Source: Alphaproteobacteria bacterium | Lineage (GTDB): Bacteria; Pseudomonadota; Alphaproteobacteria; UBA8366; CAVOAK01 | NCBI GenBank assembly: GCA_965217615.1 | Contig: CBDCIT010000016.1 | Span: 229,272-293,271 of the forward strand | DNA length: 64,000 nucleotides | Reading direction: 5' to 3' | In this document: positions 1 to 64,000 of the stretch, in pieces | Layout of the letters: every line of letters begins with the position of its first letter | Position numbering within the stretch: the first letter of the stretch is position 1 | Position numbers and translations under genes: made by a program | Notes under the pieces: generated by a model | The model's input: only the letters and a program-made list of their open reading frames with translations | Database searches by the model: none | Told to the model about the DNA's origin: nothing

Positions 1-1089
1 GGCGTATTTACCCCGAAGGGCGTGATGGTTGAGAGTCTTGGGCCTGGCGAGGTTGGCTTTATCACGGCAGCCATTAAGTCCGTTGCCGACTGCAAGGTTG
101 GCGACACGCTGACCGACGACCGGCGGCCGACCGAGACCCCTCTGCCGGGCTTCAAACCGACGCAGCCTGTTGTATTTTGTGGGCTGTTTCCCGTCGATGC
201 CGCCGACTATGAGGATCTCCGAGAGGGTCTCTCAAGGCTCACTCTCAACGATTCGAGCTTCCACTACGAACCCGAAACCTCGGCGGCGCTCGGCTTCGGG
301 TTTCGGGTCGGTTGCCTTGGCCTGTTGCACCTGGAGATAGTTCAGGAACGGCTGGCCCGAGAGTTCGACCTGGACCTGATCGCCACCGCGCCGTCGGTCG
401 TCTACCGTATTCACGTGTCGAGCGGTGCTGTCACCGAGCTGCACAACCCCGCCGACTATCCGGATCCCGTAGCCATCGACCATGTTGAGGAACCTTGGAT
501 TAAGGCGACCGTTCTGGTTCCCGACGACTACCTGGGCGCGGTGCTGGCGCTTTGCACCGAACGGCGCGGCGAACAGGTCGACCTGACCTATGTGGGAAAC
601 CGGGCGATGGCGATCTACCGCCTCCCGTTGAACGAGGTGGTGTTCGACTTCTACGACCGGCTCAAATCGGTAAGCCGGGGATATGCCAGTTTCGACTACG
701 AAATAGATAGCTACCGTGAAGGCGATCTCGTCAAACTGTCCATTCTGGTCAACGGCGAACCGGTCGATGCGCTCTCGGTCATCGTCCACCGCGGGCGCGC
801 CGAGTCTCGCGGCCGCGTTCTTTGTCAGAGGCTCAAGGAGTTGATTCCGCGTCAGCTTTTCAAGGTTGCAATCCAGGCGGCGATCGGTGGCCGCATCGTC
901 GCTCGCGAGACCGTCGGCGCGCTACGCAAGGATGTGACCGCCAAATGTTACGGCGGCGATGTCACGCGCAAGCGCAAGCTTTTGGACAAGCAGAAAGAAG
1001 GCAAGAAGCGGATGCGCCAGTTCGGACAGGTCGAAATCCCACAGTCGGCCTTCCTCGAGGTGCTTAAGGTCAGCGACGACAGAGCGTGA
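1..1089 (+). CDS. lepA: Elongation factor 4 (LepA), C-terminal ~360 aa; 5' end outside window
   Basis: The frame of ORF 22..1089 is open from base 1. The sequence is typical of EF4 domains III-V plus the LepA C-terminal domain (…[22 protein letters not shown]…, [40 protein letters not shown]). Confidence 0.95.
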
Positions 1090-1090
1090 C

Positions 1091-1408
1091 CTAACGCCGG
1101 CGGCCGCGATCTCGCGCGAGCGTCGTCAGCGCGAACCCGAGAACCAGCGTGACCAGGAACAGGAACAGCAGGACTTCCCAAGTCGAGCGCTGCAGCAGCG
1201 GCACGATGGCAACGTCCCAGATCGGCGCATAGATATAGCGCTGTACGATGACCTGGAAGATGTTGAGGCTCGCCACGTCGAACTGGAACCATAGCTGGCC
1301 GCTGGGCAGGGTTACGTCGTGGCCTGCGAGCCATAGCCAAAGGCCAAAGGCAAGCAGGGCGAGCGTAAGCAGATGGAAAAGACGGCCGAACAGCCGGACT
1401 ATGAACAT
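1091..1408 (-). CDS. Small integral membrane protein (hypothetical, ~105 aa)
   Basis: ORF 1091..1543 shortened to the internal ATG at 1408 (MFIVRLFG…), which has GGAGG 6 nt upstream. It has 2-3 hydrophobic helices. The upstream part of the tracked ORF runs into the IS terminus. Confidence 0.5.
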   Translation of the reverse strand: MFIVRLFGRLFHLLTLALLAFGLWLWLAGHDVTLPSGQLWFQFDVASLNIFQVIVQRYIYAPIWDVAIVPLLQRSTWEVLLFLFLVTLVLGFALTTLARDRGRRR

Positions 1409-1513
1409 CCCGCCTCCAACGAGAACCGTTGGGGTTCCTGTGGGGGATCGGAGACCGCTAACCCCAGCGAGAACCAGCGGCGAAGAACCTAACACGCCCG
1501 TCTGGTAAGGGGT

Positions 1514-1532
1514 AGTTGTACGAATCAAGGCT
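1514..1532. repeat. 19-bp direct repeat (left target-site duplication of IS copy A): AGTTGTACGAATCAAGGCT
   Basis: An identical 19-mer recurs at 2879..2897, immediately outside the IS termini. Confidence 0.85.
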
Positions 1533-2878
1533 GTCGCTAACACACGATATGACCGGTCTATGTAACAGATGATCTGTCCGGTTTTAGATTTCCTCCAAAT
1601 CTGGAGGAATCGGATGCGCCGGACGGAGCAGTTGCAGGGACTGAGATTGATGAAGTTCGAGGATGTCTACGGACGTTGTTATCGGGGTGATTTGAGCCAG
1701 GCCGAGGCCTCGGAGATCCTGGGCATGTCGGAGCGGACGTTCCGGCGCTGGCGGGAGCGCTATGAGGCCGAGGGTGCCGAGGGTTTGTACGACCGGCGCC
1801 TTGGGCGGGTCTCGGCGCGCCGCGCGCCGGTGGACGAGGTGATGCGGGTGCTGGAGCTGTTCGAGACGCGCTACCCGGACTTCACGGCCAAGCACTTCCA
1901 CGAGAAGCTGGTCTGCGAGCATGGCTTCGGGCTGAGCTACAACTGGCTTCGCCTGAGCTTGCAGGCGCACGGCAAGATCAAGCCGGCGCCCAGGCGCGGG
2001 GCGCACCGCCGGAAGCGGCCGCGCCGACCGGTGGTGGGGATGATGCTGCACCAGGACGGCTCGAGCCACGAGTGGGTTGCGGGCCAGTGGTGGGATCTGA
2101 TCGTGACCATGGACGATGCGACATCGGAGGTCTATTCGGGCTTCTTCGTTGCCGAGGAGGGCACGATGAGCACGTTCCGCGGGCTCGGCGAGGTGATCGC
2201 CGAAAACGGGCTGTTCTGCTCGCTCTACGCCGATCGGGCCTCGCACTACTGGCACACGCCCGAGGCGGGCGGCGGTGTGGACAAGGACAACCCGACCCAG
2301 ATCGGCCGGGCCTTGGCGCAGCTCGGCATCGAGTTGATCGCGGCCTATTCGCCGCAGGCCCGGGGCCGCTCGGAGCGCATGTTCGGGACCTTGCAGAAGC
2401 GCCTGCCCCAGGAGCTGCGCCTCGCCGGGATCGCCACCATGGCCGAGGCCAATCGCTTTCTCGAGGAGCTCTTCTGGCCGGCGCACAACGCCCGCTTCGC
2501 CCGCCCGGCCGCGGACACCGGCTCGGCCTTCGTGGCTTTTGCCGGCACGCTCGAGGACATCCTCTGCGCCCAGGAGGACCGCGTCGTCGCGGGCGACAAC
2601 ACCGTGCGCTACAAGAACCGCACGCTGCAGATCCCGGCCGATCGCCACCGCCACCACTACGTCAAGGCGCAGGTCCGGGTGCACGAATATCCCGACGGCC
2701 ACCTGGCCGTCTTCCACGGACCCAGGTGTCTGGCGCGCTACCGCGCCGACGGCGAAACCATCGACGACGACAGGCTCCAGGCCGCGTGACCCGCTTCGAC
2801 GCGACCGAGCCAAACCACCACAACAGAAGCGGTCAATTCATATGGTACATAAAGCGGTCAACTCAGTTTGTTATCGAC
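1533..2878 (+). mobile_element. IS element copy A (1346 bp), IS1202-group/ISNCY-like, intact
   Basis: Imperfect terminal inverted repeats (GTCGCTAACACAC… and …GTTTGTTATCGAC), a single 406-aa transposase ORF and 19-bp flanking direct repeats. A second copy lies at 20068..21405. Confidence 0.85.
1569..2789 (+). CDS. Transposase (HTH + rve/integrase-core DDE; ISNCY/IS1202-like)
   Basis: 406-aa ORF with an N-terminal HTH (LSQAEASEILGMSERTFRRWRERYEAEGAEGL) and an integrase-core region (LHQDGSSHEW…DLIVTMDDATSEVY…YADRASHY…AYSPQARGRSER). The family assignment is from memory of similar proteins, not from a search. Confidence 0.8.
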   Translation: MICPVLDFLQIWRNRMRRTEQLQGLRLMKFEDVYGRCYRGDLSQAEASEILGMSERTFRRWRERYEAEGAEGLYDRRLGRVSARRAPVDEVMRVLELFETRYPDFTAKHFHEKLVCEHGFGLSYNWLRLSLQAHGKIKPAPRRGAHRRKRPRRPVVGMMLHQDGSSHEWVAGQWWDLIVTMDDATSEVYSGFFVAEEGTMSTFRGLGEVIAENGLFCSLYADRASHYWHTPEAGGGVDKDNPTQIGRALAQLGIELIAAYSPQARGRSERMFGTLQKRLPQELRLAGIATMAEANRFLEELFWPAHNARFARPAADTGSAFVAFAGTLEDILCAQEDRVVAGDNTVRYKNRTLQIPADRHRHHYVKAQVRVHEYPDGHLAVFHGPRCLARYRADGETIDDDRLQAA

Positions 2879-2897
2879 AGTTGTACGAATCAAGGCT
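2879..2897. repeat. 19-bp direct repeat (right TSD of IS copy A)
   Basis: Identical to 1514..1532. Confidence 0.85.
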
Positions 2898-3007
2898 GAG
2901 CATAGACGAGGTTTGGTTGGGTGCGTGTGGCTTGCTGGTCCTCGCGCCGCGGGGGTAATGTCGCGATCCGGCATGCCGCCGAAATTATCGCGGCCCATGT
3001 GCCAGCC

Positions 3008-3097
3008 GGAGGGGTGGCCGAGTGGTTTAAGGCGCACGCCTGGAAAGCGTGTGGGGGTTAGCGCTCCTCGCGGGTTCGAATCCCGCTCCCTCCGCCA
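3008..3097 (+). tRNA. tRNA-Ser (anticodon GGA), long variable arm, encoded CCA
   Basis: Acceptor GGAGGGG/TCCCTCC, D-arm GCCGAGTGGTTTAAGGC, anticodon loop CT-GGA-AA, long variable arm, T-arm GCGGGTTCGAATCCCGC, discriminator G + CCA. Confidence 0.9.
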
Positions 3098-3308
3098 GCG
3101 GCATTATCGGCATTCAAATATTGTGAGTTGTGCGCATCGGTTCGAGAGTGGCTGACGGCGCACGCGAAATTACGTGCACCCGGTCGGTTGATCCGGAGGG
3201 GATGTCCGTCGGCCGGTCCGCCGCGGCAGGGCGGACCGGAGTACAACTAGACTATTCGGTCGGCGCAGACAGTCCGCCGCTAGTCGCAAAATACGTTCGC
3301 GCCGCCGA

Positions 3309-3968
3309 TTATTTTGGCTGTGGCACGATCCGCAGATAGGGCTTCGGCGCCTTCCAGCCGTCCGGGAACTTCTCCTTGGCCTGCTCGTCGGACACGGCGG
3401 GAACGATAATGACGTCCTCGCCTTGCTTCCAGTTGACCGGTGTCGCGACCTGGTGCTTGGCCGTGAGCTGGCAGGAATCCACGAGACGCAGGACTTCGTC
3501 GAAGTTTCGGCCTGTGCTCATCGGGTAGGTCAGCGTCGCTTTGATCTTCTTGTCCGGACCGATCACGAACACTGAACGCACGGTCGCATTGTCAGCAGCC
3601 GTTCGGCCCTCGGAGGTGTCGCCGGCACCGGCCGGCAGCATGTCATAGAGCGTTGCTACCTTCAGCTCGGGATCGCCGCACAAAGGGTAGTTGACGGCAT
3701 GACCCTGGGTTTCTTCAATATCCTTCGACCACTCCGCATGATTGGTGACTGGATCCACACTGAGGCCCAGGACCTTGCAGTTGCGTTTATCGAAGTCTGG
3801 CTTCAGCCCCGCCATGTAGCCGAGTTCCGTGGTGCAGACGGGAGTGAAGTCCTTCGGATGCGAGAACAATATCGCCCAGCCGTCGCCGATCCATTCATGG
3901 AAGTTGATGGACCCTTCCGTCGTATCGGTGGTGAAGTCGGGGGCTACGTCGTTGATTCTCAGCGCCAT
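3309..3968 (-). CDS. Peroxiredoxin (1-Cys Prx/Prx6-like)
   Basis: ORF 3309..4034 trimmed to the ATG at 3968 (SD AGGAGG upstream). MALRINDVAPDF…FSHPKDFTPVCTTEL is the peroxidatic Cys motif. Confidence 0.9.
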   Translation of the reverse strand: MALRINDVAPDFTTDTTEGSINFHEWIGDGWAILFSHPKDFTPVCTTELGYMAGLKPDFDKRNCKVLGLSVDPVTNHAEWSKDIEETQGHAVNYPLCGDPELKVATLYDMLPAGAGDTSEGRTAADNATVRSVFVIGPDKKIKATLTYPMSTGRNFDEVLRLVDSCQLTAKHQVATPVNWKQGEDVIIVPAVSDEQAKEKFPDGWKAPKPYLRIVPQPK

Positions 3969-4323
3969 GTCTACCTCCTGAAGTTTTTGTTTTGGAGTTG
4001 CCCCGCGCCGATGCAGGGTCGCCGCCGCCGGCATGCCCGGTCAGGCGTTACGCCCGAGTGTAATAAGCGGGGCCGGAAGGGTAAAGAATTTCCATGTTGC
4101 GGCCGGCCGCATCCCCATCATGGACTCTAATTCGGGTGAGGAGAGCTTGCCGCGCAGGCGCGCTGCCTTGTTATTTCACTGGAATTGGCCTATTTGATGA
4201 CCGCCGGGCATCCCGGCGGAGGGTTGGCCGCGCGCGTTGCCAGAAGGGCGGCGAAGCGGCGCGACAGGCTTTACAAGGCCCGGCGTTGCGCGCGGGCCAA
4301 TCCAAAAACTGGAAGGAGTGTTG

Positions 4324-4542
4324 GTGGCCAAAGAGGAATTGCTGCAATTCGACGGTACGGTGACCGAAGTCCTGCCGAACGCAATGTTCAAGGTAAAGCT
4401 CGACAACGAGCATGAAGTTTTGGCCCATACCGCGGGTAAGATGCGCAAATACCGCATCCGCGTATTGGCGGGTGACCGCGTCAGCGTAGAGATGACGCCC
4501 TACGACCTGTCGAAAGGTCGGATCAACTTCCGTTACAAGTAG
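4324..4542 (+). CDS. infA: Translation initiation factor IF-1
   Basis: 72-aa product (V)[74 protein letters not shown] start at 4324 is preceded by GGAAGGAG. Confidence 0.95.
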
Positions 4543-4601
4543 ACGACTTTCGAGCCTAGGAACGACCGCATATCCAGCTCGTGTGATGGTGCTGGTGCGC
4601 G

Positions 4602-5375
4602 TCAGTTGCTATGCGCTGCGCGTCTTTCCAATTCCGTTGCGCTGATCTCCAGAACCAATTTGTTGAGGATCGCTGCGGCGAACGTACTCTCTTCCTGTCG
4701 TACGACGAGGACGAACGCGCCGGGTCCACCGGTAACGTCGCGGCGGTAGTGCTCGTCGAGCGGAATGCCGCCCGGTCCGCTGTAAGTACGGCCGGGGTTG
4801 ATAATGGCCAGACCGTTGATCGTGATGCCCGAGAGCACGGCCCGGTCGCGGGCCGCGGCGACTGGCCCACCGCGGTTGTCGGGTCCGTCGCCCGAGATGT
4901 CGATGATGCGGCGCGTGCCGGTGAAATCGTTGGTGCCGATGAGTTGGGCCGAAAAATCCACAGCGTCGCCGATCGCGTTGGCGCCGCCGCAGTCGATAGG
5001 CGGCGCGGATACTAAGGCTGCCGCAAATGTACGCGCCGATGCCTCGTCGTGAATTCGTGCCCACGGCACTTTTATGCGCTGACAGCCGACGCCGGACCAT
5101 TCGACATAGATCACGGCAATCGCCTGGCGAAATCCACCGCGCACGGCCTGGAGTATTCGTGGATGGGTGATGGCCTGGGCGTAGCCCTGACGTTGCAGGC
5201 GCCGTTCCTCGGAATCGATGCTGCCGGAGGCGTCAGCTGCCAGGACCAGTTCAAGATCGACCGGAAGCTCCGCGGCCGATAATTGGTGCGGAGCGAAGAT
5301 CAGACAGTACAACGCGGCAAGATGCGCGAAGCGAAGCCAGTCGGCGTGTACGATGTTCATTTGGCGAGCCCTCAT
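4602..5375 (-). CDS. DUF1194 (vWA-like) domain protein, secreted; start 5375 or 5360
   Basis: Signal-like N-terminus, then LELVLAADASGSID…IIDISGDGPDN…ITINGLAI, typical of DUF1194. The 5' end abuts an IS fragment. Confidence 0.75.
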   Translation of the reverse strand: MRARQMNIVHADWLRFAHLAALYCLIFAPHQLSAAELPVDLELVLAADASGSIDSEERRLQRQGYAQAITHPRILQAVRGGFRQAIAVIYVEWSGVGCQRIKVPWARIHDEASARTFAAALVSAPPIDCGGANAIGDAVDFSAQLIGTNDFTGTRRIIDISGDGPDNRGGPVAAARDRAVLSGITINGLAIINPGRTYSGPGGIPLDEHYRRDVTGGPGAFVLVVRQEESTFAAAILNKLVLEISATELERRAAHSN

Positions 5376-6556
5376 TAGGTTCCGATTCCGGCCGCCCGCA
5401 CACGACGTAAATGAAGGTTGTTGTTAGCGCTACCGGGGAGGCGAACAACCATGACATAACCGGCCATTGCCGCGCCATGTCCTTGGGCTATTCTGCGCCT
5501 AACAGCCCGTTGATTAAGTGGCTTTTTCCGGCTCTCACCCCCAGATGAGGAATGCGGCGGCGAAAGCCGACTGGCCGCTTTGCGAAACCCCCCGTCCACC
5601 AGCATGGCCCCGGTGGGCGTGAGCAGAACGAAAATACCGCCATATCCGCCCGCCACGGCCTCCCGCGGGGTGCCGGCGCCGATGAGCTGGCGCATCAGTA
5701 ACGATAGATTGTGGCCGGCGACGTGGAGCAGGTATCGCTTGTGCACATTCTCTCGCCCGCGCAGCCAGGTTCGTCGCATGCCGCCACGATCGAGGTTGTG
5801 GGCAAAGCAGCGCTCGACGATCTCGGCGCGCAGCTTGAAGGCCTCGCGGGCGACCCCGGACTTGAGCCGCGCACGGTTGTTGGTGACCGCGCGCCGCGCC
5901 GCCTCATCACCGTGCCAGCGCGAAAAGCCGGTCTGCTTGGGCGCCGCGATCCGGGTCTTCCAGGGACTGTCGTTCAGAGCCCTCAAGACCGCCCGTGAGT
6001 GATAACCTTTGTCGGCGACGCATTCGGCCGGGTCCTCCGCCGTCGGTGCCGCATCCACCGCCCCGAGGTTTGCCTCGGCCTTCGCCAGGGTCTTGGAAAG
6101 CGTCGTGGTGTCGCCCTCATCGGCCGGGTGCAGCTCGGCCGCCACCACCGCGCCGGTGTCCAGATCCACCGCGTGCTCGGGCTTGTAGGCCAGATGCGTC
6201 GTGCCGTCCTTCATCTTGGCGATCTTGGCCTCGGGGTCGCTCTTCGAAACCCAATCCGTGTTGGAAAGCTTCTTGCCCTTGCGCTCCAGACGCGCCAGAT
6301 CCTCGGCCGTGGGTGTCTCGACGCCGCTTTCCCGGGCCAGGCGCTCCAGCATCTCCCGGTAGCCTTCGCCGTTGGCGCGCCGCACGATGTTCCGCAGCGC
6401 CGCGTTGGCCTCCATGGTCGAGGCATCGACGCCGATGCGCTCGCCCTTGATCAGCCCCGCCTCGGCGATCAGCACCAGAACCCAGTCGAAGACCGCCGCG
6501 TGGACTTCATGGGGCAGGCGCGTGCGGCTTCGTGACAGCCAGGAATGGTCCGGTAC
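5375..6556 (-). pseudogene. IS1182/IS5-superfamily transposase fragment (N-terminal ~130 aa missing)
   Basis: The ORF 5375..6475 frame stays open to 6556. It reads …VPDHSWLSRSRTRLPHEVHAAVFDWVLVLIAEAGLIKGERIGVDASTMEANA…ADKGYHS…ERCFAHNLDRGGMRRTWLRGRENVHKRYLLHVAGHNLSLLMR. It is truncated where the IS903-like element begins. The low-coordinate boundary of the IS remnant is not determined. Confidence 0.75.
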
Positions 6557-7645
6557 GGCTTTGGTGCATGGACCTGAGGATTAGTATATCTGGCTCCGCT
6601 TCCGTCTTTGAGAGTTTGTCATGCCTTTCAAGTTCCACGCATCGCGTCGCCACCATATCCCCAGAGCCAAGTACCGGGTCATGAACTGGCCGGATTATGA
6701 CCGTGGTTTGGTTCGGCGCGGCGACATTCGTTTCTGGATTGATGAGCGCGCCCTGGAGCAATGGGACGCAGCCAAACGGCGAACTCCTGGTGGCCAGCGG
6801 CGGTTTTCAGAGTTGGCGATTTCCACGACACTGATGCTGGGGATGGTCTTCAGACTGCCGCTGCGCCAGACGGAAGGCTTTGTGCGTTCCCTCGTGGACT
6901 TTATGGGGTGCGATCTGCCGGTGCCGGATCACACCACGCTGTCGCGGCGGCGGCGAACGGTGGATGTCGTTGTGGAAACTAGCACGAACAAATGGCCTAC
7001 GGATATCGTGCTGGATTCCACGGGCCTGAAATTCTTTGGCGCTGGCGAGTGGGCTCGCGCCAAGCACGGTGAAACGCGGCGCTCGTGGCGCAAACTGCAT
7101 ATCTCGGTTGACCCGGCCAGCAGCGAGATCCGGACGCATGAACTGACCGGTGACGACACGGCCGATGCGACGATGGCGGGACCGTTGGTCGCCGGTTCCG
7201 GTGGGATGATCCGGCGCGTGTTTGCCGACGGCGCCTATGACGGGGAGCCCGTGACAAAAGCGATCCGAGAAGCTCGGCCACCGAATTCACCACCTGAAAT
7301 CATCATCCCGCCACGCGCCACATCCATTCCTCCCCCGGACACCCCTCATGGCGGATCGGAACGGGAGCACCATGCGGCGGAGATCGCGTCGAAGGGAAGG
7401 ATGAACTGGCAGAAACGACAGGGCTACGGATTGAGAGCGCTTGGCGAAACAGCCATGGCTCGCGTCAAGAGGCTCAACGGCGGCAAGCTCACCGCTCGCA
7501 CATTCCAATCCCAACAAACCGAAATCGCCATGCAGATCGACGCACTCAATCGCTCTATCCGTGCGGCGAAACCAAACACAATCAGGATCCGCTAACCAAC
7601 CGGGGAATGGGCGATCACACCATCGCGGCTCCATGCACCAAAGCC
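6557..7645 (+). mobile_element. IS5-family (IS903-group-like) element, 1089 bp
   Basis: 16-bp terminal inverted repeats GGCTTTGGTGCATGGA (6557..6572, and 7630..7645 on the complement). The first 7 nt are as in IS903 IRs. One 324-aa transposase ORF. No flanking direct repeat. Confidence 0.8.
6621..7595 (+). CDS. IS5-family transposase
   Basis: MPFKFHASRRHHIPRAKYRVMNWPDYDRGLVRRGDIRFWIDE…VLDSTGLKFFGAGEW…KLHISVD…FADGAYD… is a typical IS5/IS903-group layout. Confidence 0.85.
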   Translation: MPFKFHASRRHHIPRAKYRVMNWPDYDRGLVRRGDIRFWIDERALEQWDAAKRRTPGGQRRFSELAISTTLMLGMVFRLPLRQTEGFVRSLVDFMGCDLPVPDHTTLSRRRRTVDVVVETSTNKWPTDIVLDSTGLKFFGAGEWARAKHGETRRSWRKLHISVDPASSEIRTHELTGDDTADATMAGPLVAGSGGMIRRVFADGAYDGEPVTKAIREARPPNSPPEIIIPPRATSIPPPDTPHGGSEREHHAAEIASKGRMNWQKRQGYGLRALGETAMARVKRLNGGKLTARTFQSQQTEIAMQIDALNRSIRAAKPNTIRIR

Positions 7646-7816
7646 CTTCGCCGTAGCATCCAGTGATAGCGGGTCGAGTGTACGTCAATCGGAGTCATGA
7701 AATGGTAGGACACCATGATGTAGGCATCGCTCGGTAATTCCTTGTCGAAGCCACCTGTGCCCGCGGCCAACATCGTCAATCCCGACGAATAACCGAGGCG
7801 AACGGCGAACCGAGAT
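7646..7816 (-). pseudogene. Relic (~57 codons) of a VanA-like Rieske oxygenase C-terminal domain
   Basis: Within ORF 7615..7878: …AAGTGGFDKELPSDAYIMVSYHFMTPIDVHSTRYHWM… parallels …VTGTGAPEGKPGKNRWNIVVCHGVTPENDRSSHYFWG… of the intact oxygenase at 43417..44511. It is bounded by the fhs stop and the IS IR. Confidence 0.4.
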
Positions 7817-9499
7817 TTAGAACAGGCCTTCGACCTCACCCGCATCGTTGATCTTGATGCTGTTGGCCGCGGGCACACGCGGCAGACCTGGCATGGTCAT
7901 GACATCGCCGCAGATCGCCACCAGGAATTCCGCGCCGGCCGAAAGGCGAATTTCGCGTATGGGCACGGTAAATCCACTGGGCGCCCCCTTCAGGGTCGGG
8001 TCCGAAGACAGGCTATATTGGGTCTTGGCCATACAGATCGGAAAGTGGCCGAAGCCTGCATCCTGATATTGGCGATACTGGTCGGTCACGCGTTGATCGG
8101 CGGTGATATCGTCGGCACCGTAGATCTCCGTCGCAATGGTCTTCGTCTTCTCCCATAGCGACATGTCATCGGGATAAAGCGGTTTGAATTTGGCACTACC
8201 GCCGTCGACCAAATCGACGACCTTGTGGGCCAGCTCCTCCGTACCCGCACTGCCGTCGGCCCAGTGCGAGCACACCGCCGCATCGACACTCAATGAATCG
8301 GCCGCATCGGCTATGGCCTTGAGTTCGGCGTCGCTGTCGGCAATGAACTGGTTGATTGCGACAACCGGCGGAACGCCAAAGCGTCTCACGTTCGCCACGT
8401 GGCGCGCCAAGTTCTCGAGACCCTTTTCGACCGCCTCAACGTTTTCGGTACCCAGATCAGCCCGCGCGACGCCGCCATGCATTTTAAGGGCACGGACCGT
8501 TGCGACGATCACGACCGCCTCGGGATTCAATCCGGCCATCCGGCATTTGATATCGAAGAACTTTTCGGCACCTAAGTCAGCACCAAAACCCGCTTCGGTG
8601 ACGACATAGTCGGTGAGCTTAATCGCTGTCTTGGTCGCCATGGCCGAGTTGCAGCCGTGCGCGATGTTTGCGAAGGGTCCACCATGGATAAAGGCCGGGT
8701 TGTTTTCCAGCGTTTGCACCAGATTGGGCATCAGGGCGTCCTTCAGCAGCACGGTCATCGGCCCTTCGGCTAGAAGATCGCGCGCATAGACCGGCTCGCG
8801 TTCGCGCGTCTGGCCAATGATGATATTTCCGAGCCGGCGTTCCAGATCTTTTAGACTGGTCGCAAGGCAGAAGATCGCCATGACCTCGGAAGCAACGGTG
8901 ATATCGAAGCCGGTCTGCCTTGGGAATCCATTGGCCACGCCGCCAAGCGAGCAGGCGATGTCGCGCAACGCGCGGTCGTTCATATCGACGACGCGCCGCC
9001 ATGAGACACGGCGGCTATCGAGCTGCTTCTCGTTTCCCCAATAGATATGATTGTCGACAAGTGCCGAAAGCAGGTTATGCGCAGCGCCGATCGCGTGGAA
9101 ATCGCCGGTGAAGTGAAGGTTGATATCCTCCATCGGCACGACTTGGGCATAGCCGCCGCCAGCGGCGCCACCCTTCAGGCCGAAAGACGGACCGAGGCTC
9201 GGTTCGCGCAGGCACATGGCTGCGTGCTTGCCGATCCGGTTCAATCCGTCACCCAGGCCAACCGTCGTTGTTGTCTTGCCCTCACCCGCGGGCGTCGGTG
9301 TGATAGCTGTTACAAGAATTAACCGTCCGTCCGGCCGGTCGCTCAAGGAGTCGATAAAGTCGTAGGCGATCTTTGCCTTGTATGGGCCGTATTGCGATAA
9401 GTGCTGTTCCGCAATGTCGAGACGCTCGCCTATCTTGACTATCGGCTGCATCGACGCAGCGCGGGCGATCTCAATATCGCTCTTTGGCTTACCAGCCAT
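7817..9499 (-). CDS. fhs: Formate--tetrahydrofolate ligase
   Basis: ORF 7817..9706 trimmed to [15 protein letters not shown]… (560 aa, SD GGAGAGGG). [16 protein letters not shown]-loop and full-length FTHFS features. Confidence 0.95.
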
Positions 9500-9856
9500 C
9501 GATCCCTCTCCGTGTGACGTCCATGTGATTTGACTATGAAGCGTGCTCGGCCGAACACAGCGGCGCACAATAGCCAGAAGACCCCATGTTCGCGACCCTT
9601 TTTGCCACGGTAATTGCAAAAAATCGGGATGTTCTCCGATTGCTCGCCGTCCAGCCGGGCAGGCCAACGCCCACTTCGCCGAGGCGCCATGCGCGAACAT
9701 CGCCAATGGGTAGGTTTCGAGGTCGTTTTGGGGTGGATGCTATCTCAGTGGCGAGGGCTGGCGCGCTGCACGGATGTCGCAGCAATCACGAAAAAGTTAA
9801 TCGAGCGGCAAGCAATTCGTACGCTCTTCGGGAGCGCTGGCCTCTTCAAACAGCGG

Positions 9857-10099
9857 TCAATCGGCGGCGGTTCGGTAGGTTTCTATCAATTGCCGGGCAT
9901 CATTTGCCAGCGGCTCGATGAAACACTCAAATTCAGCCAACGTTCGATAACAGTACACCGGCTCGAGACGCTCGGGTTTTTCGCGCGCTAGCCAGTTTCG
10001 GCTCAACAACTGCGTTTCACCCATCGTGTGACGCTCCCATGGATTCGCGCAGCCGGCTGCGGTCAACAACACGACAGCGATCAGGATGCCTCTATTCAT
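9857..10099 (-). CDS. Small lipoprotein (hypothetical)
   Basis: MNRGILIAVVLLTAAGC lipobox. The ATG at 10099 has GGAG 7 nt upstream. Confidence 0.55.
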   Translation of the reverse strand: MNRGILIAVVLLTAAGCANPWERHTMGETQLLSRNWLAREKPERLEPVYCYRTLAEFECFIEPLANDARQLIETYRTAAD

Positions 10100-10229
10100 T
10101 CGGTGCTCCATCGGCAGTGTTTACACCAGCCTTGGTTACTAGGACCCGCACGATCGGCTTCGCCCCTTTCAGGACAATGCGCGCAACAGCCTAATTTACC
10201 AACGTCATGTGACACAGCCGCGGCGTGGT

Positions 10230-11252
10230 TCAGGCATTGACGTCCACCACTACACGCCCACGTATTTGGCCATCCAAAATCCGCGTCGCGTATTCCGCCA
10301 AATCGGCAAGCCCGATGATAGTGGTCGCATCTTCTAGCTTCTGAGAGTGCAAATCCTGGACCAGTCGGTCCCACGCGTGCACGCGAACATCGTATGGCTG
10401 CATGGATGAATCGATTCCAAGCAAATTAACGCCGCGTAGGAGGAACGGAATCGCAGTGGTTTCGAGCTTTGCGCCGCTCACCAACCCACAGGCAGCGACC
10501 GACGCACGATATTTCAGCTGCGCGATGACGCGAGCCAATGTTGTTGTGCCCACGGTGTCGATCGCGCCTGACCAGCGTTCCGATTCCAGAGGCCGTTCGG
10601 AGGAATCTGAAAACATTTGACGTTCAACGACCTCGGACGCACCGAGCGACTTGAGAAAACCCTCGAGCTCGGAACGGCCGGTCGAGGCAACGACGCAGTA
10701 GCCAAGCTTCGCTAAGATCGCAACCGCTATCGAGCCCACACCTCCGGATGCGCCAGTGACCAAGACTTCACTCGTCTCCGAATCAGCACCGTGCTGGCTT
10801 GGTGCATTCAAGCCGTGCTTCTCCAAACTCATAACCGCCAACATCGCCGTGAAGCCAGCGGTACCGATCGCCATGGCCTGTTTTGTCGTAAACTCGGGTG
10901 GCACCGGTACCAACCATTCAGACCGGACGCGCGCACGCTGCGCGTATCCGCCCCAATGACTTTCACCAACGCGCCACCCCGTCAACAAGACCGCATCACC
11001 AGCAGCGTACCGCGCGCTTTCTGACGTCTCAACCACCCCCGCAAGATCGATTCCCGGCACATGCGGATAGGTCTTCACGAGCCGCCCGATCCCCTTGAGG
11101 ATCATGGCATCCTTGTAGTTGAGGCTGGAGTATTCAACGCGAACGAGTACGTCGCCATCCGGGAGTTCGGCCTCGTCCAACTCCCGCACCTCATGCGTAA
11201 TCGAACCGCCATCCTCATCGAGGACAAGGGCGGCAAATGGCTCCGTCGTCAT
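10230..11252 (-). CDS. YhdH/AcuI-family MDR NADPH-dependent reductase (acrylyl-CoA/quinone reductase-like)
   Basis: MTTEPFAALVLDEDGG…VRVEYSSLNYKDAMILKG…PGIDLAGVV…VLVTGASGGVGSIAV…; the ORF was trimmed to the ATG at 11252. Confidence 0.85.
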   Translation of the reverse strand: MTTEPFAALVLDEDGGSITHEVRELDEAELPDGDVLVRVEYSSLNYKDAMILKGIGRLVKTYPHVPGIDLAGVVETSESARYAAGDAVLLTGWRVGESHWGGYAQRARVRSEWLVPVPPEFTTKQAMAIGTAGFTAMLAVMSLEKHGLNAPSQHGADSETSEVLVTGASGGVGSIAVAILAKLGYCVVASTGRSELEGFLKSLGASEVVERQMFSDSSERPLESERWSGAIDTVGTTTLARVIAQLKYRASVAACGLVSGAKLETTAIPFLLRGVNLLGIDSSMQPYDVRVHAWDRLVQDLHSQKLEDATTIIGLADLAEYATRILDGQIRGRVVVDVNA

Positions 11253-11308
11253 CGGCAAAAAACTCCGCTCGAAATGCGGCTGCGCGCCGCTGTATTTTGG
11301 TGTGATGT

Positions 11309-13159
11309 CTACGCGGCCGCGCCGCTCCACGCGACTAAATAAATCGGAACCGGTTGCTCAAATCCCTTGAGTTCGTAGTCACCCTTCTTGTCGAAGTTGA
11401 AGTCTTTCCCTGAACACAACTCACGCACAATAGTTGATGCCGTGATTTCACTCCCCTCGGCGATACTGAGGACCCGGGCGGCGAGTTGCACCGGCGTGCC
11501 AAAGATATCGCCATCCTCGTGAATGGGTTCGCCTGCATTGATTCCGATGCAAATGCCCAACGACTGATCGGGGTTTATTTCATTGTGGCGAACTACGCCT
11601 TCCTGCATCGCTATGGCGCCTTCAACGGCTTTCGTAATGACGGGGAACGACGCCATAATCCCGTCGCCAGTATGTTTGATTTCGCGTCCTTTGTGCAGAG
11701 CCAGCGACTCCCGGACGATCGAATTGTGCGCGCGCACGACCTCTTGGGCGCCCTCATCGCCCCGCTCCTGCGTCATCGCTGTCGAGCCGACAATGTCGGT
11801 AAAAAGCACAGCGACAAATTCCTTCGAGGGCCCGGCGGCGGCGGGCTTGTTCCAATCCTCCAGCGTCCCCACGAGGCCTAGGTCGCCTCCGGGGTTCCGC
11901 AGGCCGAGCACCATTGCTTCGCGGCCGGCTTCATACATCTGCAGATATTTGGGGTTTAGAAGGTATTCGTCGATGTTGGAGCAGAATGCCCGCGCCATTT
12001 TCTCGCTTTGGCCCAAAATCGCAACATTCTTGCTCAGAACATCGACCATCCGCTCGCGGCTCAAGCCAAACTGCGAACTGAGAAATTCGCCAGCGCCAGC
12101 AACATATAGTGTCAGCCCGAATCTGTTAAACGCGTCGATCGTCCGTCCGCTTTCCGCAACCGGTAAAAGAGCGTCGCGAATAAACTTCAACATCGCTTCG
12201 CCGGCATCGGTTTCCTCAGGCGAATTAAACTCAGGGACACCCGCCACCTCCGCCTCCGGCTCCTGTTCCCATCCCGACGCATCCTCTTCCGGCTGCGCGG
12301 TCTCCTCCTCGTCGACGGTTGGCCATTCGGGTTCGGGATCTGGTTCCGGTTCAGGCTCTTGAAACTCTTCCGGCTCCGGGAACGGTTCAACCGGAACTGG
12401 CTCCGGTTGAGGGGGCGCCATTGCGACAGGTTGTGGCTGTGGCGCCTGAGGTCTCTTCGCGCGTGCTTGCCCTGTGATGTCGGGCGCAAATCGCCTCAAC
12501 ATCGGTACGCAAAACATCAAAAACCCGACGAAGAATCCGCCGATCAGGAGCGTCTGCGCGACGCCCCTGCTGATCGCGATGCCCTGATCGCCAACGTAAC
12601 TTATCGAAAAGAGAGCGACGTAAAGAACCAGTCCGCCACCCAAGCAGCTGATTAGAAAGATGCCAAGTAGGCGCGGCAATGCCTGCAGCATCGTAACCGG
12701 CTTATTCGCCGACTGCTTTGCGGCCGTCTTCTTGCGCCGCTTCTTTTTTCGCTTCCGCGGCGGTTTTTTCTGCAATTCGGGATCAATTTCCGCCCCGAGG
12801 TCGTCCTCCATCCAACTTGGGAGTTCCGCGTCGACGTCCATGCCATTGCCGCCGCCACCGAACCCGCCCGAATCGACCGGCGACGACTTTGAAGATTCGC
12901 CGCCGTATACCGGCAATGATTTTTTCAATTTTGGTGTGCGATAGACGACCGATTCTGTCGAAGAGTTTGCGATGGCGTCATAGGCTTCTCGAGTAACACA
13001 ACTCGCCTCGACACGGGACTCGCGCTCAAACTGCCGCGCCTCGTCGATCGCATCTTCACGCGCATCCGAGCCGTGGCGGGCATGTAACTCCCACCGCCCG
13101 CCAATAAGCAGGTAGACTTCATATGAGACCGATCTTCCTCCGGTCCCGCCTTCGAGCAT
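11309..13159 (-). CDS. Membrane-anchored class III adenylate/guanylate cyclase (616 aa)
   Basis: C-terminal CYC domain (FVAVLFTDIVGSTAMTQERGDEGA…IKHTGDGIMASF…GINAGEPIHEDGDIFGTPVQLAARV). Central TM helices, a basic KKPPRKRKKKRRKK patch and a Pro/Glu-rich acidic tract. Confidence 0.85.
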   Translation of the reverse strand: MLEGGTGGRSVSYEVYLLIGGRWELHARHGSDAREDAIDEARQFERESRVEASCVTREAYDAIANSSTESVVYRTPKLKKSLPVYGGESSKSSPVDSGGFGGGGNGMDVDAELPSWMEDDLGAEIDPELQKKPPRKRKKKRRKKTAAKQSANKPVTMLQALPRLLGIFLISCLGGGLVLYVALFSISYVGDQGIAISRGVAQTLLIGGFFVGFLMFCVPMLRRFAPDITGQARAKRPQAPQPQPVAMAPPQPEPVPVEPFPEPEEFQEPEPEPDPEPEWPTVDEEETAQPEEDASGWEQEPEAEVAGVPEFNSPEETDAGEAMLKFIRDALLPVAESGRTIDAFNRFGLTLYVAGAGEFLSSQFGLSRERMVDVLSKNVAILGQSEKMARAFCSNIDEYLLNPKYLQMYEAGREAMVLGLRNPGGDLGLVGTLEDWNKPAAAGPSKEFVAVLFTDIVGSTAMTQERGDEGAQEVVRAHNSIVRESLALHKGREIKHTGDGIMASFPVITKAVEGAIAMQEGVVRHNEINPDQSLGICIGINAGEPIHEDGDIFGTPVQLAARVLSIAEGSEITASTIVRELCSGKDFNFDKKGDYELKGFEQPVPIYLVAWSGAAA

Positions 13160-13377
13160 GCGACTAGTCCAATTGTTGCAACGTAGTAATCATATACTTA
13201 GCTGACTGCGACAAATTCGTGAATAGCCGCGCCAGTCCTTTGATTACTCTTCGTCCTAGGTTGCCTTCGACCGGCTGCCATTTCAACTAGTATCGGTTTC
13301 TTGCCTTGCGGCCGCTGCCAGGGGAGGGTGAGCCCAACAGCGCCATTTCGAAGTGAACTGGTGAACCCAGAAGGCTG

Positions 13378-14274
13378 CTAGTAGCGCGCCCAATCGGGCT
13401 TTTGCGGCTTTATTCGTGCTGTGCCGGCCACCAACTCTAGTCCCTCCTCTTCAGATTTCTCGATTCGGTCGAGCCGCAAAAGTGCGAGGCCGATGTCGTC
13501 AAACGCCGAACGCATTTCGCCCGCCGCACGATCACCTGCAAGTATCGGCGTACCAGGATTTGGTAATGGGCCATCGATAGTAACCGGCATTAAGCGCCGC
13601 CGCGCGAGGCCACGATACTTCGTCCGTGCCGTCAGTTCTTGGCCCATATAACAACCCTTGTCCCAATCCAGACCGTGTAGTTCCTCGAAGTTACTTTCAA
13701 GCAACACCGACTTCTCGACGATGAGATCTCGACTGCCATCGGGTAGTCCAAGCTGCAGTCGAAGTCGCTCATAGTCTTCTGCTGCACCCTTCTCAAAACC
13801 CAATTCACCCAGCACCTGGGCAGCGCTCGCTCGAGGGACAATCGCGCGAACGCCTGCCGCCGCAAGGCGTGGATCTACGAAGGCGATCCCACCAGCAAGT
13901 GGTTTTGCACAACCGGCCTCTACATCGAGGCCAAACGGACGAGCAACATTATCGCCAATTAGCGCAATGACGATGAAGGACTCATCGATACCCAAATCCA
14001 CCATTGAGCGAAGCTTGTAGCGGCTCAGTCGCTGCCCAAGATCCATGATGCGCTGGGCCTCGCAATCGAGGTAATAGGTCGAGTTCAATTCGAAGACAAA
14101 GAAGTCGTGAAGATATTTGCCCTGCGGTGTTAGCAATGCCGCCCAGATCGCACGATCCGAAGAGACTTGCCCGATATCGTTGGAGATTAATCCCTGCAGA
14201 AAATTGGTACGGTCTTCGCCACCCACAGAGAGTACGGCGCGCGACTCTAACTCGATGTAATGCATTTTTTCCAT
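13378..14274 (-). CDS. ygfZ: Folate-binding Fe-S cluster repair/tRNA-modification protein YgfZ (start uncertain: 14292/14274/14265)
   Basis: GcvT-like fold sequence with the conserved KGCYMGQE motif (WDKGCYMGQELTARTKYRG). Confidence 0.85.
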   Translation of the reverse strand: MEKMHYIELESRAVLSVGGEDRTNFLQGLISNDIGQVSSDRAIWAALLTPQGKYLHDFFVFELNSTYYLDCEAQRIMDLGQRLSRYKLRSMVDLGIDESFIVIALIGDNVARPFGLDVEAGCAKPLAGGIAFVDPRLAAAGVRAIVPRASAAQVLGELGFEKGAAEDYERLRLQLGLPDGSRDLIVEKSVLLESNFEELHGLDWDKGCYMGQELTARTKYRGLARRRLMPVTIDGPLPNPGTPILAGDRAAGEMRSAFDDIGLALLRLDRIEKSEEEGLELVAGTARIKPQKPDWARY

Positions 14275-14404
14275 CTTGCCGGCCTGACCCACTATACATC
14301 AAACGTCATATTGAGGCCTTTAGCAGGCATCACAAGCCACAGTTGGTACTCGCGATCGCACTGCCTATAACCCGCAGTGACGTATTCAGATATCATGCAT
14401 TGCT

Positions 14405-15370
14405 ATGAAGTTGTTGTTTATCACCGCCAATCGCATTGGCGATGCCGTATTGTCGACTGGTATTCTCGGATTCCTAGTTGAGCAATATCCGTCAGCCGAG
14501 GTCACCGTGGTAGTAGGGCCTGCCGCGGCGACATTGTTTCGCGCCGCACCTGGCGTTAAGAACCTGATCGTCGTCGGGAAGAAACCATTAGGCCTGCATT
14601 GGGCCAGCGTTTGGCGAGCGAACGCCACGACCCGATGGGATATCGTCGTCGATTTGCGCCGCTCGATCATCGCCTGGACGCTCAGGGCGACAAGGCGTTG
14701 CGTGATCCCAAAGCCAACTGAACTTACGCACCGGGTGCGCCTACTTGCCGCAACCATAGGTCTTGAGGAAACTCCGCCGTCGCCAAGGCTTTGGACCGGC
14801 GGCCCGGACGATGCGACAGCGGCTGCGCTTATTCCCGACGGACCGGCCGTGTTGGCCCTTGCACCAGCGGCCAACTGGCGTGGAAAACAGTGGGATATTC
14901 GAAAATTTTCGCAGCTGGCCGATCGGCTAACGGCTAACGACGGCATACTTTCGGCCGGGCGAATCGCGATCATCGCCGCAGCGCAGGAGCGCCCTCAAAC
15001 GGAGGAGCTCTTCCGATCATTCCCCAGAGATCGCCTCATAGACTTGGTCGGCCGGGCAAATCTGACGGAGATCGCCGCTTGTCTCAAGCGTTGCGAATTC
15101 TTCGTCGGAAACGATTCCGGATTAGCGCACATGGCAACGGCTGTCGGCGTGCCCACCTTGAGCTTGTTTGGCCCTAGCCGGCCGGAACTATATGCGCCGT
15201 GGGGAGAAAACGGCGCTTGGGTCCGAACTCCAGAAAACTTTGACGAGCTTACCGGCACCCCAGGCTATGACCACCGGACGACGGGATCGCTGATGGACGG
15301 CCTGACGGTTGATGCCGCCGAAGAAGCAGCGTGCGCGCTTTGGCGCCGCGCGCAAACAGCGGCGGCATGA
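14405..15370 (+). CDS. Glycosyltransferase family 9 (heptosyltransferase-like)
   Basis: MKLLFITANRIGDAVLSTG…FFVGNDSGLAHMATAVGVPTLSLFGPS is a GT9 signature. Confidence 0.85.
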   Translation: MKLLFITANRIGDAVLSTGILGFLVEQYPSAEVTVVVGPAAATLFRAAPGVKNLIVVGKKPLGLHWASVWRANATTRWDIVVDLRRSIIAWTLRATRRCVIPKPTELTHRVRLLAATIGLEETPPSPRLWTGGPDDATAAALIPDGPAVLALAPAANWRGKQWDIRKFSQLADRLTANDGILSAGRIAIIAAAQERPQTEELFRSFPRDRLIDLVGRANLTEIAACLKRCEFFVGNDSGLAHMATAVGVPTLSLFGPSRPELYAPWGENGAWVRTPENFDELTGTPGYDHRTTGSLMDGLTVDAAEEAACALWRRAQTAAA

Positions 15371-16125
15371 GCGGAATGGCGAAACTATCCGCACTTGTTG
15401 TCGCACATAACGAGGAACTTCAACTGGCCGACTGCCTCGATTCGCTACGATTTGCCGATGAAATCGTTGTTCTGCTCGATCGATGCACAGATCGTTCGGA
15501 GGACATAGCGGCACAGTTTACCGAGCGTTTGGTCGTAGGGGCTTGGGAGATCGAGGGTGCACGGCGCAATACAGGCATCGCAGCCTGCACAGGCGATTGG
15601 ATTCTTGAGGTGGACGCCGACGAGCGGGTACCGCGGCTGCTGGCGCAGGAGATTCGTAGCGTCATTTCGCAGACTTCCAACAGCTACTTCTTGGTGCCTT
15701 ATGACAACTATATCGGCGACCGTTTGGTGCGATATGGCTGGGGCGCGGCGTGGGGAGTCAGCGCAACGGTCCGGCTGTTTCGCTCCGGCACCAAGCAATG
15801 GGGCAACCAGCGAATTCATCCGAAGGTCGAACTCAAGGGACGACAAGGAAAACTGACGACGCCGATGATCCACTATGTGGACCGAAACATCTCCGACATG
15901 ATCCACCGTCTTGATAGGTACACAACTGCACGCGCCGCCGACTTGCGCGACACCGACGACATCGGCAGCATGTCGGCAAATATCCGCCGCATCTTCTCGC
16001 GATTTTGGAAATGCTACCTGACCCGCCGCGGTTATCGCGAGGGTCCCTATGGCTTTCTGATCGCCCTTTTCGCGGGCCTCTACCCAATTCTGTCCTATCT
16101 TAAGGCACGATTGGAGGAGGGGTGA
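15367..16125 (+). CDS. Glycosyltransferase family 2
   Basis: The ATG at 15367 overlaps the upstream stop (ATGA). LSALVVAHNEELQLADCLDSLRFADEIVVLLDRCTDRS…EVDADERV. Confidence 0.85.
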   Translation: MSGMAKLSALVVAHNEELQLADCLDSLRFADEIVVLLDRCTDRSEDIAAQFTERLVVGAWEIEGARRNTGIAACTGDWILEVDADERVPRLLAQEIRSVISQTSNSYFLVPYDNYIGDRLVRYGWGAAWGVSATVRLFRSGTKQWGNQRIHPKVELKGRQGKLTTPMIHYVDRNISDMIHRLDRYTTARAADLRDTDDIGSMSANIRRIFSRFWKCYLTRRGYREGPYGFLIALFAGLYPILSYLKARLEEG

Positions 16126-17147
16126 CGCGCGTGCTTCAGGTCATGGCCGGCGCGCGCCACGGCGGCGCCGAGACCTTCTTCATCCGCCTTGTAAGCGCTC
16201 TTTCTCGTACCGGAATTCAGGAACGCGTGGTCATTCGCGACGATCCGGTGCGGGCGGCTGAATTACGAAAGGTGGATTTGACTCCAGTCGAGTTACCCTT
16301 CGGCGGGATACCCGACCTCGTAACCCGACCACGGTTGAAACGGGAGATTTCTGTCTTCGAGCCCGATATCGTGATCGCTTGGATGAGCCGTGCAGCAAAA
16401 TACTGCCCAAGGGGAGCCCACATTCTGGCGGCTCGTCTCGGCGGTTACTATAAGATCAAATACTATCGCCACTGCGATCATCTGATCGCCAACACGCGAG
16501 ACATTTGCGACTATCTCATCCAACAGGGCTGGCCAATTGACCGCGTGACGTTTCTACCCAACTTCGTTGACGGAACGCCCGTGGCGCCGATCGTGCGCGG
16601 AAGATTTGATACACCGGAGGACGCGCCGCTCCTATTGGCGCTCGGCAGATTACACGAAAACAAGGCGTTCGATGTCTTGATCGATGCATTGCAGGGCATA
16701 GCCAACGCTCACGTTTGGATTGCCGGCGACGGTAGATTGCGAAAAACATTGGAGTCCCAAGCGCGCCGTCTTGGCGTCGCTGACCGCGTGCGCTGGCTTG
16801 GATGGCGGAACGATGTAGCGGCACTACTTGCAACTGCAGACATTCTCGTCTGTCCTTCCCGCCACGAGCCGTTAGGCAACGTGATCATAGAGGCCTGGGC
16901 GCACCGGTGCCCGGTCGTTGCGTCAGCATCGCAGGGCCCGCAATGGCTGATTGGCGATAGCGGCGCGGGCGCTCTGGTTCCCATTGACGATGCTCCAGCA
17001 TTGGCCAGTTCCATCAGCCAACTATTAGTTGATCACGACGCGGCTGGCGACATGGTCCGGAAAGGTCGGGCGGCTTACTGCCAAGACTATGCTGAGGATG
17101 TTGTCGTGAAGCGCTATATCGAATTTTTCGACCGGGTCGCCCCGTAA
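16122..17147 (+). CDS. Glycosyltransferase family 4 (GT-B, group 1)
   Basis: The GTG start overlaps the upstream stop (GTGA). …GRLHENKAFDVLIDAL…VCPSRHEPLGNVIIEAWA… (E-x7-E region). Confidence 0.85.
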   Translation: MTRVLQVMAGARHGGAETFFIRLVSALSRTGIQERVVIRDDPVRAAELRKVDLTPVELPFGGIPDLVTRPRLKREISVFEPDIVIAWMSRAAKYCPRGAHILAARLGGYYKIKYYRHCDHLIANTRDICDYLIQQGWPIDRVTFLPNFVDGTPVAPIVRGRFDTPEDAPLLLALGRLHENKAFDVLIDALQGIANAHVWIAGDGRLRKTLESQARRLGVADRVRWLGWRNDVAALLATADILVCPSRHEPLGNVIIEAWAHRCPVVASASQGPQWLIGDSGAGALVPIDDAPALASSISQLLVDHDAAGDMVRKGRAAYCQDYAEDVVVKRYIEFFDRVAP

Positions 17148-18907
17148 TGTGTGGGATTGCTGGCTTGGTGATGCACGATGGGACGACGCCGGAGGTCGAG
17201 ATTCTCGATCGTTTCGCACGGGCGCTTGGGCACCGCGGACCGGACGGCGAAGGCAAGCATCTTGCCGGACCAGTTGGCATGGTGATGACGCGGCTCGCAA
17301 TCATAGACTTGGTGACCGGCGATCAGCCGATTTACGATCCAGGTGGCGTCGCCTTGATCGCGAATGCCGAGATTTACAACTACATCGAGCTTCGCGCGCA
17401 GCTGTCCGAGGCGGTGTTTACGACAAAATCGGACTGCGAGCCGCCCCTCCATCTTTATCGCCAGAACGGCCTTTCCTTCGCCGATGACCTGCGCGGCATG
17501 TACGCGATCGCCATTCACGATCCCGCACAAGGACGGCTGGTACTTGCGCGAGATCCGTTTGGAATCAAGCCACTCTATTATGTTGAACGGCCAAATTTGT
17601 TCGCCTTCGCCTCTGAGCCCAGCGCCCTGATCGCAGCGGGTCTGGCCGAAGCTAATGAGGATCCCGAACTTCGAGACGAGCTGCTGCAGCTGCAGTTCAC
17701 GTGCGGGGGAAACACAATCTACAAGGAAATTTCCCGTGTCCTCCCGGGTGAAACGCTTGAGGTCCGCGGTGCGCGCATAGTGAGTCGCCGCCAGCGCGAT
17801 GCCTTGCCAATTCCTGACACCAAAGAATTCGATTCAGAGGCGGCACTGCGGCGTTTCAACGGCGCGCTCGAAGACAGCGTCGAGAAGCATCAACGATCGG
17901 ATGTTCCCTACGGGCTATTTCTCTCCGGCGGTACCGATTCGGCTACAATGCTAGCGCTCATGGCGCGATCGGCCGATCGCCCGGTGCAAACGTTTACTGC
18001 AGGGTTCTCCGAGCGGGGCGTTCACGACGAGCGGGCCCACGCGCGGCAGTTGGCCAAGTCTATGGGCGCCGAACACCATGAAGTCGAATTCAACGAAGAC
18101 GACTTTTGGACGTTGTTGCCGGAGATCGCCGGGTGTATGGACGACCCTGCGGCCGACTATGCAATTTTGCCGACTTGGAAGCTGGCACGCGAAGCGGCAC
18201 AAGAGCTGAAGGTCGTATTATCCGGTGAAGGCGGTGACGAGTTGTTCGCCGGCTATGGGCGGTATCGCAGCATCCTGCGTCCATTTTGGCAGGGCGGTCG
18301 GGCAATCCGCCCGCGGGGAAAATTCGACCGATTGCGCGTCCTCAGGCATGAGAGTGACGCCTGGCGGGACGGGATTGCTGCGGCGGAGGCGTCTGCCACG
18401 CTGCCCGGCAGAACCAAACTCCAAATTGCCCAAGCGACGGACGTCGCCGACTGGTTGCCAAACGACCTGTTAACCAAGCTCGACCGCTGCCTTATGTCGC
18501 ACGGTCTGGAAGGCCGCACACCGCTGCTCGATCCGGTTGTCGCCGCCGCGGTATTCTCTCTGCCCGATCGGTTCAAAGTCCACAATGGCCAAGGCAAGTG
18601 GCTGCTGCGCCAATGGCTCGCGGAGAATTTTCCGGCCTCGCGTCCGTTCGAGAAAAAGCGTGGATTTAGCGTTCCCGTCGGAGAATGGATGGGACGGCAC
18701 GGCGATCGTTTAGGGGAACTGGTCGCAAAAGACCCAGCCGTCGCAGCTGTCTGCCACCCCACCCGCGTCAAGGCGCTCTATACGAGTACTAAGAAACGCG
18801 CGCGGTTCGCAGCGTGGGCCTTGCTTTTTTATGCGCTTTGGCATCGCCAAAACATTCGCAACCGACCGCCAGAGGGCGATACGTTCGAGTGCTTGTCCTC
18901 CCCTTGA
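17147..18907 (+). CDS. Asparagine synthase (glutamine-hydrolysing)-family amidotransferase, polysaccharide-cluster type
   Basis: MCGIAG Ntn nucleophile, LSGGTDSA PP-loop, 586 aa. The ATG overlaps the upstream TAA (TAATG). Confidence 0.9.
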   Translation: MCGIAGLVMHDGTTPEVEILDRFARALGHRGPDGEGKHLAGPVGMVMTRLAIIDLVTGDQPIYDPGGVALIANAEIYNYIELRAQLSEAVFTTKSDCEPPLHLYRQNGLSFADDLRGMYAIAIHDPAQGRLVLARDPFGIKPLYYVERPNLFAFASEPSALIAAGLAEANEDPELRDELLQLQFTCGGNTIYKEISRVLPGETLEVRGARIVSRRQRDALPIPDTKEFDSEAALRRFNGALEDSVEKHQRSDVPYGLFLSGGTDSATMLALMARSADRPVQTFTAGFSERGVHDERAHARQLAKSMGAEHHEVEFNEDDFWTLLPEIAGCMDDPAADYAILPTWKLAREAAQELKVVLSGEGGDELFAGYGRYRSILRPFWQGGRAIRPRGKFDRLRVLRHESDAWRDGIAAAEASATLPGRTKLQIAQATDVADWLPNDLLTKLDRCLMSHGLEGRTPLLDPVVAAAVFSLPDRFKVHNGQGKWLLRQWLAENFPASRPFEKKRGFSVPVGEWMGRHGDRLGELVAKDPAVAAVCHPTRVKALYTSTKKRARFAAWALLFYALWHRQNIRNRPPEGDTFECLSSP

Positions 18908-18924
18908 AACCGTGGAATGCCGCC

Positions 18925-19893
18925 CTAGGCGGACTGCGACGCGCGAACCTGCTTGCTTTCGTACACTTTCATCGAGTCCGCTATGTCGGACGATAGCGCC
19001 GCCGAATCCTTTTCGGGATTGAATCCGAGAAGAATCGCACCTGACAGCTGCTTGAGAAGCTGCAGGTCCTTCGGATTGGGCTTAGGAAAGTGCTTTTGAA
19101 TTGAAGTCACGACTTCAATCAGCGCATGGCATAGATCGCCGACATGATCAAACTGTGTGCCGACGACGCGCTGGGCGAGGTCGTTGGCCACCAGCACCAG
19201 TTGATCGACCATGTCCCGTTTTGATTCGTCGATCCGGCCACCTGACATCGACGATGCGACGACTTGTTCCAAGAATCCGATTTGAAAGGCGTGGCGGGAT
19301 AACTTCTCGTCGTTGATCTTAGCGAGCGTCCCGCTGATTTCATTGTGCAACTCATCCGGAGACATGGGTGTTCCGTTGGCTTTCGCGAGGAGCGTGTTCG
19401 GCACCTCTATCTGCGGGATTTCCGATCCTCGGTCATCATCGCTTCGCCGATCGGGACCGGTGTAGTCCGAGGTAACAACAAAGGGTCGGCGACGGAACGC
19501 CAACGCCTCCATCCGCTCGAACAACTGACCCGGTGAAATCGGTTTGACGAGCATCGCGTCCGTGCCGCAATTTGCAACCCGGCGCACCAGGTCCCGGTCA
19601 GGATCCCAGGTCGTGACAATCACGGGTACAAATGGGTTATCGCCAATCTCGTAGTTGCGGATTTGCTTGATGACGTCGCATACGTCGCCGTCTTCCAACC
19701 CGGTATCCAGCACCAGCACGTCGGGACATTGGTGCTTCAGTGCTTCCAGCACCTCCTCGATTTAGCCGAAATCTGTCGTCGACCTGAAGCCTTCATGCAA
19801 CATGGCGTTTCGAAGGGCCTGTAACAGATGGCCCTTCGGATCGCCGATATAGATCTCGATGGTTCCGCGCCGCTTTTGGTCAACTTCACGCAT
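18925..19893 (-). pseudogene. Response regulator (REC + uncharacterised helical C-terminal domain) with in-frame TAA at 19762..19764
   Basis: Tracked ORF 18925..19752 starts mid-REC (…DVLVLDTGL…VIVTT…LVKP). The same frame continues upstream as ATG(19893) MREVDQKRRGTIEIYIGDPKGHLLQALRNAMLHEGFRSTTDFG-TAA-IEEVLEALK…. Confidence 0.7.
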
Positions 19894-20048
19894 TCTTCAA
19901 TCCAGCGATTTTGCTGCCCTCACCCCGGAACCTAATCCGAGCATTCGTTGCCTGGATTCTCGACCGCGAGCCGCAAACGGCAGTATATCGGGTGTCGAGG
20001 TCAGCTTTCTCCCTCGCCAAACTCTGTCATAGATGGCTGAAAAGAGCA

Positions 20049-20067
20049 ATGTTCACACGCCTTCACT
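20049..20067. repeat. 19-bp direct repeat (left TSD of IS copy B): ATGTTCACACGCCTTCACT
   Basis: Recurs at 21406..21424 with one mismatch (C/T). Confidence 0.8.
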
Positions 20068-21405
20068 GTCGCTAACACACGATATGACCGGTGTATGTAA
20101 CAGATGATCTGTCCGGTTTTAGATTTCCTCCAAATCTGGAGGAATCGGATGCGCCGGACGGAGCAGTTGCAGGGACTGAGATTGATGAAGTTCGAGGATG
20201 TCTACGGACGTTGTTATCGGGGTGATTTGAGCCAGGCCGAGGCCTCGGAGATCCTGGGCATGTCGGAGCGGACGTTCCGGCGCTGGCGGGAGCGCTATGA
20301 GGCCGAGGGTGCCGAGGGTTTGTACGACCGGCGCCTTGGGCGGGTCTCGGCGCGCCGGTGGACGAGGTGATGCGGGTGCTGGAGCTGTTCGAGACGCGCT
20401 ACCCGGACTTCACGGCCAAGCACTTCCACGAGAAGCTGGTCTGCGAGCATGGCTTCGGGCTGAGCTACAACTGGCTTCGCCTGAGCTTGCAGGCGCACGG
20501 CAAGATCAAGCCGGCGCCCAGGCGCGGGGCGCACCGCCGGAAGCGGCCGCGCCGACCGGTGGTGGGGATGCTGCTGCACCAGGACGGCTCGAGCCACGAG
20601 TGGGTTGCGGGCCAGTGGTGGGATCTGATCGTGACCATGGACGATGCGACATCGGAGGTCTATTCGGGCTTCTTCGTTGCCGAGGAGGGCACGATGAGCA
20701 CGTTCCGCGGGCTCGGGAGGTGATCGCCGAAAACGGGCTGTTCTGCTCGCTCTACGCCGATCGGGCCTCGCACTACTGGCACACGCCCGAGGCAGGCGGC
20801 GGTGTGGACAAGGACAACCCGACCCAGATCGGCCGGGCCTTGGCGCAGCTCGGCATCGAGTTGATCGCGGCCTATTCGCCGCAGGCCCGGGGCCGCTCGG
20901 AGCGCATGTTCGGGACCTTGCAGAAGCGCCTGCCCCAGGAGCTGCGCCTCGCCGGGATCGCCACCATGGCCGAGGCCAATCGCTTTCTCGAGGAGCTCTT
21001 CTGGCCGGCGCACAACGCCCGCTTCGCCCGCCCGGCCGCGGACACCGGCTCGGCCTTCGTGGCTTTTGCCGGCACGCTCGAGGACATCCTCTGCGCCCAG
21101 GAGGACCGCGTCGTCGCGGGCGACAACACCGTGCGCTACAAGAACCGCACGCTGCAGATCCCGGCCGATCGCCACCGCCACCACTACGTCAAGGCGCAGG
21201 TCCGGGTGCACGAATATCCCGACGGCCACCTGGCCGTCTTCCACAGACCCAGGTGTCTGGCGCGCTACCGCGCCGACGGCGAAACCATCGACGACGACAG
21301 GCTCCAGGCCGCGTGACCCGCTTCGACGCGACCGAGCCAAACCACCACAACAGAAGCGGTCAATTCATATGGTACATAAAGCGGTCAACTCAGTTTGTTA
21401 TCGAC
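20068..21405 (+). mobile_element. IS element copy B (1338 bp), decayed copy of the element at 1533..2878
   Basis: Same termini and near-identical sequence. It is 8 bp shorter (a 7-bp and a 1-bp deletion) and carries a few substitutions. Confidence 0.9.
20104..21316 (+). pseudogene. Transposase pseudogene (two frameshifts)
   Basis: The copy A reading frame is split over ORFs 20104..20370, 20358..20723 and 20297..21316. One of two tandem GCGCGCC units is lost near 20350, and one C is lost in GGCTCGG(C)GAGG near 20718. Confidence 0.9.
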
Positions 21406-21424
21406 ATGTTTACACGCCTTCACT
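21406..21424. repeat. 19-bp direct repeat (right TSD of IS copy B): ATGTTTACACGCCTTCACT
   Basis: 18/19 identical to 20049..20067. Confidence 0.8.
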
Positions 21425-21485
21425 CGACGCTCGATTGCAGATGATGTCCGGCCCAGCGCTCAATTACGGGCGCTTCGCTGCTGAC

Positions 21486-24152
21486 TCAACGCGCTACTTT
21501 AAGGGCCGCTTGTGCTGCAGCAAGGCGGGCGACCGGAACGCGGTAGGGCGAACAGGACACGTAATCCAGCCCTATTTCCTCGCAAAATGCGATGGATGCC
21601 GGATCCCCGCCGTGTTCGCCGCAAATGCCCAGTTTCAATTCGGGACGCGCCGCCCGCCCGCGCTCGGCTGCCATTGCCACCAGCGTACCAACACCGTCGA
21701 TGTCGAGCGAAACGAACGGGTCGATGGGCAGGATGCCGCGACGTTCGTACTGCGGTAAAAACGAGGCTGTATCGTCGCGGCTCAAGCCGAACGTGGTCTG
21801 TGTCAGGTCGTTGGTGCCGAAGCTAAAGAACTCCGCCGTCCTGGCGATCTCACCGGCGCAAATGGCGGCTCGCGGCAGCTCGATCATCGTACCGACCAGA
21901 TAGTTGGGTGTCTTTCCCAATTCAGCGGCGACTTCCCCTGCCACCCGGTCGATATCGGATTTGAGGATTTCAAACTCCTGCGGCGTCGCGACAAGCGGCA
22001 CCATGATCTCCAATTCGACGTCGTTCTGCAGCTCAGGGCTGACCTCAAGCGCCGCCTCAAAGATTGCCCGGGCTTGTATCTCGTAGATCTCCGGATAAGT
22101 TATCGCGAGACGGCAACCACGATGACCCAGCATCGGATTTGATTCCTTGAGCTGAGCAGCACGATGCCGGACCTGCTCCACTGGTAGATTGGCCGAGCGG
22201 GCGACCTCGCTCAACTCCTCCTCGCCTTTCGGCAGAAACTCGTGAAGCGGCGGATCGAGCAGACGGATAGTGATCGGTGTCCCCTTCATGATCCGGAAAA
22301 GCTCAATAAAATCAGCTCGCTGCATAGGTAAGATTTTCTCAAGCGCAGCGCGTCGCCTAGCCTGATTTTCAGCCACGATCATTTCGCGAACTGCAACAAT
22401 ACGATCGCCGTCAAAGAACATATGCTCGGTGCGGCATAGACCGATCCCCTCGGCGCCAAACTCACGCGCAGCTCGCGTATCGAGCGGAGTCTCGGCATTT
22501 GCCCTGACCTTGAGCCTGCGAATGCCGTCCGCCCATTCCATCAAAGTTTTGAACTCACTCGCGAGCTTGGGCTGGACCGTGGGAACTTCGCCCAACATAA
22601 CCTCGCCCGTTCCGCCATCGATCGTGATCGGATCGCCCGAATGCACCACTGTGCCGGCCACCGATAACGTCTTCGCCTGACTATCCACAGCAAGGTCGCC
22701 GGCGCCGGCTACGCAGGCGCGCCCCATGCCGCGTGCGACGACGGCGGCATGGCTCGTCATACCGCCGCGGGTCGTCAGGATTCCGCGTGCGGCATGCATC
22801 CCATGGATATCCTCGGGGCTCGTTTCGGTTCGCACCAGGATGACCGCCGTTCCGATTGCCGCCAGTTCCTCCGCCTCGTCGGCGCTAAAGACAGCTCTTC
22901 CAGATGCCGCGCCTGGTGACGCTGGAAGCCCTGTGGCAATAACCGACTTTTCGGCTGCCGGATCGAGCGCCGGGTGCAAAAGCTGATCGAGTGCCGCCGG
23001 GTCGACACGCAATACGGCCGTCGCCTTGTCGATCAGTCCTTCCTCTACCATATCGACAGCAATCTTCACCGCCGCGGCCGCCGTCCGTTTGCCAGAACGC
23101 GTTTGCAGCATCCACAACTTGCCGTTTTGCACGGTGAACTCGATATCTTGCATGTCTTTGTAATGCGCCTGCAGGATATGGCGGACATCGTTGAGCTGGC
23201 GAAAGACGTCCGGCATCGCCTCTTCCATCGCCGGCAACTTGGAGCCCTGCGCCAATTTCGCATTTATCGTCAGACATTGTGGTGTGCGGATACCCGCGAC
23301 CACATCCTCGCCCTGCGCATTCACCAGATATTCGCCATAGAAAACATTCTCGCCGGTCGACGGATCACGCGTGAACGCAACGCCCGTCGAACAGGTGTCT
23401 CCCATATTTCCAAACACCATGGCCTGGATATTGACCGCAGTGCCCCAGTCGGATGGAATCCCGTTGAGACGCCGGTAGGTCAGGGCTCGCTCGTTATTCC
23501 AGCTCCCAAATACGGCACTGATGGTGCCCCAAAGTTGCGCCCGAACATCTTGTGGAAATGGCTCACCGGATTTTTCCTCGACCTTTGCCAGGAACCCGAC
23601 CACCAGTTCCTGGAGATCAGCAGCTTCGAGTTCCGTGTCCAGTGTGACGCCACGTTCGTTCTTGCGCGTGTCCATGAGGTCTTCGAAGAGATAGCCGGAT
23701 ATGCCGAGGACGACATTTGCGTACATCTGTATGAAGCGACGATAGGAATCGTAGGCGAACCGATGATCTCCGCTGAGCGTCGCCAGACCCTCGACCGTCT
23801 CGTCGTTGAGACCAAGGTTGAGAACCGTATCCATCATGCCCGGCATCGACGCACGCGCACCGGACCGGACTGAGACCAGCAGCGGGTTCGCAACGTCACC
23901 GAACCGGGCGCCGACATCCTCTTCGATCTTACCGAGCGCCACTTCGACATGCTCGCGGAGGTCGGGCGGATAGGATTTGTCGTGGGCGTAGTAAAATGTG
24001 CAGACGTCGGTCGTAATGGTAAATCCGGACGGAACGGGTAGTCCAAGCTCGCTCATTTCCGCCAGTCCAGCACCCTTGCCGCCAAGCAGTTCGCGCAAAG
24101 TTGCGTCGCCTTCGGCCGATCCGTTGCCGAAGCCGTACACCCATTTGCTCAT
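21486..24152 (-). CDS. ppdK: Pyruvate, phosphate dikinase
   Basis: ORF trimmed to MSKWVYGFGNGSAEGDATLRELLGGKGAGLAEM. Phosphohistidine region TTRGGMTSHAAVVARG and PEP-utilising C-terminal domain; 888 aa. Confidence 0.95.
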   Translation of the reverse strand: MSKWVYGFGNGSAEGDATLRELLGGKGAGLAEMSELGLPVPSGFTITTDVCTFYYAHDKSYPPDLREHVEVALGKIEEDVGARFGDVANPLLVSVRSGARASMPGMMDTVLNLGLNDETVEGLATLSGDHRFAYDSYRRFIQMYANVVLGISGYLFEDLMDTRKNERGVTLDTELEAADLQELVVGFLAKVEEKSGEPFPQDVRAQLWGTISAVFGSWNNERALTYRRLNGIPSDWGTAVNIQAMVFGNMGDTCSTGVAFTRDPSTGENVFYGEYLVNAQGEDVVAGIRTPQCLTINAKLAQGSKLPAMEEAMPDVFRQLNDVRHILQAHYKDMQDIEFTVQNGKLWMLQTRSGKRTAAAAVKIAVDMVEEGLIDKATAVLRVDPAALDQLLHPALDPAAEKSVIATGLPASPGAASGRAVFSADEAEELAAIGTAVILVRTETSPEDIHGMHAARGILTTRGGMTSHAAVVARGMGRACVAGAGDLAVDSQAKTLSVAGTVVHSGDPITIDGGTGEVMLGEVPTVQPKLASEFKTLMEWADGIRRLKVRANAETPLDTRAAREFGAEGIGLCRTEHMFFDGDRIVAVREMIVAENQARRRAALEKILPMQRADFIELFRIMKGTPITIRLLDPPLHEFLPKGEEELSEVARSANLPVEQVRHRAAQLKESNPMLGHRGCRLAITYPEIYEIQARAIFEAALEVSPELQNDVELEIMVPLVATPQEFEILKSDIDRVAGEVAAELGKTPNYLVGTMIELPRAAICAGEIARTAEFFSFGTNDLTQTTFGLSRDDTASFLPQYERRGILPIDPFVSLDIDGVGTLVAMAAERGRAARPELKLGICGEHGGDPASIAFCEEIGLDYVSCSPYRVPVARLAAAQAALKVAR

Positions 24153-24160
24153 TCGCCGTT

Positions 24161-26293
24161 CTACCCCTCGATCTGGCTGAAGTCGGCAACCGCACACATG
24201 GCCGTGCGTATTTGCGACATCAAACGTAGCCGGTTTCCCCGCAAGTCAGGGTCATCCGAATTGACAGTCACACGATCGAAGAAATCATCGACCGGCCCTC
24301 GCAGTTCGGCCAAACCCGACATAGCCTTCGAAAAATCTTCTTCGCGCATCGCATCGTCTACCCGAAGGCGCGATATCATCATGGTTTCACCGAGCCGCTT
24401 CTCCTCGTCTTGCTGCAGCGCGCTAGTCTCGTACATACCATCGTAGGACACGCCGTCGTTCTTTTCCTCGATGCGCAAGATGTTTGCAGCACGACGGAAT
24501 GCCGTAAGGAGGTTGGCACCGTCATCAGTATTCAGGAAGGTGGCCAGGGCATCCACTCTGGCAAGCAGCCTCACAAGATCGTCCTCGCCGCCGAGCCCGA
24601 ACACGGCGCTGATGAGGTCATGCCGCACTCCCCGCTCACGAAGATGAACCTTGAGTCTGTCTGCAAAGAAGGCCAAGAGATCCGTCGCCAGTGACTCTCG
24701 TCGCTGTGATGTGGACGCATCCGACAGTAACGGCGCTGACGCCTCACGGAATACCGGAAGAAGTGACAGCCTAAGCCGATTCTCGACAATAAGACGAATC
24801 ACGCCAAGTGCCGACCGGCGCAACGCGTAGGGATCCTTGGACCCAGTTGGCTTTTCTTCAATCGTCCAAAATCCGACAAGCGTGTCGATCTTGTCTGCAA
24901 GTGCGACGGCAACGGAAGTTGGCGCGCCCGGACACCGGTCGTTTGGTCCAAGCGGCGAGTAGTGTTCGGCTATCGCATCGGCGGCTTCCGGCTGCGCGCC
25001 ATCCTGCAACGCGTAGTACCGCCCCATGATTCCCTGCAACTCTGGAAGCTCGCCAACCATGCCGGTCGTGAGGTCCGCCTTTGCGAGCAGCGCCGCGTAT
25101 TGGCCAAGTTCTACATCAAGGCCGGGAACATGTTGGGCTAGCACTTCGATCAATGCTCGGGACCGCCGTGTCTTGTCCGCAACCGAGCCCAGCTTCGCAT
25201 GAAAGATCAAACCGCCGAGGTCGAGCGCGCGGTCTTCCAGCGTGCGCTTTCGATCCTGGTCCCAGAAAAATTGCGCGTCGGCGAGACGGGCCGCCAGCAC
25301 GCGCTCGTTGCCGGCAATAATCTTGGCGCCACCATCCGTCGCCTCGATGTTGGCGACAACGGCAAAGCGCGGCGCGAGTTTGCCATCGGGGTGCAAAAGC
25401 GAGAAGTATTTTTGGTGGCGCCGCATGACCGTGGCCAAGACCTCGTCTGGCAGGTCCATGAACCGCTCATCGATCCGGCCTAAAAGCACCACTGGCCATT
25501 CGACGAGACCCGCGACTTCGTCCAGAAGCGCTGTGTCTTCCTTGATTGAAAGCCCTTCCGCGTCAGCAAGGCGCTTGAGCTCGTCCTCAATGAGCGCACG
25601 CCGCTCGCCCGAATCGAGGATGACCTTGGCCTCCCGCAGCTTTGCTTCGTAGTCGGCGAACGAGGAGGCCTTGAACGATTTGGGTGCGAGAAACCGGTGG
25701 CCGGCTGTCCGATTGGCGCTCGCCAAATCATGCGGAGACGTGCCAATCGGATCCGTGCCAGTCGCGGCGCGTCCCACGCCGCGCACGAGATCGAATTTGA
25801 CCGTTTTTTCATCGAAAACGCAGAGCATCGACTGCAGCGGGCGCACCCACGAGAGATGCGGACTTGCCCCCCACCGCATCGATTTTGACCAAGAGAACTC
25901 CCAAATTGCATCCCGAACTATGTCCGCGATGACCCCGCGAATGGCACGCCCACCCTGTTTCACGTCGGCCACATAGTATTCGCCTTTCTTGAGCGTCGCC
26001 GTCTTCAGCTTGTCGCGCGAAATTCCGACCGATTTCGCGAACCCTTCAACCGCCGCGTCGGACGCATCGACCGATGGGCCCTTTCTCTCCTCGAGTGTTG
26101 ACGGTTGCTTACTAGGGAGGCCATCGACGACGAGTGCTAGACGCCGAGGCGTTGCGTAGGCGTCCGCACGCTCGAACGCCAACCCTTCGCGTTCGAGCCC
26201 CACAGTGACGAGGCGCTTGAGTTCTGCGCCGGCGCGCGTCTGCATGCGCGCCGGGATGTCTTCCGACAAGAGCTCGAGCAGAAGTTCTGGCAT
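24161..26293 (-). CDS. glyS: Glycine--tRNA ligase beta subunit
   Basis: [18 protein letters not shown]…; ~710 aa. The ATG overlaps the glyQ stop (TGATG). Confidence 0.95.
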   Translation of the reverse strand: MPELLLELLSEDIPARMQTRAGAELKRLVTVGLEREGLAFERADAYATPRRLALVVDGLPSKQPSTLEERKGPSVDASDAAVEGFAKSVGISRDKLKTATLKKGEYYVADVKQGGRAIRGVIADIVRDAIWEFSWSKSMRWGASPHLSWVRPLQSMLCVFDEKTVKFDLVRGVGRAATGTDPIGTSPHDLASANRTAGHRFLAPKSFKASSFADYEAKLREAKVILDSGERRALIEDELKRLADAEGLSIKEDTALLDEVAGLVEWPVVLLGRIDERFMDLPDEVLATVMRRHQKYFSLLHPDGKLAPRFAVVANIEATDGGAKIIAGNERVLAARLADAQFFWDQDRKRTLEDRALDLGGLIFHAKLGSVADKTRRSRALIEVLAQHVPGLDVELGQYAALLAKADLTTGMVGELPELQGIMGRYYALQDGAQPEAADAIAEHYSPLGPNDRCPGAPTSVAVALADKIDTLVGFWTIEEKPTGSKDPYALRRSALGVIRLIVENRLRLSLLPVFREASAPLLSDASTSQRRESLATDLLAFFADRLKVHLRERGVRHDLISAVFGLGGEDDLVRLLARVDALATFLNTDDGANLLTAFRRAANILRIEEKNDGVSYDGMYETSALQQDEEKRLGETMMISRLRVDDAMREEDFSKAMSGLAELRGPVDDFFDRVTVNSDDPDLRGNRLRLMSQIRTAMCAVADFSQIEG

Positions 26294-27162
26294 CACGTCT
26301 TATCTTCTCTTGTCGATGCCAGCCACGCATCGCAGCAGGCGTTTGTCATAGCGCGGACGCGGCCGATGTAGGCTTGACGCTCGGTTGCACTGATCACGCC
26401 GCGTGCGTCGAGCAGGTTGAACAGATGGCTCGCCTTGAGGCATTGGTCGTAGGCCGGAAGCGGAAGATTCGCTTTTAGCACTGCAGCGCACTCCGCTTCC
26501 GCGTCTCCGAAATGCCGAACCAGCATTGCAGTATTCGCATGCTCGAAGTTATAAGCGGAGAATTGCCGTTCTGCTTCGAGGAAGACGTCGCCGTAAGTTG
26601 TGCCAGCTCCATCGAAGTCGAGCTCATAGACATTCTCGACGCCTTGAATATACATCGCGAGGCGCTCAAGCCCGTAGGTGAATTCGACCGACACGGGATC
26701 GCAGTCGATGCCGCCGACTTGTTGGAAATAGGTGAACTGGGAGACTTCCATGCCGTCGCACCAGACCTCCCACCCGAGGCCCGCCGCACCCAGCGTCGGG
26801 CTTTCCCAGTCGTCTTCGACAAATCGGATGTCGTGTTCCAACGGGTTGATACCCAATGGCCTTAGACTGCTGAGATAGAGGTCTTGGCTGTCTTTTTGGG
26901 ACGGCTTGAGCATCACTTGATACTGATAGTAATGCTGCAAACGATTGGGATTCTCTCCATAGCGACCGTCGGTTGGTCGGCGTGTGGGCTGCACATAAGC
27001 GGCGCGCCAAGGCTTCTGTCCCAGAGCGCGCAACACAGTCGCCGGGTGAAACGTTCCGGCACCGACCTCCATATCATAGGGTTGGAGAATGACGCAGCCT
27101 TGCGCCGACCAATAGCTATGCAGCGTCAGGATGAGAGATTGTAGGCTGGTGTTCGCGGCCAT
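26293..27162 (-). CDS. glyQ: Glycine--tRNA ligase alpha subunit
   Basis: ORF trimmed to [42 protein letters not shown]…; 289 aa. Confidence 0.95.
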
Positions 27163-27231
27163 GAACCCGATCGTCCTGAAACCCGGCTGAACGTCAGGTG
27201 CGGCGCACGTTACTTGCAACCCCGGAGAAGG

Positions 27232-27489
27232 TCAATTCGGGCAGTTGGTGCGTCCGCAATCAGACGCGTGATTTGTCGCGACGTAAAAATTGCAAACGGG
27301 ACATCTCACCGTCTCCTCGACGCTTTCTTGGTCAACGGATGCGGTTTTGTTCGCCTCTTCCGCATGAGCCTGACCCCGCGTACGCAAATTCCTGATCTCG
27401 AAATGCCGCTGCAGACGTAGCATCCCGTAAAGCACCGTCAAAATAACACTAATGAGGACAACAAACTTCAAGAAAGAAAATCCGAACAT
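27232..27489 (-). CDS. Small membrane protein with C-terminal Cys4 zinc-ribbon-like motif (hypothetical)
   Basis: MFGFSFLKFVVLISVILTVLYG TM helix, then …RCPVCNFYV…DCGRTNCP. The tracked ORF was trimmed to the internal ATG at 27489. Confidence 0.5.
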   Translation of the reverse strand: MFGFSFLKFVVLISVILTVLYGMLRLQRHFEIRNLRTRGQAHAEEANKTASVDQESVEETVRCPVCNFYVATNHASDCGRTNCPN

Positions 27490-27622
27490 GGCGCACCTTA
27501 ATGGCGTGAACGAGCCGCGGTCAAGTAACGGCACACCAACGGTCACGCGATCCTGATAGAGACTCGGTGGCCTCAGAAAAGCCACTCGCGACAGGACCTA
27601 TTCTTGGTGTACCTCCTTCGCC

Positions 27623-28504
27623 TTAGAGACCATAGCGAGACCAGATCGCACACTCCTCAATCGAAGCAATAAAGTCATGCACCAGCGACGTCTCGCGCTC
27701 GATACCCAGCCTGCGTTGAAGCCAGCCCCGCGGTCGCGTCATGAGTCTGAATCGGACGCGTTCGCCGAACCGTTCCCGCATGACGGAGCGCAGGTCGCCG
27801 ATACCGTCGATAAGCCCCAACTCCAGCGCCTTTTGACCAGTCCAGAATTCACCGTTAAACAGCGTCTTCTCGCTTGCGTTTAGTCGCTCTGCGCGCCGCT
27901 CGCGAACATATGACTTAAACTGTTCGTGGATGTCTTCCTGAATTGCCTTGAGGTGCTTTACGTCCTTCGGATTTTCCGGTCGAAAAGGGTCAAGCATTGC
28001 CTTTCTATCGCCGGAAGTATGGACACGGCGCTCCACGCCAATACGCTCAAGGAGATCTGGAAATCCAAAGCTCGCGGAAACCACGCCGATCGAACCGACA
28101 ATCGAACTTCCTTCGGCGTAGACCTCGTCGGCGGCGCAGGCAAGCCAATAGCCGCCTGACGCGGCCACATCCTCGCAAAATGCAACAACGGGAAGTTTCG
28201 TTTCGTCCGAAAGTGCCCTGATCCGCTTGGCGATCAGCGCCGATTGCACAGGCGAACCGCCCGGTGAGTTTACGGCCAGTGCAACGCACTTCGCGCGCGG
28301 TACCTTGAACGCATGCTCGATGGAATTCGTGAGGGCAGCCAGTGTAAGGCCGCGACGTCCAGGACCAATTTGGCCTATCACGCCCGACAGTCGTACGACC
28401 GGAACGAGCGGGGCACGTCCGACGCGATCGGCCAAGCGATCGCCGACCAGCGGCATACGGCGCAGCCAGTCGGCGGGATGTTCTGAGGTTTGCTTTTCGG
28501 TCAT
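27623..28504 (-). CDS. S49-family serine peptidase (SppA/SohB-like)
   Basis: …VALAVNSPGGSPVQS…VAASGGYWLACAADEVYAEGSSIVGSIGV… are S49 motifs. Confidence 0.85.
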   Translation of the reverse strand: MTEKQTSEHPADWLRRMPLVGDRLADRVGRAPLVPVVRLSGVIGQIGPGRRGLTLAALTNSIEHAFKVPRAKCVALAVNSPGGSPVQSALIAKRIRALSDETKLPVVAFCEDVAASGGYWLACAADEVYAEGSSIVGSIGVVSASFGFPDLLERIGVERRVHTSGDRKAMLDPFRPENPKDVKHLKAIQEDIHEQFKSYVRERRAERLNASEKTLFNGEFWTGQKALELGLIDGIGDLRSVMRERFGERVRFRLMTRPRGWLQRRLGIERETSLVHDFIASIEECAIWSRYGL

Positions 28505-28573
28505 GGCCGTTTACATGGTGTCTGGCAACCGCACATCAACACCCGCTAGGCTTCGGCAATCCATACCAACGAA

Positions 28574-29548
28574 TCAGAGGTTCAGTGCGGCGCCACTGCG
28601 CAGCACTCCCTCCGCCTCTGCGGTGAGCTTATTCGCGCCGGCGTGCAGAACCATCCCGGCCGAAAGACGCAATGGCGCCTTGGCACCGCACCTGGCGTGG
28701 ACAATTACGCGCTTCGCGGGTTGTCCGGCCATTGGCCAAAACGGGAATATGACGATGCCGCCTGTATAGCCAACCAACAGGGCAAGCAATTCATCCAGAC
28801 GATCGGCACGATGTATGAACGTGATGCCGCCATACGGCTTAACCATTTTCAAACAGAACCGCACCCAGCATGCAAGGTCAGCAGGTCCTTCGATTGTCGA
28901 GACAGCCTTGACCTCGTCCGGCGACGAGTTTGCGTGTCCGGCCTGGAGATACGGCGGATTTGCCATGACCTCGTCATAACTGGCCGGCTGAAGTTCGCTC
29001 GGCGGGTTCAGAAGGTCGCCGACAATGATACGGACTCGTGCGCCGACGCCGTTTGCTTCAATATTGTGTTCGGCCAACTGCCCCAGCTGTGGCTGGACCT
29101 CAAGACCAGTCACGCGTGCGTCACGAGCCCTTTCGGCGTAGCACAACGCCGCCGTTCCTACGCCGCTGCCGACGTCGAGCACAGATCCCATGTTCACATC
29201 AGGAACGGCTGCCGCAAGGAGGACAGGATCGATCGCCGAGCGATAGCCACCGCTCGGCTGATGGATGATGACGCGCCCGCCCAACACGTGGTCGGCGCGA
29301 TCATCTGACGGCGCGACGACGGGGTAGGGTGAAGTTTTGCCGTCGAGTTCCCCGGCCTGCTCCAGAAGTCCCACTGCGGCGGCGTAGTCCTCGTCGACGA
29401 CCATCAGGCGCCGGGGAATTGCGTTGGCCGACCCTTCGAGCACGCTCATATGCATATCAAACACGACGGCGTCGATCCGGCGATCCGCCAATAGCGCCGT
29501 AAGCCAGGACAGGCGTACGGCATCGGACGTGCGTAAAATTTCCCTCAT
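28574..29548 (-). CDS. SAM-dependent N6-adenine-type methyltransferase (NPPY) with N-terminal DUF2007-like domain
   Basis: C-terminal part: LDVGSGVGTAAL…VMANPPY (TrmN6/YfiC-like). N-terminal ~75 aa: MREILRTSDAVRLSWLTALLADRRIDAVVFDMHMSVLEG…MVVDEDYAAAVGLL. Confidence 0.7.
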   Translation of the reverse strand: MREILRTSDAVRLSWLTALLADRRIDAVVFDMHMSVLEGSANAIPRRLMVVDEDYAAAVGLLEQAGELDGKTSPYPVVAPSDDRADHVLGGRVIIHQPSGGYRSAIDPVLLAAAVPDVNMGSVLDVGSGVGTAALCYAERARDARVTGLEVQPQLGQLAEHNIEANGVGARVRIIVGDLLNPPSELQPASYDEVMANPPYLQAGHANSSPDEVKAVSTIEGPADLACWVRFCLKMVKPYGGITFIHRADRLDELLALLVGYTGGIVIFPFWPMAGQPAKRVIVHARCGAKAPLRLSAGMVLHAGANKLTAEAEGVLRSGAALNL

Positions 29549-29584
29549 CCCGCCTTCGGCTTCCGCTGCAATAGGGCCCCACAC

Positions 29585-30676
29585 TTGACCACCGGTTGCG
29601 TTGCACTATGCTCGCCGCCGGATCGTCATACGGTCAACCGGGAGCGCCAACCGTTGGCTATTGTCGTCAACTTCCATCCCAAGAGCGCCAAAGGCAGCAA
29701 GCCTACGCTGGACGCCCTACACGCGCTAGTGTCGAACGACGTTACGCGTGTCAATCAGCTAATTCTCGATCGCATGCAAAGCTCGGTGCAACTGATTCCG
29801 CAGCTTGCGGGGCATATCATCGCGGCTGGCGGAAAGCGCCTGCGCCCAATGTTGACGCTAGCTGCCGCCAAGTTGTGCGGCTACGACGGAGACCGCCATA
29901 TCGCGCTCGCAACTTGCGTTGAATTCATTCACACAGCAACGCTTCTGCATGACGACGTGGTCGATCAGTCGATGCTGCGGCGCGGCCAGGATTCAGCAAA
30001 CTCACTTTGGGGAGATCAGGCGTCGATTCTGGTTGGCGATTTCCTGTTTTCCAGGGCGTTTCAACTCATGGTCGAAGATGGATCGCTCGATGTGCTGTCT
30101 ATCCTCTCGGAGGCATCTGCGGTCATCGCCGAGGGTGAGGTCCTGCAACTGATGACAACCAACGACACGGCAACCAGCGAGGAAGCTTACCTAGACGTTG
30201 TTCGCGCCAAGACCGCAAAACTGTTCGCAGCAGCGACGGAGATCGGCGCGGTTGTGGCATGCAGGCCGAAGGCAGAGCGCCAGGCATTGGAAAGTTACGG
30301 CATGAATTTGGGGATCGCATTCCAGTTGATCGACGACGTGCTCGACTATTCGGCAAGAGAGGTAGAGTTAGGCAAAACGGTCGGTGACGATTTTCGTGAA
30401 GGCAAGATCAACTTACCTGTAGTGCTCGCTTGGCGGCGCGGCAACGAAGAGGACAGGTCCTTTTGGCGCCGCACGATGGAAGACCTAAATCAGAGAGACG
30501 ACGATTTCGAGGAGGCGGTTAGGAAAATGGAACGCTGCGGCGCACTGGACGATTCGGTCGAGCGTGCGAGGCACTACGGCGCGATCGCGCGCGACGCCTG
30601 CGGCATTTTCCCTGACAGCGAAATCAAGTCAGCGCTCGTCGGCGCCATCGATTTCTGTATTGAACGCGCGCACTGA
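29585..30676 (+). CDS. ispB: Polyprenyl (octaprenyl-type) diphosphate synthase; start uncertain (TTG 29585 or TTG ~29654)
   Basis: GGKRLRP, first DDxxD (LLHDDVVD) and second DDxxD (IDDVLDY) motifs. Confidence 0.85.
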   Translation: MTTGCVALCSPPDRHTVNRERQPLAIVVNFHPKSAKGSKPTLDALHALVSNDVTRVNQLILDRMQSSVQLIPQLAGHIIAAGGKRLRPMLTLAAAKLCGYDGDRHIALATCVEFIHTATLLHDDVVDQSMLRRGQDSANSLWGDQASILVGDFLFSRAFQLMVEDGSLDVLSILSEASAVIAEGEVLQLMTTNDTATSEEAYLDVVRAKTAKLFAAATEIGAVVACRPKAERQALESYGMNLGIAFQLIDDVLDYSAREVELGKTVGDDFREGKINLPVVLAWRRGNEEDRSFWRRTMEDLNQRDDDFEEAVRKMERCGALDDSVERARHYGAIARDACGIFPDSEIKSALVGAIDFCIERAH

Positions 30677-30706
30677 CCGCATTTCCGTGAACCGATAGCA
30701 AAACAT

Positions 30707-31969
30707 CTAAGTTCGGGGCCTGCTCCATCCAGGTGTATCCGGGTGGACCAGAAATGCGACTTCTTCTTCGGTGGACTCCCGGCCGAGCGCTTCGTTACGT
30801 GCCGGAAACCGGCCGAACCGGGTGAATACCTCTCTATGAGCTACCGCCGAATTTCGGCTTCGCTTGTTGTCCAATTTTGCGAATAGCTGGACGCTTAGAT
30901 CCTGGTCCTCGGAATTTTCGCTGTGTTCGAGCGGTAGATAGAGGAACAGACGCTGCGACTGCGGCAGCATTTTGTCGGCGCCAACTGCGAGAGCTTCCTT
31001 TGCAAGATTGCTGGCTAGCGCGTCGCTCGCAAACGCCTTTGGCAGTCCTCGGAACATGTTCCGGGAGAATTGGTCGAGAAGCACGATTTCCGCAACGCGC
31101 CCTTGCGGCGTTGCGCGCCAAGAAGCAAGTTCCTCTTTATTAGCGCGCGTATGCGCATCGAGAAAGCGCTCGCGCAACAATTGATCGAAGTTGGCGCCGC
31201 CACGGAAGCGATCCTCCTGGGTGCATTCCTCAAACCAGAAGTCGAAGACCTCGCACATCTCGGTGCCGCCAGCGGCACGCCATTCTGCACGTTCGGCACG
31301 CCATAGGTCAGCATACTCGACGTCCCTCCACTCCTCGAACCATGGTCCACCGCGCGTGAAATGGATGACATTGGGAGTACCGCCTTCGGGCGTACTCGAC
31401 CAACCTTCCAGCCAGTTCCAGTTTTCGTCTATTGAGCCAATCAACGCATCGTCGAGCCACATGAAACGGTGTAGGAAGAGGCCCGTTTCGCTATTCACGA
31501 GCTCCGGCGTCAACACCGCGTTAGCGGGATGTCCGCAGTTGTATAGGACCATCGATGACCAGTTCTTGCGCGGGTACTGAGTCTGCACCCGGCCGTCCAT
31601 CTTCCGTTCCTCCGGCGGATGATGGTCATGATGGACACACATCACCGCATAGCGATCGTCGGCAAGCCGCGCCAGCTTACGGACATCCTCCAACCATAAG
31701 AAGTCGCAGTCACAGAACAGCGCCCAGCCTTGATAACCGGCCAGGTGTGGCACGAGAAAACGCGAATAGGTGAACTCCGTCGATGCTAGCGCATCGATAT
31801 TCCGGGAATAGATTCCTTGTTCGCGGATCACCTCCCGGCGCAGTGGTTTCACGGAGATTGGCCCACTCGTCCGCGCATGCAGTGAGTGTCTGCACACCTT
31901 AAAGGCCTCGTCTTCACGGCTGTCCCAACCGACGAACACGCGAAACGTCTGCGATTTCGCAGCCGACAT
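30707..31969 (-). CDS. Fusion protein: N-terminal DXD glycosyltransferase-like domain + C-terminal DUF924
   Basis: The ATG at 31969 overlaps the stop of the upstream TPR gene (TGATG). N-terminal half has WALFCDCDFLW (DXD). C-terminal half has LLDQFSRNMFRG…YLPLEHSE…FGRFPARNEALGRESTEEE (DUF924 hallmarks). Confidence 0.75.
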   Translation of the reverse strand: MSAAKSQTFRVFVGWDSREDEAFKVCRHSLHARTSGPISVKPLRREVIREQGIYSRNIDALASTEFTYSRFLVPHLAGYQGWALFCDCDFLWLEDVRKLARLADDRYAVMCVHHDHHPPEERKMDGRVQTQYPRKNWSSMVLYNCGHPANAVLTPELVNSETGLFLHRFMWLDDALIGSIDENWNWLEGWSSTPEGGTPNVIHFTRGGPWFEEWRDVEYADLWRAERAEWRAAGGTEMCEVFDFWFEECTQEDRFRGGANFDQLLRERFLDAHTRANKEELASWRATPQGRVAEIVLLDQFSRNMFRGLPKAFASDALASNLAKEALAVGADKMLPQSQRLFLYLPLEHSENSEDQDLSVQLFAKLDNKRSRNSAVAHREVFTRFGRFPARNEALGRESTEEEVAFLVHPDTPGWSRPRT

Positions 31970-34110
31970 CAGGCACTCCTCAGTTGGTCGATGCACGGCG
32001 TCAGTTCGTCCCCAATTCTCTCCAATACCTGCTTCCACATCTGGTCTTGGTCCTGTCTGAAAATTCGCAAGGAGCGATACCATGGGGAATCGACGCGATC
32101 AATCTGCCACCGCCAACTCGGCTGCGTCGGCGCTAACATCCATACTGGCTTGTCTAGCGCGCCGGCAAAATGCACCGTCGTATTCGCCATGGAAATTACG
32201 AGGTCGAGCGCGTCTATCTGCGCCGCGAAGTCGTCGAGGTCGACACCTGTATTGTCCCAGCTATGCACGGTAACGCCATGCGTTGATTTGAACGTCGCGA
32301 TCTCTTCAGCGCAGTCGCCGTGCTGCAGGTTAACGACTGTAAGCCGTGATTCAGCAAGCAGATCGGACCAATCTCCGAGGCTCATCACGCGCCTGGAACG
32401 CTCCAATGCGCTCACTCCGCCGCGCCAGGAAATACCGATTCTCGGACCTTCGCCGAGCTCTGCGAATCGTCTGCGCCATCGTTCGACGGCCGCTGGATCC
32501 GTCGCTAGGTAGCGTCCCTCTACATTCTTGAAATCTTGCTCGCGGCGTCGAAAATGCCGCGGAAGGCTGCCGAAGGGCACAACGAAATCAGCCTCGGTCG
32601 CCTGCCAACCCCCATGCGACGCCTTATCGCCATCAACCTCGCAAGCCAAAAAGCTACGACGCATCAATGCGACAAGGCGGTCGTCGACCTGGATGGAGAC
32701 TTTTGCCGCCTGGGCAATCAAGTCGTCTAGGCATTGGGCGAACATAACGACGTCACCTGGGCCTTGTTCGCCGTAAACCATGATCGAACGGCCGCTTAAA
32801 CTCTCATCGCTCCAATGCGGTTGCGCAAAGGTTCGCGGAACCTCGTCGTCGATCTCCCACCGTCGCTCATAGTCGTCCCAACCTCGACCGTAGTCGCCCT
32901 TTAGGAGTAGAGCGTTGCATCGATTCCAGCGGGCGGTGAGGCTCGCCGGATTCCGCGCAAGCACGGAGTCAAACAACTCGATCGCCTCATCTAGCTTTCC
33001 AGTGCCTACATAAACTGTCGCGAGATTGGTTTCGGCTTCTACATAGGACGGGTCGAGTTCCAAGGCCTCGAGAAAGCTTTGGGCGGCCTCGTCCATTCGG
33101 TTCGTGTACTGCTGAACGAGACCCATGTTGTTGAGGACACGCGGGGCATTCGGAGCTAGCACGCTTACCCTAGTTATTTCCGCTTCCGCCTCCGCGTATA
33201 GCTCCTGATCGAAGTAAACCAGCGCAAGATTGTTCCGAGCCTCAGCATAATCATCGCGCAACTTCAGTGCATGGAGCAGATGTTCCTCAGCCTCTTCATA
33301 CCGGCCGAGCTTCCGCAATGCGTTGCCTAGATTATTGAGAAATTGCGGATTTTCAGGCTCGACTTCGAGGGCTTCCTGTAGAAGCGGTACCGCCTCCTCG
33401 CCGCGATCGGCCGCCGCAAGGGCAAGGCCGAGGTTGCCCAGAATGTAAGCGCTAGAACCTTGTTCGGTGCGTACTTGCGTGAGTAAGGCAACCGCATCCT
33501 CAGCCCGGCCCGCCGCGGTCATTGCCGCGCCGCAACTCGCCGCCGCCTCGGTGTCGCCCGGGGCGTGACGAAGAATCTCCTCATACCGCTTTACCGCATC
33601 AGCGGCACGGCCGCTCTCTAGAAGCAGACTGGCCAAGCCGTGTCGCGCCTCCAAATACTCGGGACGCGCGGCAATGGCGCGCTCTATGTGGGGTATGGCT
33701 TCGGCTCGCTGCCCTTGGAGCACGCAAACACGGCCCAAATTGAAGTGCGCCAGAGCATTCTCCGGCTGGCTCGACAACAATGCCTGAAAACTTGCAACCG
33801 CGTCTTCGAAGCGCCCTAGCGCCAGCTGTGCTTCACCGAGGTCGCCATAGTAGGCAATTCGCCGGGGCTCCAACTCGATCGCCCGGCCAATCAACTCAAC
33901 GGCCTCAACCCAACGCTGAGTGCGGCAGCCGACCATGCCAAGTAAGTAGAGCGCATCGACATTATCGCGATTCTGCGCAAGGGCAGCTCGAAGCACCTTA
34001 TCCGCCTGCTCCGTGTTCCCGGACTGCAGTAGCTTCAATGCTTCCGAGATTTCGGGACCTGGACGCGGCGGCTGTTCGGAAGCATCGCCTAGCTGGACTT
34101 TGTCGCTCAT
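31969..34110 (-). CDS. TPR-repeat protein with C-terminal GT9-like (GT-B) domain
   Basis: About 11 TPR units (…ALYLLGMV…AIELEP…, …NLGNALRKLGRYEEAEEHLLHALKL…). The C-terminal 300 aa (…GISWRGG…VISMANTTVHFAGALDKPVWML…) resemble heptosyltransferase-fold domains. Confidence 0.8.
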   Translation of the reverse strand: MSDKVQLGDASEQPPRPGPEISEALKLLQSGNTEQADKVLRAALAQNRDNVDALYLLGMVGCRTQRWVEAVELIGRAIELEPRRIAYYGDLGEAQLALGRFEDAVASFQALLSSQPENALAHFNLGRVCVLQGQRAEAIPHIERAIAARPEYLEARHGLASLLLESGRAADAVKRYEEILRHAPGDTEAAASCGAAMTAAGRAEDAVALLTQVRTEQGSSAYILGNLGLALAAADRGEEAVPLLQEALEVEPENPQFLNNLGNALRKLGRYEEAEEHLLHALKLRDDYAEARNNLALVYFDQELYAEAEAEITRVSVLAPNAPRVLNNMGLVQQYTNRMDEAAQSFLEALELDPSYVEAETNLATVYVGTGKLDEAIELFDSVLARNPASLTARWNRCNALLLKGDYGRGWDDYERRWEIDDEVPRTFAQPHWSDESLSGRSIMVYGEQGPGDVVMFAQCLDDLIAQAAKVSIQVDDRLVALMRRSFLACEVDGDKASHGGWQATEADFVVPFGSLPRHFRRREQDFKNVEGRYLATDPAAVERWRRRFAELGEGPRIGISWRGGVSALERSRRVMSLGDWSDLLAESRLTVVNLQHGDCAEEIATFKSTHGVTVHSWDNTGVDLDDFAAQIDALDLVISMANTTVHFAGALDKPVWMLAPTQPSWRWQIDRVDSPWYRSLRIFRQDQDQMWKQVLERIGDELTPCIDQLRSA

Positions 34111-34297
34111 TGCTGGATGTTTTATGCGAGATGGTCGTGTCGGCGCCCACTATGCCAGTATCGCGGCGGTCAGGCGAGCGGCTATTTGCCGACGGCGAAC
34201 GAATCATACGCCGAAACCGTGCTGCTCTCGGCCGCGTATCATGCCATGCCGATAACTTGCGACCGACCCTTCGAAAGCGCTATAAACCGCCGCCGGT

Positions 34298-34374
34298 CGG
34301 AGTGTAGCTCAGCCTGGTAGAGCACTGTCTTCGGGAGGCAGGGGCCGGTGGTTCGAATCCACTCACTCCGACCA
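34298..34374 (+). tRNA. tRNA-Pro (anticodon CGG), encoded CCA
   Basis: Acceptor CGGAGTG/CACTCCG, D-arm GCTCAGCCTGGTAGAGC, anticodon stem-loop CTGTC-TTCGGGA-GGCAG, T-arm GGTGGTTCGAATCCACT, A + CCA. Confidence 0.9.
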
Positions 34375-34472
34375 GTCTTTTCGGTGGTTCGAGAAGATTT
34401 CCCGATATCGGTTTGTGCGGCAAGCGCAGCACAAACCCTTCTTTTGCTGCGAGTCATGGGGGATACGACGTC

Positions 34473-35312
34473 ATGCCCGTCATCTTCAACCAGGAAGACA
34501 TCGCCGCCGTCGAAGCGGGAGAAGGTGCGTTCGTTCAGACGCTGCTGGACGACAAGACGACGAGCAACGACAACGTCCGTCTGCAACGCTGGCGGATCCA
34601 GCCAGACGGATCGATGCCGGTGGCCGTCGCCAAAACCGACCTCACCTGGGTGCAAGTTCTCTCCGGTCATGTCGAGTTCGACGGCAGCGAGGGCCACCAT
34701 GTTCTTAGCGACGTCCATCTTGTGTTTCTACCACCGGGTTTCAGCGGATCGCTTGCCAGCGACACCGGCGCCGTCCTGCTTCATGCGGAAGTGCCTGACG
34801 CCGCGCGGTTTGATCCGACATTCGCCGACAATCCACCGCCATTTCACTGTGTCGACTGGACCGAGGAGCCCGTCCTAAACGCCGAGCATGACGCGCGCAA
34901 ACGCATCTATTTCGTAACACCGAAAATGTTCGGAACCAAGGCGCTCGCCGGCGAGTTGATCATCTATCCGCCGGGAACCGAGGCCTCGAACCATCACCAT
35001 GAGGGCGCCGAGCATTTCCAATACATCGTCAAGGGCAGCGGGACGGTGTTCTCGAACGAGGAGCCACGTGCAATACGCGCCAACGACGTGATCTATAACT
35101 ATGAGCGGGAACGCCATTACTTCCGCTGCAGTGACGACGAGGAAATGCTGTTCGTAGAGTTCTTCGTGCCCGGCGAGTTCAAGACGATTTGGGCCGATAA
35201 CGCGCCAATTTGTGCCTGGGTCCCCACCGGCAAGAATTTTAACGGCGGGACGCCCATCCGCGAGATCGCGGCGCACAGTTCCGAGGATGTAGCAAAACCG
35301 GCCGACGTTTAG
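34473..35312 (+). CDS. Bicupin-domain protein (unknown function)
   Basis: ORF trimmed to MPVIFNQED…. It has two cupin-like halves; the second carries a metal motif (PPGTEASNHHHEGAEHFQYIVKG). Confidence 0.65.
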   Translation: MPVIFNQEDIAAVEAGEGAFVQTLLDDKTTSNDNVRLQRWRIQPDGSMPVAVAKTDLTWVQVLSGHVEFDGSEGHHVLSDVHLVFLPPGFSGSLASDTGAVLLHAEVPDAARFDPTFADNPPPFHCVDWTEEPVLNAEHDARKRIYFVTPKMFGTKALAGELIIYPPGTEASNHHHEGAEHFQYIVKGSGTVFSNEEPRAIRANDVIYNYERERHYFRCSDDEEMLFVEFFVPGEFKTIWADNAPICAWVPTGKNFNGGTPIREIAAHSSEDVAKPADV

Positions 35313-37654
35313 AGAGTCTGTGGCCTATTCAGCCGCCTATTAGGCGCATCACAGATCGCCCGCCAGATGCGTTCAGGCGTCGCCGGCATGTCGAAGTGAT
35401 CGATGCCAAGAGGCGCAAGTGCATCGACGACTGCATTGATGACTGCGGCCAGCGATCCGACCGTTCCCGACTCGCCCGCGCCCTTCACGCCCAACGGATT
35501 GGTTGCAGTCGGGACCGGGTTGGTTGCCATGTCGATCGAGCAGAGCGTTTCGGCGCGGGGCATCCCGTAATCAAGGAATGAGCCGGTTATGAGCTGGCCC
35601 GACTCGTCGTAGAGGATGGTCTCCGAAAGCGCCTGACCGACTCCCTGCGCGATACCGCCATGGATCTGGCCCTCAAGGAGAAGCGGATTGACGACCGTCC
35701 CGACATCGTCGACGACGCTGTAGCGGACGATTGTCAGCTCACCGGTTTCTTCGTCGATTTCCAGCTCACAGACGTGGCAACCGTTGGGAAAATTAACAAC
35801 TTCCGGTGAAAAAGTCGCGGTCTCACTGAAACCGGCCTCGACCCCGGGCGGCAGGTTTCGGCCGAGGAACGCCTGCCGCACGACATCGCCGAGAGCAACC
35901 GACCTGTCGGTTCCTGAAACGGAATATTCGCCCGCGGAGAAGACGACGTCGACTTCCGCAGCTTCAAGCAGGTGCGCGGCGAGTCGGCGACCCTTCTCGA
36001 CGATCTTGTCGGTTGCAAGGGATATCGCAGTGCCACCCGAGGTCATTGAGCGCGACCCCATCGTGCCGCTGCCAAGGGCGATCGCATCCGTATCGCCTTC
36101 CACGATGCGGACCGCCTCTGGCGACAATCCAAGGCGGCCGCAGACGAGCTGCCGATACACCGTATCGTGGCCCTGTCCGTGAGAGATCGTGCCCACCAAT
36201 ACGGTTAGCGAACCACCCGGATCGAAACGGACCTCCGCCGATTCCAAGCCAAAGCCCGCCTGCTCAATGGTATTGGAAACGCCAATCCCTCGCAGCTTAC
36301 CTCGGCCTTTCGCTTCATTCCGGCGTGCCTCGAATTCCGCGTAGTCCGCCATCGCCAGGGCGTCGTCCAGATTTTTTTCAAACGCGCCAGAGTCATAGGT
36401 GAAGGTGAGTGCCGTCTTATATGGCATTGCCTCCGCTGGAATCGTATTGCGTCGGCGGAGATCAATCCTGTCTACCCCCATTTCGACGGCAGCAAGATCG
36501 ATCAGCCGCTCAACAATGTAGGAGGCCTCAGGCCGGCCTGCACCGCGATAGGGCGCTGTCGAATTGGTGCTCGTGAATGCGCCTATCACTTCAACGTGGA
36601 TCGCCGGCGTCGTGTAGACACCGGCCAAGGATCCAAGATTTGAGATGCCGGGAACAGGGCCTTTCGAAGCGAGGTAGGCGCCTAAGTTGACGACCGTCGA
36701 CACCGTTAGCGCCAGGAACCGCCCGTTCGCGTCGAGCGCCAGCACCGCTTGGCTCAGGTTGTCGCGGGCATGGTTGTCGCTGGTGAACGCCTCGCTGCGG
36801 TCGCTGATCCATTTGACGGGCCGGCCAAGCCCCTTTGAGGCCCACAGCACGAGTATGAATTCAAGATAGGTGCCCCCTTTCATACCGAAGCTGCCGCCGA
36901 CGTCACCCGCTACGACACGGAACTTATGCTGCGGCAGAGCGAGGACGTTCTCGGCCAAGTCTTTGCGCACGCCGTGCGGCGCCTGCAGACCGGCATAGAG
37001 CGTGTAGCGCTCGTCATGTGCGTCGTACTGGCCGATGCATCCTCTAGGCTCCATCGTATTCGCGGAAACGCGGCTAATGGAAAATGTCCGCCGCGTGACA
37101 TGGGCGGCCCCGGCAATGCCCGCTTCTGCCGCCGTCTTGTCTCCCAATTCATGGCGAAAGCTGACGTTACCAGGACAGTCGTCCCAGATAAGCGGCGCGC
37201 CATCCTCGATCGCCTCGACCGCCGATGAAACAGGCTGCAACACCTCATAATCGATATCGACGAGATCCGCCGCGTCCCGCGCCGCGTTGAAACTCTCAGC
37301 GACGATGAAGGCAACCGGATCGCCCACATGGCGCACGGTTTCGGCCACGAGCGCGAACCGCGAGGTATGGAACATGACCTCACTGCCACGTCGAAGTCCG
37401 TCAATTTCGCAACGGAGCGGACCGATGCCGTCGGCGTGGAGATCGGCACCGGTAAGAACAGTGAGTACGCCCGGCGCGGATTGAGCCGATTCAACTTCGA
37501 TCGAGCGAATGCGGGCGTGCGCGTGAGGCGAGCGCAGAACAAAGCCGTGGGCTAGTTGAGGCAGCGAGACATCGTCGAGAAAGCGGCCCCGACCTCTGAG
37601 GAGACGAGGATCCCCGGTCCGTGCAACGCCTTGTCCAACCGCAAATCGTTCCAT
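35309..37654 (-). CDS. Molybdopterin-binding large subunit of a xanthine dehydrogenase/CoxL (form II-like) family hydroxylase
   Basis: 781 aa. N-terminal a/b-hammerhead (…GFVLRSPHAHARIRSIEV…) and active-site loop …APYRGAGRPEASY…. No small or medium subunit genes are adjacent. Confidence 0.85.
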   Translation of the reverse strand: MERFAVGQGVARTGDPRLLRGRGRFLDDVSLPQLAHGFVLRSPHAHARIRSIEVESAQSAPGVLTVLTGADLHADGIGPLRCEIDGLRRGSEVMFHTSRFALVAETVRHVGDPVAFIVAESFNAARDAADLVDIDYEVLQPVSSAVEAIEDGAPLIWDDCPGNVSFRHELGDKTAAEAGIAGAAHVTRRTFSISRVSANTMEPRGCIGQYDAHDERYTLYAGLQAPHGVRKDLAENVLALPQHKFRVVAGDVGGSFGMKGGTYLEFILVLWASKGLGRPVKWISDRSEAFTSDNHARDNLSQAVLALDANGRFLALTVSTVVNLGAYLASKGPVPGISNLGSLAGVYTTPAIHVEVIGAFTSTNSTAPYRGAGRPEASYIVERLIDLAAVEMGVDRIDLRRRNTIPAEAMPYKTALTFTYDSGAFEKNLDDALAMADYAEFEARRNEAKGRGKLRGIGVSNTIEQAGFGLESAEVRFDPGGSLTVLVGTISHGQGHDTVYRQLVCGRLGLSPEAVRIVEGDTDAIALGSGTMGSRSMTSGGTAISLATDKIVEKGRRLAAHLLEAAEVDVVFSAGEYSVSGTDRSVALGDVVRQAFLGRNLPPGVEAGFSETATFSPEVVNFPNGCHVCELEIDEETGELTIVRYSVVDDVGTVVNPLLLEGQIHGGIAQGVGQALSETILYDESGQLITGSFLDYGMPRAETLCSIDMATNPVPTATNPLGVKGAGESGTVGSLAAVINAVVDALAPLGIDHFDMPATPERIWRAICDAPNRRLNRPQTL

Positions 37655-37905
37655 TCTCCACCCGCCTCTACCCGAGAGATATCGTTTCGGCCTACCGCAG
37701 ATCGCGCATTCGATACGCCCCGCTGGTCATTAGTCTGTATAGCTGACGGTGACAAGACCCGCCACGCTCGTCCAGGCGATCTCGGACGATAAGCGGCTTG
37801 CCCCCTTATTCGGAATTTGCAACAAGAGGTTACGGTCGCAAAGTGACCGGCACGAACAAGGCCACACGCTATGCTAGGTGGTCAAAGACTTCGGGGAGCT
37901 ACGTG

Positions 37906-38823
37906 ATGCGTCTTGTCGTTCATGGACAACAGGCCTTCGGTAAATCGGTGCTGGAGGCGCTGCTCGAACGCGGTGAGGAGATCATCGCCGTCTACGTCGC
38001 TCCGGAGAAGGAAGGACAGCGCGCCGACCCCCTCAAGGAAGCGGCGCTCGCGCATGATCTACCGGTTTGCCAGCCCGACACGTACAAAGACCCAGCCGTT
38101 TGGGAGCAGTTCATTGAGTTGCGTCCCGACCTTTGCGTGATGGCCTTCGTCACCCTGTTTGTACCCGAGGAGTTTCTCGATATCCCAACCCGCGGAACGA
38201 TCCAGTACCACCCTTCGCTGCTGCCCCTGCACCGTGGCCCGAGCTCGATCAACTGGCCGATTATAGAGGGTGATAAGAAAACCGGGCTCTCCATCTTCTG
38301 GCCGGACAACGGCCTCGATACCGGCCCGATCCTGTTGCAGAAAGAGGTCGAGATCGGCGACGACGACACGCTCGGCAGCATTTATTTCGACAAGCTTTTT
38401 CCAATGGGTGTGGAGGCCATGCTGGAGGCCGTCAATCTGGTCAAGGCTGGAGGCGCGCCGCGTAATATGCAAGATGATTCACAGGCCACTTACGAGAGTT
38501 GGTGCTCCGCAGAACAGGTCGAAATCGATTGGAGCTATCCAGCCGGCGAAACTTACAATCTGATCCGCGGCGCCGATCCCCAACCCGGCGCCTGGACCAT
38601 GCACGATGGTGAGAGATTGCAGGTCTATGCAGCCCGGCTCCTGCCAGCCAAGCAGGGCAACGCACCAGGCACGGTCACCGAGCTAACCGACGACGGGATC
38701 GTTGTCGCAGTACCCGATGGCCAAATCCTGGTCACGCGCGTACGGCCCGCCAGTGGCAAGAAGGTCGCGGCACCCGAATTCGTCGCGGTGAGCGGCCTCA
38801 GCGTCGGCACGCAGCTCGGCTAG
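37906..38823 (+). CDS. Formyltransferase (Fmt/ArnA-N/FDH-N-like, with C-terminal Fmt_C-like domain)
   Basis: MRLVVHGQQAFG…, catalytic HPSLLPLHRGPSSINW…D motif. SD GGGGAG upstream of the ATG at 37906. Confidence 0.8.
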   Translation: MRLVVHGQQAFGKSVLEALLERGEEIIAVYVAPEKEGQRADPLKEAALAHDLPVCQPDTYKDPAVWEQFIELRPDLCVMAFVTLFVPEEFLDIPTRGTIQYHPSLLPLHRGPSSINWPIIEGDKKTGLSIFWPDNGLDTGPILLQKEVEIGDDDTLGSIYFDKLFPMGVEAMLEAVNLVKAGGAPRNMQDDSQATYESWCSAEQVEIDWSYPAGETYNLIRGADPQPGAWTMHDGERLQVYAARLLPAKQGNAPGTVTELTDDGIVVAVPDGQILVTRVRPASGKKVAAPEFVAVSGLSVGTQLG

Positions 38824-38869
38824 GGCGCAAAGCAGGCCACGATACGCTGAAGATCAAAGGGAGAAGAGC

Positions 38870-40135
38870 ATGAGCGAGGTCTACGAGGGCACTACGAAAG
38901 CGAACCAGGAGGCGTTCAAGCGGCTGGACGATTCGGAGCCGATCTTGGAAGACGTGCTGCCCGCCATCGACACGCTTCCCGGCATGACCGAGAACACCAT
39001 TCTCGCCGCGGGCCCGACCATGCCATGGCCCGACTATGTCGGCGGCCAACGCGACGGCATCATCGGTGGGGCTCTGTTCGAAGGGCTCGCCTCAGATCGC
39101 GACGACGCTATCGCCAAGCTCGACGCCGGCGAGATCGTCGTCGCCGGAGCGCATGACTTTGGCGCGCTTGGCTCGCTTGCCGGCATCTATACGGCCTCGA
39201 TGCCGGTCTTCGTCGTGCGCAACGCCAAATACGGCAATCTCGGCCACTGCAACTTCTACGAAGGCACCAACCCGCGCCGCCTCAACTACGGCGTCTATGA
39301 CGACGGCGTGCGCGACCGTCTGAATTACATCCACGAGGTCGTCGCACCGGTGATCCGTGATGCCATCCGGCTCGCCGAGGGTATCCCGTTGAAGCCGGTA
39401 ATGCGGCGCGCACTCCACATGGGCGACGAGCTGCACAGCCGCAATACGGCGGCCTCGCTGCTGCTATTGCGCGACTTGGTGCCGCATCTGATCGCCGTCA
39501 CCGAGAAGCAACGCGACAGCGTGGAGAAGACCGTCGAGGCGCTGACCGAAGACCACTATTTCTTCCTGCGCCTGTCGCTCGCGTCTGCCAAAGCGGTGGC
39601 CGATGCCGCCCACGGCGTCGAAGGATCGAGCGTCGTCTCGGGTATGTGCCTCAACTGCAAGGAGTTCGCGATTCGCGTCAGCGGCCTTGGCGACAAGAAC
39701 GCCTGGTTCCGCGGCGATCAGGCCTCGGTCGAGCCGAAGCTGTTCCCCGGCCACACTGAAGACGAGATCACCTGGATGGGCGGCGACAGCGCGATTGCCG
39801 AAACCACGGGTCTCGGCGGCTTTGCGCAGGCCGCGGCCTTCCCGCTGCAGAACTACCAGGGCGAGCCCGACGTCATGGTCAAGCGCAACCTCTCGCTCTA
39901 CGACATCGTCGTCGGCGAGAACAGCGAGTACCGCATCCCCTACCTGAAGTATCGCGGCACGCCGACCGGCGTCGATATCTTCAAGGTGGTTGCCACCGGT
40001 ACGGTGCCAGTTCTGGACATGGGCATCGGCGGAAAGGACGGCGGCCAGATCGGCGCCGGAATTGTCAGCGTACCGATGAACTGCTTCACCAAGGCGGTCG
40101 AGGCGTTCGAGTCGCAGTACGGCAAGGCCTCGTAA
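38870..40135 (+). CDS. DUF1116 (YlbE/AllG-like) protein
   Basis: 421 aa. …ILAAGPTMPWPDYVGGQRDGIIGGALFEG…GHCNFYEG…HMGDELHSRNTAAS…; resemblance to the YlbE family is from memory. Confidence 0.65.
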   Translation: MSEVYEGTTKANQEAFKRLDDSEPILEDVLPAIDTLPGMTENTILAAGPTMPWPDYVGGQRDGIIGGALFEGLASDRDDAIAKLDAGEIVVAGAHDFGALGSLAGIYTASMPVFVVRNAKYGNLGHCNFYEGTNPRRLNYGVYDDGVRDRLNYIHEVVAPVIRDAIRLAEGIPLKPVMRRALHMGDELHSRNTAASLLLLRDLVPHLIAVTEKQRDSVEKTVEALTEDHYFFLRLSLASAKAVADAAHGVEGSSVVSGMCLNCKEFAIRVSGLGDKNAWFRGDQASVEPKLFPGHTEDEITWMGGDSAIAETTGLGGFAQAAAFPLQNYQGEPDVMVKRNLSLYDIVVGENSEYRIPYLKYRGTPTGVDIFKVVATGTVPVLDMGIGGKDGGQIGAGIVSVPMNCFTKAVEAFESQYGKAS

Positions 40136-40179
40136 CGCGCTGCAGGCGCTGGTGCCGGTCGCAGCGATCGGAGACGAGG

Positions 40180-41562
40180 TTGGCAAACCTCCCGGACGAT
40201 CCAATTGCGGCTGACGGTATCAGGGGCTACGGCCGCCGCCTACGGCGTAACGAGATCACCGCCGAAGAAACGGTTCGCGCCTATCTGGCGCGTATCGAAG
40301 CGCTCGATCCGAGTCTTGGCGCCTACCAGCACGTTGGCGGCGAGCAGGCACTCTCCGCGGCCCAGGCCATCGACGCGCAGCTCGCCGCTGGAACCGATCT
40401 CGGGCCGCTGATGGGAATCCCCGTTGCCGTCAAGGACCTGCTCGCGGTCGACGGCATGCCGACCACCGCCGGATCGCAGATCGACGTCAGCGACTTGGTC
40501 GGTGCCGAAGGCAGCTTCGTCAAATCGCTTCGCGCCGCAGGCTGCATCATTCTCGGCAAGACCAAGGCGGTCGAGTTCGGCCTTGGCGCCGTCGGCATCA
40601 GTGCCGCCCGCGGCACACCCTGGAACCCGTGGGACGCCACGATGCATCGCATCCCCGGCGGCTCGAGCAGCGGCTCGGGTGTCGCCATGGCCGCCGGCCT
40701 CTGTAGCTTCGCCATCGGCTCGGACACTGGCGGTTCGGTGCGTATTCCGGCCGCGCTGAACGGCACCTTCGGCCTCAAGACCACGGTCGGCCTGTGGGCG
40801 ACCGACGGCGTCATGCCGCTCGCCCCGACGCTCGACTCGATCGGACTGCTGACCGCCTCGGCAGAAGATGCGGCGATTGCTTTCGCCGCCCTGACCGGGC
40901 AAACGGAGCCCGAAGCCGCTTCGCTCGACGGTCTCAGACTTGGACAACCGTCCGACTATTTCTTCGACGATCTGGAGGCGGAGGTCGAGGCCTGCACGAC
41001 GGCGGCGCTCGACAAGCTGACCGCGGACGGTGCTACTGTCACATCGATTTCCGTGCCCGAGGCAGCCGAGCGCGAGCAAATCATGCCGGTCGTCATTCCG
41101 ACCGAGCTCAACGCTGTGCTGGGTCCTGAGCGCATTAAAGCCAACCGCGACAAGATGGACCCGGTCATTGCCGCCCGTGCGATCGCCGCCGCCGATAACC
41201 TCGCCACCGACTACATCCGCTGCATCTGGCGTCAGCGCGAGCTCATCGAGATCGCCCGCCAACGCATGCGGGAGCTCGACGCCTGGGTGTCACCGACGGT
41301 CGCTACCTTGCCCGCACCGGTCGCCGCCTTCGACGATTTCGATGCGGGCTTGGCGATGGCCTTCTCTATTACCCGCAATACCCAACCCGGAAACGTCTTC
41401 GACCAGGCCAGCGTCTCCCTGCCGATCGGCGGCGGACCGTTGTCGGTCGGCCTGCAAGTGATGTGCAACCCCGGCGAGGACGCGAAGGTGCTCGCCATCG
41501 CACTGGCGATTGAGCAAGCGCTCGGTCGCGGCTCGCGGCCGGACTTGACGGCGTTTCTTTGA
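40180..41562 (+). CDS. Amidase-signature family amidase
   Basis: GGSSSGSGVAMAAGLCSFAIGSDTGGSVRIPAALNG signature. TTG start preceded by GGAGACGAGG. Confidence 0.85.
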   Translation: MANLPDDPIAADGIRGYGRRLRRNEITAEETVRAYLARIEALDPSLGAYQHVGGEQALSAAQAIDAQLAAGTDLGPLMGIPVAVKDLLAVDGMPTTAGSQIDVSDLVGAEGSFVKSLRAAGCIILGKTKAVEFGLGAVGISAARGTPWNPWDATMHRIPGGSSSGSGVAMAAGLCSFAIGSDTGGSVRIPAALNGTFGLKTTVGLWATDGVMPLAPTLDSIGLLTASAEDAAIAFAALTGQTEPEAASLDGLRLGQPSDYFFDDLEAEVEACTTAALDKLTADGATVTSISVPEAAEREQIMPVVIPTELNAVLGPERIKANRDKMDPVIAARAIAAADNLATDYIRCIWRQRELIEIARQRMRELDAWVSPTVATLPAPVAAFDDFDAGLAMAFSITRNTQPGNVFDQASVSLPIGGGPLSVGLQVMCNPGEDAKVLAIALAIEQALGRGSRPDLTAFL

Positions 41563-41619
41563 ATTAGTCGACACGGATGCGCAAAATCAGTAAAACAGCG
41601 GCGTCTTGCCGAGTGGCGG

Positions 41620-41775
41620 GACACGTTCTCGGGGCGGGGTGAAAGTCCCCACCGGCGGTAAGAGCGACGGTCGCTCAAGCCCGCGAGCGCTCTTCGGGTG
41701 CATGCCTGAAGAGGACAGCAGATTCGGTGTGATTCCGAAGCCGACGGTGATAGTCCGGACGGGAGAGAACGAGAG
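41620..41775 (+). promoter_or_regulatory. FMN riboswitch (RFN element) upstream of ribH
   Basis: CGTTCTCGGGGCGGGGTGAAAGTCCCCACCGGCGGTAA…AGCCCGCGAGCG…CAGCAGATTCGGTGTGATTCCGAAGCCGACGGTGATAGTCCGGACGGGAGAGAACG matches the conserved RFN core. Confidence 0.9.
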
Positions 41776-41854
41776 AGCATGGCCTGCCGCGTCCGCGCAA
41801 GCACCGCTGTTTCGTACGCCCTGATTCTGGCCTCTGACGTTTCGGGAGAAAACC

Positions 41855-42334
41855 ATGAATCAGATGTCCACGAAAAATCCCAATGGGTTCCGTGTTGCCG
41901 TCGTAAAGGCGCGTTGGCACGCGGATATTGTCGATCAGTGCCACGAGGCTTTCGTAACCGAAATTGCCTGCCTGACCAAACGTCGAGCAGATGTTGACGA
42001 GTTCGATGTTCCGGGCGCCTTCGAGGTCCCTTTGATGGCGCGCCGTCTGGCCAAATCGGGAAAGTACGTCGCCATCCTAGGCATCGCATTTGTCGTCGAT
42101 GGCGGCATCTATCGCCACGAGTTCGTCGCGGAAGCCGTCGTCGGCGGGCTCATGCAGGCTCAGTTGGACACCGACGTTCCGATTCTGTCGGCTGTCCTGG
42201 TCCCGCAGAAGTTCGACGAGAGCGAGGAACGCCAGCGTTACTTTCGCGACCACTTCAAAATCAAAGGCCGGGAGGCCGCAGAGGCCTGCGTCTCGATCTT
42301 GGATGCGCGCGCAGCGATCAGCGCTGTAGCCTGA
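41855..42334 (+). CDS. ribH: 6,7-dimethyl-8-ribityllumazine synthase (RibH2-type)
   Basis: 159 aa. …[15 protein letters not shown]…[42 protein letters not shown]…. Confidence 0.9.
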
Positions 42335-42357
42335 GTGCGGCGTCTCACCCCCCTCGC

Positions 42358-43359
42358 CTAGATCTCCAGAACCAGCTTGCCGATGTGTGTGCTCGCCTGC
42401 ATTACCTCGTGGGCGTCCGCCGCCTTGGCCAGCGGGTATCGGGCATGGATCACGGGTTTGACCTTGCCGGCCTCGATCAATGGCCAGACGTTTGCCCGTA
42501 GCGCATCGGCGATCGCTTTCTTGAACTCGACCGATCGCGCCCGCAAGGTCGAGCCGGTAAGCGTTGCCCGCTTGACCATGACAAGCGGATAATTGAATTC
42601 GGCCGTTGCCCCGCCAAGAGTGGCAATGGTGACGACCCGTCCATCGACGGCGAGCGCCTGCAGGTTGCGTCCGACATAAGCGCCGGCGACAACGTCGAGG
42701 ATGACGTCGACGCCAGCACCGCCGGTCGCCTCGGTCACGATCTCGGCGAAATCCTCGTCGTTGTAATTGATCGCCCGCTCGGCGCCGAGCTCCTCGCAGG
42801 CCTTACACTTCTCTGCCGTGCCTGCAGTGGCAAACACACGCGCGCCGAAGTTGGCGGCGAGTTGGATCGCGGTTGTGCCAATGCCGCTCGAGCCGCCATG
42901 CACCAGAAAGTTCTCGCCCGATTTCAGGCCGACACGGTCGAAAACGTTGCTCCAGACCGTAAAGAAGGTCTCCGGCAGTGCTGCCGCCTCGCCTATGTCG
43001 AGACCCTTTGGCACCTGCAGACAAACCTCGGCCGCGGCCGGGCAGTATTCGGCGTAGCCGCCGCCGGTCACCAGTGCGCAGACTTCGTCGCCAACGCTCC
43101 AGCCGCTTGCGCCGGGTCCGAGCGCAACGACCGTGCCGGCGATGTCGAGACCGAGGATGTCCGAAGCGTCGGGTGGCACGGGGTAACTGCCGAGGCGCTG
43201 GAACAGATCGAGCCGGTTGGCGCTGGTTGCGGCGACCTTGACCAACACTTCGCCCTCTTGCGGCTGCGGTGTCGGACGGTCCACGAGTTCCAACGTGTTG
43301 TTCTTGCCGGGATTTTGAATCTCGATCGCTTTCATTGTTGCTGGAACGGCATCCGCCAT
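42358..43359 (-). CDS. NAD(P)H:quinone oxidoreductase (MDR/PIG3-like)
   Basis: …GGGYAEY…ENFLVHGGSSGIGTTAIQLA…. Confidence 0.85.
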   Translation of the reverse strand: MADAVPATMKAIEIQNPGKNNTLELVDRPTPQPQEGEVLVKVAATSANRLDLFQRLGSYPVPPDASDILGLDIAGTVVALGPGASGWSVGDEVCALVTGGGYAEYCPAAAEVCLQVPKGLDIGEAAALPETFFTVWSNVFDRVGLKSGENFLVHGGSSGIGTTAIQLAANFGARVFATAGTAEKCKACEELGAERAINYNDEDFAEIVTEATGGAGVDVILDVVAGAYVGRNLQALAVDGRVVTIATLGGATAEFNYPLVMVKRATLTGSTLRARSVEFKKAIADALRANVWPLIEAGKVKPVIHARYPLAKAADAHEVMQASTHIGKLVLEI

Positions 43360-43416
43360 TTAACCCTCCTGATTGTCATGGTTCGAAATATCAGCCGTAG
43401 CTCGACGATTTGAGCT

Positions 43417-44511
43417 TCACGCCGCCCTGGTCGGCCGGGACTTGTTCGATTTTGCCTTGTTAGATCGGGGCTTGTTGGACCGTGCGCGTGTTTGTTTTTT
43501 CAGCAGTCGCTCGATAACCCGCCGCGCGCGGAGTGGGCCTGCATCGTAGCGAATATCGATGGTCGGCGCGCCGGCACAGAGATCGATCGTCTTCTGCTGT
43601 GCGGTCAGCACGACGATATCCTCGTCGATGACCTGGCGCACCTGGCGATAAAATTCCTCGCGGACCTTGGCATCGGCCGTGATGCTGGCCCGATCGTGCG
43701 CCAGCCCCCAAAAATAGTGTGACGACCGGTCGTTCTCCGGAGTCACGCCGTGGCAGACGACAATGTTCCAGCGGTTCTTGCCGGGCTTGCCTTCGGGCGC
43801 ACCGGTGCCGGTGACCGCGCCGCCGGTCGTCACCACATGGAAGGCGGGCGGCGAGAAATCGATGAACTGCCAGCGATCGATATTCTCGCTAAACCCGCCG
43901 ATCTCCCGGTAAGTCCGCTGCGGCGGCGTATCGATCGTCCAGCGCCTGACGCGGACGTTGTCGCCGCTGTGCTCCACTTTCACCTCGGCCAAGTCCGCCA
44001 TCTCCGGTGAGCCCACGGTCGACCCATGGACGTAAGCAAGGTGCGAGAGGTCGAGCAGGTTGTCGTTGAGTAGAATGTAGTTGGCCGCGACGTGCGTATA
44101 GCCGGTCACCGCGTCCCACTTCTCATCGGCCAGCCAATGGAAGTCCGGGATCGCGGTTTCGTCGGCGAGTGCCGCCTCACCCATCCAGATCCAGGTGCAG
44201 CCGTGGCGGTCAACGGCCGGGTAGCTCTTGACGCGCGCATCCTTCGGCACTTTCGGTTGACCCGGCACTTTGATGCAGGCGCCCGAGCAATCGTAAAGAA
44301 GACCGTGATAGGCGCATTGAATCGTATCGCCAATAAGAGCGCCCTGGGAGAGCGGCAAACTGCGATGGACGCAGCGGTCTTCCAGCGCGACCGGCGTCCC
44401 GTCTTCCAGCCGGTAAAGAACGACCGGCTCGTTCAGAAAAACTCTTCCCGTCGGCGTGCGCCCGACCTCATCGGCCCAAGCCGCGATATACCAATAATTC
44501 CTAAGAAACAT
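43417..44511 (-). CDS. Rieske [2Fe-2S] non-haem iron oxygenase, VanA/phthalate-family oxygenase component
   Basis: MFLRNYWYIAAW…, Rieske CVHRSLPL…CAYHG. Catalytic domain with …LDLSHLAYVH…. Basic repetitive C-terminal tail RSNKPRSNKAKSNKSRP. Confidence 0.85.
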   Translation of the reverse strand: MFLRNYWYIAAWADEVGRTPTGRVFLNEPVVLYRLEDGTPVALEDRCVHRSLPLSQGALIGDTIQCAYHGLLYDCSGACIKVPGQPKVPKDARVKSYPAVDRHGCTWIWMGEAALADETAIPDFHWLADEKWDAVTGYTHVAANYILLNDNLLDLSHLAYVHGSTVGSPEMADLAEVKVEHSGDNVRVRRWTIDTPPQRTYREIGGFSENIDRWQFIDFSPPAFHVVTTGGAVTGTGAPEGKPGKNRWNIVVCHGVTPENDRSSHYFWGLAHDRASITADAKVREEFYRQVRQVIDEDIVVLTAQQKTIDLCAGAPTIDIRYDAGPLRARRVIERLLKKQTRARSNKPRSNKAKSNKSRPTRAA

Positions 44512-44526
44512 CAGACCGGCTCCGTT

Positions 44527-45969
44527 TCACGGACTCCTATGGGTTTCAGCCGTCAACTTCAAGACGCGGCGCTCTATTTCGCCCCTGCGCTCGAGGTGCG
44601 GCAACGCCAGGGTGTCGACGACCGCATCGCTGACGGCGAGGCCGAACGCGCGCCTCGCAGCCCGCTCGTTTGGGCCACCGTCGGGAAACTTGACGATCAC
44701 GTCGCTGGAGATGGTGGGAATTTGGCCTGTTTTATTGGGCGCCCGACGCGGCGGCCCCCTTCCCTTCTTCAGATCACGGATCGCGCGGCGAATCATGCGA
44801 CGCAGCATGGCAACGCCGATATCGGTCTGGCCCAAATGCTCAAGCTTGTGAAGCGCGATCGACCCTTGGCTGTGCATGACCTCATAGTCGCCCGGAACGC
44901 GCTGCGCCTCCTCGTAGCTGCGTGCGCCGGTCTGGCCGACGAAATCGACCCGGTTTGCCCCGACGGCAGTGCGGTCGCCCCTGCCCGCAAGATCGAGCTC
45001 GTCGTTATAGTGTCGCCAGCCAATGAGGACGCAGTGCATATCGTCGACCGGCACAACCCACGCGGTGATGGCGGCGCGCGTAAACATCTTCTCACGGTCG
45101 GGGTCCTGCCAGAGGTCCGGTGGCTGGAACAGATTGGGTAGAACGATCCCCAGATGGCGGACCCAGACATGCTCATGCCAACGCCGGCAGTTGACGACAT
45201 AGATCCCGGTATTATCGTCGGTCTGGCGCCAGGCAAGTTCCGGCAGCTCGCCCCAAGCGTCTGCGAACTGGGTCCCGGTCACGCGCGTGTGCAGGAAGAC
45301 GCTGTGGATCGGATCTATGGGCTGCTCCTGGACTTGCAGCCAGTTGCATGGATTTTCCACCGTGTAGGGCACCAACTCGTCGCCGGGCAGGTCCATCGTG
45401 TCGTAAACGGGAAATTCGGGCTTTTCGGCAGGCGGACCCAGATAGGCGAAGACGAGCCCTTTGTATTCGAGCGCCGGGTAGGCGCCGTGGTGCAGGCTAT
45501 CCTTGATCGGGCTGTTCTCGGGCTCGCCGGGTGTTTCCAAGATCCGGCCATCCACATCGAACAGCCAGCCGTGATAGCAGCAGCGAATGCCATGCTCGGC
45601 GATCACACCGTACTCCAAGGAGGTGCGGCGATGACTGCATTGCCGGTGCAAGAGCCCGACGTTTCCCGAGAGGTCGCGGAAGGCGACCAAATCCTCGCCC
45701 ATGATGCGGAGCGCCAAAGGCAGTTCGGTCAACTGCTCCGCCATGCAGACGGGCTGCCAAAAGCGGCGCAGATATTCACCGCACGGCGTCCCCGGCCCGA
45801 CATGGGTCAGCTCGGCGTCTTCCTTCGCTCCGCCCGAACGGTGATAACCGATATACGACATGTGGCCCTTTGCCAGCCTCTGCTCCCTCCGTTCGTCCTT
45901 GAATGTGACGATAGCGCGGGCCTGGGTACATGGGAAGCACTCCACCGCCATGCTCGTATTCTGCGCCAT
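44527..45969 (-). CDS. Rieske [2Fe-2S] oxygenase alpha-subunit-like protein (start 45969 or 45861)
   Basis: CSHRRTSL…CCYHGW Rieske motif, …DPIHSVFLH… mononuclear-iron region. Confidence 0.8.
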   Translation of the reverse strand: MAQNTSMAVECFPCTQARAIVTFKDERREQRLAKGHMSYIGYHRSGGAKEDAELTHVGPGTPCGEYLRRFWQPVCMAEQLTELPLALRIMGEDLVAFRDLSGNVGLLHRQCSHRRTSLEYGVIAEHGIRCCYHGWLFDVDGRILETPGEPENSPIKDSLHHGAYPALEYKGLVFAYLGPPAEKPEFPVYDTMDLPGDELVPYTVENPCNWLQVQEQPIDPIHSVFLHTRVTGTQFADAWGELPELAWRQTDDNTGIYVVNCRRWHEHVWVRHLGIVLPNLFQPPDLWQDPDREKMFTRAAITAWVVPVDDMHCVLIGWRHYNDELDLAGRGDRTAVGANRVDFVGQTGARSYEEAQRVPGDYEVMHSQGSIALHKLEHLGQTDIGVAMLRRMIRRAIRDLKKGRGPPRRAPNKTGQIPTISSDVIVKFPDGGPNERAARRAFGLAVSDAVVDTLALPHLERRGEIERRVLKLTAETHRSP

Positions 45970-46077
45970 GAGGCGGCCGTGGATAGCGTCGCCACGCCGG
46001 CCCCGCTAGTGGTGCAGGTTTGAACTTCGCGGTATGGTCACCGCATCGAACAACGCTTCAAATCAGGGAGAAACGTC

Positions 46078-46776
46078 ATGGCAAGAGACGAAATTGCGTT
46101 GATTGTCGGCACCGGCGCGGGTCTCAGCGCGTCGCTTGCTCGTCTTTGTAAAAGTCAGGGCATGAAGGTCGCGCTGGCCGCACGAAACACCGACAAACTC
46201 GCGGACTTGGCAAAAGAAATCAATGCGCGCGCCTACGCATGCGACGCCACCCAGCCAAGCGAGGTCGAGGCGTTGTTTGCCGGTGTGACGGCGGATCTGG
46301 GCGAGCCAAATCTCGTCGTCTACAACCCGAGCGGCCGGGTGCGCGGTCCGGTCACCGAGATCGACCCAGCCGAAGTACAGCAGGCGATCATGGTGACCTG
46401 CTTCGGTGGTTTCTTGGTTGCCCAACAGGCGGCAAAGCAGATGGTCGCGCGTGGCTCCGGAACCATCCTCTTTACGGGCGCGTCGGCCAGCGTGAAGGGC
46501 TATCCGAATTCCTCGTCCTTCGCGATGGGTAAGTTCGGACTGCGGGGGTTAGCCCAAAGTATGGCGCGCGAACTTCAGCCACAAAACGTACATGTCGGGC
46601 ATTTCGTGATTGACGGCGGCATCGGCCGGGCCGACGACCCACGGGCGACGGGACGCGGTGAAGATGGAATGCTGTCGCCTGACGCGATTGCGGAATCCTA
46701 CCTCCACGTCCATCGACAACATCGCAGTGCCTGGACTTGGGAGATAGAGCTGCGGCCGTGGGTCGAGAATTTCTGA
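46078..46776 (+). CDS. Short-chain dehydrogenase/reductase (SDR)
   Basis: LIVGTGAGLSASLA (TGxxxGxG-like) and S…YxxxK-type region (SASVKGYPNSSSFAMGKFG). Confidence 0.8.
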   Translation: MARDEIALIVGTGAGLSASLARLCKSQGMKVALAARNTDKLADLAKEINARAYACDATQPSEVEALFAGVTADLGEPNLVVYNPSGRVRGPVTEIDPAEVQQAIMVTCFGGFLVAQQAAKQMVARGSGTILFTGASASVKGYPNSSSFAMGKFGLRGLAQSMARELQPQNVHVGHFVIDGGIGRADDPRATGRGEDGMLSPDAIAESYLHVHRQHRSAWTWEIELRPWVENF

Positions 46777-47083
46777 CCGGGCAAAGACAAGCTTTCCGCT
46801 CGCAGCGCACACGCCTCGCACGGCCTGACGGCTTCGTTCGAGTTGCGCGGAGCACGGAACTCATAAGTTGATTGGCAAGTCGGCGTCCCTTGCGAGCCTG
46901 CCGGAGACCGGCCTTCGTTTACATATGGCGGACGCCTCGATTGGTTTGAATCAAGACGCAATTCGCGTTAGGACTCATACGATGAGATTCGCAGGCGCGA
47001 GGATACATGCCGGCAACGCGTAAGCGCCGATTACCGGGCAAATTGAACGCCGTTGTCGTGGGCGTATTGTCGTTGCCTCATGC

Positions 47084-47839
47084 ATGACGGTCCGGCCCGA
47101 ACCTACGGTTTCAAGCGGCCCGCCGAGTGCCTTTCAAACCAGCCTGATAATTCCTGCAGCACCAGAACCGGTTGAAGTCGCTGCGATCTCAACCACGATT
47201 CACGCCAGCGGCGGCTCTTGTGTCGTCACCCGGCTTGCAGTTGGCACAACCTTCGCCGCAGACGACACTGACGTGCCGTTAGAAACCGTAGAGACGTCCC
47301 AAATATCCGAGGATCAATCCTCGTCGACCGAGAAAATTGCCGGCGATGACGAACAATGCGATGAGACGATTGACGAGGCATTCCTGGAACGCCTCTTGAC
47401 GGGCCCATCGCTTGAACCAGTGGTCGAACAGATTGCCGAAGACGAAAGCGTCATCGTTCCGCCATCGGCGGAAGAGTTGGCGGCGTTGGAGTCCGACGAC
47501 GAAACGGTCGTGGAAGACGAAAACGTGGTAGGCTTAGCCAAAGAGAAGGAAAAAGAGGAAGAGAGCATGGAATCGGTTCGTAGCCGGCTTGCCACGGCGC
47601 TGGCGCGGCTGCGGAGATTGACGGCTAGCGACGACGACGACGAAGCAATACCCGAAGAACCTGAAAGCCAGGACGTTACGCCCGCCGAAGCGTTGGCCAC
47701 CTTCGCGTGCATTTCCCCCGCATGCGCGAAACCTACGCGGCCTCCGGGCACCGTCTCGCGAGCACCTACTCCCAGTGGCACCTCCGCAACGGACCTCCGT
47801 TTCGCGCCGTTCGTCTCGACCGGCGTTATGTCAGCGTAA
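47084..47839 (+). CDS. Hypothetical acidic protein (251 aa), no recognisable domain
   Basis: Longest ORF in a lower-GC stretch. Asp/Glu-rich (…ESDDETVVEDENVV…EKEKEEES…SDDDDEAIPEEPES…). No similarity that I can recognise. Confidence 0.3.
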   Translation: MTVRPEPTVSSGPPSAFQTSLIIPAAPEPVEVAAISTTIHASGGSCVVTRLAVGTTFAADDTDVPLETVETSQISEDQSSSTEKIAGDDEQCDETIDEAFLERLLTGPSLEPVVEQIAEDESVIVPPSAEELAALESDDETVVEDENVVGLAKEKEKEEESMESVRSRLATALARLRRLTASDDDDEAIPEEPESQDVTPAEALATFACISPACAKPTRPPGTVSRAPTPSGTSATDLRFAPFVSTGVMSA

Positions 47840-48254
47840 CGTCAACGACCATGCGTTCGATGACAGCCCTTATATGCTCGAGCGCCGGGTGCCGATTGGC
47901 GCCGCCGTCGCGCTCCCGAGCTTCGTCGTCGACGAAGCGGGCGTGATTCAAATTGGGCCACTCTTGCTGTTGGAAAAAATGCCGCGAGGGTTCGATTCGC
48001 CGCGCGGAAATTAGCGCTATTCGCAGATCGGTTCTGATGGCCAGATTGTCGGTATCACCAACGGCAAGGGCGGCAATTTTTTACGGTTCTGTGAAGAGTG
48101 CGACGCTTTGAGTGCGGACGCCGCCTATCGCAGCCTTCTCGACGGTGAGATATTCAACCCCGAAGCCGTCAACGACGAATCAGAGTTAAACGAGAGCTCC
48201 TGATTTCGGCCCAACTGCTGCGCAATGCAGCCGCGACGCGTGTCCGTCACTTGC

Positions 48255-48354
48255 TTAGCGCCAGCCACGTTCCTTGAAGAGGATCAAGGCTCCGCTGTGA
48301 AGCGGTGCGCCACTCCGCTGCTTAGCCATCGTTTCGGCGTCGAGTGCCGCAAAT
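48255..48354 (-). pseudogene. TAXI-family TRAP solute receptor, C-terminal piece (split by IS66-family element)
   Basis: Reads …(F)AALDAETMAKQRSGAPLHSGALILFKERGWR*. It joins in frame to 52666..53551 once the IS and one TSD copy are removed (978 nt = 326 codons). Confidence 0.85.
48347..48354. repeat. 8-bp target-site duplication CCGCAAAT (left) of the IS66-family element
   Basis: The same octamer lies at 52666..52673, directly outside the IRs. Confidence 0.9.
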
Positions 48355-48391
48355 GTAAAGGTTCGGTCGGGCCGGTATAGGTCGGTGGATT

Positions 48392-50155
48392 TTACCGATT
48401 GAGGGTTCGCTTCCAATCTCTTCGCAGGGGCCGAAGCCAGATGTCCTTCCTGGGCTTGTCGTAGAGCTTGTCCCGGTCGTAGCGTCCGCGTCCCTGGGTG
48501 GTCCCGACATGGATCCAGCCGGAGGCTCTGTAGACGGCTCCGGTGTAGCGGGGCGTCTCGACGAAAGTCTCGATGAGCACGGGCGTTGTGTTGTAGCGCT
48601 CGGTCCAGTCCTCGGGCAGGCGCCGGCGGATGATGGCGAGGATGTGCGAGCCCAGGTTGGGGATATTGATCCAGGGCAGGGTGCAGCGAGACTAGCTGCT
48701 GTACTTGCGGGTGAGAGTCCCGTCGGCGCAATTCTCAGTTTAGCGCCGTAGTGATATCCGGCAGGCATGCGGGGCGACCCGGTGGTCTGAAAGCCCGGAA
48801 GTAAAAGCCCCGGAGGGCCGGAGGGTCGTAGTGCCTCTCAGGTCTGGTCAGTTCGGTGGGGCGAGCGAACAGTAGGGCCGTAACGAAAGTGAACGGATTA
48901 AGCGTCGAAAATCATGTCCTGCATGAAGCTGATTTGCGGGGTAAACGGAGCTGCCAAGGGTTTCCTGCCTATCCGATGGCCAGTGCCGGTGCGGAAGAAC
49001 TGAGGCGCACGCATCGGGGCTCCCGGCGTATTGAAGGCGGCAATACTGGACAGTACAGCAGTGAAAGTCCGGAAGGTGTGGAGGTCAGACAGGATGATCC
49101 TTGGATGTCAAAGACCGTGTCTATAACTGGCTGTGCCGGGAAATGAGACGGAGATCTCCAGACTGGCGGATGAGGTCGTCAAGCGTTGATGGGCGGGACA
49201 ACATAACCCGGCTGGAGCGAGGACCTCAGGGCTCAGGTGGCAGTGCTGCTACCGTATGGTCCGCACACAGAGGCGGACGGTCTTCAAGGCGGTCGGCACG
49301 GTCTAAGGACGGAGCAAACGAGGGCTGTGGTCAGGAGAATGGCTGGGTCGACCTTAACCCTGACGCGTCCGCGGAAGGCTCCACTCCGAACTGTGAGGTG
49401 CCTGATGCTTGAAGCCGGACCGGGGAAAACCCGATGTCCGGAATTTTAGGGGGGGCGGCTGGAAACGTGGCCTATGGTGGAACTGTGAACCCACCCCGCA
49501 ACCGAAAGGGCGGGGCTGGAAACCCTCCACCTACCGGTGCGCGCGCCAGTGCCCTACCCGACATCAGGAACCGCGGGTTATCGACCATGAGGGGCAGGTT
49601 CTTCTCGCGTAGTTGCGGCGTCCACCCGATGAAGGTGTCGCGCGGTGCGAGCTTCCAGGCGGCGGTTGAGAAGCCGAGCATGGCGACGGGCCAGCCGTCG
49701 CGGTCGTGGACGGCGTAGCGCATCTGGGCGCCGACCAGGGTCCTGTAGCCGAGATAGTGGTAGCGGGCGATGAACTCGTTCCACAGCTTGCCCTCCCGGG
49801 TGCCGCGCACGACGGGCCGCAGGGTGAGCGGACGGACCTCGTCGAGGGTTGTCGGCGTCGGGAACAGCGGCGGTTCGGTGTCCGGTCCGAAGACGATGGG
49901 CTTGGGCCGGTTCTGCCGTCCCTGCTTCGGCGGCAGAACGATGAGGCCGTCGCGGTGCATATCGAGCATGGTGACCCTGGCCATCATGTCCTTGAGGCCG
50001 CCGTCGGGCTTGAACCAGCCGATGCGCCGGCAGAACGCCTTCGACAGGCGATGGCGGTTCAGCGCCGGAGGGCCGGCGATCAGGGCGCGCAGCAGCGCCA
50101 TCTCTTCGGCGGTGAAGTCGCGGCCGTAATAGCGGCACTCGACGGCGCCGGTCAT
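48392..50155 (-). pseudogene. DUF4338-domain gene, interrupted by an 882-nt insertion (exon-like parts 50155..49563 and 48680..48392)
   Basis: N-part: MTGAVECRYYGRDFTAEEM…NEFIARYHYLGYRTLVGAQMRYAV…WKLAPRDTFIGWTPQLREKNLPLMVDNPRFL. C-part: LPWINIPNLGSHILAIIRRRLPEDWTERYNTTPVLIETFVETPRYTGAVYRASGWIHVGTTQGRGRYD…. The parts sum to 882 nt (293 codons) in one frame. Confidence 0.85.
48681..49562 (+). mobile_element. ORF-less structured insertion, putative group II intron-like retroelement (antisense to DUF4338)
   Basis: No TSD. Starts GTGCAG and ends CCCTACCCGAC. GNRA-type loops occur only on the + strand. A D5-like hairpin lies at 49413..49441. A G7 tract (49449..49455) can pair with CCCUACCC (49552..49559), leaving A49556 bulged 7 nt from the 3' end. 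CCTGCC (48964..48969) complements the 6 nt (GGCAGG) preceding the insertion. See findings for caveats. Confidence 0.5.
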
Positions 50156-52578
50156 CCCGGCGCCGTCAGGGCGAGCCTGTGTTCCTCGTTCATCGACCAT
50201 GGCAGCCAAGGCGACAGGTCGTCCGGCGGTCGACGGCCATTCTTCGCGCATTCTTCCAGCCACGCTTCAAGCCAGCGCAGGACATCGATGCCGTTTAACG
50301 CGAGGGTGCCCACCACCGAGTACATCATGGCCGTGAACCGGGCGCCGGTCTCGCTGTCGGAGCCGAACGACAGGCGTCTTCCGATCGCTGGCCCTCTGAG
50401 CATCCTTTCGGCGAGATTGTTGTCCATCGGCACCAGCGGGCGGTCGACGAAGACGCTCAGCCCCTCGCGATGGTTGATGAGCGAGCGCAGGGCCTTGCCC
50501 TCGCGCGCCTCGTCGGGCAGGCCGGCGAGCTCCCGTTCGGCCTGCGCGAACAGGCCGTCGAGCGTCTCCTCCAGCGCGCCCTGTGCCGTGTCGAACGCCG
50601 ACGTCTGGCGCTCAAGCTCGGCGCCGTAATGCTCCAGCCGCGCCTCGTTCAGGCGGTAGATCGACGCGATCCGCTCGATCCATCCCCGGCACCATTCCGT
50701 CAGGCTGACCTGGCCGGCCGCGCACTCGATAAAATCGCGCCGTTGATGAGACCAACAGAACGCAAGGGTCACCAGCCCCCCGCGAAGGCGAGCGAGCCGC
50801 TTGTAGGCGCTATAGCGGTCGCAGACGATGACCGTGTGGAGGAGGGCCGCCGCGAACAGCTTCTCCGCCGCTTCGGCGCTGCGCGAAGGGTCGATATAGA
50901 AGTAGACGGCATCGCTGCTGACCGAGGTCCACAGCCAGGCGCGGCTCGACCGGTCTTCCCCGCGAAGCTCTTGCACGCGCCAGCTGGTTTCGTCCGCATG
51001 GCGCAGCGCCGCCTTGTCCTGGTGCGCGAGGATCGCCCCGGCGACTGGCTCGAACAGTGGCACGAAGCGGAGCATGCTGTCGGCGAGCGTCCCGGGAGAG
51101 ATCGGCAGCCCCCGGTCGGACAGCCACGCGGCGACCCGCTTGAGCGGGCGGTAGCAGGCATAGCGTTCGAACAGGACGCAGGCCCACACGCTGATTCCGT
51201 AGGGCGTGTTGCGGAACAACCGCGGCACCGGGGGCGCCGACACTTCGATCGGCGACGACGCGCAGCCGCAGGCCCGGCGCCAGCGCGGACGGCGGATCAC
51301 ACGCTTGTGGGCCTTGACGTCGATCTCGACGAGCGGGGAGATATCGGCGCCGATCGCCGCATAGGGCTTGCCGCAACAGGAGCACACACGCGCCTCCTTC
51401 GGCGGGTTGATCTCCTCCTCGCGCTCCTCGAGCCCGGGCCGTCGGGTACGGCCATGGCCTGGGGCGCCGCGCTGCTGGCCGCGCGGGCGTCCGGAGCGCG
51501 GCGTCTCCTGCTTCTCGCTCTTTCGGCCGAACAGCGCCTTCGACAGCACCGCCCCGGTCGCGCGAAGCCTGGCAAGCTGCGCTTCCAGCGTCTGGATCCG
51601 ATTCCACGACGCCTTCGCGCCCTTGCGCAGCCGGGCGTTCTCCCTGGACAGCGATTTGATCGTGGCCTTCTGGCACCGAGATCTCCGCAACGCCCTGCGC
51701 AGTTCGGCATCCGCAATGGACAGCGTCTTCGACAGCGTCTTCCTGACCGCTCGAAGCCCGGCAAGCTCGGACTCAAGCGCCTTTCTGATTGCACGAAGTT
51801 TGGCAGGCTGAACCTCCAGCGACGCTTGCCGCCTCTCCAACTTCCGCACGGTCCTGCGCAGCCGCGCCTTCAATTTGTCTTTTTGGGCCTCGGACACGTT
51901 CAGAGCAACGCGCAGCCGGTAGCCCTCGCCGGACAAGGATTTCACCGCGTCCTTCTGGTCGCGCAGTCGCCTCAGTTCCGCAACGAGACGAACGATCTCG
52001 CGGTTCTGCGATCCGATCGTCTGCTTGTGGGTTTCCGCGCCCTGCAAATCCTTGCGCAACTCACGGACCTCGTACTCCAGCAACCCGGCCTTCTCCGCCC
52101 GGGCCTGCGCCACCTTCAGAGCCTTGCGCAGCTGGTTTACCTCCGTGAGCGACACAACCGGGGGCTGCCTGGCGGCCTCGATGCGGGATTCCGAAGGCCG
52201 CTGCTCAAACCGCGTCACTTCCGCCTTCGATGATTGCGCGGCCTTCACCGCGCGACGCAGTTCCTTCACCTCGACGCGGGACGCCTCCAGCTTGCCCCGA
52301 CAGCTGTCGAGCTGCCACTTGAAAGAACCCGCCCGGGAACGAGCATCCACATCTGACCGGCGCAGCTCTTCACAGCGTGCTTCGGCCGCGTCCGCCCGCG
52401 CCCGTTCCCGCTCCGCACGGGCGTGCTGCCGCTCGTACAGCGAACGCCAGTCGCGCGGCTGCTGCTCCAGCACGGACGCAGGGAACGACCAACCTGCATC
52501 GTTACCATCGGCCTGCGTCAGCGCTACGCCAATATCTTCGTCGAGAACCGCCATGCGCTCGACGATAGCCCATGGCAA
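50152..52578 (-). CDS. IS66-family transposase with unusually long N-terminal coiled-coil region (808 aa)
   Basis: C-terminal ~470 aa have the canonical IS66 TnpC layout (CSCCGKPY zinc-ribbon region, …RHADETSWRV…, …CWSHQRRDF…, …PMDNNLAERMLR…). The N-terminal ~340 aa are Arg/Leu/Ala/Lys-rich heptad-like repeats. Confidence 0.9.
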   Translation of the reverse strand: MPWAIVERMAVLDEDIGVALTQADGNDAGWSFPASVLEQQPRDWRSLYERQHARAERERARADAAEARCEELRRSDVDARSRAGSFKWQLDSCRGKLEASRVEVKELRRAVKAAQSSKAEVTRFEQRPSESRIEAARQPPVVSLTEVNQLRKALKVAQARAEKAGLLEYEVRELRKDLQGAETHKQTIGSQNREIVRLVAELRRLRDQKDAVKSLSGEGYRLRVALNVSEAQKDKLKARLRRTVRKLERRQASLEVQPAKLRAIRKALESELAGLRAVRKTLSKTLSIADAELRRALRRSRCQKATIKSLSRENARLRKGAKASWNRIQTLEAQLARLRATGAVLSKALFGRKSEKQETPRSGRPRGQQRGAPGHGRTRRPGLEEREEEINPPKEARVCSCCGKPYAAIGADISPLVEIDVKAHKRVIRRPRWRRACGCASSPIEVSAPPVPRLFRNTPYGISVWACVLFERYACYRPLKRVAAWLSDRGLPISPGTLADSMLRFVPLFEPVAGAILAHQDKAALRHADETSWRVQELRGEDRSSRAWLWTSVSSDAVYFYIDPSRSAEAAEKLFAAALLHTVIVCDRYSAYKRLARLRGGLVTLAFCWSHQRRDFIECAAGQVSLTEWCRGWIERIASIYRLNEARLEHYGAELERQTSAFDTAQGALEETLDGLFAQAERELAGLPDEAREGKALRSLINHREGLSVFVDRPLVPMDNNLAERMLRGPAIGRRLSFGSDSETGARFTAMMYSVVGTLALNGIDVLRWLEAWLEECAKNGRRPPDDLSPWLPWSMNEEHRLALTAPG

Positions 52579-52665
52579 AACGCGTTACCAGCCCAATTTT
52601 AGAGTTCATCCCGACATGGATGATGAGCCCAACGTCGGCCTATACCGGCCCGACCGAACCTTTAC

Positions 52666-52673
52666 CCGCAAAT
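52666..52673. repeat. 8-bp target-site duplication CCGCAAAT (right) of the IS66-family element
   Basis: Identical to 48347..48354. Confidence 0.9.
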
Positions 52674-53551
52674 ACCCTGTGCTGCGCACGCAGTGCATCG
52701 AGATCTCCGAAAACCGAGCGCACCAGATAGTTGACGACTGTCGCTTTAACCCGCTCGTTCGTCACCAGAACTGCCCTCAGACCGAAGCTCTTCATAGCCG
52801 CAGGGCTGTTGACGTAGTAGCCGCTGGGAATTGTGATCGGCGAAAGATCGCTCCGGCCCTTCAGCAGTATGTTAATCGCTCGTTGATCCACCGGAATTAC
52901 GCCCGCGCCACAGCGAGACGAAATTTCCGCGATGCGCGGCGAGGGGTGCGCCGCAACCAGCGTGATGACATCTACTCTACCGTCGCACAGCGCCGCCATC
53001 TGCTCGGAATCGGGTAACTCCAACATCTTGGCGATGTCATCGTGCGCCGTATTCTGTGCCTGCAACAGCCAATCGGTCAGCAATCGCTGATACGTGCCGC
53101 GTGGCCCTATGTTGACGCGCAATCTAGCGAGCGCAACGGAACTTCGGATACTGGAGGCCTGAGTCGCCAAAATCGTCAGAGCCTCTCCGTGCATGGAAAA
53201 TATCGTGCGCAAGTCCTCATCGGCTCCCTCTTCTCTGAAGGGTCCGGTCCCGAGCGCTGCTTGTCGCACCCAATCCGACTGCACGATCGCGAAATCGATT
53301 GCACCGTTGCGAAGTGCCCGTAGATTGGCAAAAGAGTCGGCATTGCTTTCTACATAGCACCGCGTCGTGGCGCTCTGGCGGTTGAACAACTCGCAAAGCG
53401 CGCCCGCGGCGGGAAAGTAGAGGCCCGATACCCGTCCGCCACCGATTATGGTGTAGTCGACGCCCAGATTTGCTGATTCCTGGGCAGAAACGTGTGTAAG
53501 ACACACGATAGTCGTCGCAAATGCGACCGCCAGATATTTGAGTAGGCTCAT
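52666..53551 (-). pseudogene. TAXI-family TRAP solute receptor, N-terminal piece
   Basis: MSLLKYLAVAFATTIVCLTHVSAQE (signal peptide) …GGGRVSGLYFPAAGALCEL…ANLRALRNGAIDFAIVQSD…. The reading frame runs into the IS IR after …AQHRVFA. Confidence 0.85.
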
Positions 53552-54390
53552 TGCCGGCCCAAAAGTGAACGCGCTGCATTCGCGTCGGCAATCGGCCGGC
53601 ACATCAATGCAGCACCATCTCGAACCTGGGCGACAAGCGCCGCGTTATTGGGCGCCACGCTTCCGTCCGCGAGATGAAGATTGTTTTCGAACCCTACTCT
53701 GCAATGACCGTCGAGCGCAGCGGCCGAAAGGGCGCATCGCGCCTCCTGCGCGCCAAAGGCACACATCGACCACTCCAAGGGCAATCCGTCGCTGGCGTGC
53801 AGGAACGGCAGCAAGTCTCTGGGCGAAGACTGCTGGTCCTTGGTATAGCGACCGAGAACGAAGAGCACGAACGGGTGCTCGTCCGGGACGACGCCACGGT
53901 CCCGCAGCGAGATAAACTGTTCGACCTCCGCCGCTGAGAACATGATGAATTGTGGCATAATCCGCTCCGCAGCGACCCATGCTAGGAAATCCGCTACCAC
54001 ATGCTCCTTGCACCCAGGGGGGCAAATCTCTCGTATCGCCAACGAGACTGCTTCGGGCTTCACCGCACGCACCATTGCCATCTGCTCTTCAGGCTCGTAG
54101 ATGCCAACAGCTTCGCTGGTTATCTGGACGATGATGCGTTCGCCGACCTCGGCCCGAACCGCAGCAATAGCGGCTTTGTAGGCGTCGGCGTCAAGCGTGT
54201 GGCCCCCCGCCGCATCGCGCACATGAAGGTGGATCATGGCAGCGCCCCTCTCAACACAAGACGCTGCTTCGGCCGCGAGTTCTTGTGGCCCGATCGGAAG
54301 CGCTGCGTGATCTGCCTTTGTTTTCTTCGCACCGTTGGGGGCAACGGCGATCACAAGTGGTGGTGGATCTTTCGGGTGCGTCGTGTTCAT
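53548..54390 (-). CDS. BKACE-family (3-keto-5-aminohexanoate cleavage enzyme-like, DUF849) protein
   Basis: …VIAVAPNGAKKTKADHAALP…EAASCVERGAAMIHLHVRD…GHCRVGFENN…. The stop overlaps the TAXI start by 4 nt. Confidence 0.8.
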   Translation of the reverse strand: MNTTHPKDPPPLVIAVAPNGAKKTKADHAALPIGPQELAAEAASCVERGAAMIHLHVRDAAGGHTLDADAYKAAIAAVRAEVGERIIVQITSEAVGIYEPEEQMAMVRAVKPEAVSLAIREICPPGCKEHVVADFLAWVAAERIMPQFIMFSAAEVEQFISLRDRGVVPDEHPFVLFVLGRYTKDQQSSPRDLLPFLHASDGLPLEWSMCAFGAQEARCALSAAALDGHCRVGFENNLHLADGSVAPNNAALVAQVRDGAALMCRPIADANAARSLLGRQ

Positions 54391-54454
54391 GCGGTTCTGC
54401 AGCGCCCAACGCCACCAGAAACCGACGAGGTCCGCGTCAAATGAAGCTCTACTG

Positions 54455-55126
54455 TCAATCGGCCCAACGTGCCTCGCCGTTGGTCAAGGTCCACACGACA
54501 ATCTCCTTCAGCGCCTTACCCAATCCTTGGTCAAATGGTGAGATTATCGAATCCATTGAATTCTCACTCGACTTTACGACATGCTCGAACGTCTGCGAGG
54601 CGATGATCGATCGCTGTGGCATCTTAATCAGCTTTGCGTTGATATGGACGCGGACGGCGGGCGGACTCGCGCCGGCATCCGCCGTCTGAGTTGCACTTGG
54701 CTTGGGACCGCTAAATTCCGCTTGGAACTCTCGCACTTCGGTCTTCAGGAGATAGTCCGAGCGCAATCCAATCGACTCACGACCCACGCCGACGATCCGG
54801 CCAGTATTTTCGAACGACTCGACAATTAGCGTCTGCACCACGCGAGGCGCAAAATCCGTCCAGTTCGCAGCACCAATATAGTTGAGCTCGATTGGACTGT
54901 GACGGGCGGCAATGCGCGCGGTATTAAGGCCAGCGGCCGATATGGGTACCTCTACCAGCAGCTGCCAGTCGACCGTCGGAAGATTTTCGGGGAACGTATT
55001 TTTCGGCGTCAGCACATACAATCTGGAGGGATCGCCGCTGCCCGGCAATTCCACGCAGGCAGCCAGCAGCGTCGACAAAACAGCCGTGCAAACAAGGCAG
55101 CGAGTCCAACAATTGTTCTTGTTCAT
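54455..55126 (-). CDS. ABC-type transport auxiliary lipoprotein (MCE-operon associated, DUF330-like)
   Basis: Lipobox LLAAC; …LYVLTP…LLVEVPISAAGLNTARIA…DYLLKTEVREFQAEF…. Confidence 0.75.
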   Translation of the reverse strand: MNKNNCWTRCLVCTAVLSTLLAACVELPGSGDPSRLYVLTPKNTFPENLPTVDWQLLVEVPISAAGLNTARIAARHSPIELNYIGAANWTDFAPRVVQTLIVESFENTGRIVGVGRESIGLRSDYLLKTEVREFQAEFSGPKPSATQTADAGASPPAVRVHINAKLIKMPQRSIIASQTFEHVVKSSENSMDSIISPFDQGLGKALKEIVVWTLTNGEARWAD

Positions 55127-55619
55127 TTTACCTCCAGGCCCTGCTGCGCATTGCCAAACAAGAAGCGGGCTGGATCGCGCTCTATCTCCGACGATATCCG
55201 CATCAGCGCCGCGACGAGCACACGGGATTCCGCGAGTAGCTGCGTGAATTCGTACAACCCCGAAGCGGTGAAATCGGTGACGGCCCCCTGGTTCGATTCG
55301 AGAATTATCGCCAACTGTTCCGATGCTTTGCGTACGGCGGAAACCGTTGATTTTGCGTCGCCGCCGATGCCTTTCAATTCTCCATCGAGCGTCGTTAGCG
55401 TTTCGCCGAGACTCGCGGTCAAGGTTTGTGCGTCCTCGCGAAGCTCCGAGGTGAGCAATTGCATATCGCCCATTGTCGCCCGCGCTTCCCTGCTGATGAT
55501 GTCGACATTGTCGGCAACGTCACCGACAAGCCCGCGCAGTTCGGTGACGGCGGCGCGCGCTTCCGCCGAGGCAAGACGAAGTTCATCGATAACTTTCACG
55601 CCATCGGAGATCATCTGAG
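55123..55619 (-). pseudogene. MlaD/MCE-family protein, C-terminal helical fragment (N-terminus removed at the IS256 boundary)
   Basis: ORF 55123..55614. The frame is open up to the IS IR at 55620. It encodes only the repetitive helical C-terminal region (…LRGLVGDVADNVDIISREARATMGDMQLLTSEL…); the TM and MCE domains are absent. Confidence 0.7.
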
Positions 55620-57013
55620 GGTTGTGTCTCGAAAGTGGTGGAAATTGGTTTTGGCGCCTCTCCGAGCGGGCTGAGTTTTGCGGCGGTCAGACCGCTCGGT
55701 CAAGGGTTTCGTCGGCGATTAGCTGATCGAGGGTTTCCCATCCATCGACTTTGCGCATCTGGATTTGGCCGGAAGCGAGGAGCGCCCAGAGGAGCATCGG
55801 CACTGTTTCGGGACACGGCAGCACGGTCTGTGTTTTGATCCGGCGCTTGAACTCCTCGTTGAGACGCTCAATGGCGTTGGTCGTTCGGGCTGATTTCCAT
55901 TGGCTCTTGGACAGGCGCGTGAAGGTAAAGAGCTTGTCGCCCGCTTCTGCGAGGCTGTCCGCGACGGCCCTGCATTTCAGCCGCCACTTTGCGGACAAAC
56001 GCCTTGCGGCGGGTTTCCACCTCGGAGGCAGTGTCGGCATAGATCATATCGCGGTAATCTTCGCTCAGCTCGTCATGCATGTGTTTGGGAGCATGACCCA
56101 GAAGGTTGCGGTGCTTGTGCACGGTGCAGCGTTGAACGGGAAGGTCATCGCCCCAAAGCGCCGACAGAGCCGCCTCCAGTCCCGGCGCGCCATCGACGAT
56201 GACAAACCCGGGCCGTTTCAGTCCACGCGCATCAAGGTCGTCGAGGAACTGGCGCCACGCCGCCTGGCTTTCTCCGCCCATATTCCCGATCGAAAGCAAG
56301 ACCTTCTGGCCATCCCGGCGCACCCCTATAGCCGCGAGAACCGAGATGTTGGTGGCCTTGCGATCCAGTCGGGTCTTGATCACAGTGCCGTCAAGGATCA
56401 GCCGAACGATATCCTCATCCGCGAGGCCACGGCTGCACCAGGCGTCCCAATCGACCTTCACCTTGCGCCACGCCCGGCTCACAACGTCCTTGCTCACAGC
56501 ACCCCGGAAGAGCCCGAACAGCGCGCGTTTCACCCGCCGCGTGTTGGTTCCGGACAGATACACCGAAGCGATCAGCGCCTCGGCCTTTCTGGTCAGCCGC
56601 TGGTAGCGCGGCAGCGCCCGCGAACGCCATTCCGACGCCCGACCGTCTTCCTCAACGATCCGTGCACGCGGCACGCTCACCCTCTCGGTCCCGAATGTCC
56701 CCGTCAGTTGCCGCTCCCGGTGCCCGTTCCGATACCCTTGCCGAAGCGCGTCCTCTCGACCGTATCGGCAGCGCCCGAGAAACTGCGCAAGTTCCTCCTC
56801 AAAAACGGCCTCGATCGTGGATCTGATGTTCTCCCGCAGCCGGTCCTCGAGCGGATCATAGCCGGCGTCATTGGCCAGTAGCGAAAGCGCGGAAGTCTCG
56901 GTAGTGTTCTTCATGGCGTGATCTCCTTGGCGGTGCTAGCCGCCGGTTGGGTGGTTGTCTTGTCACCCGGAGATTACGCCATCCTCAAATTTCCACCACT
57001 TTCGAGACACAGC
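55620..57013 (-). mobile_element. IS256-family element (1394 bp)
   Basis: 27-bp IRs GG(T/C)TGTGTCTCGAAAGTGGTGGAAATT at 55620..55646 and on the complement of 56987..57013. IS256-type transposase. No flanking direct repeat. Confidence 0.9.
55687..56914 (-). pseudogene. IS256-family transposase with a single-nt frameshift
   Basis: ORF 55868..56914 (…VYLSGTNTRRV…DGTVIKTR…VIVDGAPGLEAA…QRCTVHKHRN…) continues in another frame as ORF 55687..56040 (…WRLKCRAVADSLAEAGDKLFTFTRLSKSQWKSARTTNAIERLNEEFKRRIKTQ…). The switch is at CGCAAAGTGG near 55995. Confidence 0.85.
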
Positions 57014-57515
57014 CTCATGGGCCCCTGCAGCTTGACTTGATTACGCAGCTTGGCGACGGCGCGTGAGAGGTTTCGATGTTCGGGTTTGAATGTCAGCAGA
57101 AGAACCGTCGTGACCAACGGCAGTTGCAAGAGGAATATCGGGTAGGCGTAGACCATCCAGGTCAAGTAGTCGATTAGGAATACGCGTGTATCCGGGTTTA
57201 GCGGATCGTAGAAGAACTCCTTCCAGTAACCGATCATAATGGCGTTCCTGACGCCACCCGACGGTGTCCCGATGCCAGCAACGGCACATCCATAGGCGAT
57301 CGAGAACAGCAGTACCGCGGCCAAATTGCGAACCTTGCGCGGATCGTCAGAGGTCAACTGGATCAGAGTTATGCCGACCGGCAGCATCATCGCCGCCACC
57401 GTATGCTCACCGATGAACGAGGCCAGCAATCCCGATACTACTGAGATTCCGAAACAAATGTTCGTTGTCTTGGTCCCGGTCATCCGAACGATCGCAAATG
57501 CGATGCGTTTATCTA

Positions 57516-58568
57516 GAGCATTTTCGGATCAATCCGGCTTGTAACCCGAGTTTGTAAAATAGTTGGCGCATTCACTGGGGGTGAAGGCATCGAGCGCTGT
57601 CGCGATGGCGGCCTCGAGTGTGTCGATGGTTCTTGCGGCGGCTTTTCGCAAGAGCGCCTTGAGCTTTGCGAAGACCTGCTCGATCGGATTGAAGTCCGGC
57701 GAGTAGGGCGGGAGGAACATCAGTGTCGCTCCGGTCCGTTCGATTGCCGCCCGGGCGTCCGCGGCCTTGTGGGCGGGGAGATTGTCCATGATCACGATGT
57801 CGCCGGGGTTCAGCGTCGGCGCGAGGAGGGTCTCGGCATAGGCGGTGAAACCCTCTCCGTTCATGGCGCCGTCGATGACCATGGGGGCGGTCAGGCCGTC
57901 GAGGCGCAGGCCCGCGACCAGCGTCGTGGTTTTCCAATGGCCATGCGGCAGCGCGGCACGGCAGCGGTTGCCGCGCGGGGCGCGCCCACGCAGGCGGGAC
58001 ATCTTTGTGGTTGCGCCAGTCTCGTCGAGGAACACCAGCCTTGTCGGATCGAGATCTGGCTGAAGGGTGAACCAAGCCTCGCGCCGGATTCTCACATCCT
58101 CGCGCTCTTGTTCGCTGGCGTGGGCAGTCTTTTTTTAAACGTCACCTCGTGGCGGCGGTAGAAAGCGTGGAGTGTGCTGATTGCAAAGCTCTCGCCCCGC
58201 TCGGCGATTAGCTTCTCGCGCAGTTCCATCAACGTGATGTCAGGTGTCTCCTCAATGGCGCGCATCAGAAGATCAGCCTGCGCCTCGATCCGGCCGGAAC
58301 GGCGGTCGCCGCCGCGCGGCTTCGGCGCCGTCCGCCCGCACCGCAAATATTCATCCATCCAGCGCACCGCGCTGGCGATGCTGACACCGAACCGCCTGGC
58401 CGCCCCGTTGCGCGACATCCCGCCTTCAATCGCGCCGATCACCCTGATGCGAAGATCTTCTGATAGATACTGAGCCATGCATGCTGACCTCCTACCCAGC
58501 ATGCAGTTTGAATCACAAAATTGACGGCCTGTGAATCCCTCGCGATTCATTCAGACACGGAAATGCTC
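57516..58568 (-). mobile_element. IS630-family element (1053 bp) with TA target duplication
   Basis: Termini GAGCATTT(C/T)CG… inverted. Flanked by TA at 57514..57515 and 58569..58570. Two overlapping transposase ORFs. Confidence 0.9.
57529..58478 (-). CDS. IS630-family transposase, expressed via -1 frameshift/slippage at an A7 run (about 58130..58136)
   Basis: Orf[41 protein letters not shown]… (HTH) ends shortly after TTTAAAAAAAG. The -1 frame continues …[39 protein letters not shown]…DNLPAHK…[12 protein letters not shown] (DDE). Confidence 0.8.
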
Positions 58569-59430
58569 TAGCTGTTGCTTTACGACCGCCACCGCGAGCA
58601 TCAGCGAGCCCATGATAAACAACACGGAATCGGTCATCAGGCTTCTTGCCACCACAGTCGAATCCAACCCCAGCAGGGTCACTTGGCCGACAATGATCAG
58701 CAGGGCTACCGTCGGCAGCGGTATCGGCTCGGTAACGAACAGGATCGTCGCAACCGTCGACATGGTAAGCACGATCATGGCTGCGCGGCTGAGACCGTCT
58801 GGTAGGGGTAGCGACAGCATGGTGGCGCCGATCGCCATGGCGATGAAGAACCAGCGTTTCTCCCAGAAATAATAAAAATTAATCTGTGAGCGAACGACCG
58901 CAACACCGAATTGGCCGCGCCGACGCAACCTTTTGGTCCAACCGACCGCAGTGTCGTGGGCCTGCAGGCTATCGAATTCCAATGACAACGTAGTCATTGC
59001 ACCGGAACCTCTCTACCGAGATTTCCCATAAATCCTCTGATTCGAAGGTGACAGTAGCCAACATTCTTGGTTACTGGAATATATTAACCTCCGCAGCTGC
59101 GTGACAGTCCGGTAATGCCATCTGACCGCGTTCGCAAGGCCATTAGGGCGGACTTTCGTCAACTGACGCACGCCGACTCCGGATCAGTACCTTGCCGTGA
59201 ATTTCCTCGTCTAACATTGGAGCAAACCATGATGCGCAATTCATCGGTTCGCTTCTAGTTAAGAACAATATCTTAATATGACGCATGGATATGTCTGCAT
59301 CCAACCCAAAGCGGACGCAGGCAGGTCTCGTGGGTTACCCTTGGATCGGCCTATTGCTTCGTCGCGACAACTGGCTTGGTCAGGTTATGCGGTTTAGTTA
59401 ACTCTAGGAGCTAGAGAAAGGGAGAATGCC

Positions 59431-60150
59431 ATGGAAGTTGCGGATCTTATGAAAGGCGAGGGTTGGAGAGCATGGTTGACGGCTGATATTCAGCTTCCGG
59501 AATTTCCGGTGGAAATTGAAAAAACAGCTCTTCTGGTTATCGACATGACCTATCAGCAGGCATCACCTGACTATGGTCTCTGTAAGAAGATCGTTGATGC
59601 CGGTGCGGGTGACGATCTGGAATACTATTTCAACCGGGTAAATGACACGGTTGTGCCCAACATTGGCAGGCTGACGGAGGTATTTCGACGCGTTAACCAG
59701 CCCATCATCTATACGATTTGCGCGTCGTTACGCGGTGACGGATCAGACCAGACATGGCGCCACAGGACAAACCTCATAAACACGGTGGACGATAAAGCGT
59801 CTGAGATATTCGAGGAAATCGCCCCGCAAAAGGGCGACATCGTGCTCGTCAAAACAGGTCAGAGCATCTTCATTTCTACAAACTGCGACCACCTTCTTCA
59901 CAATATGGGCATCACGACGTTGGTCACGACGGGAGTCGTGACGAATGGTTGCATCGAGGCCGCATTACGAAATGGCGCCGACCTCGACTACCGAATGCTT
60001 ATGGCGGAAGATTGTTGCGCAACGATAATGCCGAGCGCTCATCAGTACGTCGTCGAGCACCTTGACAACTACTGCTGCCATGTAAGATCGACCGATGAGA
60101 TCTTGGAACTTCTCGCTCATAATTGCGGATTGACCGACGGAAGCGGATAA
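59431..60150 (+). CDS. Isochorismatase-family cysteine hydrolase
   Basis: …TALLVIDMTYQ…, …VKTGQSIF…, …TLVTTGVVTNGCIEAALRNG… (catalytic D/K/C pattern). Lies in a lower-GC patch. Confidence 0.8.
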   Translation: MEVADLMKGEGWRAWLTADIQLPEFPVEIEKTALLVIDMTYQQASPDYGLCKKIVDAGAGDDLEYYFNRVNDTVVPNIGRLTEVFRRVNQPIIYTICASLRGDGSDQTWRHRTNLINTVDDKASEIFEEIAPQKGDIVLVKTGQSIFISTNCDHLLHNMGITTLVTTGVVTNGCIEAALRNGADLDYRMLMAEDCCATIMPSAHQYVVEHLDNYCCHVRSTDEILELLAHNCGLTDGSG

Positions 60151-60481
60151 TCCTCGTGAAGTGGGGAAGCCTGTTGGGAGGTGTTCCATAAGTCTGGTGA
60201 TGACTATCACCTCAAGACCGTTGATGGGCGTGCCGATTCTGTAGACGTTAAGATGTTGAAGTAACGCGCCGCCTGCCGCTCACGACATCAAACATGGCAC
60301 TGCGTCAAACTGCGGCCATGCCCACGTCTGCGGGATTCAAGATAGTGGTGTGGTTTTGCTCGCGAGTTTCGCCCATGTCTCGAGCGGGATGAGTTGCGGA
60401 TCGCATCTGAATACGGGCACCGCGCGCCGCCTGACAACCCCATTCGATTGCGCGTTCGTCCTGGCGGTCCATGTCGGAAGA

Positions 60482-61381
60482 CTAAAAGTCGCTGAGTTGC
60501 AGGTTCGTCGGCTCGGCGCAGCAATACCATGGCTCCGACATCTGTGGCACAGCCGGCCCCATGAAATCGGCACAGAGCGGTGGCGGCTTCACGTCGATCG
60601 CCAGGTGCGCAAATTCCCAAATCTGCGTGAAGATGTCGCGTCGGGATAACTCCTTCTGATCGGCCTCCGCAACAAACGCCTCGAGATCCGCTTGCAAACG
60701 ATCCACCCGTGGATCCGCGTGGCTCCACGGGTATCCCAGCCGTTCGGGATCGAAGGGCATGACGATGTCTTCGAACCCCCGCAGTTTGAAGAGGTAAGAG
60801 CCTTGCGGAATCAGTAGGCGGATGACCAACTGAATCGGATTGATGTTGTTCGACAACCCCAGCTCCACCAGGCGCTCTAACAACGCAACATAGCCGCCCA
60901 GCGTGGTCCATGGCGTGAAGGGTAGAAAGGTCGGGGCCAAGTCAATCCCCACCTCTCGCAACACGTGCACCGCCTCGCCGAAATCCGCGTTGGTGTGGTT
61001 TTTGTCCAAGAACTCGAGGATGCGGTCGTCAACCGATTCGACGGCGGACGTTACAAATATGCAGCCGGTCTCCTTGAGAATTGGCAGCAGCTCACGATGC
61101 TTTAGAAGGTGCTCGATCTTGATCGTCGCATCGTAGGTGATGTTCGAAAATTCCTCATGGATCTCTTGAACGGTTTTGATGGCATGGGTCGGGCCATTCA
61201 GGAAGTCGGGATCGCCGAACGAAAGATGCTGAGCGCCGGACGCAATCTGGTTGCGGGCATCGGCTAGGATCACCTCACGCGGAACGATTCTGAAGCGGCC
61301 CTCGTATACCGGGACGACGGGGCAATGGCGGCACACATGTTTGCAGCCGCGCGAGGCCTCGATAAAGCCGACTGTTGTTCG
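60482..61381 (-). pseudogene. CCAEP-tail radical SAM protein, 5' part severed by IS21
   Basis: The frame is open from the IS21 end: (V)GFIEASRGCKHVCRHCP (CxxxCxxC) … C-terminus …MSEPWYCCAEPTNLQLSDF. The CCAEP motif matches the CUAEP/CCAEP-tail radical SAM family name, as I recall it. Confidence 0.7.
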
Positions 61382-63926
61382 GCGTGGAATATTGACCCCC
61401 TATTGGGGGTTATCGGCGTCCAAAATTGACCCCCCTGGGTTTGTGATTTTTAACACACCTTGTTGTTTGGACAGACGAGGTGGGGGAGATGCTGGTTGTG
61501 GAGACGATTGCGCGGATCCGTCGGGATCATCTGGTGAGGGGTGTTCCGATCAAGAAGATCGCCCGGGATTTGAGGGTTTCGAAGAACACGGTGCGCAAGG
61601 TGGTTCGGGGTGATGAGACCTCGTTCAGCTACGAGCGCAAGATCCAGCCGATGCCGAAGCTTGGGCCGTGGGTGGAGGAGCTGGAGCGCCGGCTTGAGGC
61701 CAACGAGAAGAAGCCGCGCCGGGACCGCTTTTCTCTGCTGCGGATTCATGAAGACCTTGCGGCTCTGGGCTATGGCGGCGGCTACGACGCGGTGCGCCGC
61801 TACGCCAGGACCTGGCGTCGGCGGTGGCGGCTGTTGTCGCCGTCGCAGGGTTTTGTGCCGCTGAGCTTCGATCCCGGCGAGGCCTACCAGTTCGACTGGA
61901 GCCACGAGTACGCGCGCCTGTCGGGTGTGACGACCAAGGTGAAGGCAGCGCACATGCGGCTCTGCTACAGCCGCATGCAGCTGGTTCAGATCTTCCCGCG
62001 CGAGAGCCAGGAGATGGTGTTCGAGGCGCACGAACGGGCCTTCCACTTCTTCGGCGGGGTCTGCCGGCGGGGCATCTACGACAACATGAAGACGGCGGTG
62101 AGCATGGTGTTCGTGGGCAAGGAGCGCGCCTACAACCGGCGCTTTCTGGAGCTGTGCTCCCACCATCTGGTGGAGCCGGTGGCGTGCACTCCGGGTGCGG
62201 GCTGGGAGAAGGGCCAGGTCGAGAGGCAGGTGGGTTACCTCCGCGGCCGCTTGTTCGTGCCCATCCCGCGGGGCGGCTCCTACGCCGAGATCAACGAGTG
62301 GCTGATGGATCGGTGCATCGAGGACGCCAAGAAGCGGCCGCATCCGATGATCGAGGGCAAGACGGTGTGGCAGGTGTTCGAGGAGGAGCGACCCTTCCTG
62401 ATGGCCTATCGCGGCCCCTTCGACGGCTTCCACGCCACCGAGGTATCGGTCTCCAAGACCTGTCTGGTGCGCTTCGACAACAACCACTACAGCGTGGCGG
62501 CCCGCGCCGTGGGGCGGACGGTCGACGTGCGGGCCTATGCCGATCGGATTGTCATCCGCCAGGATGGCGAGACCGTTGCCGAACACCCCCGGAGCTTTGG
62601 ACGCGGTGAGATCGCCTGCAATCCATGGCACTACGTGCCGATCCTGACACGGAAGCCCGGTGCGCTGAGGAATGGCGCGCCTTTCAAGGGTTGGCAACTG
62701 CCCGGCGCGCTGGGCCGCATGCGGGCACGGCTCACCGGCCGCGACGACGGTGATCGTCAGATCGTCAAAATCCTCGCGGCGGTGCTGGAGGACGGGCTGG
62801 AGGCGGTCGAGGCGGCCTGCGCCGAAGCGCTCGCCTGCGGCGCCTGCAGCGCTGACGTTGTGCTCAACATCCTCGCCCGGCACCGCCAGCCGCCGCCGCC
62901 GCCGGCCATCCCAACGCCCGAGGGCCTGCAGCTTCGCCACCAGCCGGTGGCCGACTGCCGCCGCTACGACCGCCTGAGGGAGGCCGGTCATGGAGCGTCA
63001 TGATGTGCTGGCGATGATGACGGCGCTGAAGCTTGCAGGCATGCGCGCCGCCTACGACGACATCCTCGCCGACGGGCTCAAGCGCCGTCATCCGGTGCAA
63101 CAGATCATCGGTACGCTGCTGCAGACCGAGGTCGCCGACAAGCAGGCGCGCTCCATCAAGTACCAGATGACGTCCGCCAAGCTGCCGACGGCCAAGGAGC
63201 TGGCCGATTTCGATATCGCCGCTTCCCCGGTCAATGAGCCCCTGATCCAGGAACTCGCCGGCGGCGACTTCCTGGAGAGCAAGCGCAACATCGTGCTGGT
63301 CGGCGGCACCGGCACCGGAAAGACCCATCTCGCCGTCGCCATCGCCCGCGCCTGTATCAGAAAGGGCGCCCGTGGCCGCTGCTACAACGTCGTCGACCTG
63401 GTCAACCACCTCGAGGCCGAACTCCGCTCCGGACGCCAAGGCCGTACCGCAGACCAACTCGTCCGACGCGACTTCGTCATCCTCGACGAACTCGGCTACC
63501 TGCCCTTCGCTCAGGCCGGTGGCCAGCTGCTGTTCCACCTGATGAGCCGGCTCTACGAGCGCACCTCGATCATCGTCACCACCAACCTCGCTTTCGGCGA
63601 ATGGCCCTCCGTCTTCGGCGACCCCAAGATGACCACAGCCCTGCTCGACCGCCTGACCCACCATTGCGAGATCATCGAAACGAGAGCTGGCGCTTCAAGA
63701 ACCGCTGCTGACCCGGCACAGGCCGTGCCTGCGGCCCGCTTGCCCCGGTGGGTCAACAGGCTTGACGTATACGTCAAGCCCACGCGGCTTCCGCTCCGCG
63801 CACCGCAAGGCGCTACACGAAGCCGCTCGGGTCCCCCTATTGACTACCGGGACAACCTCCGCCGTGTCATTAAGGGGGGTCAATATTGCACGCCGATAGG
63901 GGGTCAATATTGCACGCCGATTGACA
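61382..63926 (+). mobile_element. IS21-family element (2545 bp)
   Basis: Termini TGTTGTTCGGCGTGGAATATTGACCCCC … GGGGGTCAATATTGCACGCCGATTGACA (TG…CA). Internal repeats of the GGGGGTCAATATT unit occur at both ends. Carries istA and istB. Confidence 0.85.
61480..63003 (+). CDS. istA: IS21-family transposase IstA
   Basis: 507 aa. HTH ([17 protein letters not shown]) and DDE core (…QFDWSHE…[10 protein letters not shown]…GWEKGQVE…). Confidence 0.9.
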
Positions 63927-63940
63927 ATCCAGGTCCTTGA
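62990..63940 (+). CDS. istB: IS21-family ATP-binding helper IstB with 3'-terminal frameshift (aberrant C-terminal extension)
   Basis: Walker [12 protein letters not shown], Walker [10 protein letters not shown]. After …[10 protein letters not shown] the canonical ending ESWRFKNRC* is encoded in the +1 frame (about 63682..63711). The tracked frame reads on for ~85 aa into the IS terminus. Confidence 0.8.
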
Positions 63941-64000
63941 GAACCACCAGCACTATCTCTCGACCCGCAAACATATCCTGGACTATCCGGGCGAAGTGGA
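63927..64000 (-). pseudogene. Probable upstream piece of the radical SAM gene (continues beyond the window)
   Basis: The minus-strand frame …[24 protein letters not shown] abuts the IS21 end at a codon boundary, in phase with VGFIEASRGC on the other side. It is too short to verify. Confidence 0.35.

Follow-up and report, generated by a model that had tools for sequence, protein, structure and literature searches.

In a window of 64,000 nucleotides of alphaproteobacterial DNA, which is the whole stretch analyzed here, five adjacent genes raise the question of whether they encode a single catabolic pathway or whether a smaller functional unit lies among unrelated neighbors. An earlier note on this DNA had grouped them as one catabolic cluster, composed of a bicupin, a CoxL-like Mo-hydroxylase large subunit, a formyltransferase, a DUF1116 protein and an amidase. 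These five gene types, which are found within positions 34413-41562 (Table 1), are borne out by their Pfam domains: cupin, CoxL-like, formyltransferase-like, DUF1116/AllG-like and amidase-signature. The geometry described for them is correct as well. The 3' ends of the bicupin and CoxL-like genes overlap by 4 nt (35309-35312), and the spacers of about 45 nt in the three-gene unit, whose genes are all on the same strand, measure 46 nt between formyltransferase and DUF1116 and 44 nt between DUF1116 and amidase. None of the five genes reaches an NCBIfam equivalog cut-off, in agreement with their description as uncharacterized. The statement that their combination matches no described pathway is also supported; in the literature, nothing was found on these arrangements for DUF1116, for formyl-CoA and FDH-like enzymes, for orphan CoxL or for glutamine-synthetase-like and Rieske clusters.

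Table 1. Position, strand and supporting evidence for the genes and elements of the locus (coordinates are those of the window).
Feature	Position	Strand	Evidence
tRNA-Pro(CGG), left border of variable region	34298-34374	+	ARAGORN; Rfam tRNA 61 bits
Cupin or bicupin protein, 279 aa	34473-35312 (ATG 34473; longest ORF from TTG 34413)	+	Cupin_2 E=2e-12
Solitary CoxL-like "form II" (AYRGAGR-type) Mo-hydroxylase large subunit, 781 aa	35309-37654	-	Ald_Xan_dh_C, MoCoBD_1 and MoCoBD_2, E down to 1e-78
Near-invariant ~40-nt block upstream of formyltransferase-like gene	37796-37835	+	Alignment of CoxL/Fmt intergenic region, 6 relatives
Formyl-THF enzyme, FDH-N-terminal-domain type, 305 aa	37906-38823 (listed ORF 37798-38823)	+	Formyl_trans_N and Formyl_trans_C
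Stand-alone AllG-like DUF1116 protein, 421 aa	38870-40135	+	PF06545 E=6.8e-68, 228.8 bits vs cut-off 27
Amidase-signature hydrolase, 460 aa; variable third gene	40180-41562	+	Amidase E=7e-83
FMN riboswitch	41621-41774	+	Rfam RF00050, 114.5 bits, E=1.4e-26
ribH	41855-42334		NF009084 229.8 vs cut-off 160
PIG3-type quinone oxidoreductase	42358-43359	-	Pfam, NCBIfam
VanA-like Rieske oxygenase	43417-44511	-	Pfam, NCBIfam
LigXa-like Rieske oxygenase	44527-45969	-	Pfam, NCBIfam

The formyltransferase-like gene most likely starts at an ATG located inside the listed reading frame, since a GGGGAG ribosome-binding site precedes this codon by 7 nt and all homologues are 303-306 aa long. The divergent intergenic region between this gene and the CoxL-like gene is therefore 251 bp long. 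It contains the near-invariant block, a candidate promoter or operator, which occurs only once in the window. The 19-nt core of this block is exact in five loci among the 173 fetched, corresponding to four distinct relatives (L001, L003/L004, L005 and L007); L006, with two differences within the core, was left out of this count. No sigma-70-like promoter was found by a scan which was itself uninformative, terminator-like sites being fewer than in shuffled sequence. Downstream, the FMN riboswitch opens a separate ribH unit and the three-gene unit therefore ends after the amidase. On the other side, the tRNA-Pro gene precedes the cluster in L004, L006, L007, L094 and L095. A mobile island inserted at this tRNA was considered and rejected, as neither an att-like repeat of the tRNA 3' end nor an integrase was found.

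Comparison of gene neighborhoods, for which genes in the fetched loci were called by a codon log-odds caller trained on the window genes, showed that the full five-gene set is confined to a narrow, uncultured alphaproteobacterial group, within which the amidase and the bicupin nevertheless vary. The amidase is present in the window, L001, L004 and L007 and is missing in two of the six close relatives, L005 having an M19 peptidase instead and L006 nothing, while L007 has no bicupin gene immediately downstream of tRNA-Pro. In addition, conservation of gene order in close relatives is uninformative, since it extends to the same degree to flanking housekeeping genes (TPR, DUF924, polyprenyl synthase). 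In distant genomes, only the formyltransferase-DUF1116 pair stays linked. The formyltransferase is located immediately upstream of DUF1116, on the same strand, in nine loci belonging to one clade and extending down to 72% identity, and all DUF1116 proteins linked to it group as a single clade in a neighbor-joining (NJ) tree, that of L008, a locus with a convergent gene, included. The neighborhood check which had been proposed for the five-gene unit thus upholds this pair and fails for the bicupin, CoxL-like and amidase genes, three of the five, which do not co-occur elsewhere. A single five-gene pathway is therefore not supported.

The upstream partner of the pair had been described as an Fmt/ArnA-like formyltransferase. 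Although its formyltransferase domains are confirmed, the protein resembles the N-terminal domain of 10-formyl-THF dehydrogenase (FDH) more than Fmt or ArnA: against the PDB, it scores 213 bits with the FDH N-terminal domain (4QPD), 164 or less with Fmt and 111 with ArnA. Neither the Fmt equivalog TIGR00460 (166.6, cut-off 201.5) nor the ArnA model NF005998 (131.9, cut-off 777) is reached and, as for ArnA-type features, the protein has no dehydrogenase domain and there are no arn genes nearby. In an alignment to 4QPD, the histidine of its YHPSLLP motif and the aspartate of GLDTGPI align with FDH His106 and Asp142. The FDH N-terminal domain of ALDH1L1 moves a formyl group between 10-formyl-THF and a phosphopantetheine thiol.

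The second partner belongs to a stand-alone DUF1116 subfamily with thousands of members, which is 60-70% conserved between Alpha- and Gammaproteobacteria. Its carriers are abundant uncultured members of these two classes, known only from environmental metagenomes. The protein scores 285 bits against PDB entry 3CLQ, which is also the sole fold match of its AF2 model (pLDDT 81); with this uncharacterized protein as the only match, the predicted structure says nothing about mechanism. Two motifs of the subfamily, GDExHxR and GDSAIxET, recur in 3CLQ. Cys127 was considered as a nucleophile and dropped: every subfamily member and E. coli AllG have this residue, but a threonine takes its place in E. 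faecalis 3CLQ. Regarding genomic context, the usual neighbors of the subfamily are type III glutamine synthetase, TetR and Rieske oxygenases, the latter lying within four genes of DUF1116 in 23 of 72 loci. In fact, 63 of these 72 loci are without a formyltransferase nearby and have the above neighbors instead, a company which points to amine catabolism rather than formyl chemistry.

The three remaining proteins behave differently. The CoxL-like protein, in which APYRGAGRPE can be read, is below every NCBIfam equivalog cut-off (TIGR02416, 555.8 vs 991) and has CoxL 8UEM, quinoline 2-oxidoreductase and 6-hydroxypseudooxynicotine dehydrogenase as best PDB matches. Its description as an orphan holds for the whole window: no CoxS-type cysteine motif occurs in any frame of the 64 kb and tblastn searches with real CoxS and real CoxM returned chance matches only (E>=0.16), with these same queries reaching 1e-34 to 1e-139 at other loci. 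Similarly, relatives with 57-61% identity are solitary in five out of five distant genomes, each time with different and unrelated neighbors and with no S or M subunit gene within +/-8 kb. Members of this solitary clade presumably borrow small and medium subunits which are encoded elsewhere.

For the bicupin, called metal-binding in the earlier note, the HHHxGAEH metal motif sits in the C-terminal cupin, the only half to pass Pfam. The N-terminal half is weakly cupin-like (Pirin_C_2 E=0.013, below cut-off) and has no metal motif. The length of the protein fits a two-barrel protein and a "bicupin" with a single metal site is plausible from its sequence. No NCBIfam match was obtained at 1e-5, and the family is rare, with 233 representatives at E<=1e-3 among 1.84 billion. 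A metagenome scan based on a 7-sequence alignment identified 78 loci with orthologues of 47-64% identity, none of which is adjoined by CoxL, DUF1116, Fmt-like or amidase genes; this family is without conserved partners. As for the amidase, its sequence contains GGSSSGS and GSDTGGSVRIPA together with the lysine of AVKD, and its best NCBIfam score is 307.9 vs 447 for PRK07056, followed by 284.1/532, 208.9/461, 206.5/481 and 191.2/487. A distant recurrence of the amidase at L062 was set aside, the protein being only 29% identical and hence a generic family member.

Several explanations can be weighed against these data. One is that all five genes, perhaps together with the quinone oxidoreductase and the two Rieske oxygenases, form a single pathway for an N-heterocycle or an aromatic amide, which we consider unlikely. 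Hydroxylation by the Mo hydroxylase would be followed by ring cleavage by the cupin, and the N-formyl amide product would be processed by the three-gene unit. Pyridine-ring pathways, which give N-formylmaleamate and then maleamate, provide an analogy for such a sequence. The control region with its conserved block, shared by the divergent genes, is in line with this proposal, and the quinone oxidoreductase and Rieske genes, which close relatives keep in synteny with the cluster, are a possible extended context. Further support comes from a second synteny group in which Mo hydroxylase, cupin, quinone oxidoreductase and VanA-like Rieske families recur around DUF1116: in about ten Defluviicoccus-type loci, CoxM and a CoxS-L fusion, a cupin, a quinone oxidoreductase, a VanA-like Rieske protein and hydrolases are found within about 8 kb of DUF1116. 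CoxL-family genes also occur within four genes of DUF1116 in 7 of the 72 loci and, in L056, a 57% relative of the present CoxL lies about 1 kb downstream of DUF1116. A wider functional link of DUF1116 with the hydroxylase is possible. However, with only 28-30% identity and S and M subunits of its own, the hydroxylase of the second group is a different enzyme from the CoxL-like protein. These recurrences also amount to few independent events, and the single pathway has to contend with the 78 bicupin loci devoid of the other genes, the unrelated neighbors of the CoxL clade in all five distant genomes and the variable presence of bicupin and amidase among close relatives.

It is likewise improbable that the locus contains no functional unit at all, with a housekeeping formyl enzyme (e.g., a 10-formyl-THF hydrolase), four other independent proteins, and an adjacency resulting from ancestry and from the variable region at tRNA-Pro. 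In two lineages, relatives of the formyl enzyme with 65-70% identity follow oxalyl-CoA decarboxylase and are flanked by formyl-CoA transferase and formate-THF ligase, and the family is also found without DUF1116, for instance adjoining ATP sulfurylase. That identity stays at 65-70% in such different settings, the one with DUF1116 included, suggests one context-independent activity. The gene downstream of the formyl enzyme also varies (FIST protein, sat or DUF1116). The linkage with DUF1116 is confined to a single clade and therefore represents one event, and gene content after tRNA-Pro differs among relatives. The formyl enzyme may be a general C1 housekeeping enzyme whose adjacency to DUF1116 could be inherited from a single ancestral event. 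Against this stands the fact that the pair and its ~45-nt spacer have been retained between the 90%+ and 72% groups, while every other neighbor changed and the pair came to occupy different genomic locations; the same-strand spacers of 44-46 nt, with no terminator-like site between genes, also fit an operon. A last proposal, which appears very improbable, is that the DUF1116 protein is the normal AllG of oxamic transcarbamylase, with AllF and AllH supplied from other genomic sites and the locus devoted to oxalurate or ureide breakdown. Its strong PF06545 match, the 77 of 148 subfamily-invariant residues common to E. coli AllG, and a synteny group with allantoinase-like (TIGR03178, 384 vs cut-off 358), M20 and TRZ/ATZ hydrolases a few kb from DUF1116 argue for it, as do the relatives of the formyl enzyme in oxalate clusters, given that oxamate hydrolysis would yield oxalate. 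AllFGH has been shown to cleave the ureido C-N bond of oxalurate, and E. coli requires all three subunits, which are co-operonic (PMC11326118). Yet the lack of FdrA/YlbF partners, already pointed out in the earlier note, was confirmed by tblastn with E. coli FdrA/AllF and YlbF/AllH over the 64 kb. With the same approach (E<=1e-3), AllF, AllH, AllK, AllE and AllC of E. coli were undetectable in the window and at 81 out of 81 DUF1116 loci (~1.4 Mb), all of which were matched by the AllG query. Furthermore, the protein and E. coli AllG are no more than 34% identical, a long branch separates the subfamily from the latter in the NJ tree, and many subfamily-specific invariant polar residues differ from AllG.

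Collectively, the best explanation, which we favor tentatively and at slightly less than an even chance, is that of a lineage-specific mosaic: a conserved core, a two-gene operon composed of the FDH-N-terminal-type formyl-THF enzyme and the stand-alone AllG-like DUF1116 protein and having a putative role in C-N cleavage and C1 transfer to tetrahydrofolate, beside unrelated genes. The amidase-signature hydrolase is an addition to this core in the present lineage, and the CoxL-like and bicupin genes adjoin it through local history, downstream of tRNA-Pro. A putative N-formylated or carbamoylated amide is a reasonable substrate. By analogy with AllG in oxamic transcarbamylase, the DUF1116 protein would bind an N-acyl amide (a formyl, carbamoyl or oxalyl derivative) and break its C-N bond, here without AllF and AllH partners. 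Transfer of the released formyl group to tetrahydrofolate, or from it, would then fall to the FDH-like enzyme and its conserved His/Asp pair, with a thiol or a CoA ester as possible intermediate, and the amidase would hydrolyze the leftover primary amide into an acid and ammonia. The net outcome would be the release of nitrogen and the capture of a C1 unit in the folate pool.

A bolder version of the two-gene core can be formulated, although we regard it as a long shot. The stand-alone DUF1116 subfamily would be a new self-sufficient class of C-N-cleaving proteins, forming in this clade a two-protein system with the FDH-N-terminal-like enzyme, in which a formyl (or related one-carbon acyl) group passes from an N-acyl amide directly to tetrahydrofolate. 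The formyl enzyme family of the oxalate clusters would be a previously undescribed formyl-CoA:THF formyltransferase, and the solitary CoxL clade might function without conventional S and M subunits. For now, the locus amounts to an annotation gap of moderate interest and falls short of a discovery. It nevertheless draws attention to a large and highly conserved branch of AllG/DUF1116 proteins which has no AllF or AllH nearby, the partners needed by the sole characterized member, and whose genomic company points to a new step in organic-nitrogen catabolism. The presence of an FDH-N-terminal-like family in oxalate clusters suggests a direct link between formyl-CoA and THF, which is relevant to one-carbon metabolism research and engineering. 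In addition, the Mo-hydroxylase large subunits of an entire clade have proved solitary at every locus sampled.

Compared with known systems, the CoxL-like protein shares with form II CoxL-type subunits (8UEM, quinoline 2-oxidoreductase 1T3Q, CODH 1N5W) three domains, the AYRGAGR-type loop and the GAGE glutamate motif. Form I CoxL is defined by the active-site loop (A/S)YRCS(F/L)R, whose cysteine is missing here, and on this basis (PMC13240472) the protein does not qualify as a CO dehydrogenase. Whereas characterized Mo hydroxylases are encoded as L, S and M subunits, this gene, like its five distant relatives, stands alone. The bicupin has in common with oxalate decarboxylase OxdC the HxH...E...H motif of the C-terminal cupin, but this identity was dropped, as the PDB similarity (E~1e-3) is weak and confined to the C-terminal domain of OxdC. 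It has no detectable similarity to the ureidoglycine aminohydrolase AllE, the bicupin of the allantoin pathway; E. coli AllE gave no tblastn match in the window and TIGR03214 is not reached, and that assignment was likewise set aside. The amidase has the full-length Amidase domain and the intact Ser-cisSer-Lys signature of GatA, AtzE, allophanate hydrolase and malonamidase E2, but reaches none of the curated cut-offs set for named subfamilies (AtzE, allophanate hydrolase, GatA, indoleacetamide hydrolase).

The closest solved relative of the formyl-THF enzyme is the N-terminal domain of 10-formyl-THF dehydrogenase (ALDH1L1; 4QPD, 1S3I, 2BW0), with residues 1-289 aligned. Both have a two-subdomain architecture with the catalytic His and Asp but, unlike ALDH1L1, the enzyme is a stand-alone bacterial protein of 305 aa without carrier (4'-phosphopantetheine) or aldehyde-dehydrogenase domains. 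Similarly, the DUF1116 protein resembles E. coli AllG (YlbE) in belonging to the PF06545 family, in its length of ~420 aa and in its fold, as seen in the homologue 3CLQ, and by analogy both probably act on the C-N bond of an N-acyl amide. It departs from the AllFGH system in that AllF/FdrA, AllH/DUF2877 and carbamate kinase are missing at all 81 loci and that, in this clade, its partner is a formyl-THF enzyme.

The five genes that the earlier note had grouped as one uncharacterised catabolic-looking cluster were recovered as the ORFs it described, and each domain assignment was upheld by Pfam (see the table). The convergent 3' ends of the bicupin and CoxL-like genes do overlap by 4 nt, and the spacers of the three-gene unit (formyl enzyme, DUF1116 protein and amidase) measure 46 and 44 nt, in agreement with that description. 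Because none of the five genes reaches an NCBIfam equivalog cut-off, the label "uncharacterised" is fair. While the observation is upheld, its interpretation as a single pathway is only partly supported. The best-supported view is that of a mosaic around a conserved two-gene module, composed of a formyl-THF enzyme resembling the N-terminal domain of 10-formyl-THF dehydrogenase (FDH) and a stand-alone AllG-like protein, to which a variable amide hydrolase is joined; alongside lie a Mo-hydroxylase large subunit of a habitually solitary kind and a bicupin of a rare family.

Features of the cluster and of its borders in the window
Feature	Position	Strand	Basis or remark
tRNA-Pro(CGG)	34298-34374	+	directly 5' of bicupin
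Cupin protein (bicupin)	34413/34473-35312	+	Pfam
Mo-hydroxylase large subunit, three-domain (CoxL-like)	35309-37654	-	Pfam
Formyl_trans_N/C protein (formyl enzyme)	37798-38823	+	Pfam
AllG/DUF1116 protein, PF06545	38870-40135	+	Pfam
Amidase-signature protein	40180-41562	+	Pfam
FMN riboswitch	41621-41774	+	RF00050, 114.5 bits, E=1.4e-26
ribH, RibH2-type lumazine synthase gene	41855-42334		FMN riboswitch 5' of gene

The FMN riboswitch stands between the amidase gene and ribH, which places the 3' end of the three-gene unit at the amidase. On the other side, the tRNA-Pro(CGG) gene is kept in every close relative (among others in loci L004 5454-5530, L006 5365-5441 and L007 6251-6327, fetched like all L-numbered loci from other genomes or metagenomes), and the gene content 3' of it differs among them, L007 being devoid of the bicupin. 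A mobile island at this tRNA was considered and rejected, neither an att-like repeat nor an integrase having been found. Several insertion-sequence remnants are present in the window, including two DDE transposase genes (5375-7595) which directly adjoin a formate-THF ligase gene (7817-9706, minus strand; PF01268, E=6e-266) located 28 kb from the cluster, and, at 50152-52578 and 57529-58997 (both minus strand), an IS66-family transposase and DDE_3 transposase fragments. The formyl enzyme most likely starts at ATG 37906, since GGGGAG occurs 7 nt before it and the homologues are without exception 303-306 aa long. About 70-110 nt 5' of this start, a ~40-nt block (37796-37835, plus strand; GCTTGCCC..TATTCGGAATTTGCAACAAGAGG) hardly varies among close relatives, includes a short inverted repeat (ATTC-G-GAAT) and has no match in Rfam. 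This candidate control element could serve as promoter, operator or leader.

Scanning a single genome per species gave 385 relatives of DUF1116; the 78 loci kept are all from MAGs, mainly of uncultured Alphaproteobacteria, Acidiferrobacterales and Woeseiaceae. The complete gene set is restricted to DUF1116 identities of at least 90% (L001, L003/L004, L005, L006 and L007). In these loci, the unrelated flanking genes (TPR protein, DUF924 and polyprenyl synthase) are as syntenic as the cluster itself, and conservation among close relatives is therefore uninformative on function. The amidase is missing from L006 and also from L005, in which DUF1116 is followed by an M19 peptidase. In L001 (3919-5393) its orthologue is split into two called ORFs of 110 and 370 aa, possibly through a frameshift or an error in sequencing, or because it is a pseudogene. 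The MAG CAXXSU01 carries the entire cluster twice (L003 and L004; contigs 3 and 11). The two copies, whose contigs measure 17 kb and 412 kb, match the window with equal identities and could stem from a true duplication, from strain variation or from duplication in the assembly.

Farther afield, conservation of the gene neighbourhood holds for the formyltransferase-DUF1116 pair but neither for the bicupin (78 loci) nor for the CoxL-like gene (five genomes). The pair is adjacent in nine loci, always on the same strand, and a 72%-identity group among them retains the ~45-nt spacer, all other genes being different. In an NJ tree, every Fmt-linked DUF1116 falls in one clade, including that of L008, in which the formyltransferase gene has a convergent orientation. 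Regarding the bicupin, only the C-terminal cupin, which carries the metal motif HHHxGAEH, passes Pfam, the N-terminal half being weakly cupin-like, and the family is rare (233 representatives at E<=1e-3 among 1.84 billion). TPR/CoxL synteny was found in two of 80 metagenome loci, both 82% identical; the 78 others (47-64% identity) have diverse neighbours and no adjacent CoxL, DUF1116, Fmt-like or amidase gene. The CoxL-like protein (motif APYRGAGRPE) was rightly called an orphan: none of the frames of the 64 kb contains a CoxS-type cysteine motif, and genuine CoxS and CoxM from fetched loci, used as tblastn queries, matched the window by chance only (E>=0.16) and numerous other loci at 1e-34 to 1e-139. 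Its relatives at 57-61% identity are abundant and, in five genomes, have unrelated neighbours from one to the next and no small (S) or medium (M) subunit gene within 8 kb, including the tandem L-L pairs present in two of them (L083 5565-10328 and L091 5561-10355). The solitary state is characteristic of this clade in the five genomes sampled.

A wider pathway uniting the cluster genes would be in line with two recurrences. About ten loci form a Defluviicoccus-type synteny group, in which the genes within ~8 kb of DUF1116 include those for CoxM, a CoxS-L fusion, a quinone oxidoreductase, a small cupin, a 2-hydroxyacid dehydrogenase, a TcuA-like flavoprotein and a VanA-like Rieske oxygenase, and TRZ/ATZ, M20 and allantoinase-like hydrolases are encoded nearby. 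In L056, DUF1116 is followed by a 57% relative of the window CoxL. However, these recurrences represent few independent events and the hydroxylase of the former group is only 28-30% identical, so that we regard them as a weak signal. Against a single pathway also stand the bicupin and CoxL-like genes, unlinked in distant loci, and the amidase and bicupin, variable in close ones. In four Defluviicoccus-type loci (L014, L020, L029 and L036; cluster c29), a ~730-aa translation-factor-like ORF lies just 3' of DUF1116, and on visual inspection resembles the selenocysteine elongation factor SelB.

Within the two-gene module of the mosaic, the designation "Fmt/ArnA-like formyltransferase" stands as far as the Formyl_trans_N/C domains (Pfam) are concerned, but the protein falls below the NCBIfam cut-offs for Fmt and ArnA and its nearest solved relative is the FDH N-terminal domain (213 bits, versus 164 for Fmt and 111 for ArnA), whose catalytic His and Asp it keeps. 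Relatives at 65-70% identity have three kinds of neighbourhood: in two lineages, one of them SAR324, they are flanked by formyl-CoA transferase and formate-THF ligase, 3' of oxalyl-CoA decarboxylase; elsewhere they adjoin ATP sulfurylase or, in the window's clade only, DUF1116. As identity is similar in all of them, sequence comparison suggests one conserved formyl-THF activity across the family. In L084 (4651-10704), L085 (3727-9780) and L089 (2151-7858), one of which is a SAR324 MAG, the order is GntR, oxalyl-CoA decarboxylase, formyl-CoA transferase, formyl enzyme (70% identity) and formate-THF ligase. The FDH domain transfers the formyl group to a phosphopantetheine thiol, which, together with the oxalate context, suggests that formyl groups are exchanged between THF and a thiol or CoA ester. 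Given its 70% relatives within the oxalate gene order, the family is a candidate formyl-CoA/THF formyltransferase of oxalate metabolism.

The DUF1116 protein shares 34% identity and 77 of 148 subfamily-invariant residues with E. coli AllG. Its GDExHxR and GDSAIxET motifs are also found in the solved homologue 3CLQ, which is the only structural match of its AF2 model (pLDDT 81). The genes most often encountered within four genes of DUF1116 in 72 loci are those for type III glutamine synthetase (33/72), TetR (23/72) and Rieske oxygenases (23/72). Among the subfamily members linked to glutamine synthetase, DUF1116 comes directly after the gene of a GbcA-like Rieske oxygenase (L062 6419-8840, L044 8829-11230 and L073 4153-6655). 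Co-translation of this pair is suggested by the close spacing, which lies between an overlap of 8 nt and a gap of 52 nt. In L002/L010 (1-4259), at least nine tandem genes of the glutathione-dependent formaldehyde-activating enzyme (GFA) family precede a second DUF1116 copy and a Rieske oxygenase, with an aprAB-sat sulfur cluster downstream.

For the three-gene unit, DUF1116 would cleave an N-acyl amide, the C1 unit would be captured on THF and the amidase would release ammonia, a chemistry consistent with the family relationships of the proteins. As the earlier note had proposed, DUF1116 is without its FdrA (AllF) and YlbF (AllH) partners: E. coli AllF, AllH, AllK, AllE and AllC had no match in the window, and neither AllF nor AllH occurs in any of 81 DUF1116 loci. 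In this respect, DUF1116 proteins of the window type differ from the characterised E. coli AllG, which depends on both AllF and AllH (PMC11326118).

Follow-up and report, generated by a model that had tools for sequence, protein, structure and literature searches.

Canonical elements of the IS66 family, such as IS66, ISCro1 and IS679, carry three genes in the order tnpA-tnpB-tnpC. The ISBst12 group of the same family comprises TnpC-only, single-ORF elements without tnpA and tnpB. The 64,000-nucleotide stretch of alphaproteobacterial DNA that was analysed (the window) contains an IS66-family element that resembles the canonical members in its GTAA repeat starts and 8-bp target duplication, as well as in a transposase with a DDE_Tnp_IS66 domain, a CxxC...CxC zinc finger and an LFGRKSE motif following a leucine zipper. 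In contrast to canonical IS66, it lacks tnpA and tnpB, carries downstream of the transposase a second gene that is unrelated to either, and has an N-terminal helical region that is ~270 aa longer; identity between its transposase and ISCro1-type TnpC is only ~26%. The ISBst12 group, compared here by description only, shares the absence of tnpA and tnpB but has neither the obligatory second gene of 293 aa nor a transposase of this size. The boundaries of the element are as follows.

48355-52665: IS66-family element, 4311 bp, intron included (inverted repeats and duplication)
48347..48354, no strand: target-site duplication copy 1, CCGCAAAT (read from the sequence; empty-site reconstruction)
52666..52673, no strand: target-site duplication copy 2, CCGCAAAT (read from the sequence; empty-site reconstruction)
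48355..48384, plus strand: terminal inverted repeat, DUF4338-proximal end, GTAAAGGTTCGGTCGGGCCGGTATAGG... (repeat pair I1)
52636..52665, minus strand: terminal inverted repeat, transposase-proximal end (repeat pair I1)

The terminal inverted repeats (IRs) are 30 nt long and 97% complementary in the repeat search, with an exact match over the outermost 27 nt (27/27), and begin GTAAAGGTTCGG..., a start of the GTAA type. Exact copies of the 27-mer occur twice in the window against none expected, shuffled sequence gave no matches of this kind, and no further IR copy was found in the window beyond the two ends of the element. The same repeat bounds the copies at loci L001-L005, and the IRs of relatives begin GTAAGCGTTCG..., GTAATGGTTCGG... 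and similar. The duplication directly flanks both ends, and excision of the element together with one copy of the duplication rebuilds the 3′ end of a TAXI/TRAP-receptor-like ORF. The IS66 family features of a TnpC homologue, GTAA IRs of ~20-30 bp and an 8-bp duplication are all present, and the preliminary description of this DNA was correct in assigning canonical IS66 ends (GTAA, a 27-bp IR and an 8-bp duplication) and only two genes, as the ORF list contains no tnpA or tnpB ORF inside the element. Only 87 bp separate the IR from the transposase start and 7 bp the DUF4338 stop from the opposite IR. Without its intron the element measures 3429 bp and is identical to intact copies at other sites.

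The larger of the two genes encodes the transposase.

50152..52578, minus strand: IS66-family transposase (ORF; Pfam and NCBIfam matches)
51535..52578, minus strand: N-terminal helical arm, residues 1 to ~348 (reiterated R/K/L/A-rich modules)
50251..51471, minus strand: conserved IS66 core, CxxC...CxC zinc-finger region and DDE domain (NF033517; alignment A3)

The protein is 808 aa long from a TTG, as first reported, or 800 aa from the ATG at 52554, the start used by its database twins, of which P0001 (800 aa) is 100% identical. Residues 460-747 match Pfam DDE_Tnp_IS66 (PF03050; E 4e-54, 184 bits, cut-off 23.1) and residues 370-776 match NCBIfam transpos_IS66 (NF033517; 272.6 bits, cut-off 180). 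Residues C391, C394, C429, C431, D521 and E716 are invariant in alignment A3 (800-aa numbering), and D579 is nearly invariant. The ~340-aa extension noted earlier is accurate as the length that precedes the conserved ALFGRKSEK motif; in canonical TnpC, however, this motif lies near residue 66, so that the excess over canonical TnpC is ~270 aa. The arm contains three families of DNA direct repeats (D1-D3, repeat search), shows module-sized indels in alignment A3 and varies in length among relatives. Its profile matches are weak and are to coiled-coil families only, and a low-confidence AF2 model draws it as four very long helices (residues 36-117, 136-245, 251-311 and 317-342). Overall the arm is a rapidly evolving modular helical repeat restricted to this clade. 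It extends the normal IS66 leucine zipper and probably serves as a stalk for multimerisation or spacing. IS66 transposases linked to DUF4338 in other lineages have the usual length of about 490-670 aa; therefore the arm and DUF4338 are separable, and the arm is dispensable for the partnership. The view of the arm as a trait neither common in IS66 nor described for one of its named subgroups is upheld by this restriction and by the searchable literature (ISfinder and TnPedia lay outside its scope), where no publication on the arm or on a link between DUF4338 and transposases was found. The two-gene lineage may already carry a name.

The second gene encodes a DUF4338 protein and is found in two parts.

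50152..50155, minus strand: ATGA stop/start overlap of transposase and DUF4338 genes (seen in the sequence)
49563..50155, minus strand: DUF4338 (DruA-like) gene, 5′ part (Pfam DruA, E 2e-17 on the fragment)
48681..49562, plus strand, antisense to the DUF4338 gene: ORF-less group II intron, 882 nt, GTGCAG...CCCGAC (Rfam)
48392..48680, minus strand: DUF4338 gene, 3′ part, codons 198-293 and stop (translation and join; Pfam DruA match)

The overlap of the transposase stop with the DUF4338 start was confirmed in the sequence, whereas the gene itself is split in this copy by the 882-nt insertion, which the preliminary description did not mention, so that its 5′ part encodes the N-terminal helical domain, the linker and the first half of a GNAT-like core. 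The insertion matches Rfam RF02003 (group-II-D1D4-4) at 48705-48888 over the full model length with 64.2 bits (gathering score 49). RF00029 (domain V/VI) gave no match at E<=10; folding yielded a DV-like hairpin of 6+4 bp, interrupted by a 2-nt bulge, together with a long DVI-like stem whose bulged A lies 7 nt before the 3′ end. No reverse transcriptase ORF lies within the 882 nt, and a related full-length intron with RVT_1 and GIIM is present in L178. Exact removal of the intron restores a 293-aa ORF whose junction reads NPRFLILPW, and the joined protein matches Pfam PF14236 (E 1.3e-38, 133 bits); its intact 293-aa homologues are P0121-P0240. The ORF-less intron appears to have homed antisense into the most conserved DUF4338 codons, which would inactivate the gene in this copy.

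Such an interruption might suggest that the element is a decayed, non-functional relic whose gene arrangement has no significance. We give this reading almost no credence, as a second intron-bearing copy at a different site in L002 is 100% identical, the element minus its intron is 100% identical to an intact 3429-bp IS in L001, the target duplications are perfect, and purifying selection acts on many intact ORF pairs. Copy identity, together with the intact overlaps and dN/dS values given below, already contradicts it. The DUF4338 protein could come in trans from intact sister copies, and since the intron-disrupted copy is found at two sites, DUF4338 may be dispensable in cis. Repeated intron homing accounts equally for the two disrupted sites.

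The element belongs to a multi-copy, recently active lineage of two-gene IS66-family elements. More than 20 independent insertions have GTAA IRs and perfect 8-bp duplications around both genes, with transposases as little as 49.5% identical, and one genome holds at least 10 intact copies. Thus the presence of DUF4338 is not a fortuitous capture, in which case the gene had been expected to lie outside the IRs of other copies. Co-occurrence, the comparison that the preliminary description proposed, revealed linkage from both sides: wherever the DUF4338 gene is intact (about 80 of the 82 loci examined), the transposase lies directly upstream, and DUF4338 is downstream at 16/16 sites sampled by transposase. 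All 74 intact pairs of related loci have a 4-nt stop/start overlap (ATGA in 65, GTGA in 9) and a DUF4338 protein of 293 aa. In pairwise comparisons, median identity falls from 84.6% (DUF4338) to 70.5% (catalytic core) and 48% (arm), and DUF4338 was the more conserved in 358/358 divergent pairs. The dN/dS values of 0.23 for DUF4338, 0.40 for the core and 0.72 for the arm likewise make DUF4338 the slowest-evolving part. The gene had been called a passenger, a misnomer, since no other component is as conserved as DUF4338 and its tie to the transposase is obligate; the dedicated, translationally coupled role suggested for it at the same time gains support from this linkage and conservation, as read from sequence.

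The association of DUF4338 with transposases extends far past IS66. Homologues are paired with or fused to IS66, Tn5/IS50, IS4/IS5-like, DDE_5, ISAs1 and IS630 transposases. In a second subfamily (40% identical) the gene shares 4 nt with the start of a Tn5/IS50-like transposase gene inside CTGACTA... ends, and DUF4338 and a transposase also lie together within repeats in a DDE_Tnp_1 type and a reverse-order IS66 type. An adjacent same-strand DDE transposase was present at 55/80 diverse metagenomic DUF4338 loci, most of those without a transposase call being too short to judge; the types at the 55 loci were IS66 (both gene orders), DDE_Tnp_1, DDE_5, ISAs1, IS630 and Tn5. Furthermore, fusions of DruA+Tn5, IS66+DruA, DruA+IS630 and DruA+DDE_Tnp_1 transposases occur in many separate 50%-identity clusters, and a DruA-ISAs1 fusion is known from two independent sources with 77% identity across the junction.

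Structural modeling divides the DUF4338 protein into three predicted parts: a helical, HTH-like domain at the N-terminus, a disordered linker and a domain with a GNAT-like acyltransferase fold. The AF2 model is of moderate quality (pLDDT 68, pTM 0.55), with most confidence in the N-terminal helical domain (pLDDT 75-90). The top 50 PDB Foldseek matches of the model are all GNATs (probability 0.9-0.99, TM-score to target 0.4-0.54), and GNATs were matched in BFVD as well, in agreement with the assignment of DUF4338 to GNAT (PMC10853773). The sequence itself matched none of the Pfam acetyltransferase families. The region corresponding to the acetyl-CoA pyrophosphate loop, which follows beta-4 in GNATs, reads ...LPW[IV]x[IV]xNL[GA]S, in which only the last G/A of Q/RxxGxG/A is kept; therefore the GNAT-like domain may be non-catalytic. 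The polar core residues W125, N126, R131, H133, Q144, R146, Y147, R172, D173, E235, R242 and Y248 are invariant, which suggests an active or binding site rather than a decayed domain.

OrfA/InsA proteins repress or tune transposase expression, and small HTH regulators are found in many IS families, including IS1 and IS3. DUF4338 could by the same token be a non-catalytic DNA-binding regulator of transposase expression whose GNAT-like domain has degenerated to a ligand sensor or dimerisation module. The confidently modeled helical domain and partly conserved loop are consistent with this possibility. However, we consider it unlikely, since a repressor must recognize IS-specific DNA, yet DUF4338 remains ~85% identical while repeats and transposases diverge. 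Its homologues work with unrelated IS families, stoichiometric fusion with a transposase would be odd for a repressor, and the many invariant polar residues also argue for an active or binding site.

TacT and AtaT are GNAT toxins that acetylate aminoacyl-tRNA. The modeled GNAT-like fold, along with tight expression from a mobile element, could likewise indicate a toxin or addiction factor that stabilizes the IS or arrests growth during transposition, but this seems very improbable: the 3429-bp element leaves no room for an antitoxin-sized partner gene, at least 10 intact copies are tolerated per genome, and transposase fusions are ill-suited to a diffusible toxin. A further GNAT-fold protein, Mom of phage Mu, modifies DNA adenine and, like DUF4338, is encoded by a DDE-transposing element. 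Weak family-level similarity is seen in Pfam Mom matches by 16/34 DUF4338 family members (best E 3e-4, below the Pfam threshold) and in the motif G-x-x-Y-x-A-[SA]-N-[WF]-x-x-[VI]-G common to Mom and DUF4338; hhalign of DUF4338 against Mu Mom gave no significant similarity, and the element has no Com-like regulator. A DNA-modification role by analogy with Mom is purely hypothetical.

DUF4338 had also been linked to DruA of type I Druantia. Membership in the same family, PF14236, is borne out, and the two proteins would share a GNAT-like core. The 293-aa IS protein matches the PADLOC DruA model PDLC00002 (407 positions) at 21 bits (E 3.8e-5) and over residues 140-235 only. DruA belongs to a druABCDE operon that includes the DruE (DUF1998) helicase, whereas DUF4338 here sits in an IS, with no DruB-E genes beside it in the window or the fetched loci, its neighbors being the transposase and unrelated host genes. 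By sequence comparison, DUF4338 is only a distant paralogue of DruA. These results bear on whether DUF4338 is cargo of use to the host, such as a stand-alone defence or anti-defence module akin to DruA that is merely spread by the IS. Family membership would fit, its strong, transposase-independent conservation could mirror a host or phage target, and IS-rich MAG contexts hold defence genes, such as BrxR/WYL and a type I restriction subunit in L001. Cargo normally comes and goes, whereas the linkage here is complete from both sides and the transposase overlap obligatory (74/74 pairs); the low PADLOC score, the lack of adjoining DruB-E genes at any copy, fusion to transposases of four or five families and the presence of at least 10 copies in a single genome further render cargo a rather improbable explanation.

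Overlapping accessory genes in a fixed ratio to the transposase are known from IS21 (IstA/IstB), IS66 (TnpA/B/C) and Tn7 (TnsA/B/C), and DUF4338 resembles them in this respect. In contrast, DUF4338 is not an AAA+ ATPase or a small HTH protein but combines HTH and GNAT-like domains, and it is common to at least five DDE families. We favor, as the probable reading, a two-gene IS66 lineage in which DUF4338 acts beside the transposase at the DNA. The DDE transposase would cut and join at GTAA-type terminal repeats of 27-30 bp, leaving 8-bp target duplications, with DUF4338 standing in place of the usual accessory genes tnpA and tnpB. Translation by termination-reinitiation at the ATGA overlap would yield DUF4338 in cis and in step with the transposase. 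In the preferred mechanism the N-terminal domain would bind DNA and the GNAT-like domain would use an acyl-CoA to modify a macromolecule, candidate targets being DNA bases, as with Mu Mom, or a lysine residue in either the transposase or a nucleoid protein. Such modification would turn transposition on or off.

We infer that DUF4338 is a dedicated transposition cofactor or regulator and not cargo. The pairing of one protein type with structurally different transposases counts against a specific protein-protein interface and fits a host-directed or DNA-directed role, possibly a cargo-like one. Since its relatives adjoin, or form fusions with, transposases from at least five families, the protein looks like an undescribed general transposase partner.

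The insertion sequence (IS) in the window has the following parts:

Window 48355-48384 and 52636-52665: terminal inverted repeat, 30 nt, of which the first 27 nt are exact (GTAAAGGTTCGGTCGGGCCGGTATAGG)
Either end of the IS: target duplication of 8 bp, the octamer CCGCAAAT
Window 50152..52578, minus strand: transposase ORF, 808 aa from TTG
Window 50152-50155, minus strand: ATGA overlap of the transposase stop and the DUF4338 ATG
Window 48681-49562, plus strand (antisense to the DUF4338 gene): putative ORF-less group II intron, 882 nt

No third copy of the repeat was found in the window, and shuffled sequence gave 0 matches of that kind. When the IS and one octamer were deleted in silico, the C-terminus of a TAXI/TRAP-receptor-like ORF was restored. 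Together the inverted repeats, the octamer and the restored ORF show a real and recent insertion event that duplicated 8 bp of its target, in agreement with the preliminary description, which had recognized IS66 ends with a 27-bp repeat and an 8-bp duplication. The interrupted TAXI-type TRAP solute-receptor-like gene, broken near its 3' end, lies at window 52640-53602 (minus strand) and 48255-48354; without the IS it ends in FAALDAETMAKQRSGAPLHSGALILFKERGWR and a stop. Elsewhere in the window, and unrelated to the IS, are an FMN riboswitch (41621-41774, plus strand, 114 bits) and two tRNA genes (3008-3094 and 34298-34371, plus strand).

The transposase matches Pfam DDE_Tnp_IS66 over residues 460-747 (E 4e-54) and NCBIfam transpos_IS66 over residues 370-776 (272 bits, cut-off 180). 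An identical database protein, P0001, is annotated as 800 aa with its start at the ATG at 52554. The two repeats enclose both genes, each encoded by the minus strand, and the gene-to-repeat gaps are only 87 bp and 7 bp, so tnpA and tnpB cannot fit. Their absence had been noted from the sequence, as had the stop/start overlap at 50152..50155, which is present in the window. Thus the element has the transposase, ends and duplication of the IS66 family, but not its three-gene organization. By gene content it also departs from the ISBst12 group, which is defined by single-ORF elements.

The DUF4338 gene overlaps the transposase gene as described, but its frame breaks after ...VDNPRFL and resumes at LPWINIPNLGSH about 880 bp on, owing to an 882-nt insertion that had gone unreported. 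Exact excision of the 882 nt gives a 293-aa ORF (...NPRFLILPWINIPNLGSH...) matching PF14236 with an E of 1e-38, and the resulting IS of 3429 bp matches an intact copy, located on a different contig, at 100% identity (locus L001, duplication CAGTTTTG). The insertion matches the full Rfam model group-II-D1D4-4 at 64 bits (gathering score 49) on the strand opposite to DUF4338. It contains no reverse-transcriptase ORF, and Rfam RF00029 (domain V/VI) did not match it even at E 10. Folding predicted a hairpin resembling DV and a long stem resembling DVI, in which an A bulges out 7 nt before the 3' end; domain VI apparently holds an insertion of ~80 nt folding into a stable stem-loop (GTGGAACTGTGAACCCACCCCGC...GGGGCTGGAAACCCTCCAC). 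On these sequence features we call the insertion a probable ORF-less group II intron, antisense in DUF4338. Because of its orientation, such an intron would not be spliceable from DUF4338 mRNA, and it interrupts the most conserved DUF4338 codons (NPRFL/I/LPW).

A 100% identical intron (L002 8993-9874) occupies this position in a further IS copy, which lies at a different locus and has the duplication GCCGACAG. Two histories would explain this, transposition of the already disrupted IS or two homing events of the intron, and the copies, all 100% identical, fit both. Additionally, a related IS copy in L178 has, at 408-2500, a full-length group II intron that belongs to this Rfam class and encodes its own RT/maturase (RVT_1+GIIM); it is inserted in sense orientation, after the left repeat and ahead of the transposase start. 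With at least two different sites occupied, this IS lineage has been colonized by group II introns repeatedly.

Scanning genomes with the joined DUF4338 sequence gave 463 relatives. The best 79 loci belong to MAGs of Alphaproteobacteria, Gammaproteobacteria (Azotimanducaceae, Rariloculaceae) and Bryobacterales, and some genomes in the scan hold at least 10 copies. Every intact DUF4338 gene, ~80 of the 82 loci examined, is directly preceded by an IS66-type transposase gene. The two ORFs overlap by 4 nt in 74/74 pairs in which both are intact (ATGA in 65, GTGA in 9), and DUF4338 in these pairs is invariably 293 aa long. GTAA-type repeats and perfect 8-bp duplications surround both genes in more than 20 independent insertions, including sub-lineages whose transposases are merely 49.5-68% identical to that in the window. 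Reverse sampling from two transposases, P0065 and P0057, found a DruA-family gene directly downstream at 16/16 insertion sites. The preliminary description had proposed to look for copies with DUF4338 outside the repeats and to count its co-occurrence with transposases; since both genes lie within the repeats in these insertions and the linkage holds from either side, we reject fortuitous capture.

IS copies are often tandem or nested (L002 750-12048, L003 5890-13063, L017, L043, L044, L062, L063 and L074), and in L002 the intron-bearing copy sits within the transposase gene of another copy. This arrangement suggests a preference for the element's own sequence as target, or just very high copy number. 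In a plasmid collection, the transposase query retrieved canonical IS66 elements only, at ~26% identity, and no close relative.

DUF4338 had also been described as a passenger, and this term does not fit the selection on the parts. Among 34 distinct elements (dN/dS by Nei-Gojobori), DUF4338 has a median pairwise identity of 84.6% and a median dN/dS of 0.23. The corresponding values are 70.5% and 0.40 for the catalytic core of the transposase and 48% and 0.72 for its N-terminal arm. DUF4338 is better conserved than the transposase in 358/358 divergent pairs. Thus, unlike a dispensable passenger, DUF4338 is the most strongly selected part of the element.

The DUF4338 query of the plasmid collection retrieved two Thiodictyon records only, and these led to a link with Tn5 and ISAs1 transposases. 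Through the Thiodictyon plasmid homologue, 40% identical, a second, equally conserved subfamily of 293-298 aa was reached. Here DUF4338 comes first, and a Tn5/IS50-type transposase gene (Tnp_DNA_bind, DDE_Tnp_1, Dimer_Tnp_Tn5) starts within the last 4 nt of it; Tn5-like CTGACTATTAACC... ends bound the two genes. No target duplications were visible for this type on short metagenomic contigs, possibly owing to assembly joins at repeats. On the Thiodictyon plasmid pTs485 (L083 5369-11354), a DUF2235 gene is split by an IS made up of DUF4338 plus an IS4/Tn5-type transposase, and this IS is itself split by an integrase plus IS91 element; PGAP labels the DUF4338 gene there 'DUF4338 domain-containing protein' and nothing more. 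A profile-based metagenome scan yielded 80 further loci at 38-52% identity, and 55/80 have an adjacent same-strand DDE transposase. The other 25 are mostly contigs too short to judge or overlaps that the adjacency rule missed.

Transposase partners of DUF4338 at 55 metagenome loci
IS66, DUF4338 then transposase: 30 loci
IS66, transposase then DUF4338: 12 loci
IS66 fusion: 1 locus
DDE_5: 4 loci
DDE_Tnp_1: 4 loci
Tn5-type (one a fusion): 2 loci
ISAs1-type: 1 locus
IS630-type: 1 locus

Perfect 23-bp inverted repeats enclose DUF4338 and transposase in L126 (DDE_Tnp_1 type), as do GTAATAG... repeats in L155 (reverse-order IS66 type). The repeat search of reverse-order IS66-type and DDE_5-type loci mostly gave nothing convincing, with L155, L126 and a third locus, L138, as exceptions.

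An exhaustive profile search gave 12,248 cluster representatives at 50% identity, 7,400 of them at E<=1e-10, with ~20 fusion proteins among the best 150. Pfam confirmed fusions of DruA to Tn5 transposase (five clusters tested), IS66 transposase to DruA (two), DruA to IS630-type transposase and DruA to DDE_Tnp_1. A DruA-ISAs1 fusion shows 77% identity across the junction in two independent sources, and a linker of ~50 aa joins the two parts of the Tn5 fusion in L157; the fusions are therefore not sequencing artefacts. By the 'Rosetta stone' argument they assign the DUF4338 module and the transposase to one functional unit. Two proteins annotated 'ISAs1 family transposase' (L084 4956-6290; L085 2856-4076, minus strand) carry an N-terminal DUF4338 core without the N-terminal helical domain. 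Outside the transposon context, P0516 (560 aa) joins the module to MORN repeats with no transposase. We conclude that DUF4338 is a general transposase partner (IS66, Tn5-like, IS4/IS5-like, DDE_5, ISAs1 and IS630).

The transposase in the window has ~340 residues ahead of its ALFGRKSEK motif, and all of these had been counted as an extension. In a canonical TnpC of 561 aa from Thiodictyon, the corresponding LIFGPRTE is found near residue 66, so the long arm is real but the true extension is ~270 aa. The family alignment resolves the arm into reiterated modules of ~45 aa (...LRRALRRSRRQKATIKSLSRENARLRK...) with whole-module indels; direct repeats in the DNA correspond to the modules, and arm length ranges from 255 to 423 aa. 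Family databases gave weak matches to coiled-coil families alone. The AF2 model of the whole transposase is of low confidence (pLDDT 54, pTM 0.27) and was used for arm secondary structure only; residues 36-342 form four very long helices. Long-armed transposases (716-906 aa) are common inside the clade, and IS66-type transposases beside more distant DUF4338 genes are of normal size (~490-670 aa). The arm elaborates the IS66 leucine zipper, evolves fast and is specific to this clade; the DUF4338 partnership does not require it. It would probably act as a multimerization or spacing stalk. At the arm tip, a short peptide within residues 1-35 (MAVLDEDFG...PRDWRS; D5, P25 and R34 invariant) is conserved across the clade and may be a docking motif.

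Pfam places the IS protein in PF14236, now named DruA. The family assignment agrees with the DruA link drawn in the preliminary description, but membership of Druantia does not follow, since the defence-specific PADLOC model matches weakly (21 bits) and no DruB-E genes lie nearby. This makes the IS protein a distant DruA paralogue that stands outside the Druantia system.

AF2 modelled DUF4338 (pLDDT 68, pTM 0.55) as a beta-beta-alpha-alpha-alpha domain at the N-terminus (residues 1-68, predicted with confidence), followed by a linker without order and then a core of GNAT topology. Foldseek against the PDB returned only GNAT acetyltransferases (SpeG, YhbS, PAT; probability up to 0.99), and the viral models retrieved were likewise GNATs; a PDB sequence search with the family profile gave nothing relevant. 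This is concordant with the assignment of DUF4338 to GNAT by Aravind and colleagues (PMC10853773). Invariant polar residues are grouped in the core, and the classical acetyl-CoA loop is kept only in part. The Pfam Mom family is matched weakly by 16/34 members, and hhalign of the family with Mu Mom aligned a 17-column motif without significance, so we treat the Mom link as a lead and not as a result.

The element's anatomy and activity, the linkage, coupling and selection of its genes, the fusions and the fold class are demonstrated. Beyond these, we propose that DUF4338 would be co-translated with the transposase and act alongside it at the DNA, serving as cofactor or regulator and as a functional substitute for TnpA/TnpB. 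In our preferred model, acyl-CoA-dependent modification by DUF4338 would gate transposition. Since the protein accompanies transposases of different structure and changes more slowly than each of them, we favour a substrate that all hosts and elements share (DNA, acyl-CoA, or a conserved protein of the nucleoid or replisome) and consider a bespoke protein-protein interface less likely. A non-catalytic regulator is a less likely alternative to the preferred model, and defence cargo an unlikely one. Readings of DUF4338 as a toxin and of the element as a relic were considered and rejected. A wider reading, which we put forward as possible but rather unlikely, is that DUF4338/DruA-like proteins, with their N-terminal helical and GNAT-like domains, are exchangeable, family-independent transposition cofactors: acyl-CoA-dependent modifiers of DNA or protein, repeatedly recruited by DDE transposons of at least five families or fused to their transposases. 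DruA of type I Druantia would then be exapted from, or co-original with, the module, and most of the ~12,000 clusters would be transposon genes instead of defence genes.

To our knowledge, the mechanism of IS66 accessory proteins is still obscure, and in this element an unrelated protein of stronger conservation takes the place of tnpA and tnpB. The partnership of DUF4338 with transposases at large is a more novel and more testable result than the element. We found no paper linking DUF4338, PF14236 or DruA with transposases or IS66 in the literature (ISfinder lay outside this search); the few papers retrieved that name PF14236 or DUF4338 do not deal with transposons, and the YprA/Druantia preprint has nothing specific on DruA. 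For annotation, pipelines that give PF14236 matches the label 'Druantia protein DruA' would class thousands of IS genes wrongly as defence genes. That one type of protein accompanies Tn5-like, IS4/IS5-like, DDE_5, ISAs1 and IS630 transposases, often as a fusion, points to an undescribed general requirement or control step of DDE transposition. As far as we know, DruA of type I Druantia is uncharacterized; should its nearest and most abundant relatives prove to be partners of transposases, this would hint at what DruA senses or modifies and at a transposon origin of the module.

Follow-up and report, generated by a model that had tools for sequence, protein, structure and literature searches.

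The window analysed here, a stretch of 64 kb, carries an IS66-family element whose transposase gene lies upstream of a DruA/DUF4338 accessory gene, both on the minus strand (Table 1). The DruA gene is split in two by 882 nt of DNA that encode no recognizable protein. The boundaries of this insertion could be fixed by comparison with uninterrupted copies of the host gene, a check that the first-pass annotation of the region had called for: in three such copies (two on L001, one on L002), the flanks of which are 84-100% identical to those in the window, position 48680 is joined straight to position 49563. The insertion is thus precise, with no target-site duplication and no host base lost, just as had been claimed from the sequence. 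Excision of the element in silico restores a DruA/DUF4338 protein of 293 aa that reads ...DNPRFLI/LPWINIPN... across the junction (the slash marks the insertion point); this junction motif is invariant in intact homologues, and the restored ORF is 98-99% identical to one intact homologue, P0001. The RNA-like strand of the element, identified below, is the plus strand, so that the element is antisense to its host gene, as the annotation had stated; hence the insertion inactivates the DruA-like gene in a way that no splicing of the host mRNA can undo.

The earlier view that the insertion holds no convincing ORF and no reverse transcriptase (RT) is upheld as well: a search of its six-frame translation against 5.8 billion proteins returned nothing related, no YxDD ORF is present, and tblastn detects no similarity to a group II intron-encoded protein (IEP). 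In the plasmid collection, neither the element, searched by distant blastn, nor the rejoined host gene has a match, and the host protein has two distant matches only; an exact-protein lookup of the IS66 transposase gave no match.

Table 1. Coordinates, strand and supporting evidence for the features of the interrupted locus
Feature	Position	Strand	Basis
Interrupted DruA/DUF4338 gene of the IS66-family element, two halves flanking the intron	48392..50141	-	Each half matches Pfam PF14236
IS66-family transposase gene, 808 aa, upstream of DruA in the same element	50152..52578	-	Pfam PF03050 DDE_Tnp_IS66, E = 4e-54
Whole ORF-less group II intron, 882 nt	48681..49562	+	Uninterrupted host copies; identical ends at six different sites
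End of 5' exon, GGGCAGG (IBS1), antisense strand of DruA gene	48674..48680	+	Complementary to EBS1 loop; same 7 nt before all four full-length copies
EBS1, in terminal loop of Id3 hairpin (stem 48958-48961 / 48971-48974); core CCUGCC 48964-48969	48962..48970	+	Covariation with 5' exons
Candidate EBS3 (U), pairing with first 3'-exon base; tentative (small sample)	49031	+	Alignment column 364
First base of 3' exon, A; IBS3 candidate	49563	+	Insertion sites and covariation with column 364
Domain I; closing helices 48687-48704 with 49053-49071; RF02003 match 48705-48888 inside	48681..49071	+	Rfam RF02003 and RNAalifold covariation
Domain II	49070..49169	+	Covarying helices in family alignment
Domain III	49172..49227	+	Covarying helices in family alignment
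Domain IV, ~180 nt, without ORF; closing helix GGGC 49229-49232 with GCUU 49407-49410	49229..49410	+	Closing pair covaries (GC 9, CG 3, AU 1)
Domain V, 34 nt; AGC triad 49413-49415; bulge A49434 U49435; loop GAAAA 49425-49429; G49414 faces A49442 A49443	49412..49445	+	Covariation, 14 sequences
Domain VI, 111 nt; basal helix 49449-49456 with 49551-49559; candidate branch point bulged A49556	49449..49559	+	Covariation

A six-domain fold conserved among diverged relatives

A scan of metagenomes yielded 58 loci, some 50 of which align with the element from its first base. These relatives are 47-83% identical to the element, the full-length members measure 779-885 nt, and wherever domain V (D5) can be located, it sits 689-739 nt from the 5' end. 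Searches of viral contigs added little: the pattern GGGTGAGAGTCCCG alone returned mostly chance matches and two class IIC introns, the pattern GCGAA..RGGCCGTAACG returned 18 chance matches, none of them with an Rfam intron match, and three further patterns returned nothing useful.

The proposal that the insertion is an ORF-less group II intron had come with specific assignments of D5, D6, the branch-point A and EBS1, and all four are borne out by the Rfam profile RF02003, which describes group II D1, and by covariation in the family. RF02003 is the only Rfam profile that matches the element (64.2 bits where the gathering score is 49; E = 9e-12). The D5/D6 profile RF00029 does not match at E <= 10, either on 1.25 kb or on 181 nt, which counts against the intron reading; thus the suggested Rfam test succeeded for D1 and failed for D5/D6, yet the D5 and D6 helices are supported by covariation, the other check that had been recommended. 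The same division runs through the family: RF02003 scores above its gathering score in 17/17 introns tested, and RF00029 reaches its own in none of the 17, though it does so in other introns of those contigs.

Consensus folds built on 13-14 relatives, with the coordinates mapped onto the element, give six domains in the standard order from D1 to D6, not the circularly permuted order in which D5-D6 precede D1-D4 (as in PMC8637638). The RNAalifold consensus of D1 (13 relatives) comprises 82 pairs, 45 of them with compensatory changes, and that of D2-D4 comprises 76 pairs, 40 compensatory. It is this covariation that demonstrates structure; folding energy alone, on which the element might have been called highly structured, does not, the z-score of the minimum free energy (MFE) of the whole element being only -1.5 on the plus strand and 0.1 on the minus strand. 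The reported excess of GAAA on the plus strand is real (nine occurrences against one), but for the most part they belong to conserved motifs of internal loops, not to the hairpin tetraloops they were taken for. The pair UAUGG/CUAAG, previously likened to an 11-nt tetraloop receptor, lies in D4; A49256 is G in five further copies described below, the motif is not conserved in the family, and the assignment is not supported.

The ends, in turn, were read correctly: GTGCAG at the 5' end and ...CCCTACCCGAC at the 3' end are kept in relatives, the terminal dinucleotide being AC (group II consensus AY). The fifth nucleotide is indeed A where the consensus GUGYG has G, which counts against the intron reading; the GUGCA start is found in 13/13 aligned relatives. 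An early idea that the 5' motif indicates class IIC was dropped, as a true IIC intron, L110, matches other Rfam families. Nor is there any need to invoke an undescribed class of mobile element.

In D5, the hairpin 49413..49441 picked out by the annotation is the best D5-shaped hairpin within the element, and each of the 12 D5 pairs forms in 100% of 14 sequences; two of the pairs show compensatory changes. The AGC triad stands in the canonical register. The mismatches noted at the base of the stem (A/A and G/A) largely disappear in the family fold, where A49413 pairs with U49444 and the pair A49412-U49445 covaries; only G49414 stays unpaired. It is, however, the G of the triad that thereby lacks its usual wobble partner, facing AA instead of U, and this also counts against the intron reading. 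Neither this AA nor the GAAAA loop varies in the family. A pairing of the AG of the triad with a distal strand, reminiscent of U2/U6 helix Ib and present in the MFE fold (element positions 602-608 with 728-734, that is, 49282-49288 with 49408-49414), was considered and rejected because the family closes D4 with a GGGN/NCUU helix and does not conserve the MFE helix.

The basal helix of D6, predicted as a pairing of the G tract with CCC-U-[A]-CCC, has 8 pairs that are formed in 98% of cases, three with compensatory changes; the bulged A49556 stands seventh from the 3' end, in keeping with the 7-8 nt typical of group II branch points, and the family 3' end ...CYACCCRAC is conserved. Together, the base helices of D5 and D6 are 99.3% paired, compared to 22-43% in slid controls, and 0 of 500 shuffles reach the observed value. 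The suspicion that D6 is oversized was justified as to size; the large D6 is, however, a trait of the family rather than a sign of degeneration, and apparently one of the wider RF02003 group, too. The deviations from the group II norm are conserved family-wide: the GUGCA 5' end, the G of AGC facing AA, the D5 loop GAAAA, the enlarged D6, and a D4 with neither an RT gene nor a remnant of one.

Exon recognition and copies at other sites

Within the element, CCTGCC at 48964..48969 is the sole site complementary to GGCAGG, the end of the 5' exon, and the first-pass reading of the two as EBS1 and IBS1 is confirmed by the relatives: the homologous loop occurs in six different sequence versions, each of which matches the last 6-7 nt of its own 5' exon. 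For EBS3, a feature of class IIB/IIC-type exon recognition, the alignment offers a tentative candidate in column 364, which is Watson-Crick complementary to the first base of the 3' exon in 11/13 relatives (U-A, A-U and G-C), with one wobble and one mismatch, in a sample of few independent lineages.

Further copies, which the annotation had suggested looking for, do exist. When 185,579 genomes, one for each GTDB species, were scanned with a D5 pattern, 34 matches came up, of which 29 are coincidences in coding sequences and five are real copies, 99% identical to the element, at unrelated sites in a single alphaproteobacterial MAG. All six copies share identical ends and follow GGGCRGG, which reads GGGCAGG before the four full-length copies and GGGCGGG before two short ones; the bases further upstream, where the IBS2 of class IIB-type recognition would lie, are not conserved among the six sites, and the first base of the 3' exon is A in five cases and G in one. 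Since the six copies differ by at most 5 substitutions and the length of a G tract, transposition was recent. Two observations from this survey count against the intron model. The two short copies, L004 and L036, which with L193 are the deletion derivatives seen, lack the whole EBS1 arm and nevertheless sit at two unrelated GGGCGGG sites, which the model does not explain; and no ORF-containing parent was found in the 185,579 species genomes.

Taken together, these data identify the element as a group II ribozyme with a complete domain structure, an EBS1-IBS1 pairing and multiple precise insertions. In all probability, it is a mobile group II intron that lacks an IEP of its own.

A proposed mode of mobility without an encoded protein

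The following scenario can be envisaged. A transcript of the plus strand would fold into the six-domain group II structure, and the intron would excise, probably as a lariat if A49556 serves in branching. The excised RNA could then reverse-splice into DNA after GGGC(A/G)GG, the target being read by base pairing with the EBS1 loop CCUGCC[U] and the first 3'-exon base probably by a single EBS3 base, whereupon an RT/maturase encoded by a different, co-resident group II intron would copy the inserted RNA into DNA. One such event would have brought the intron, in antisense orientation, into the DruA-like accessory gene of the IS66-family element and so silenced it. Mobility by means of an RT supplied in trans is what we infer as most likely; that bacterial ORF-less introns act with IEPs in trans is established (PMC4424553, PMC2882425), and on at least 12 short metagenome contigs a family member and the RT gene of another group II intron are no more than a few kb apart. 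Against the model count the absence of an RT gene from the 64-kb window and from the five 8-kb MAG loci, which makes the helper hypothetical for this genome, and the failure to find a sigma-70-like promoter upstream on the plus strand.

An alternative is a stand-alone ribozyme comparable to the HYERs, ORF-less group IIC hydrolytic endonucleolytic ribozymes, with protein-free, sequence-guided hydrolysis of DNA or RNA as its main activity and retromobility not its main role. The HYERs, as summarized in PMC12990946 and PMC11754743 (after Liu et al. 2024), likewise form a persisting ORF-less lineage; they recognize targets through a site of 6 nt, comparable to the guide of 6-7 nt in the element, and were characterized for hydrolytic cleavage. 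The ORF-less state of the present family is ancient and uniform across clades down to 47% identity, there is no RT remnant, and the guide reads the target. However, copies of the intron sit exactly at guide-matched sites, insertion footprints that are the signature of reverse splicing and cDNA synthesis and not of cleavage alone, and the family conserves the bulged branch-point A together with its helix. Moreover, the family is not of class IIC, at least by Rfam signature and triad: L110, a typical IIC intron, matches RF02001, RF01998 and RF00029, none of which matches the element, and the triad is AGC, whereas that of class IIC introns is CGC. The IBS1 of 6-7 nt also differs from the short one of class IIC (3-4 nt), and no shared stem-loop of the IIC terminator-like or attC type is apparent by eye in the unfolded 40 nt that precede each of the six sites. 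Hydrolysis, a putative activity here, could coexist with mobility. We regard a HYER-like main role as unlikely.

The element might also be a dead relic, that is, an intron that once contained an ORF, lost its RT gene and, being neither catalytic nor mobile, is decaying in place. The missing ORF, the non-canonical D5 overlooked by RF00029, the deletion derivatives, and the antisense orientation, owing to which selection for splicing is not expected, would all fit. But six near-identical copies at six sites speak of recent transposition; clades that differ at ~45% of positions all show the same apparent defects (GUGCA, the G facing AA, the GAAAA loop) without variation, and the helices of these clades stay paired via compensatory changes, which indicates purifying selection on a working RNA; and EBS1 tracks its target in six versions. 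A relic in this sense is very improbable. Finally, a DNA transposon derivative moved by a transposase (a PATE of the IS200/IS605 type or a MITE), an outcome that the annotation had kept in view and to which a small, non-coding, multicopy insertion without target duplication would conform, is already refuted for practical purposes by the match of D1 to Rfam and the covariation of EBS1 with IBS1. The ends bear neither terminal inverted repeats nor subterminal hairpins, the conserved flank comprises 7 nt on one side only and is complementary to a covarying internal loop, its conservation being accounted for by EBS1 pairing, and the interior is a covariation-supported group II fold.

Relation to known introns

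Among the closest known systems are RT-encoding introns of the RF02003 type (group-II-D1D4-4), such as the nested intron of L195 (461-aa ORF, YADD) and the ltrA introns of rhizobial plasmids, which have in common with the element the D1 signature and the AGC triad; the L195 intron, as read by eye, also has a large D6 with a GGAAAC motif. Unlike the element and its relatives, these introns carry an IEP in D4, start with GUGCG and possess a canonical D5 with a G.U pair; L189 matches RF00029, and the canonical D5 of L195 was read by eye. The L195 IEP has no obvious endonuclease domain and is 55-58% identical to the rhizobial ltrA products; plasmid matches to the IEP of the RF02003 group are annotated only as ltrA.

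The ORF-less bacterial introns that use the IEP of a related intron in trans, as in Thermosynechococcus elongatus (PMC2882425; reviewed in PMC4424553), are likewise multicopy and precisely inserted and must rely on a protein made elsewhere. They are, however, recent deletion derivatives found beside a closely related ORF-containing parent, whereas the D5 scan met with no such parent here and it is the ORF-less form itself that has diversified to 47% identity. The intron is one member of a large family from soil bacteria, an old and diversified lineage that is ORF-less throughout and has a variant D5, a GUGCA start and an enlarged D6; its kind, the group II intron, is known, but surveys that rely on D5 or the RT would overlook this variant. 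We would tentatively go one step further and suggest, as a possibility that is far from certain, that a long-lived lineage, at no point equipped with an RT gene of its own, has become widespread and diverse in soil bacteria and, by virtue of this lack, its remodelled D5 and its GUGCA 5' end, has escaped RT- and D5-based censuses.

For the annotation of this genome, the finding amounts to one more mobile intron disrupting one IS copy. It has a wider bearing in view of the reviews of bacterial group II introns, where ORF-less introns figure as rare, recent derivatives beside a closely related RT-encoding parent, and of the large censuses, which find introns through the RT gene or the RF00029 D5/D6 model (PMC8919778). 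The element is a worked example of the resulting blind spot: Rfam sees D1 and misses D5/D6 in a diverse, evidently mobile and uniformly ORF-less lineage. If the lineage is indeed long-lived and RT-less, then bacterial ORF-less introns are not the short-lived rarities of the reviews and could persist as parasites of the proteins of unrelated introns, or even move largely unaided by proteins. The conserved replacement facing the triad G represents a natural variant of the active-site helix of group II introns and the spliceosome that is amenable to biochemical tests, and the combination of a 7-nt guide with a size of ~0.8 kb makes the lineage, alongside the HYERs, a candidate compact programmable ribozyme.

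Two features of the family recall other known arrangements. Archaeal and bacterial twintrons include ORF-less introns that use other group II introns as homing sites (Dai and Zimmerly 2003, as cited in PMC3552965); relatives of the element are similarly nested in other group II introns, and other introns are nested in relatives, whereas the window copy resides not in an intron but in the accessory gene of another mobile element, of the IS66 family. In one sister clade, an extra conserved D6-like hairpin with compensatory changes directly follows the ...ACCCGAC end and resembles the B.c.I4-type introns with a 3' extension after D6 (PMC2691827), whereas the window intron, the 3' boundary of which is set by the host gene, ends without such an extension.

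Exact insertion into an IS accessory gene

Excision of exactly 48681..49562 from the DruA/DUF4338 gene of an IS66-family unit yields a single 293-aa DruA frame that reads ...MVDNPRFLI|LPWINIPNLGSH... across the junction. The restored protein has more than 5,000 protein matches at E <= 1e-30; the motif MVDNPRFLI|LPWINIPNLGSH is uninterrupted in all ten homologues aligned, the nearest of which (P0001, an intact homologue) is 98-99% identical. At the DNA level, window position 48680 abuts 49563 in three uninterrupted copies of the host gene (ENA sample ERZ25069191; two in locus L001, one in L002), with flanks that are 84-100% identical. Since these copies join 48680 to 49563, the insertion is exactly 882 nt long, without target duplication and without deletion, just as the first-pass annotation had claimed. 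Because the RNA-like strand of the intron is antisense to the DruA gene, the window copy is a plain knockout of this accessory gene; no sigma-70-like promoter was found upstream of the intron on the + strand. In L001 (393 kb), IS66-family transposase genes are densely clustered, each with its own DruA/DUF4338 gene, and one IS66 gene there is itself split by an IS110-family element; given the pairing throughout this cluster, DruA acts like an accessory gene in this IS66 subgroup.

Features of the window; intron domains are mapped from the consensus fold
Feature	Position	Strand	Details
Region with two genes of an IS66-family element	48392..52578	-	transposase gene and split DruA/DUF4338 gene
IS66-family transposase gene		-	808 aa; PF03050
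DruA/DUF4338 gene, in two pieces	downstream of transposase gene	-	PF14236
D1	48681-49071	+	
D2	49070-49169	+	
D3	49172-49227	+	
D4	49229-49410	+	
D5	49412-49445	+	
D6	49449-49559	+	
FMN riboswitch	41621-41774	+	RF00050, 114.5 bits
tRNA gene	3008-3094	+	RF00005
tRNA gene	34298-34371	+	RF00005

A divergent, ORF-less group II lineage

The insertion belongs to the group II introns. Scanned in full against Rfam, the window gave a single intron match, RF02003 (group-II-D1D4-4) at 48705..48888 (+), which begins 24 nt within the insertion and, at 64.2 bits, exceeds the gathering score of 49. Of the Rfam matches that had been proposed as a check, the D1D4 part was obtained, whereas the D5/D6 model RF00029 gave no match, not even when a 181-nt slice was searched at E <= 10. 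The family behaves alike, RF02003 matching all 17 members tested and RF00029 none; RF00029 does match other introns on contigs carrying family members. The D5-like hairpin singled out earlier ranks best in the element in a geometric search for D5-shaped hairpins.

The family was retrieved with a pattern of two Rfam-conserved D1 motifs, spaced as in the window intron, which yielded 58 metagenome loci, about 50 of them aligning with the element from its first base on (17-593 nhmmer bits). Full-length members measure 779-885 nt; their identity to the window copy is 83% in L177 and L202, 56-58% in most clades and 47% in L199. D5 is located 689-739 nt from the 5' end in every member where it was found, and no member has room for an RT gene or similarity to one. 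Compensatory changes occur in 45 of the 82 pairs predicted for D1 and in 40 of 76 for D2-D4. For the D5 helices and the base of D6, 99.3% of cells are paired, as compared to 22-43% in controls in which the 3' partners were shifted by 1-3 columns; five pairs show double changes, and the observed values were not reached in any of 500 shuffles.

Several features depart from the textbook. All relatives begin with GUGCA instead of GUGYG. D5, of 34 nt, has its AGC in the canonical register, a 2-nt bulge and an invariant GAAAA loop; A49413 pairs with U49444 and the next pair below covaries (C-G or A-U), while G49414 lies opposite two invariant adenines (49442, 49443) rather than the usual wobble U. 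D6 spans 111 nt in the window intron and ~66 nt in most clades; its inner sequence is conserved, and the bulged A seven nt from the 3' end, previously likened to a branch point, is retained across the family. In eight members (L185, L188, L200, L214, L215, L220, L231, L232), a second, canonical-sized D6-like hairpin, UGCGGGGGG-stem-loop-CCCUACCGCGAC, follows just past the ...CCUACCCGAC end, with compensatory changes in its stem and, again seven nt before the end of the hairpin, a bulged A. Its role could be that of an alternative 3' splice site or of a 3' extension.

Where typical RF02003 introns lie within or close to family members, they show GUGCG and a canonical D5. One of them splits a family member (L195:38-2225) in its first D1 hairpin; it starts with GUGCG and, as read by eye, has a canonical D5 and a large D6. 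Its 461-aa ORF contains a YADD motif and shares 55-58% identity with the ltrA products of rhizobial plasmids. Another RF02003 intron, L189, is ORF-less, keeps a remnant of the intron-encoded RT/maturase (IEP) and matches RF00029. Hence a large D6 seems to characterise the wider RF02003 group; the features of this lineage itself are GUGCA, the G facing AA and the complete lack of an ORF.

Target recognition and recent copies

The segment CCUGCC(U) at 48964..48970, in the apical loop of a D1 hairpin with a likewise covarying stem, is the only one in the intron complementary to GGGCAGG, and the EBS1 assignment made earlier for CCTGCC at 48964 holds up in the family, where six loop versions are each complementary to the last 6-7 nt of their own 5' exon: CCUGCCU with GGGCAGG, CCCUCCU with GGGAGGG, CAGAUCU with GGAUCUG, CUACUCC with GGAGUAG, CAGGAG with CUCCUG and GGUCAUU with AAUGACC. 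This EBS1-IBS1 covariation is direct evidence that target choice is RNA-guided. In 11 of 13 relatives, position 49031 in D1 and the first base of the 3' exon are complementary, which makes this position a plausible EBS3 candidate; since the six insertion sites of the intron have nothing in common upstream of IBS1, there is no sign of an EBS2 pairing. Two further complementarities were noted. The EBS1 hairpin AGGGUUUCCUGCC (48957-48969) is complementary to GGCUGGAAACCCU (49514-49526), in the clade-specific D6 insertion, at 12 of 13 positions, which could mask EBS1 or form a tertiary contact, or could be due to chance (~0.2 expected by a rough estimate); CCUGAUG in D4 (49401-49407) is complementary to 49562-49568, which comprise the final base of the intron and the 3' exon AUCAGG.

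A degenerate D5 pattern, run against one genome for each GTDB species, returned five true copies, all in one alphaproteobacterial MAG, CBDCMV01, at five unrelated sites and ~99% identical to the window copy; the intron is multicopy and recently mobile. The ends GTGCAG...CCCGAC are identical in all six copies, and the 3' exon begins with A in five and with G in one. The 5' flank is GGGCAGG for the four full-length copies and GGGCGGG for two short ones (L004:5946-6732 and L036:3687-4473), which share a five-G D6 tract and a 93-nt deletion (element positions 230-322) that takes out the entire Id2-Id3 arm of D1, EBS1 included. These two lie at unrelated sites, their homology comprising only the intron, 7 nt upstream and 1 nt downstream, and their one remaining complementary segment is CCCGUC (element positions 39-44), within a conserved hairpin. 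It is possible that the short form is still mobilisable, or that the deletion passed between copies by gene conversion. Another internal-deletion derivative, the first copy in metagenome contig L193, lacks roughly element positions 263-451, from the EBS1 arm through part of D2. The L030 copy has the 3' exon AUCAGG, as in the window; the - strand there codes ...LILP..., and its site may be a diverged DruA-like paralogue.

Mobility, alternatives and nesting

Precise ends, the absence of duplication, guide-matched sites and the conserved catalytic core and branch site make up the signature of mobility by reverse splicing followed by cDNA synthesis, with an RT that would be supplied from outside the intron. 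No RT was found in the 64-kb window or in the CBDCMV01 loci, and the D5-pattern scan of GTDB species genomes revealed no ORF-containing parent with this D5. On metagenome contigs there are at least 12 cases of a family member with the RT gene of another group II intron no more than a few kb away, and IEPs are established to serve ORF-less introns in trans (PMC4424553, PMC2882425).

A HYER-like activity, i.e. that of a hydrolytic endonucleolytic ribozyme of the ORF-less group IIC kind, may exist in addition, but the element is not class IIC, retains the branch site and leaves insertion footprints. That the intron is a dead relic is argued against by its six near-identical copies and by purifying selection on precisely the odd features. 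A DNA transposon is excluded by the EBS1-IBS1 covariation and by a search for terminal repeats, none of which are present.

Group II introns without an ORF, twintrons and insertions into other mobile elements are already known, and D1 of this lineage is already recognised by Rfam; what appears, on a limited literature check, to be undescribed is a lineage that is diversified, mobile and ORF-less throughout and that conserves this D5 variant. Censuses by RT gene or by RF00029 (PMC4424553, PMC3245105, PMC8919778) would miss it.

Family members are often inside, or hosts to, other group II introns. L186, L196 and L217 are twintrons, in which another RF02003-type intron (D1 at 107-116 bits) is inserted a few nt past GUACGG of the family D5, approximately at GUACGGAA|GCGUGUCC..., and replaces the D6 region downstream of D5. 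Conversely, the clade L181, L183, L184, L212, L213, L218 and L229 is inserted 60 nt into another group II intron of RF02005/D1D4-6 type (5' GUGCGCCGGGCUAAACC...). In L181 and L183, the same 60-nt outer 5' piece and the family intron are followed by unrelated DNA, so that the outer fragment may have moved, or been rearranged, together with the inner intron.
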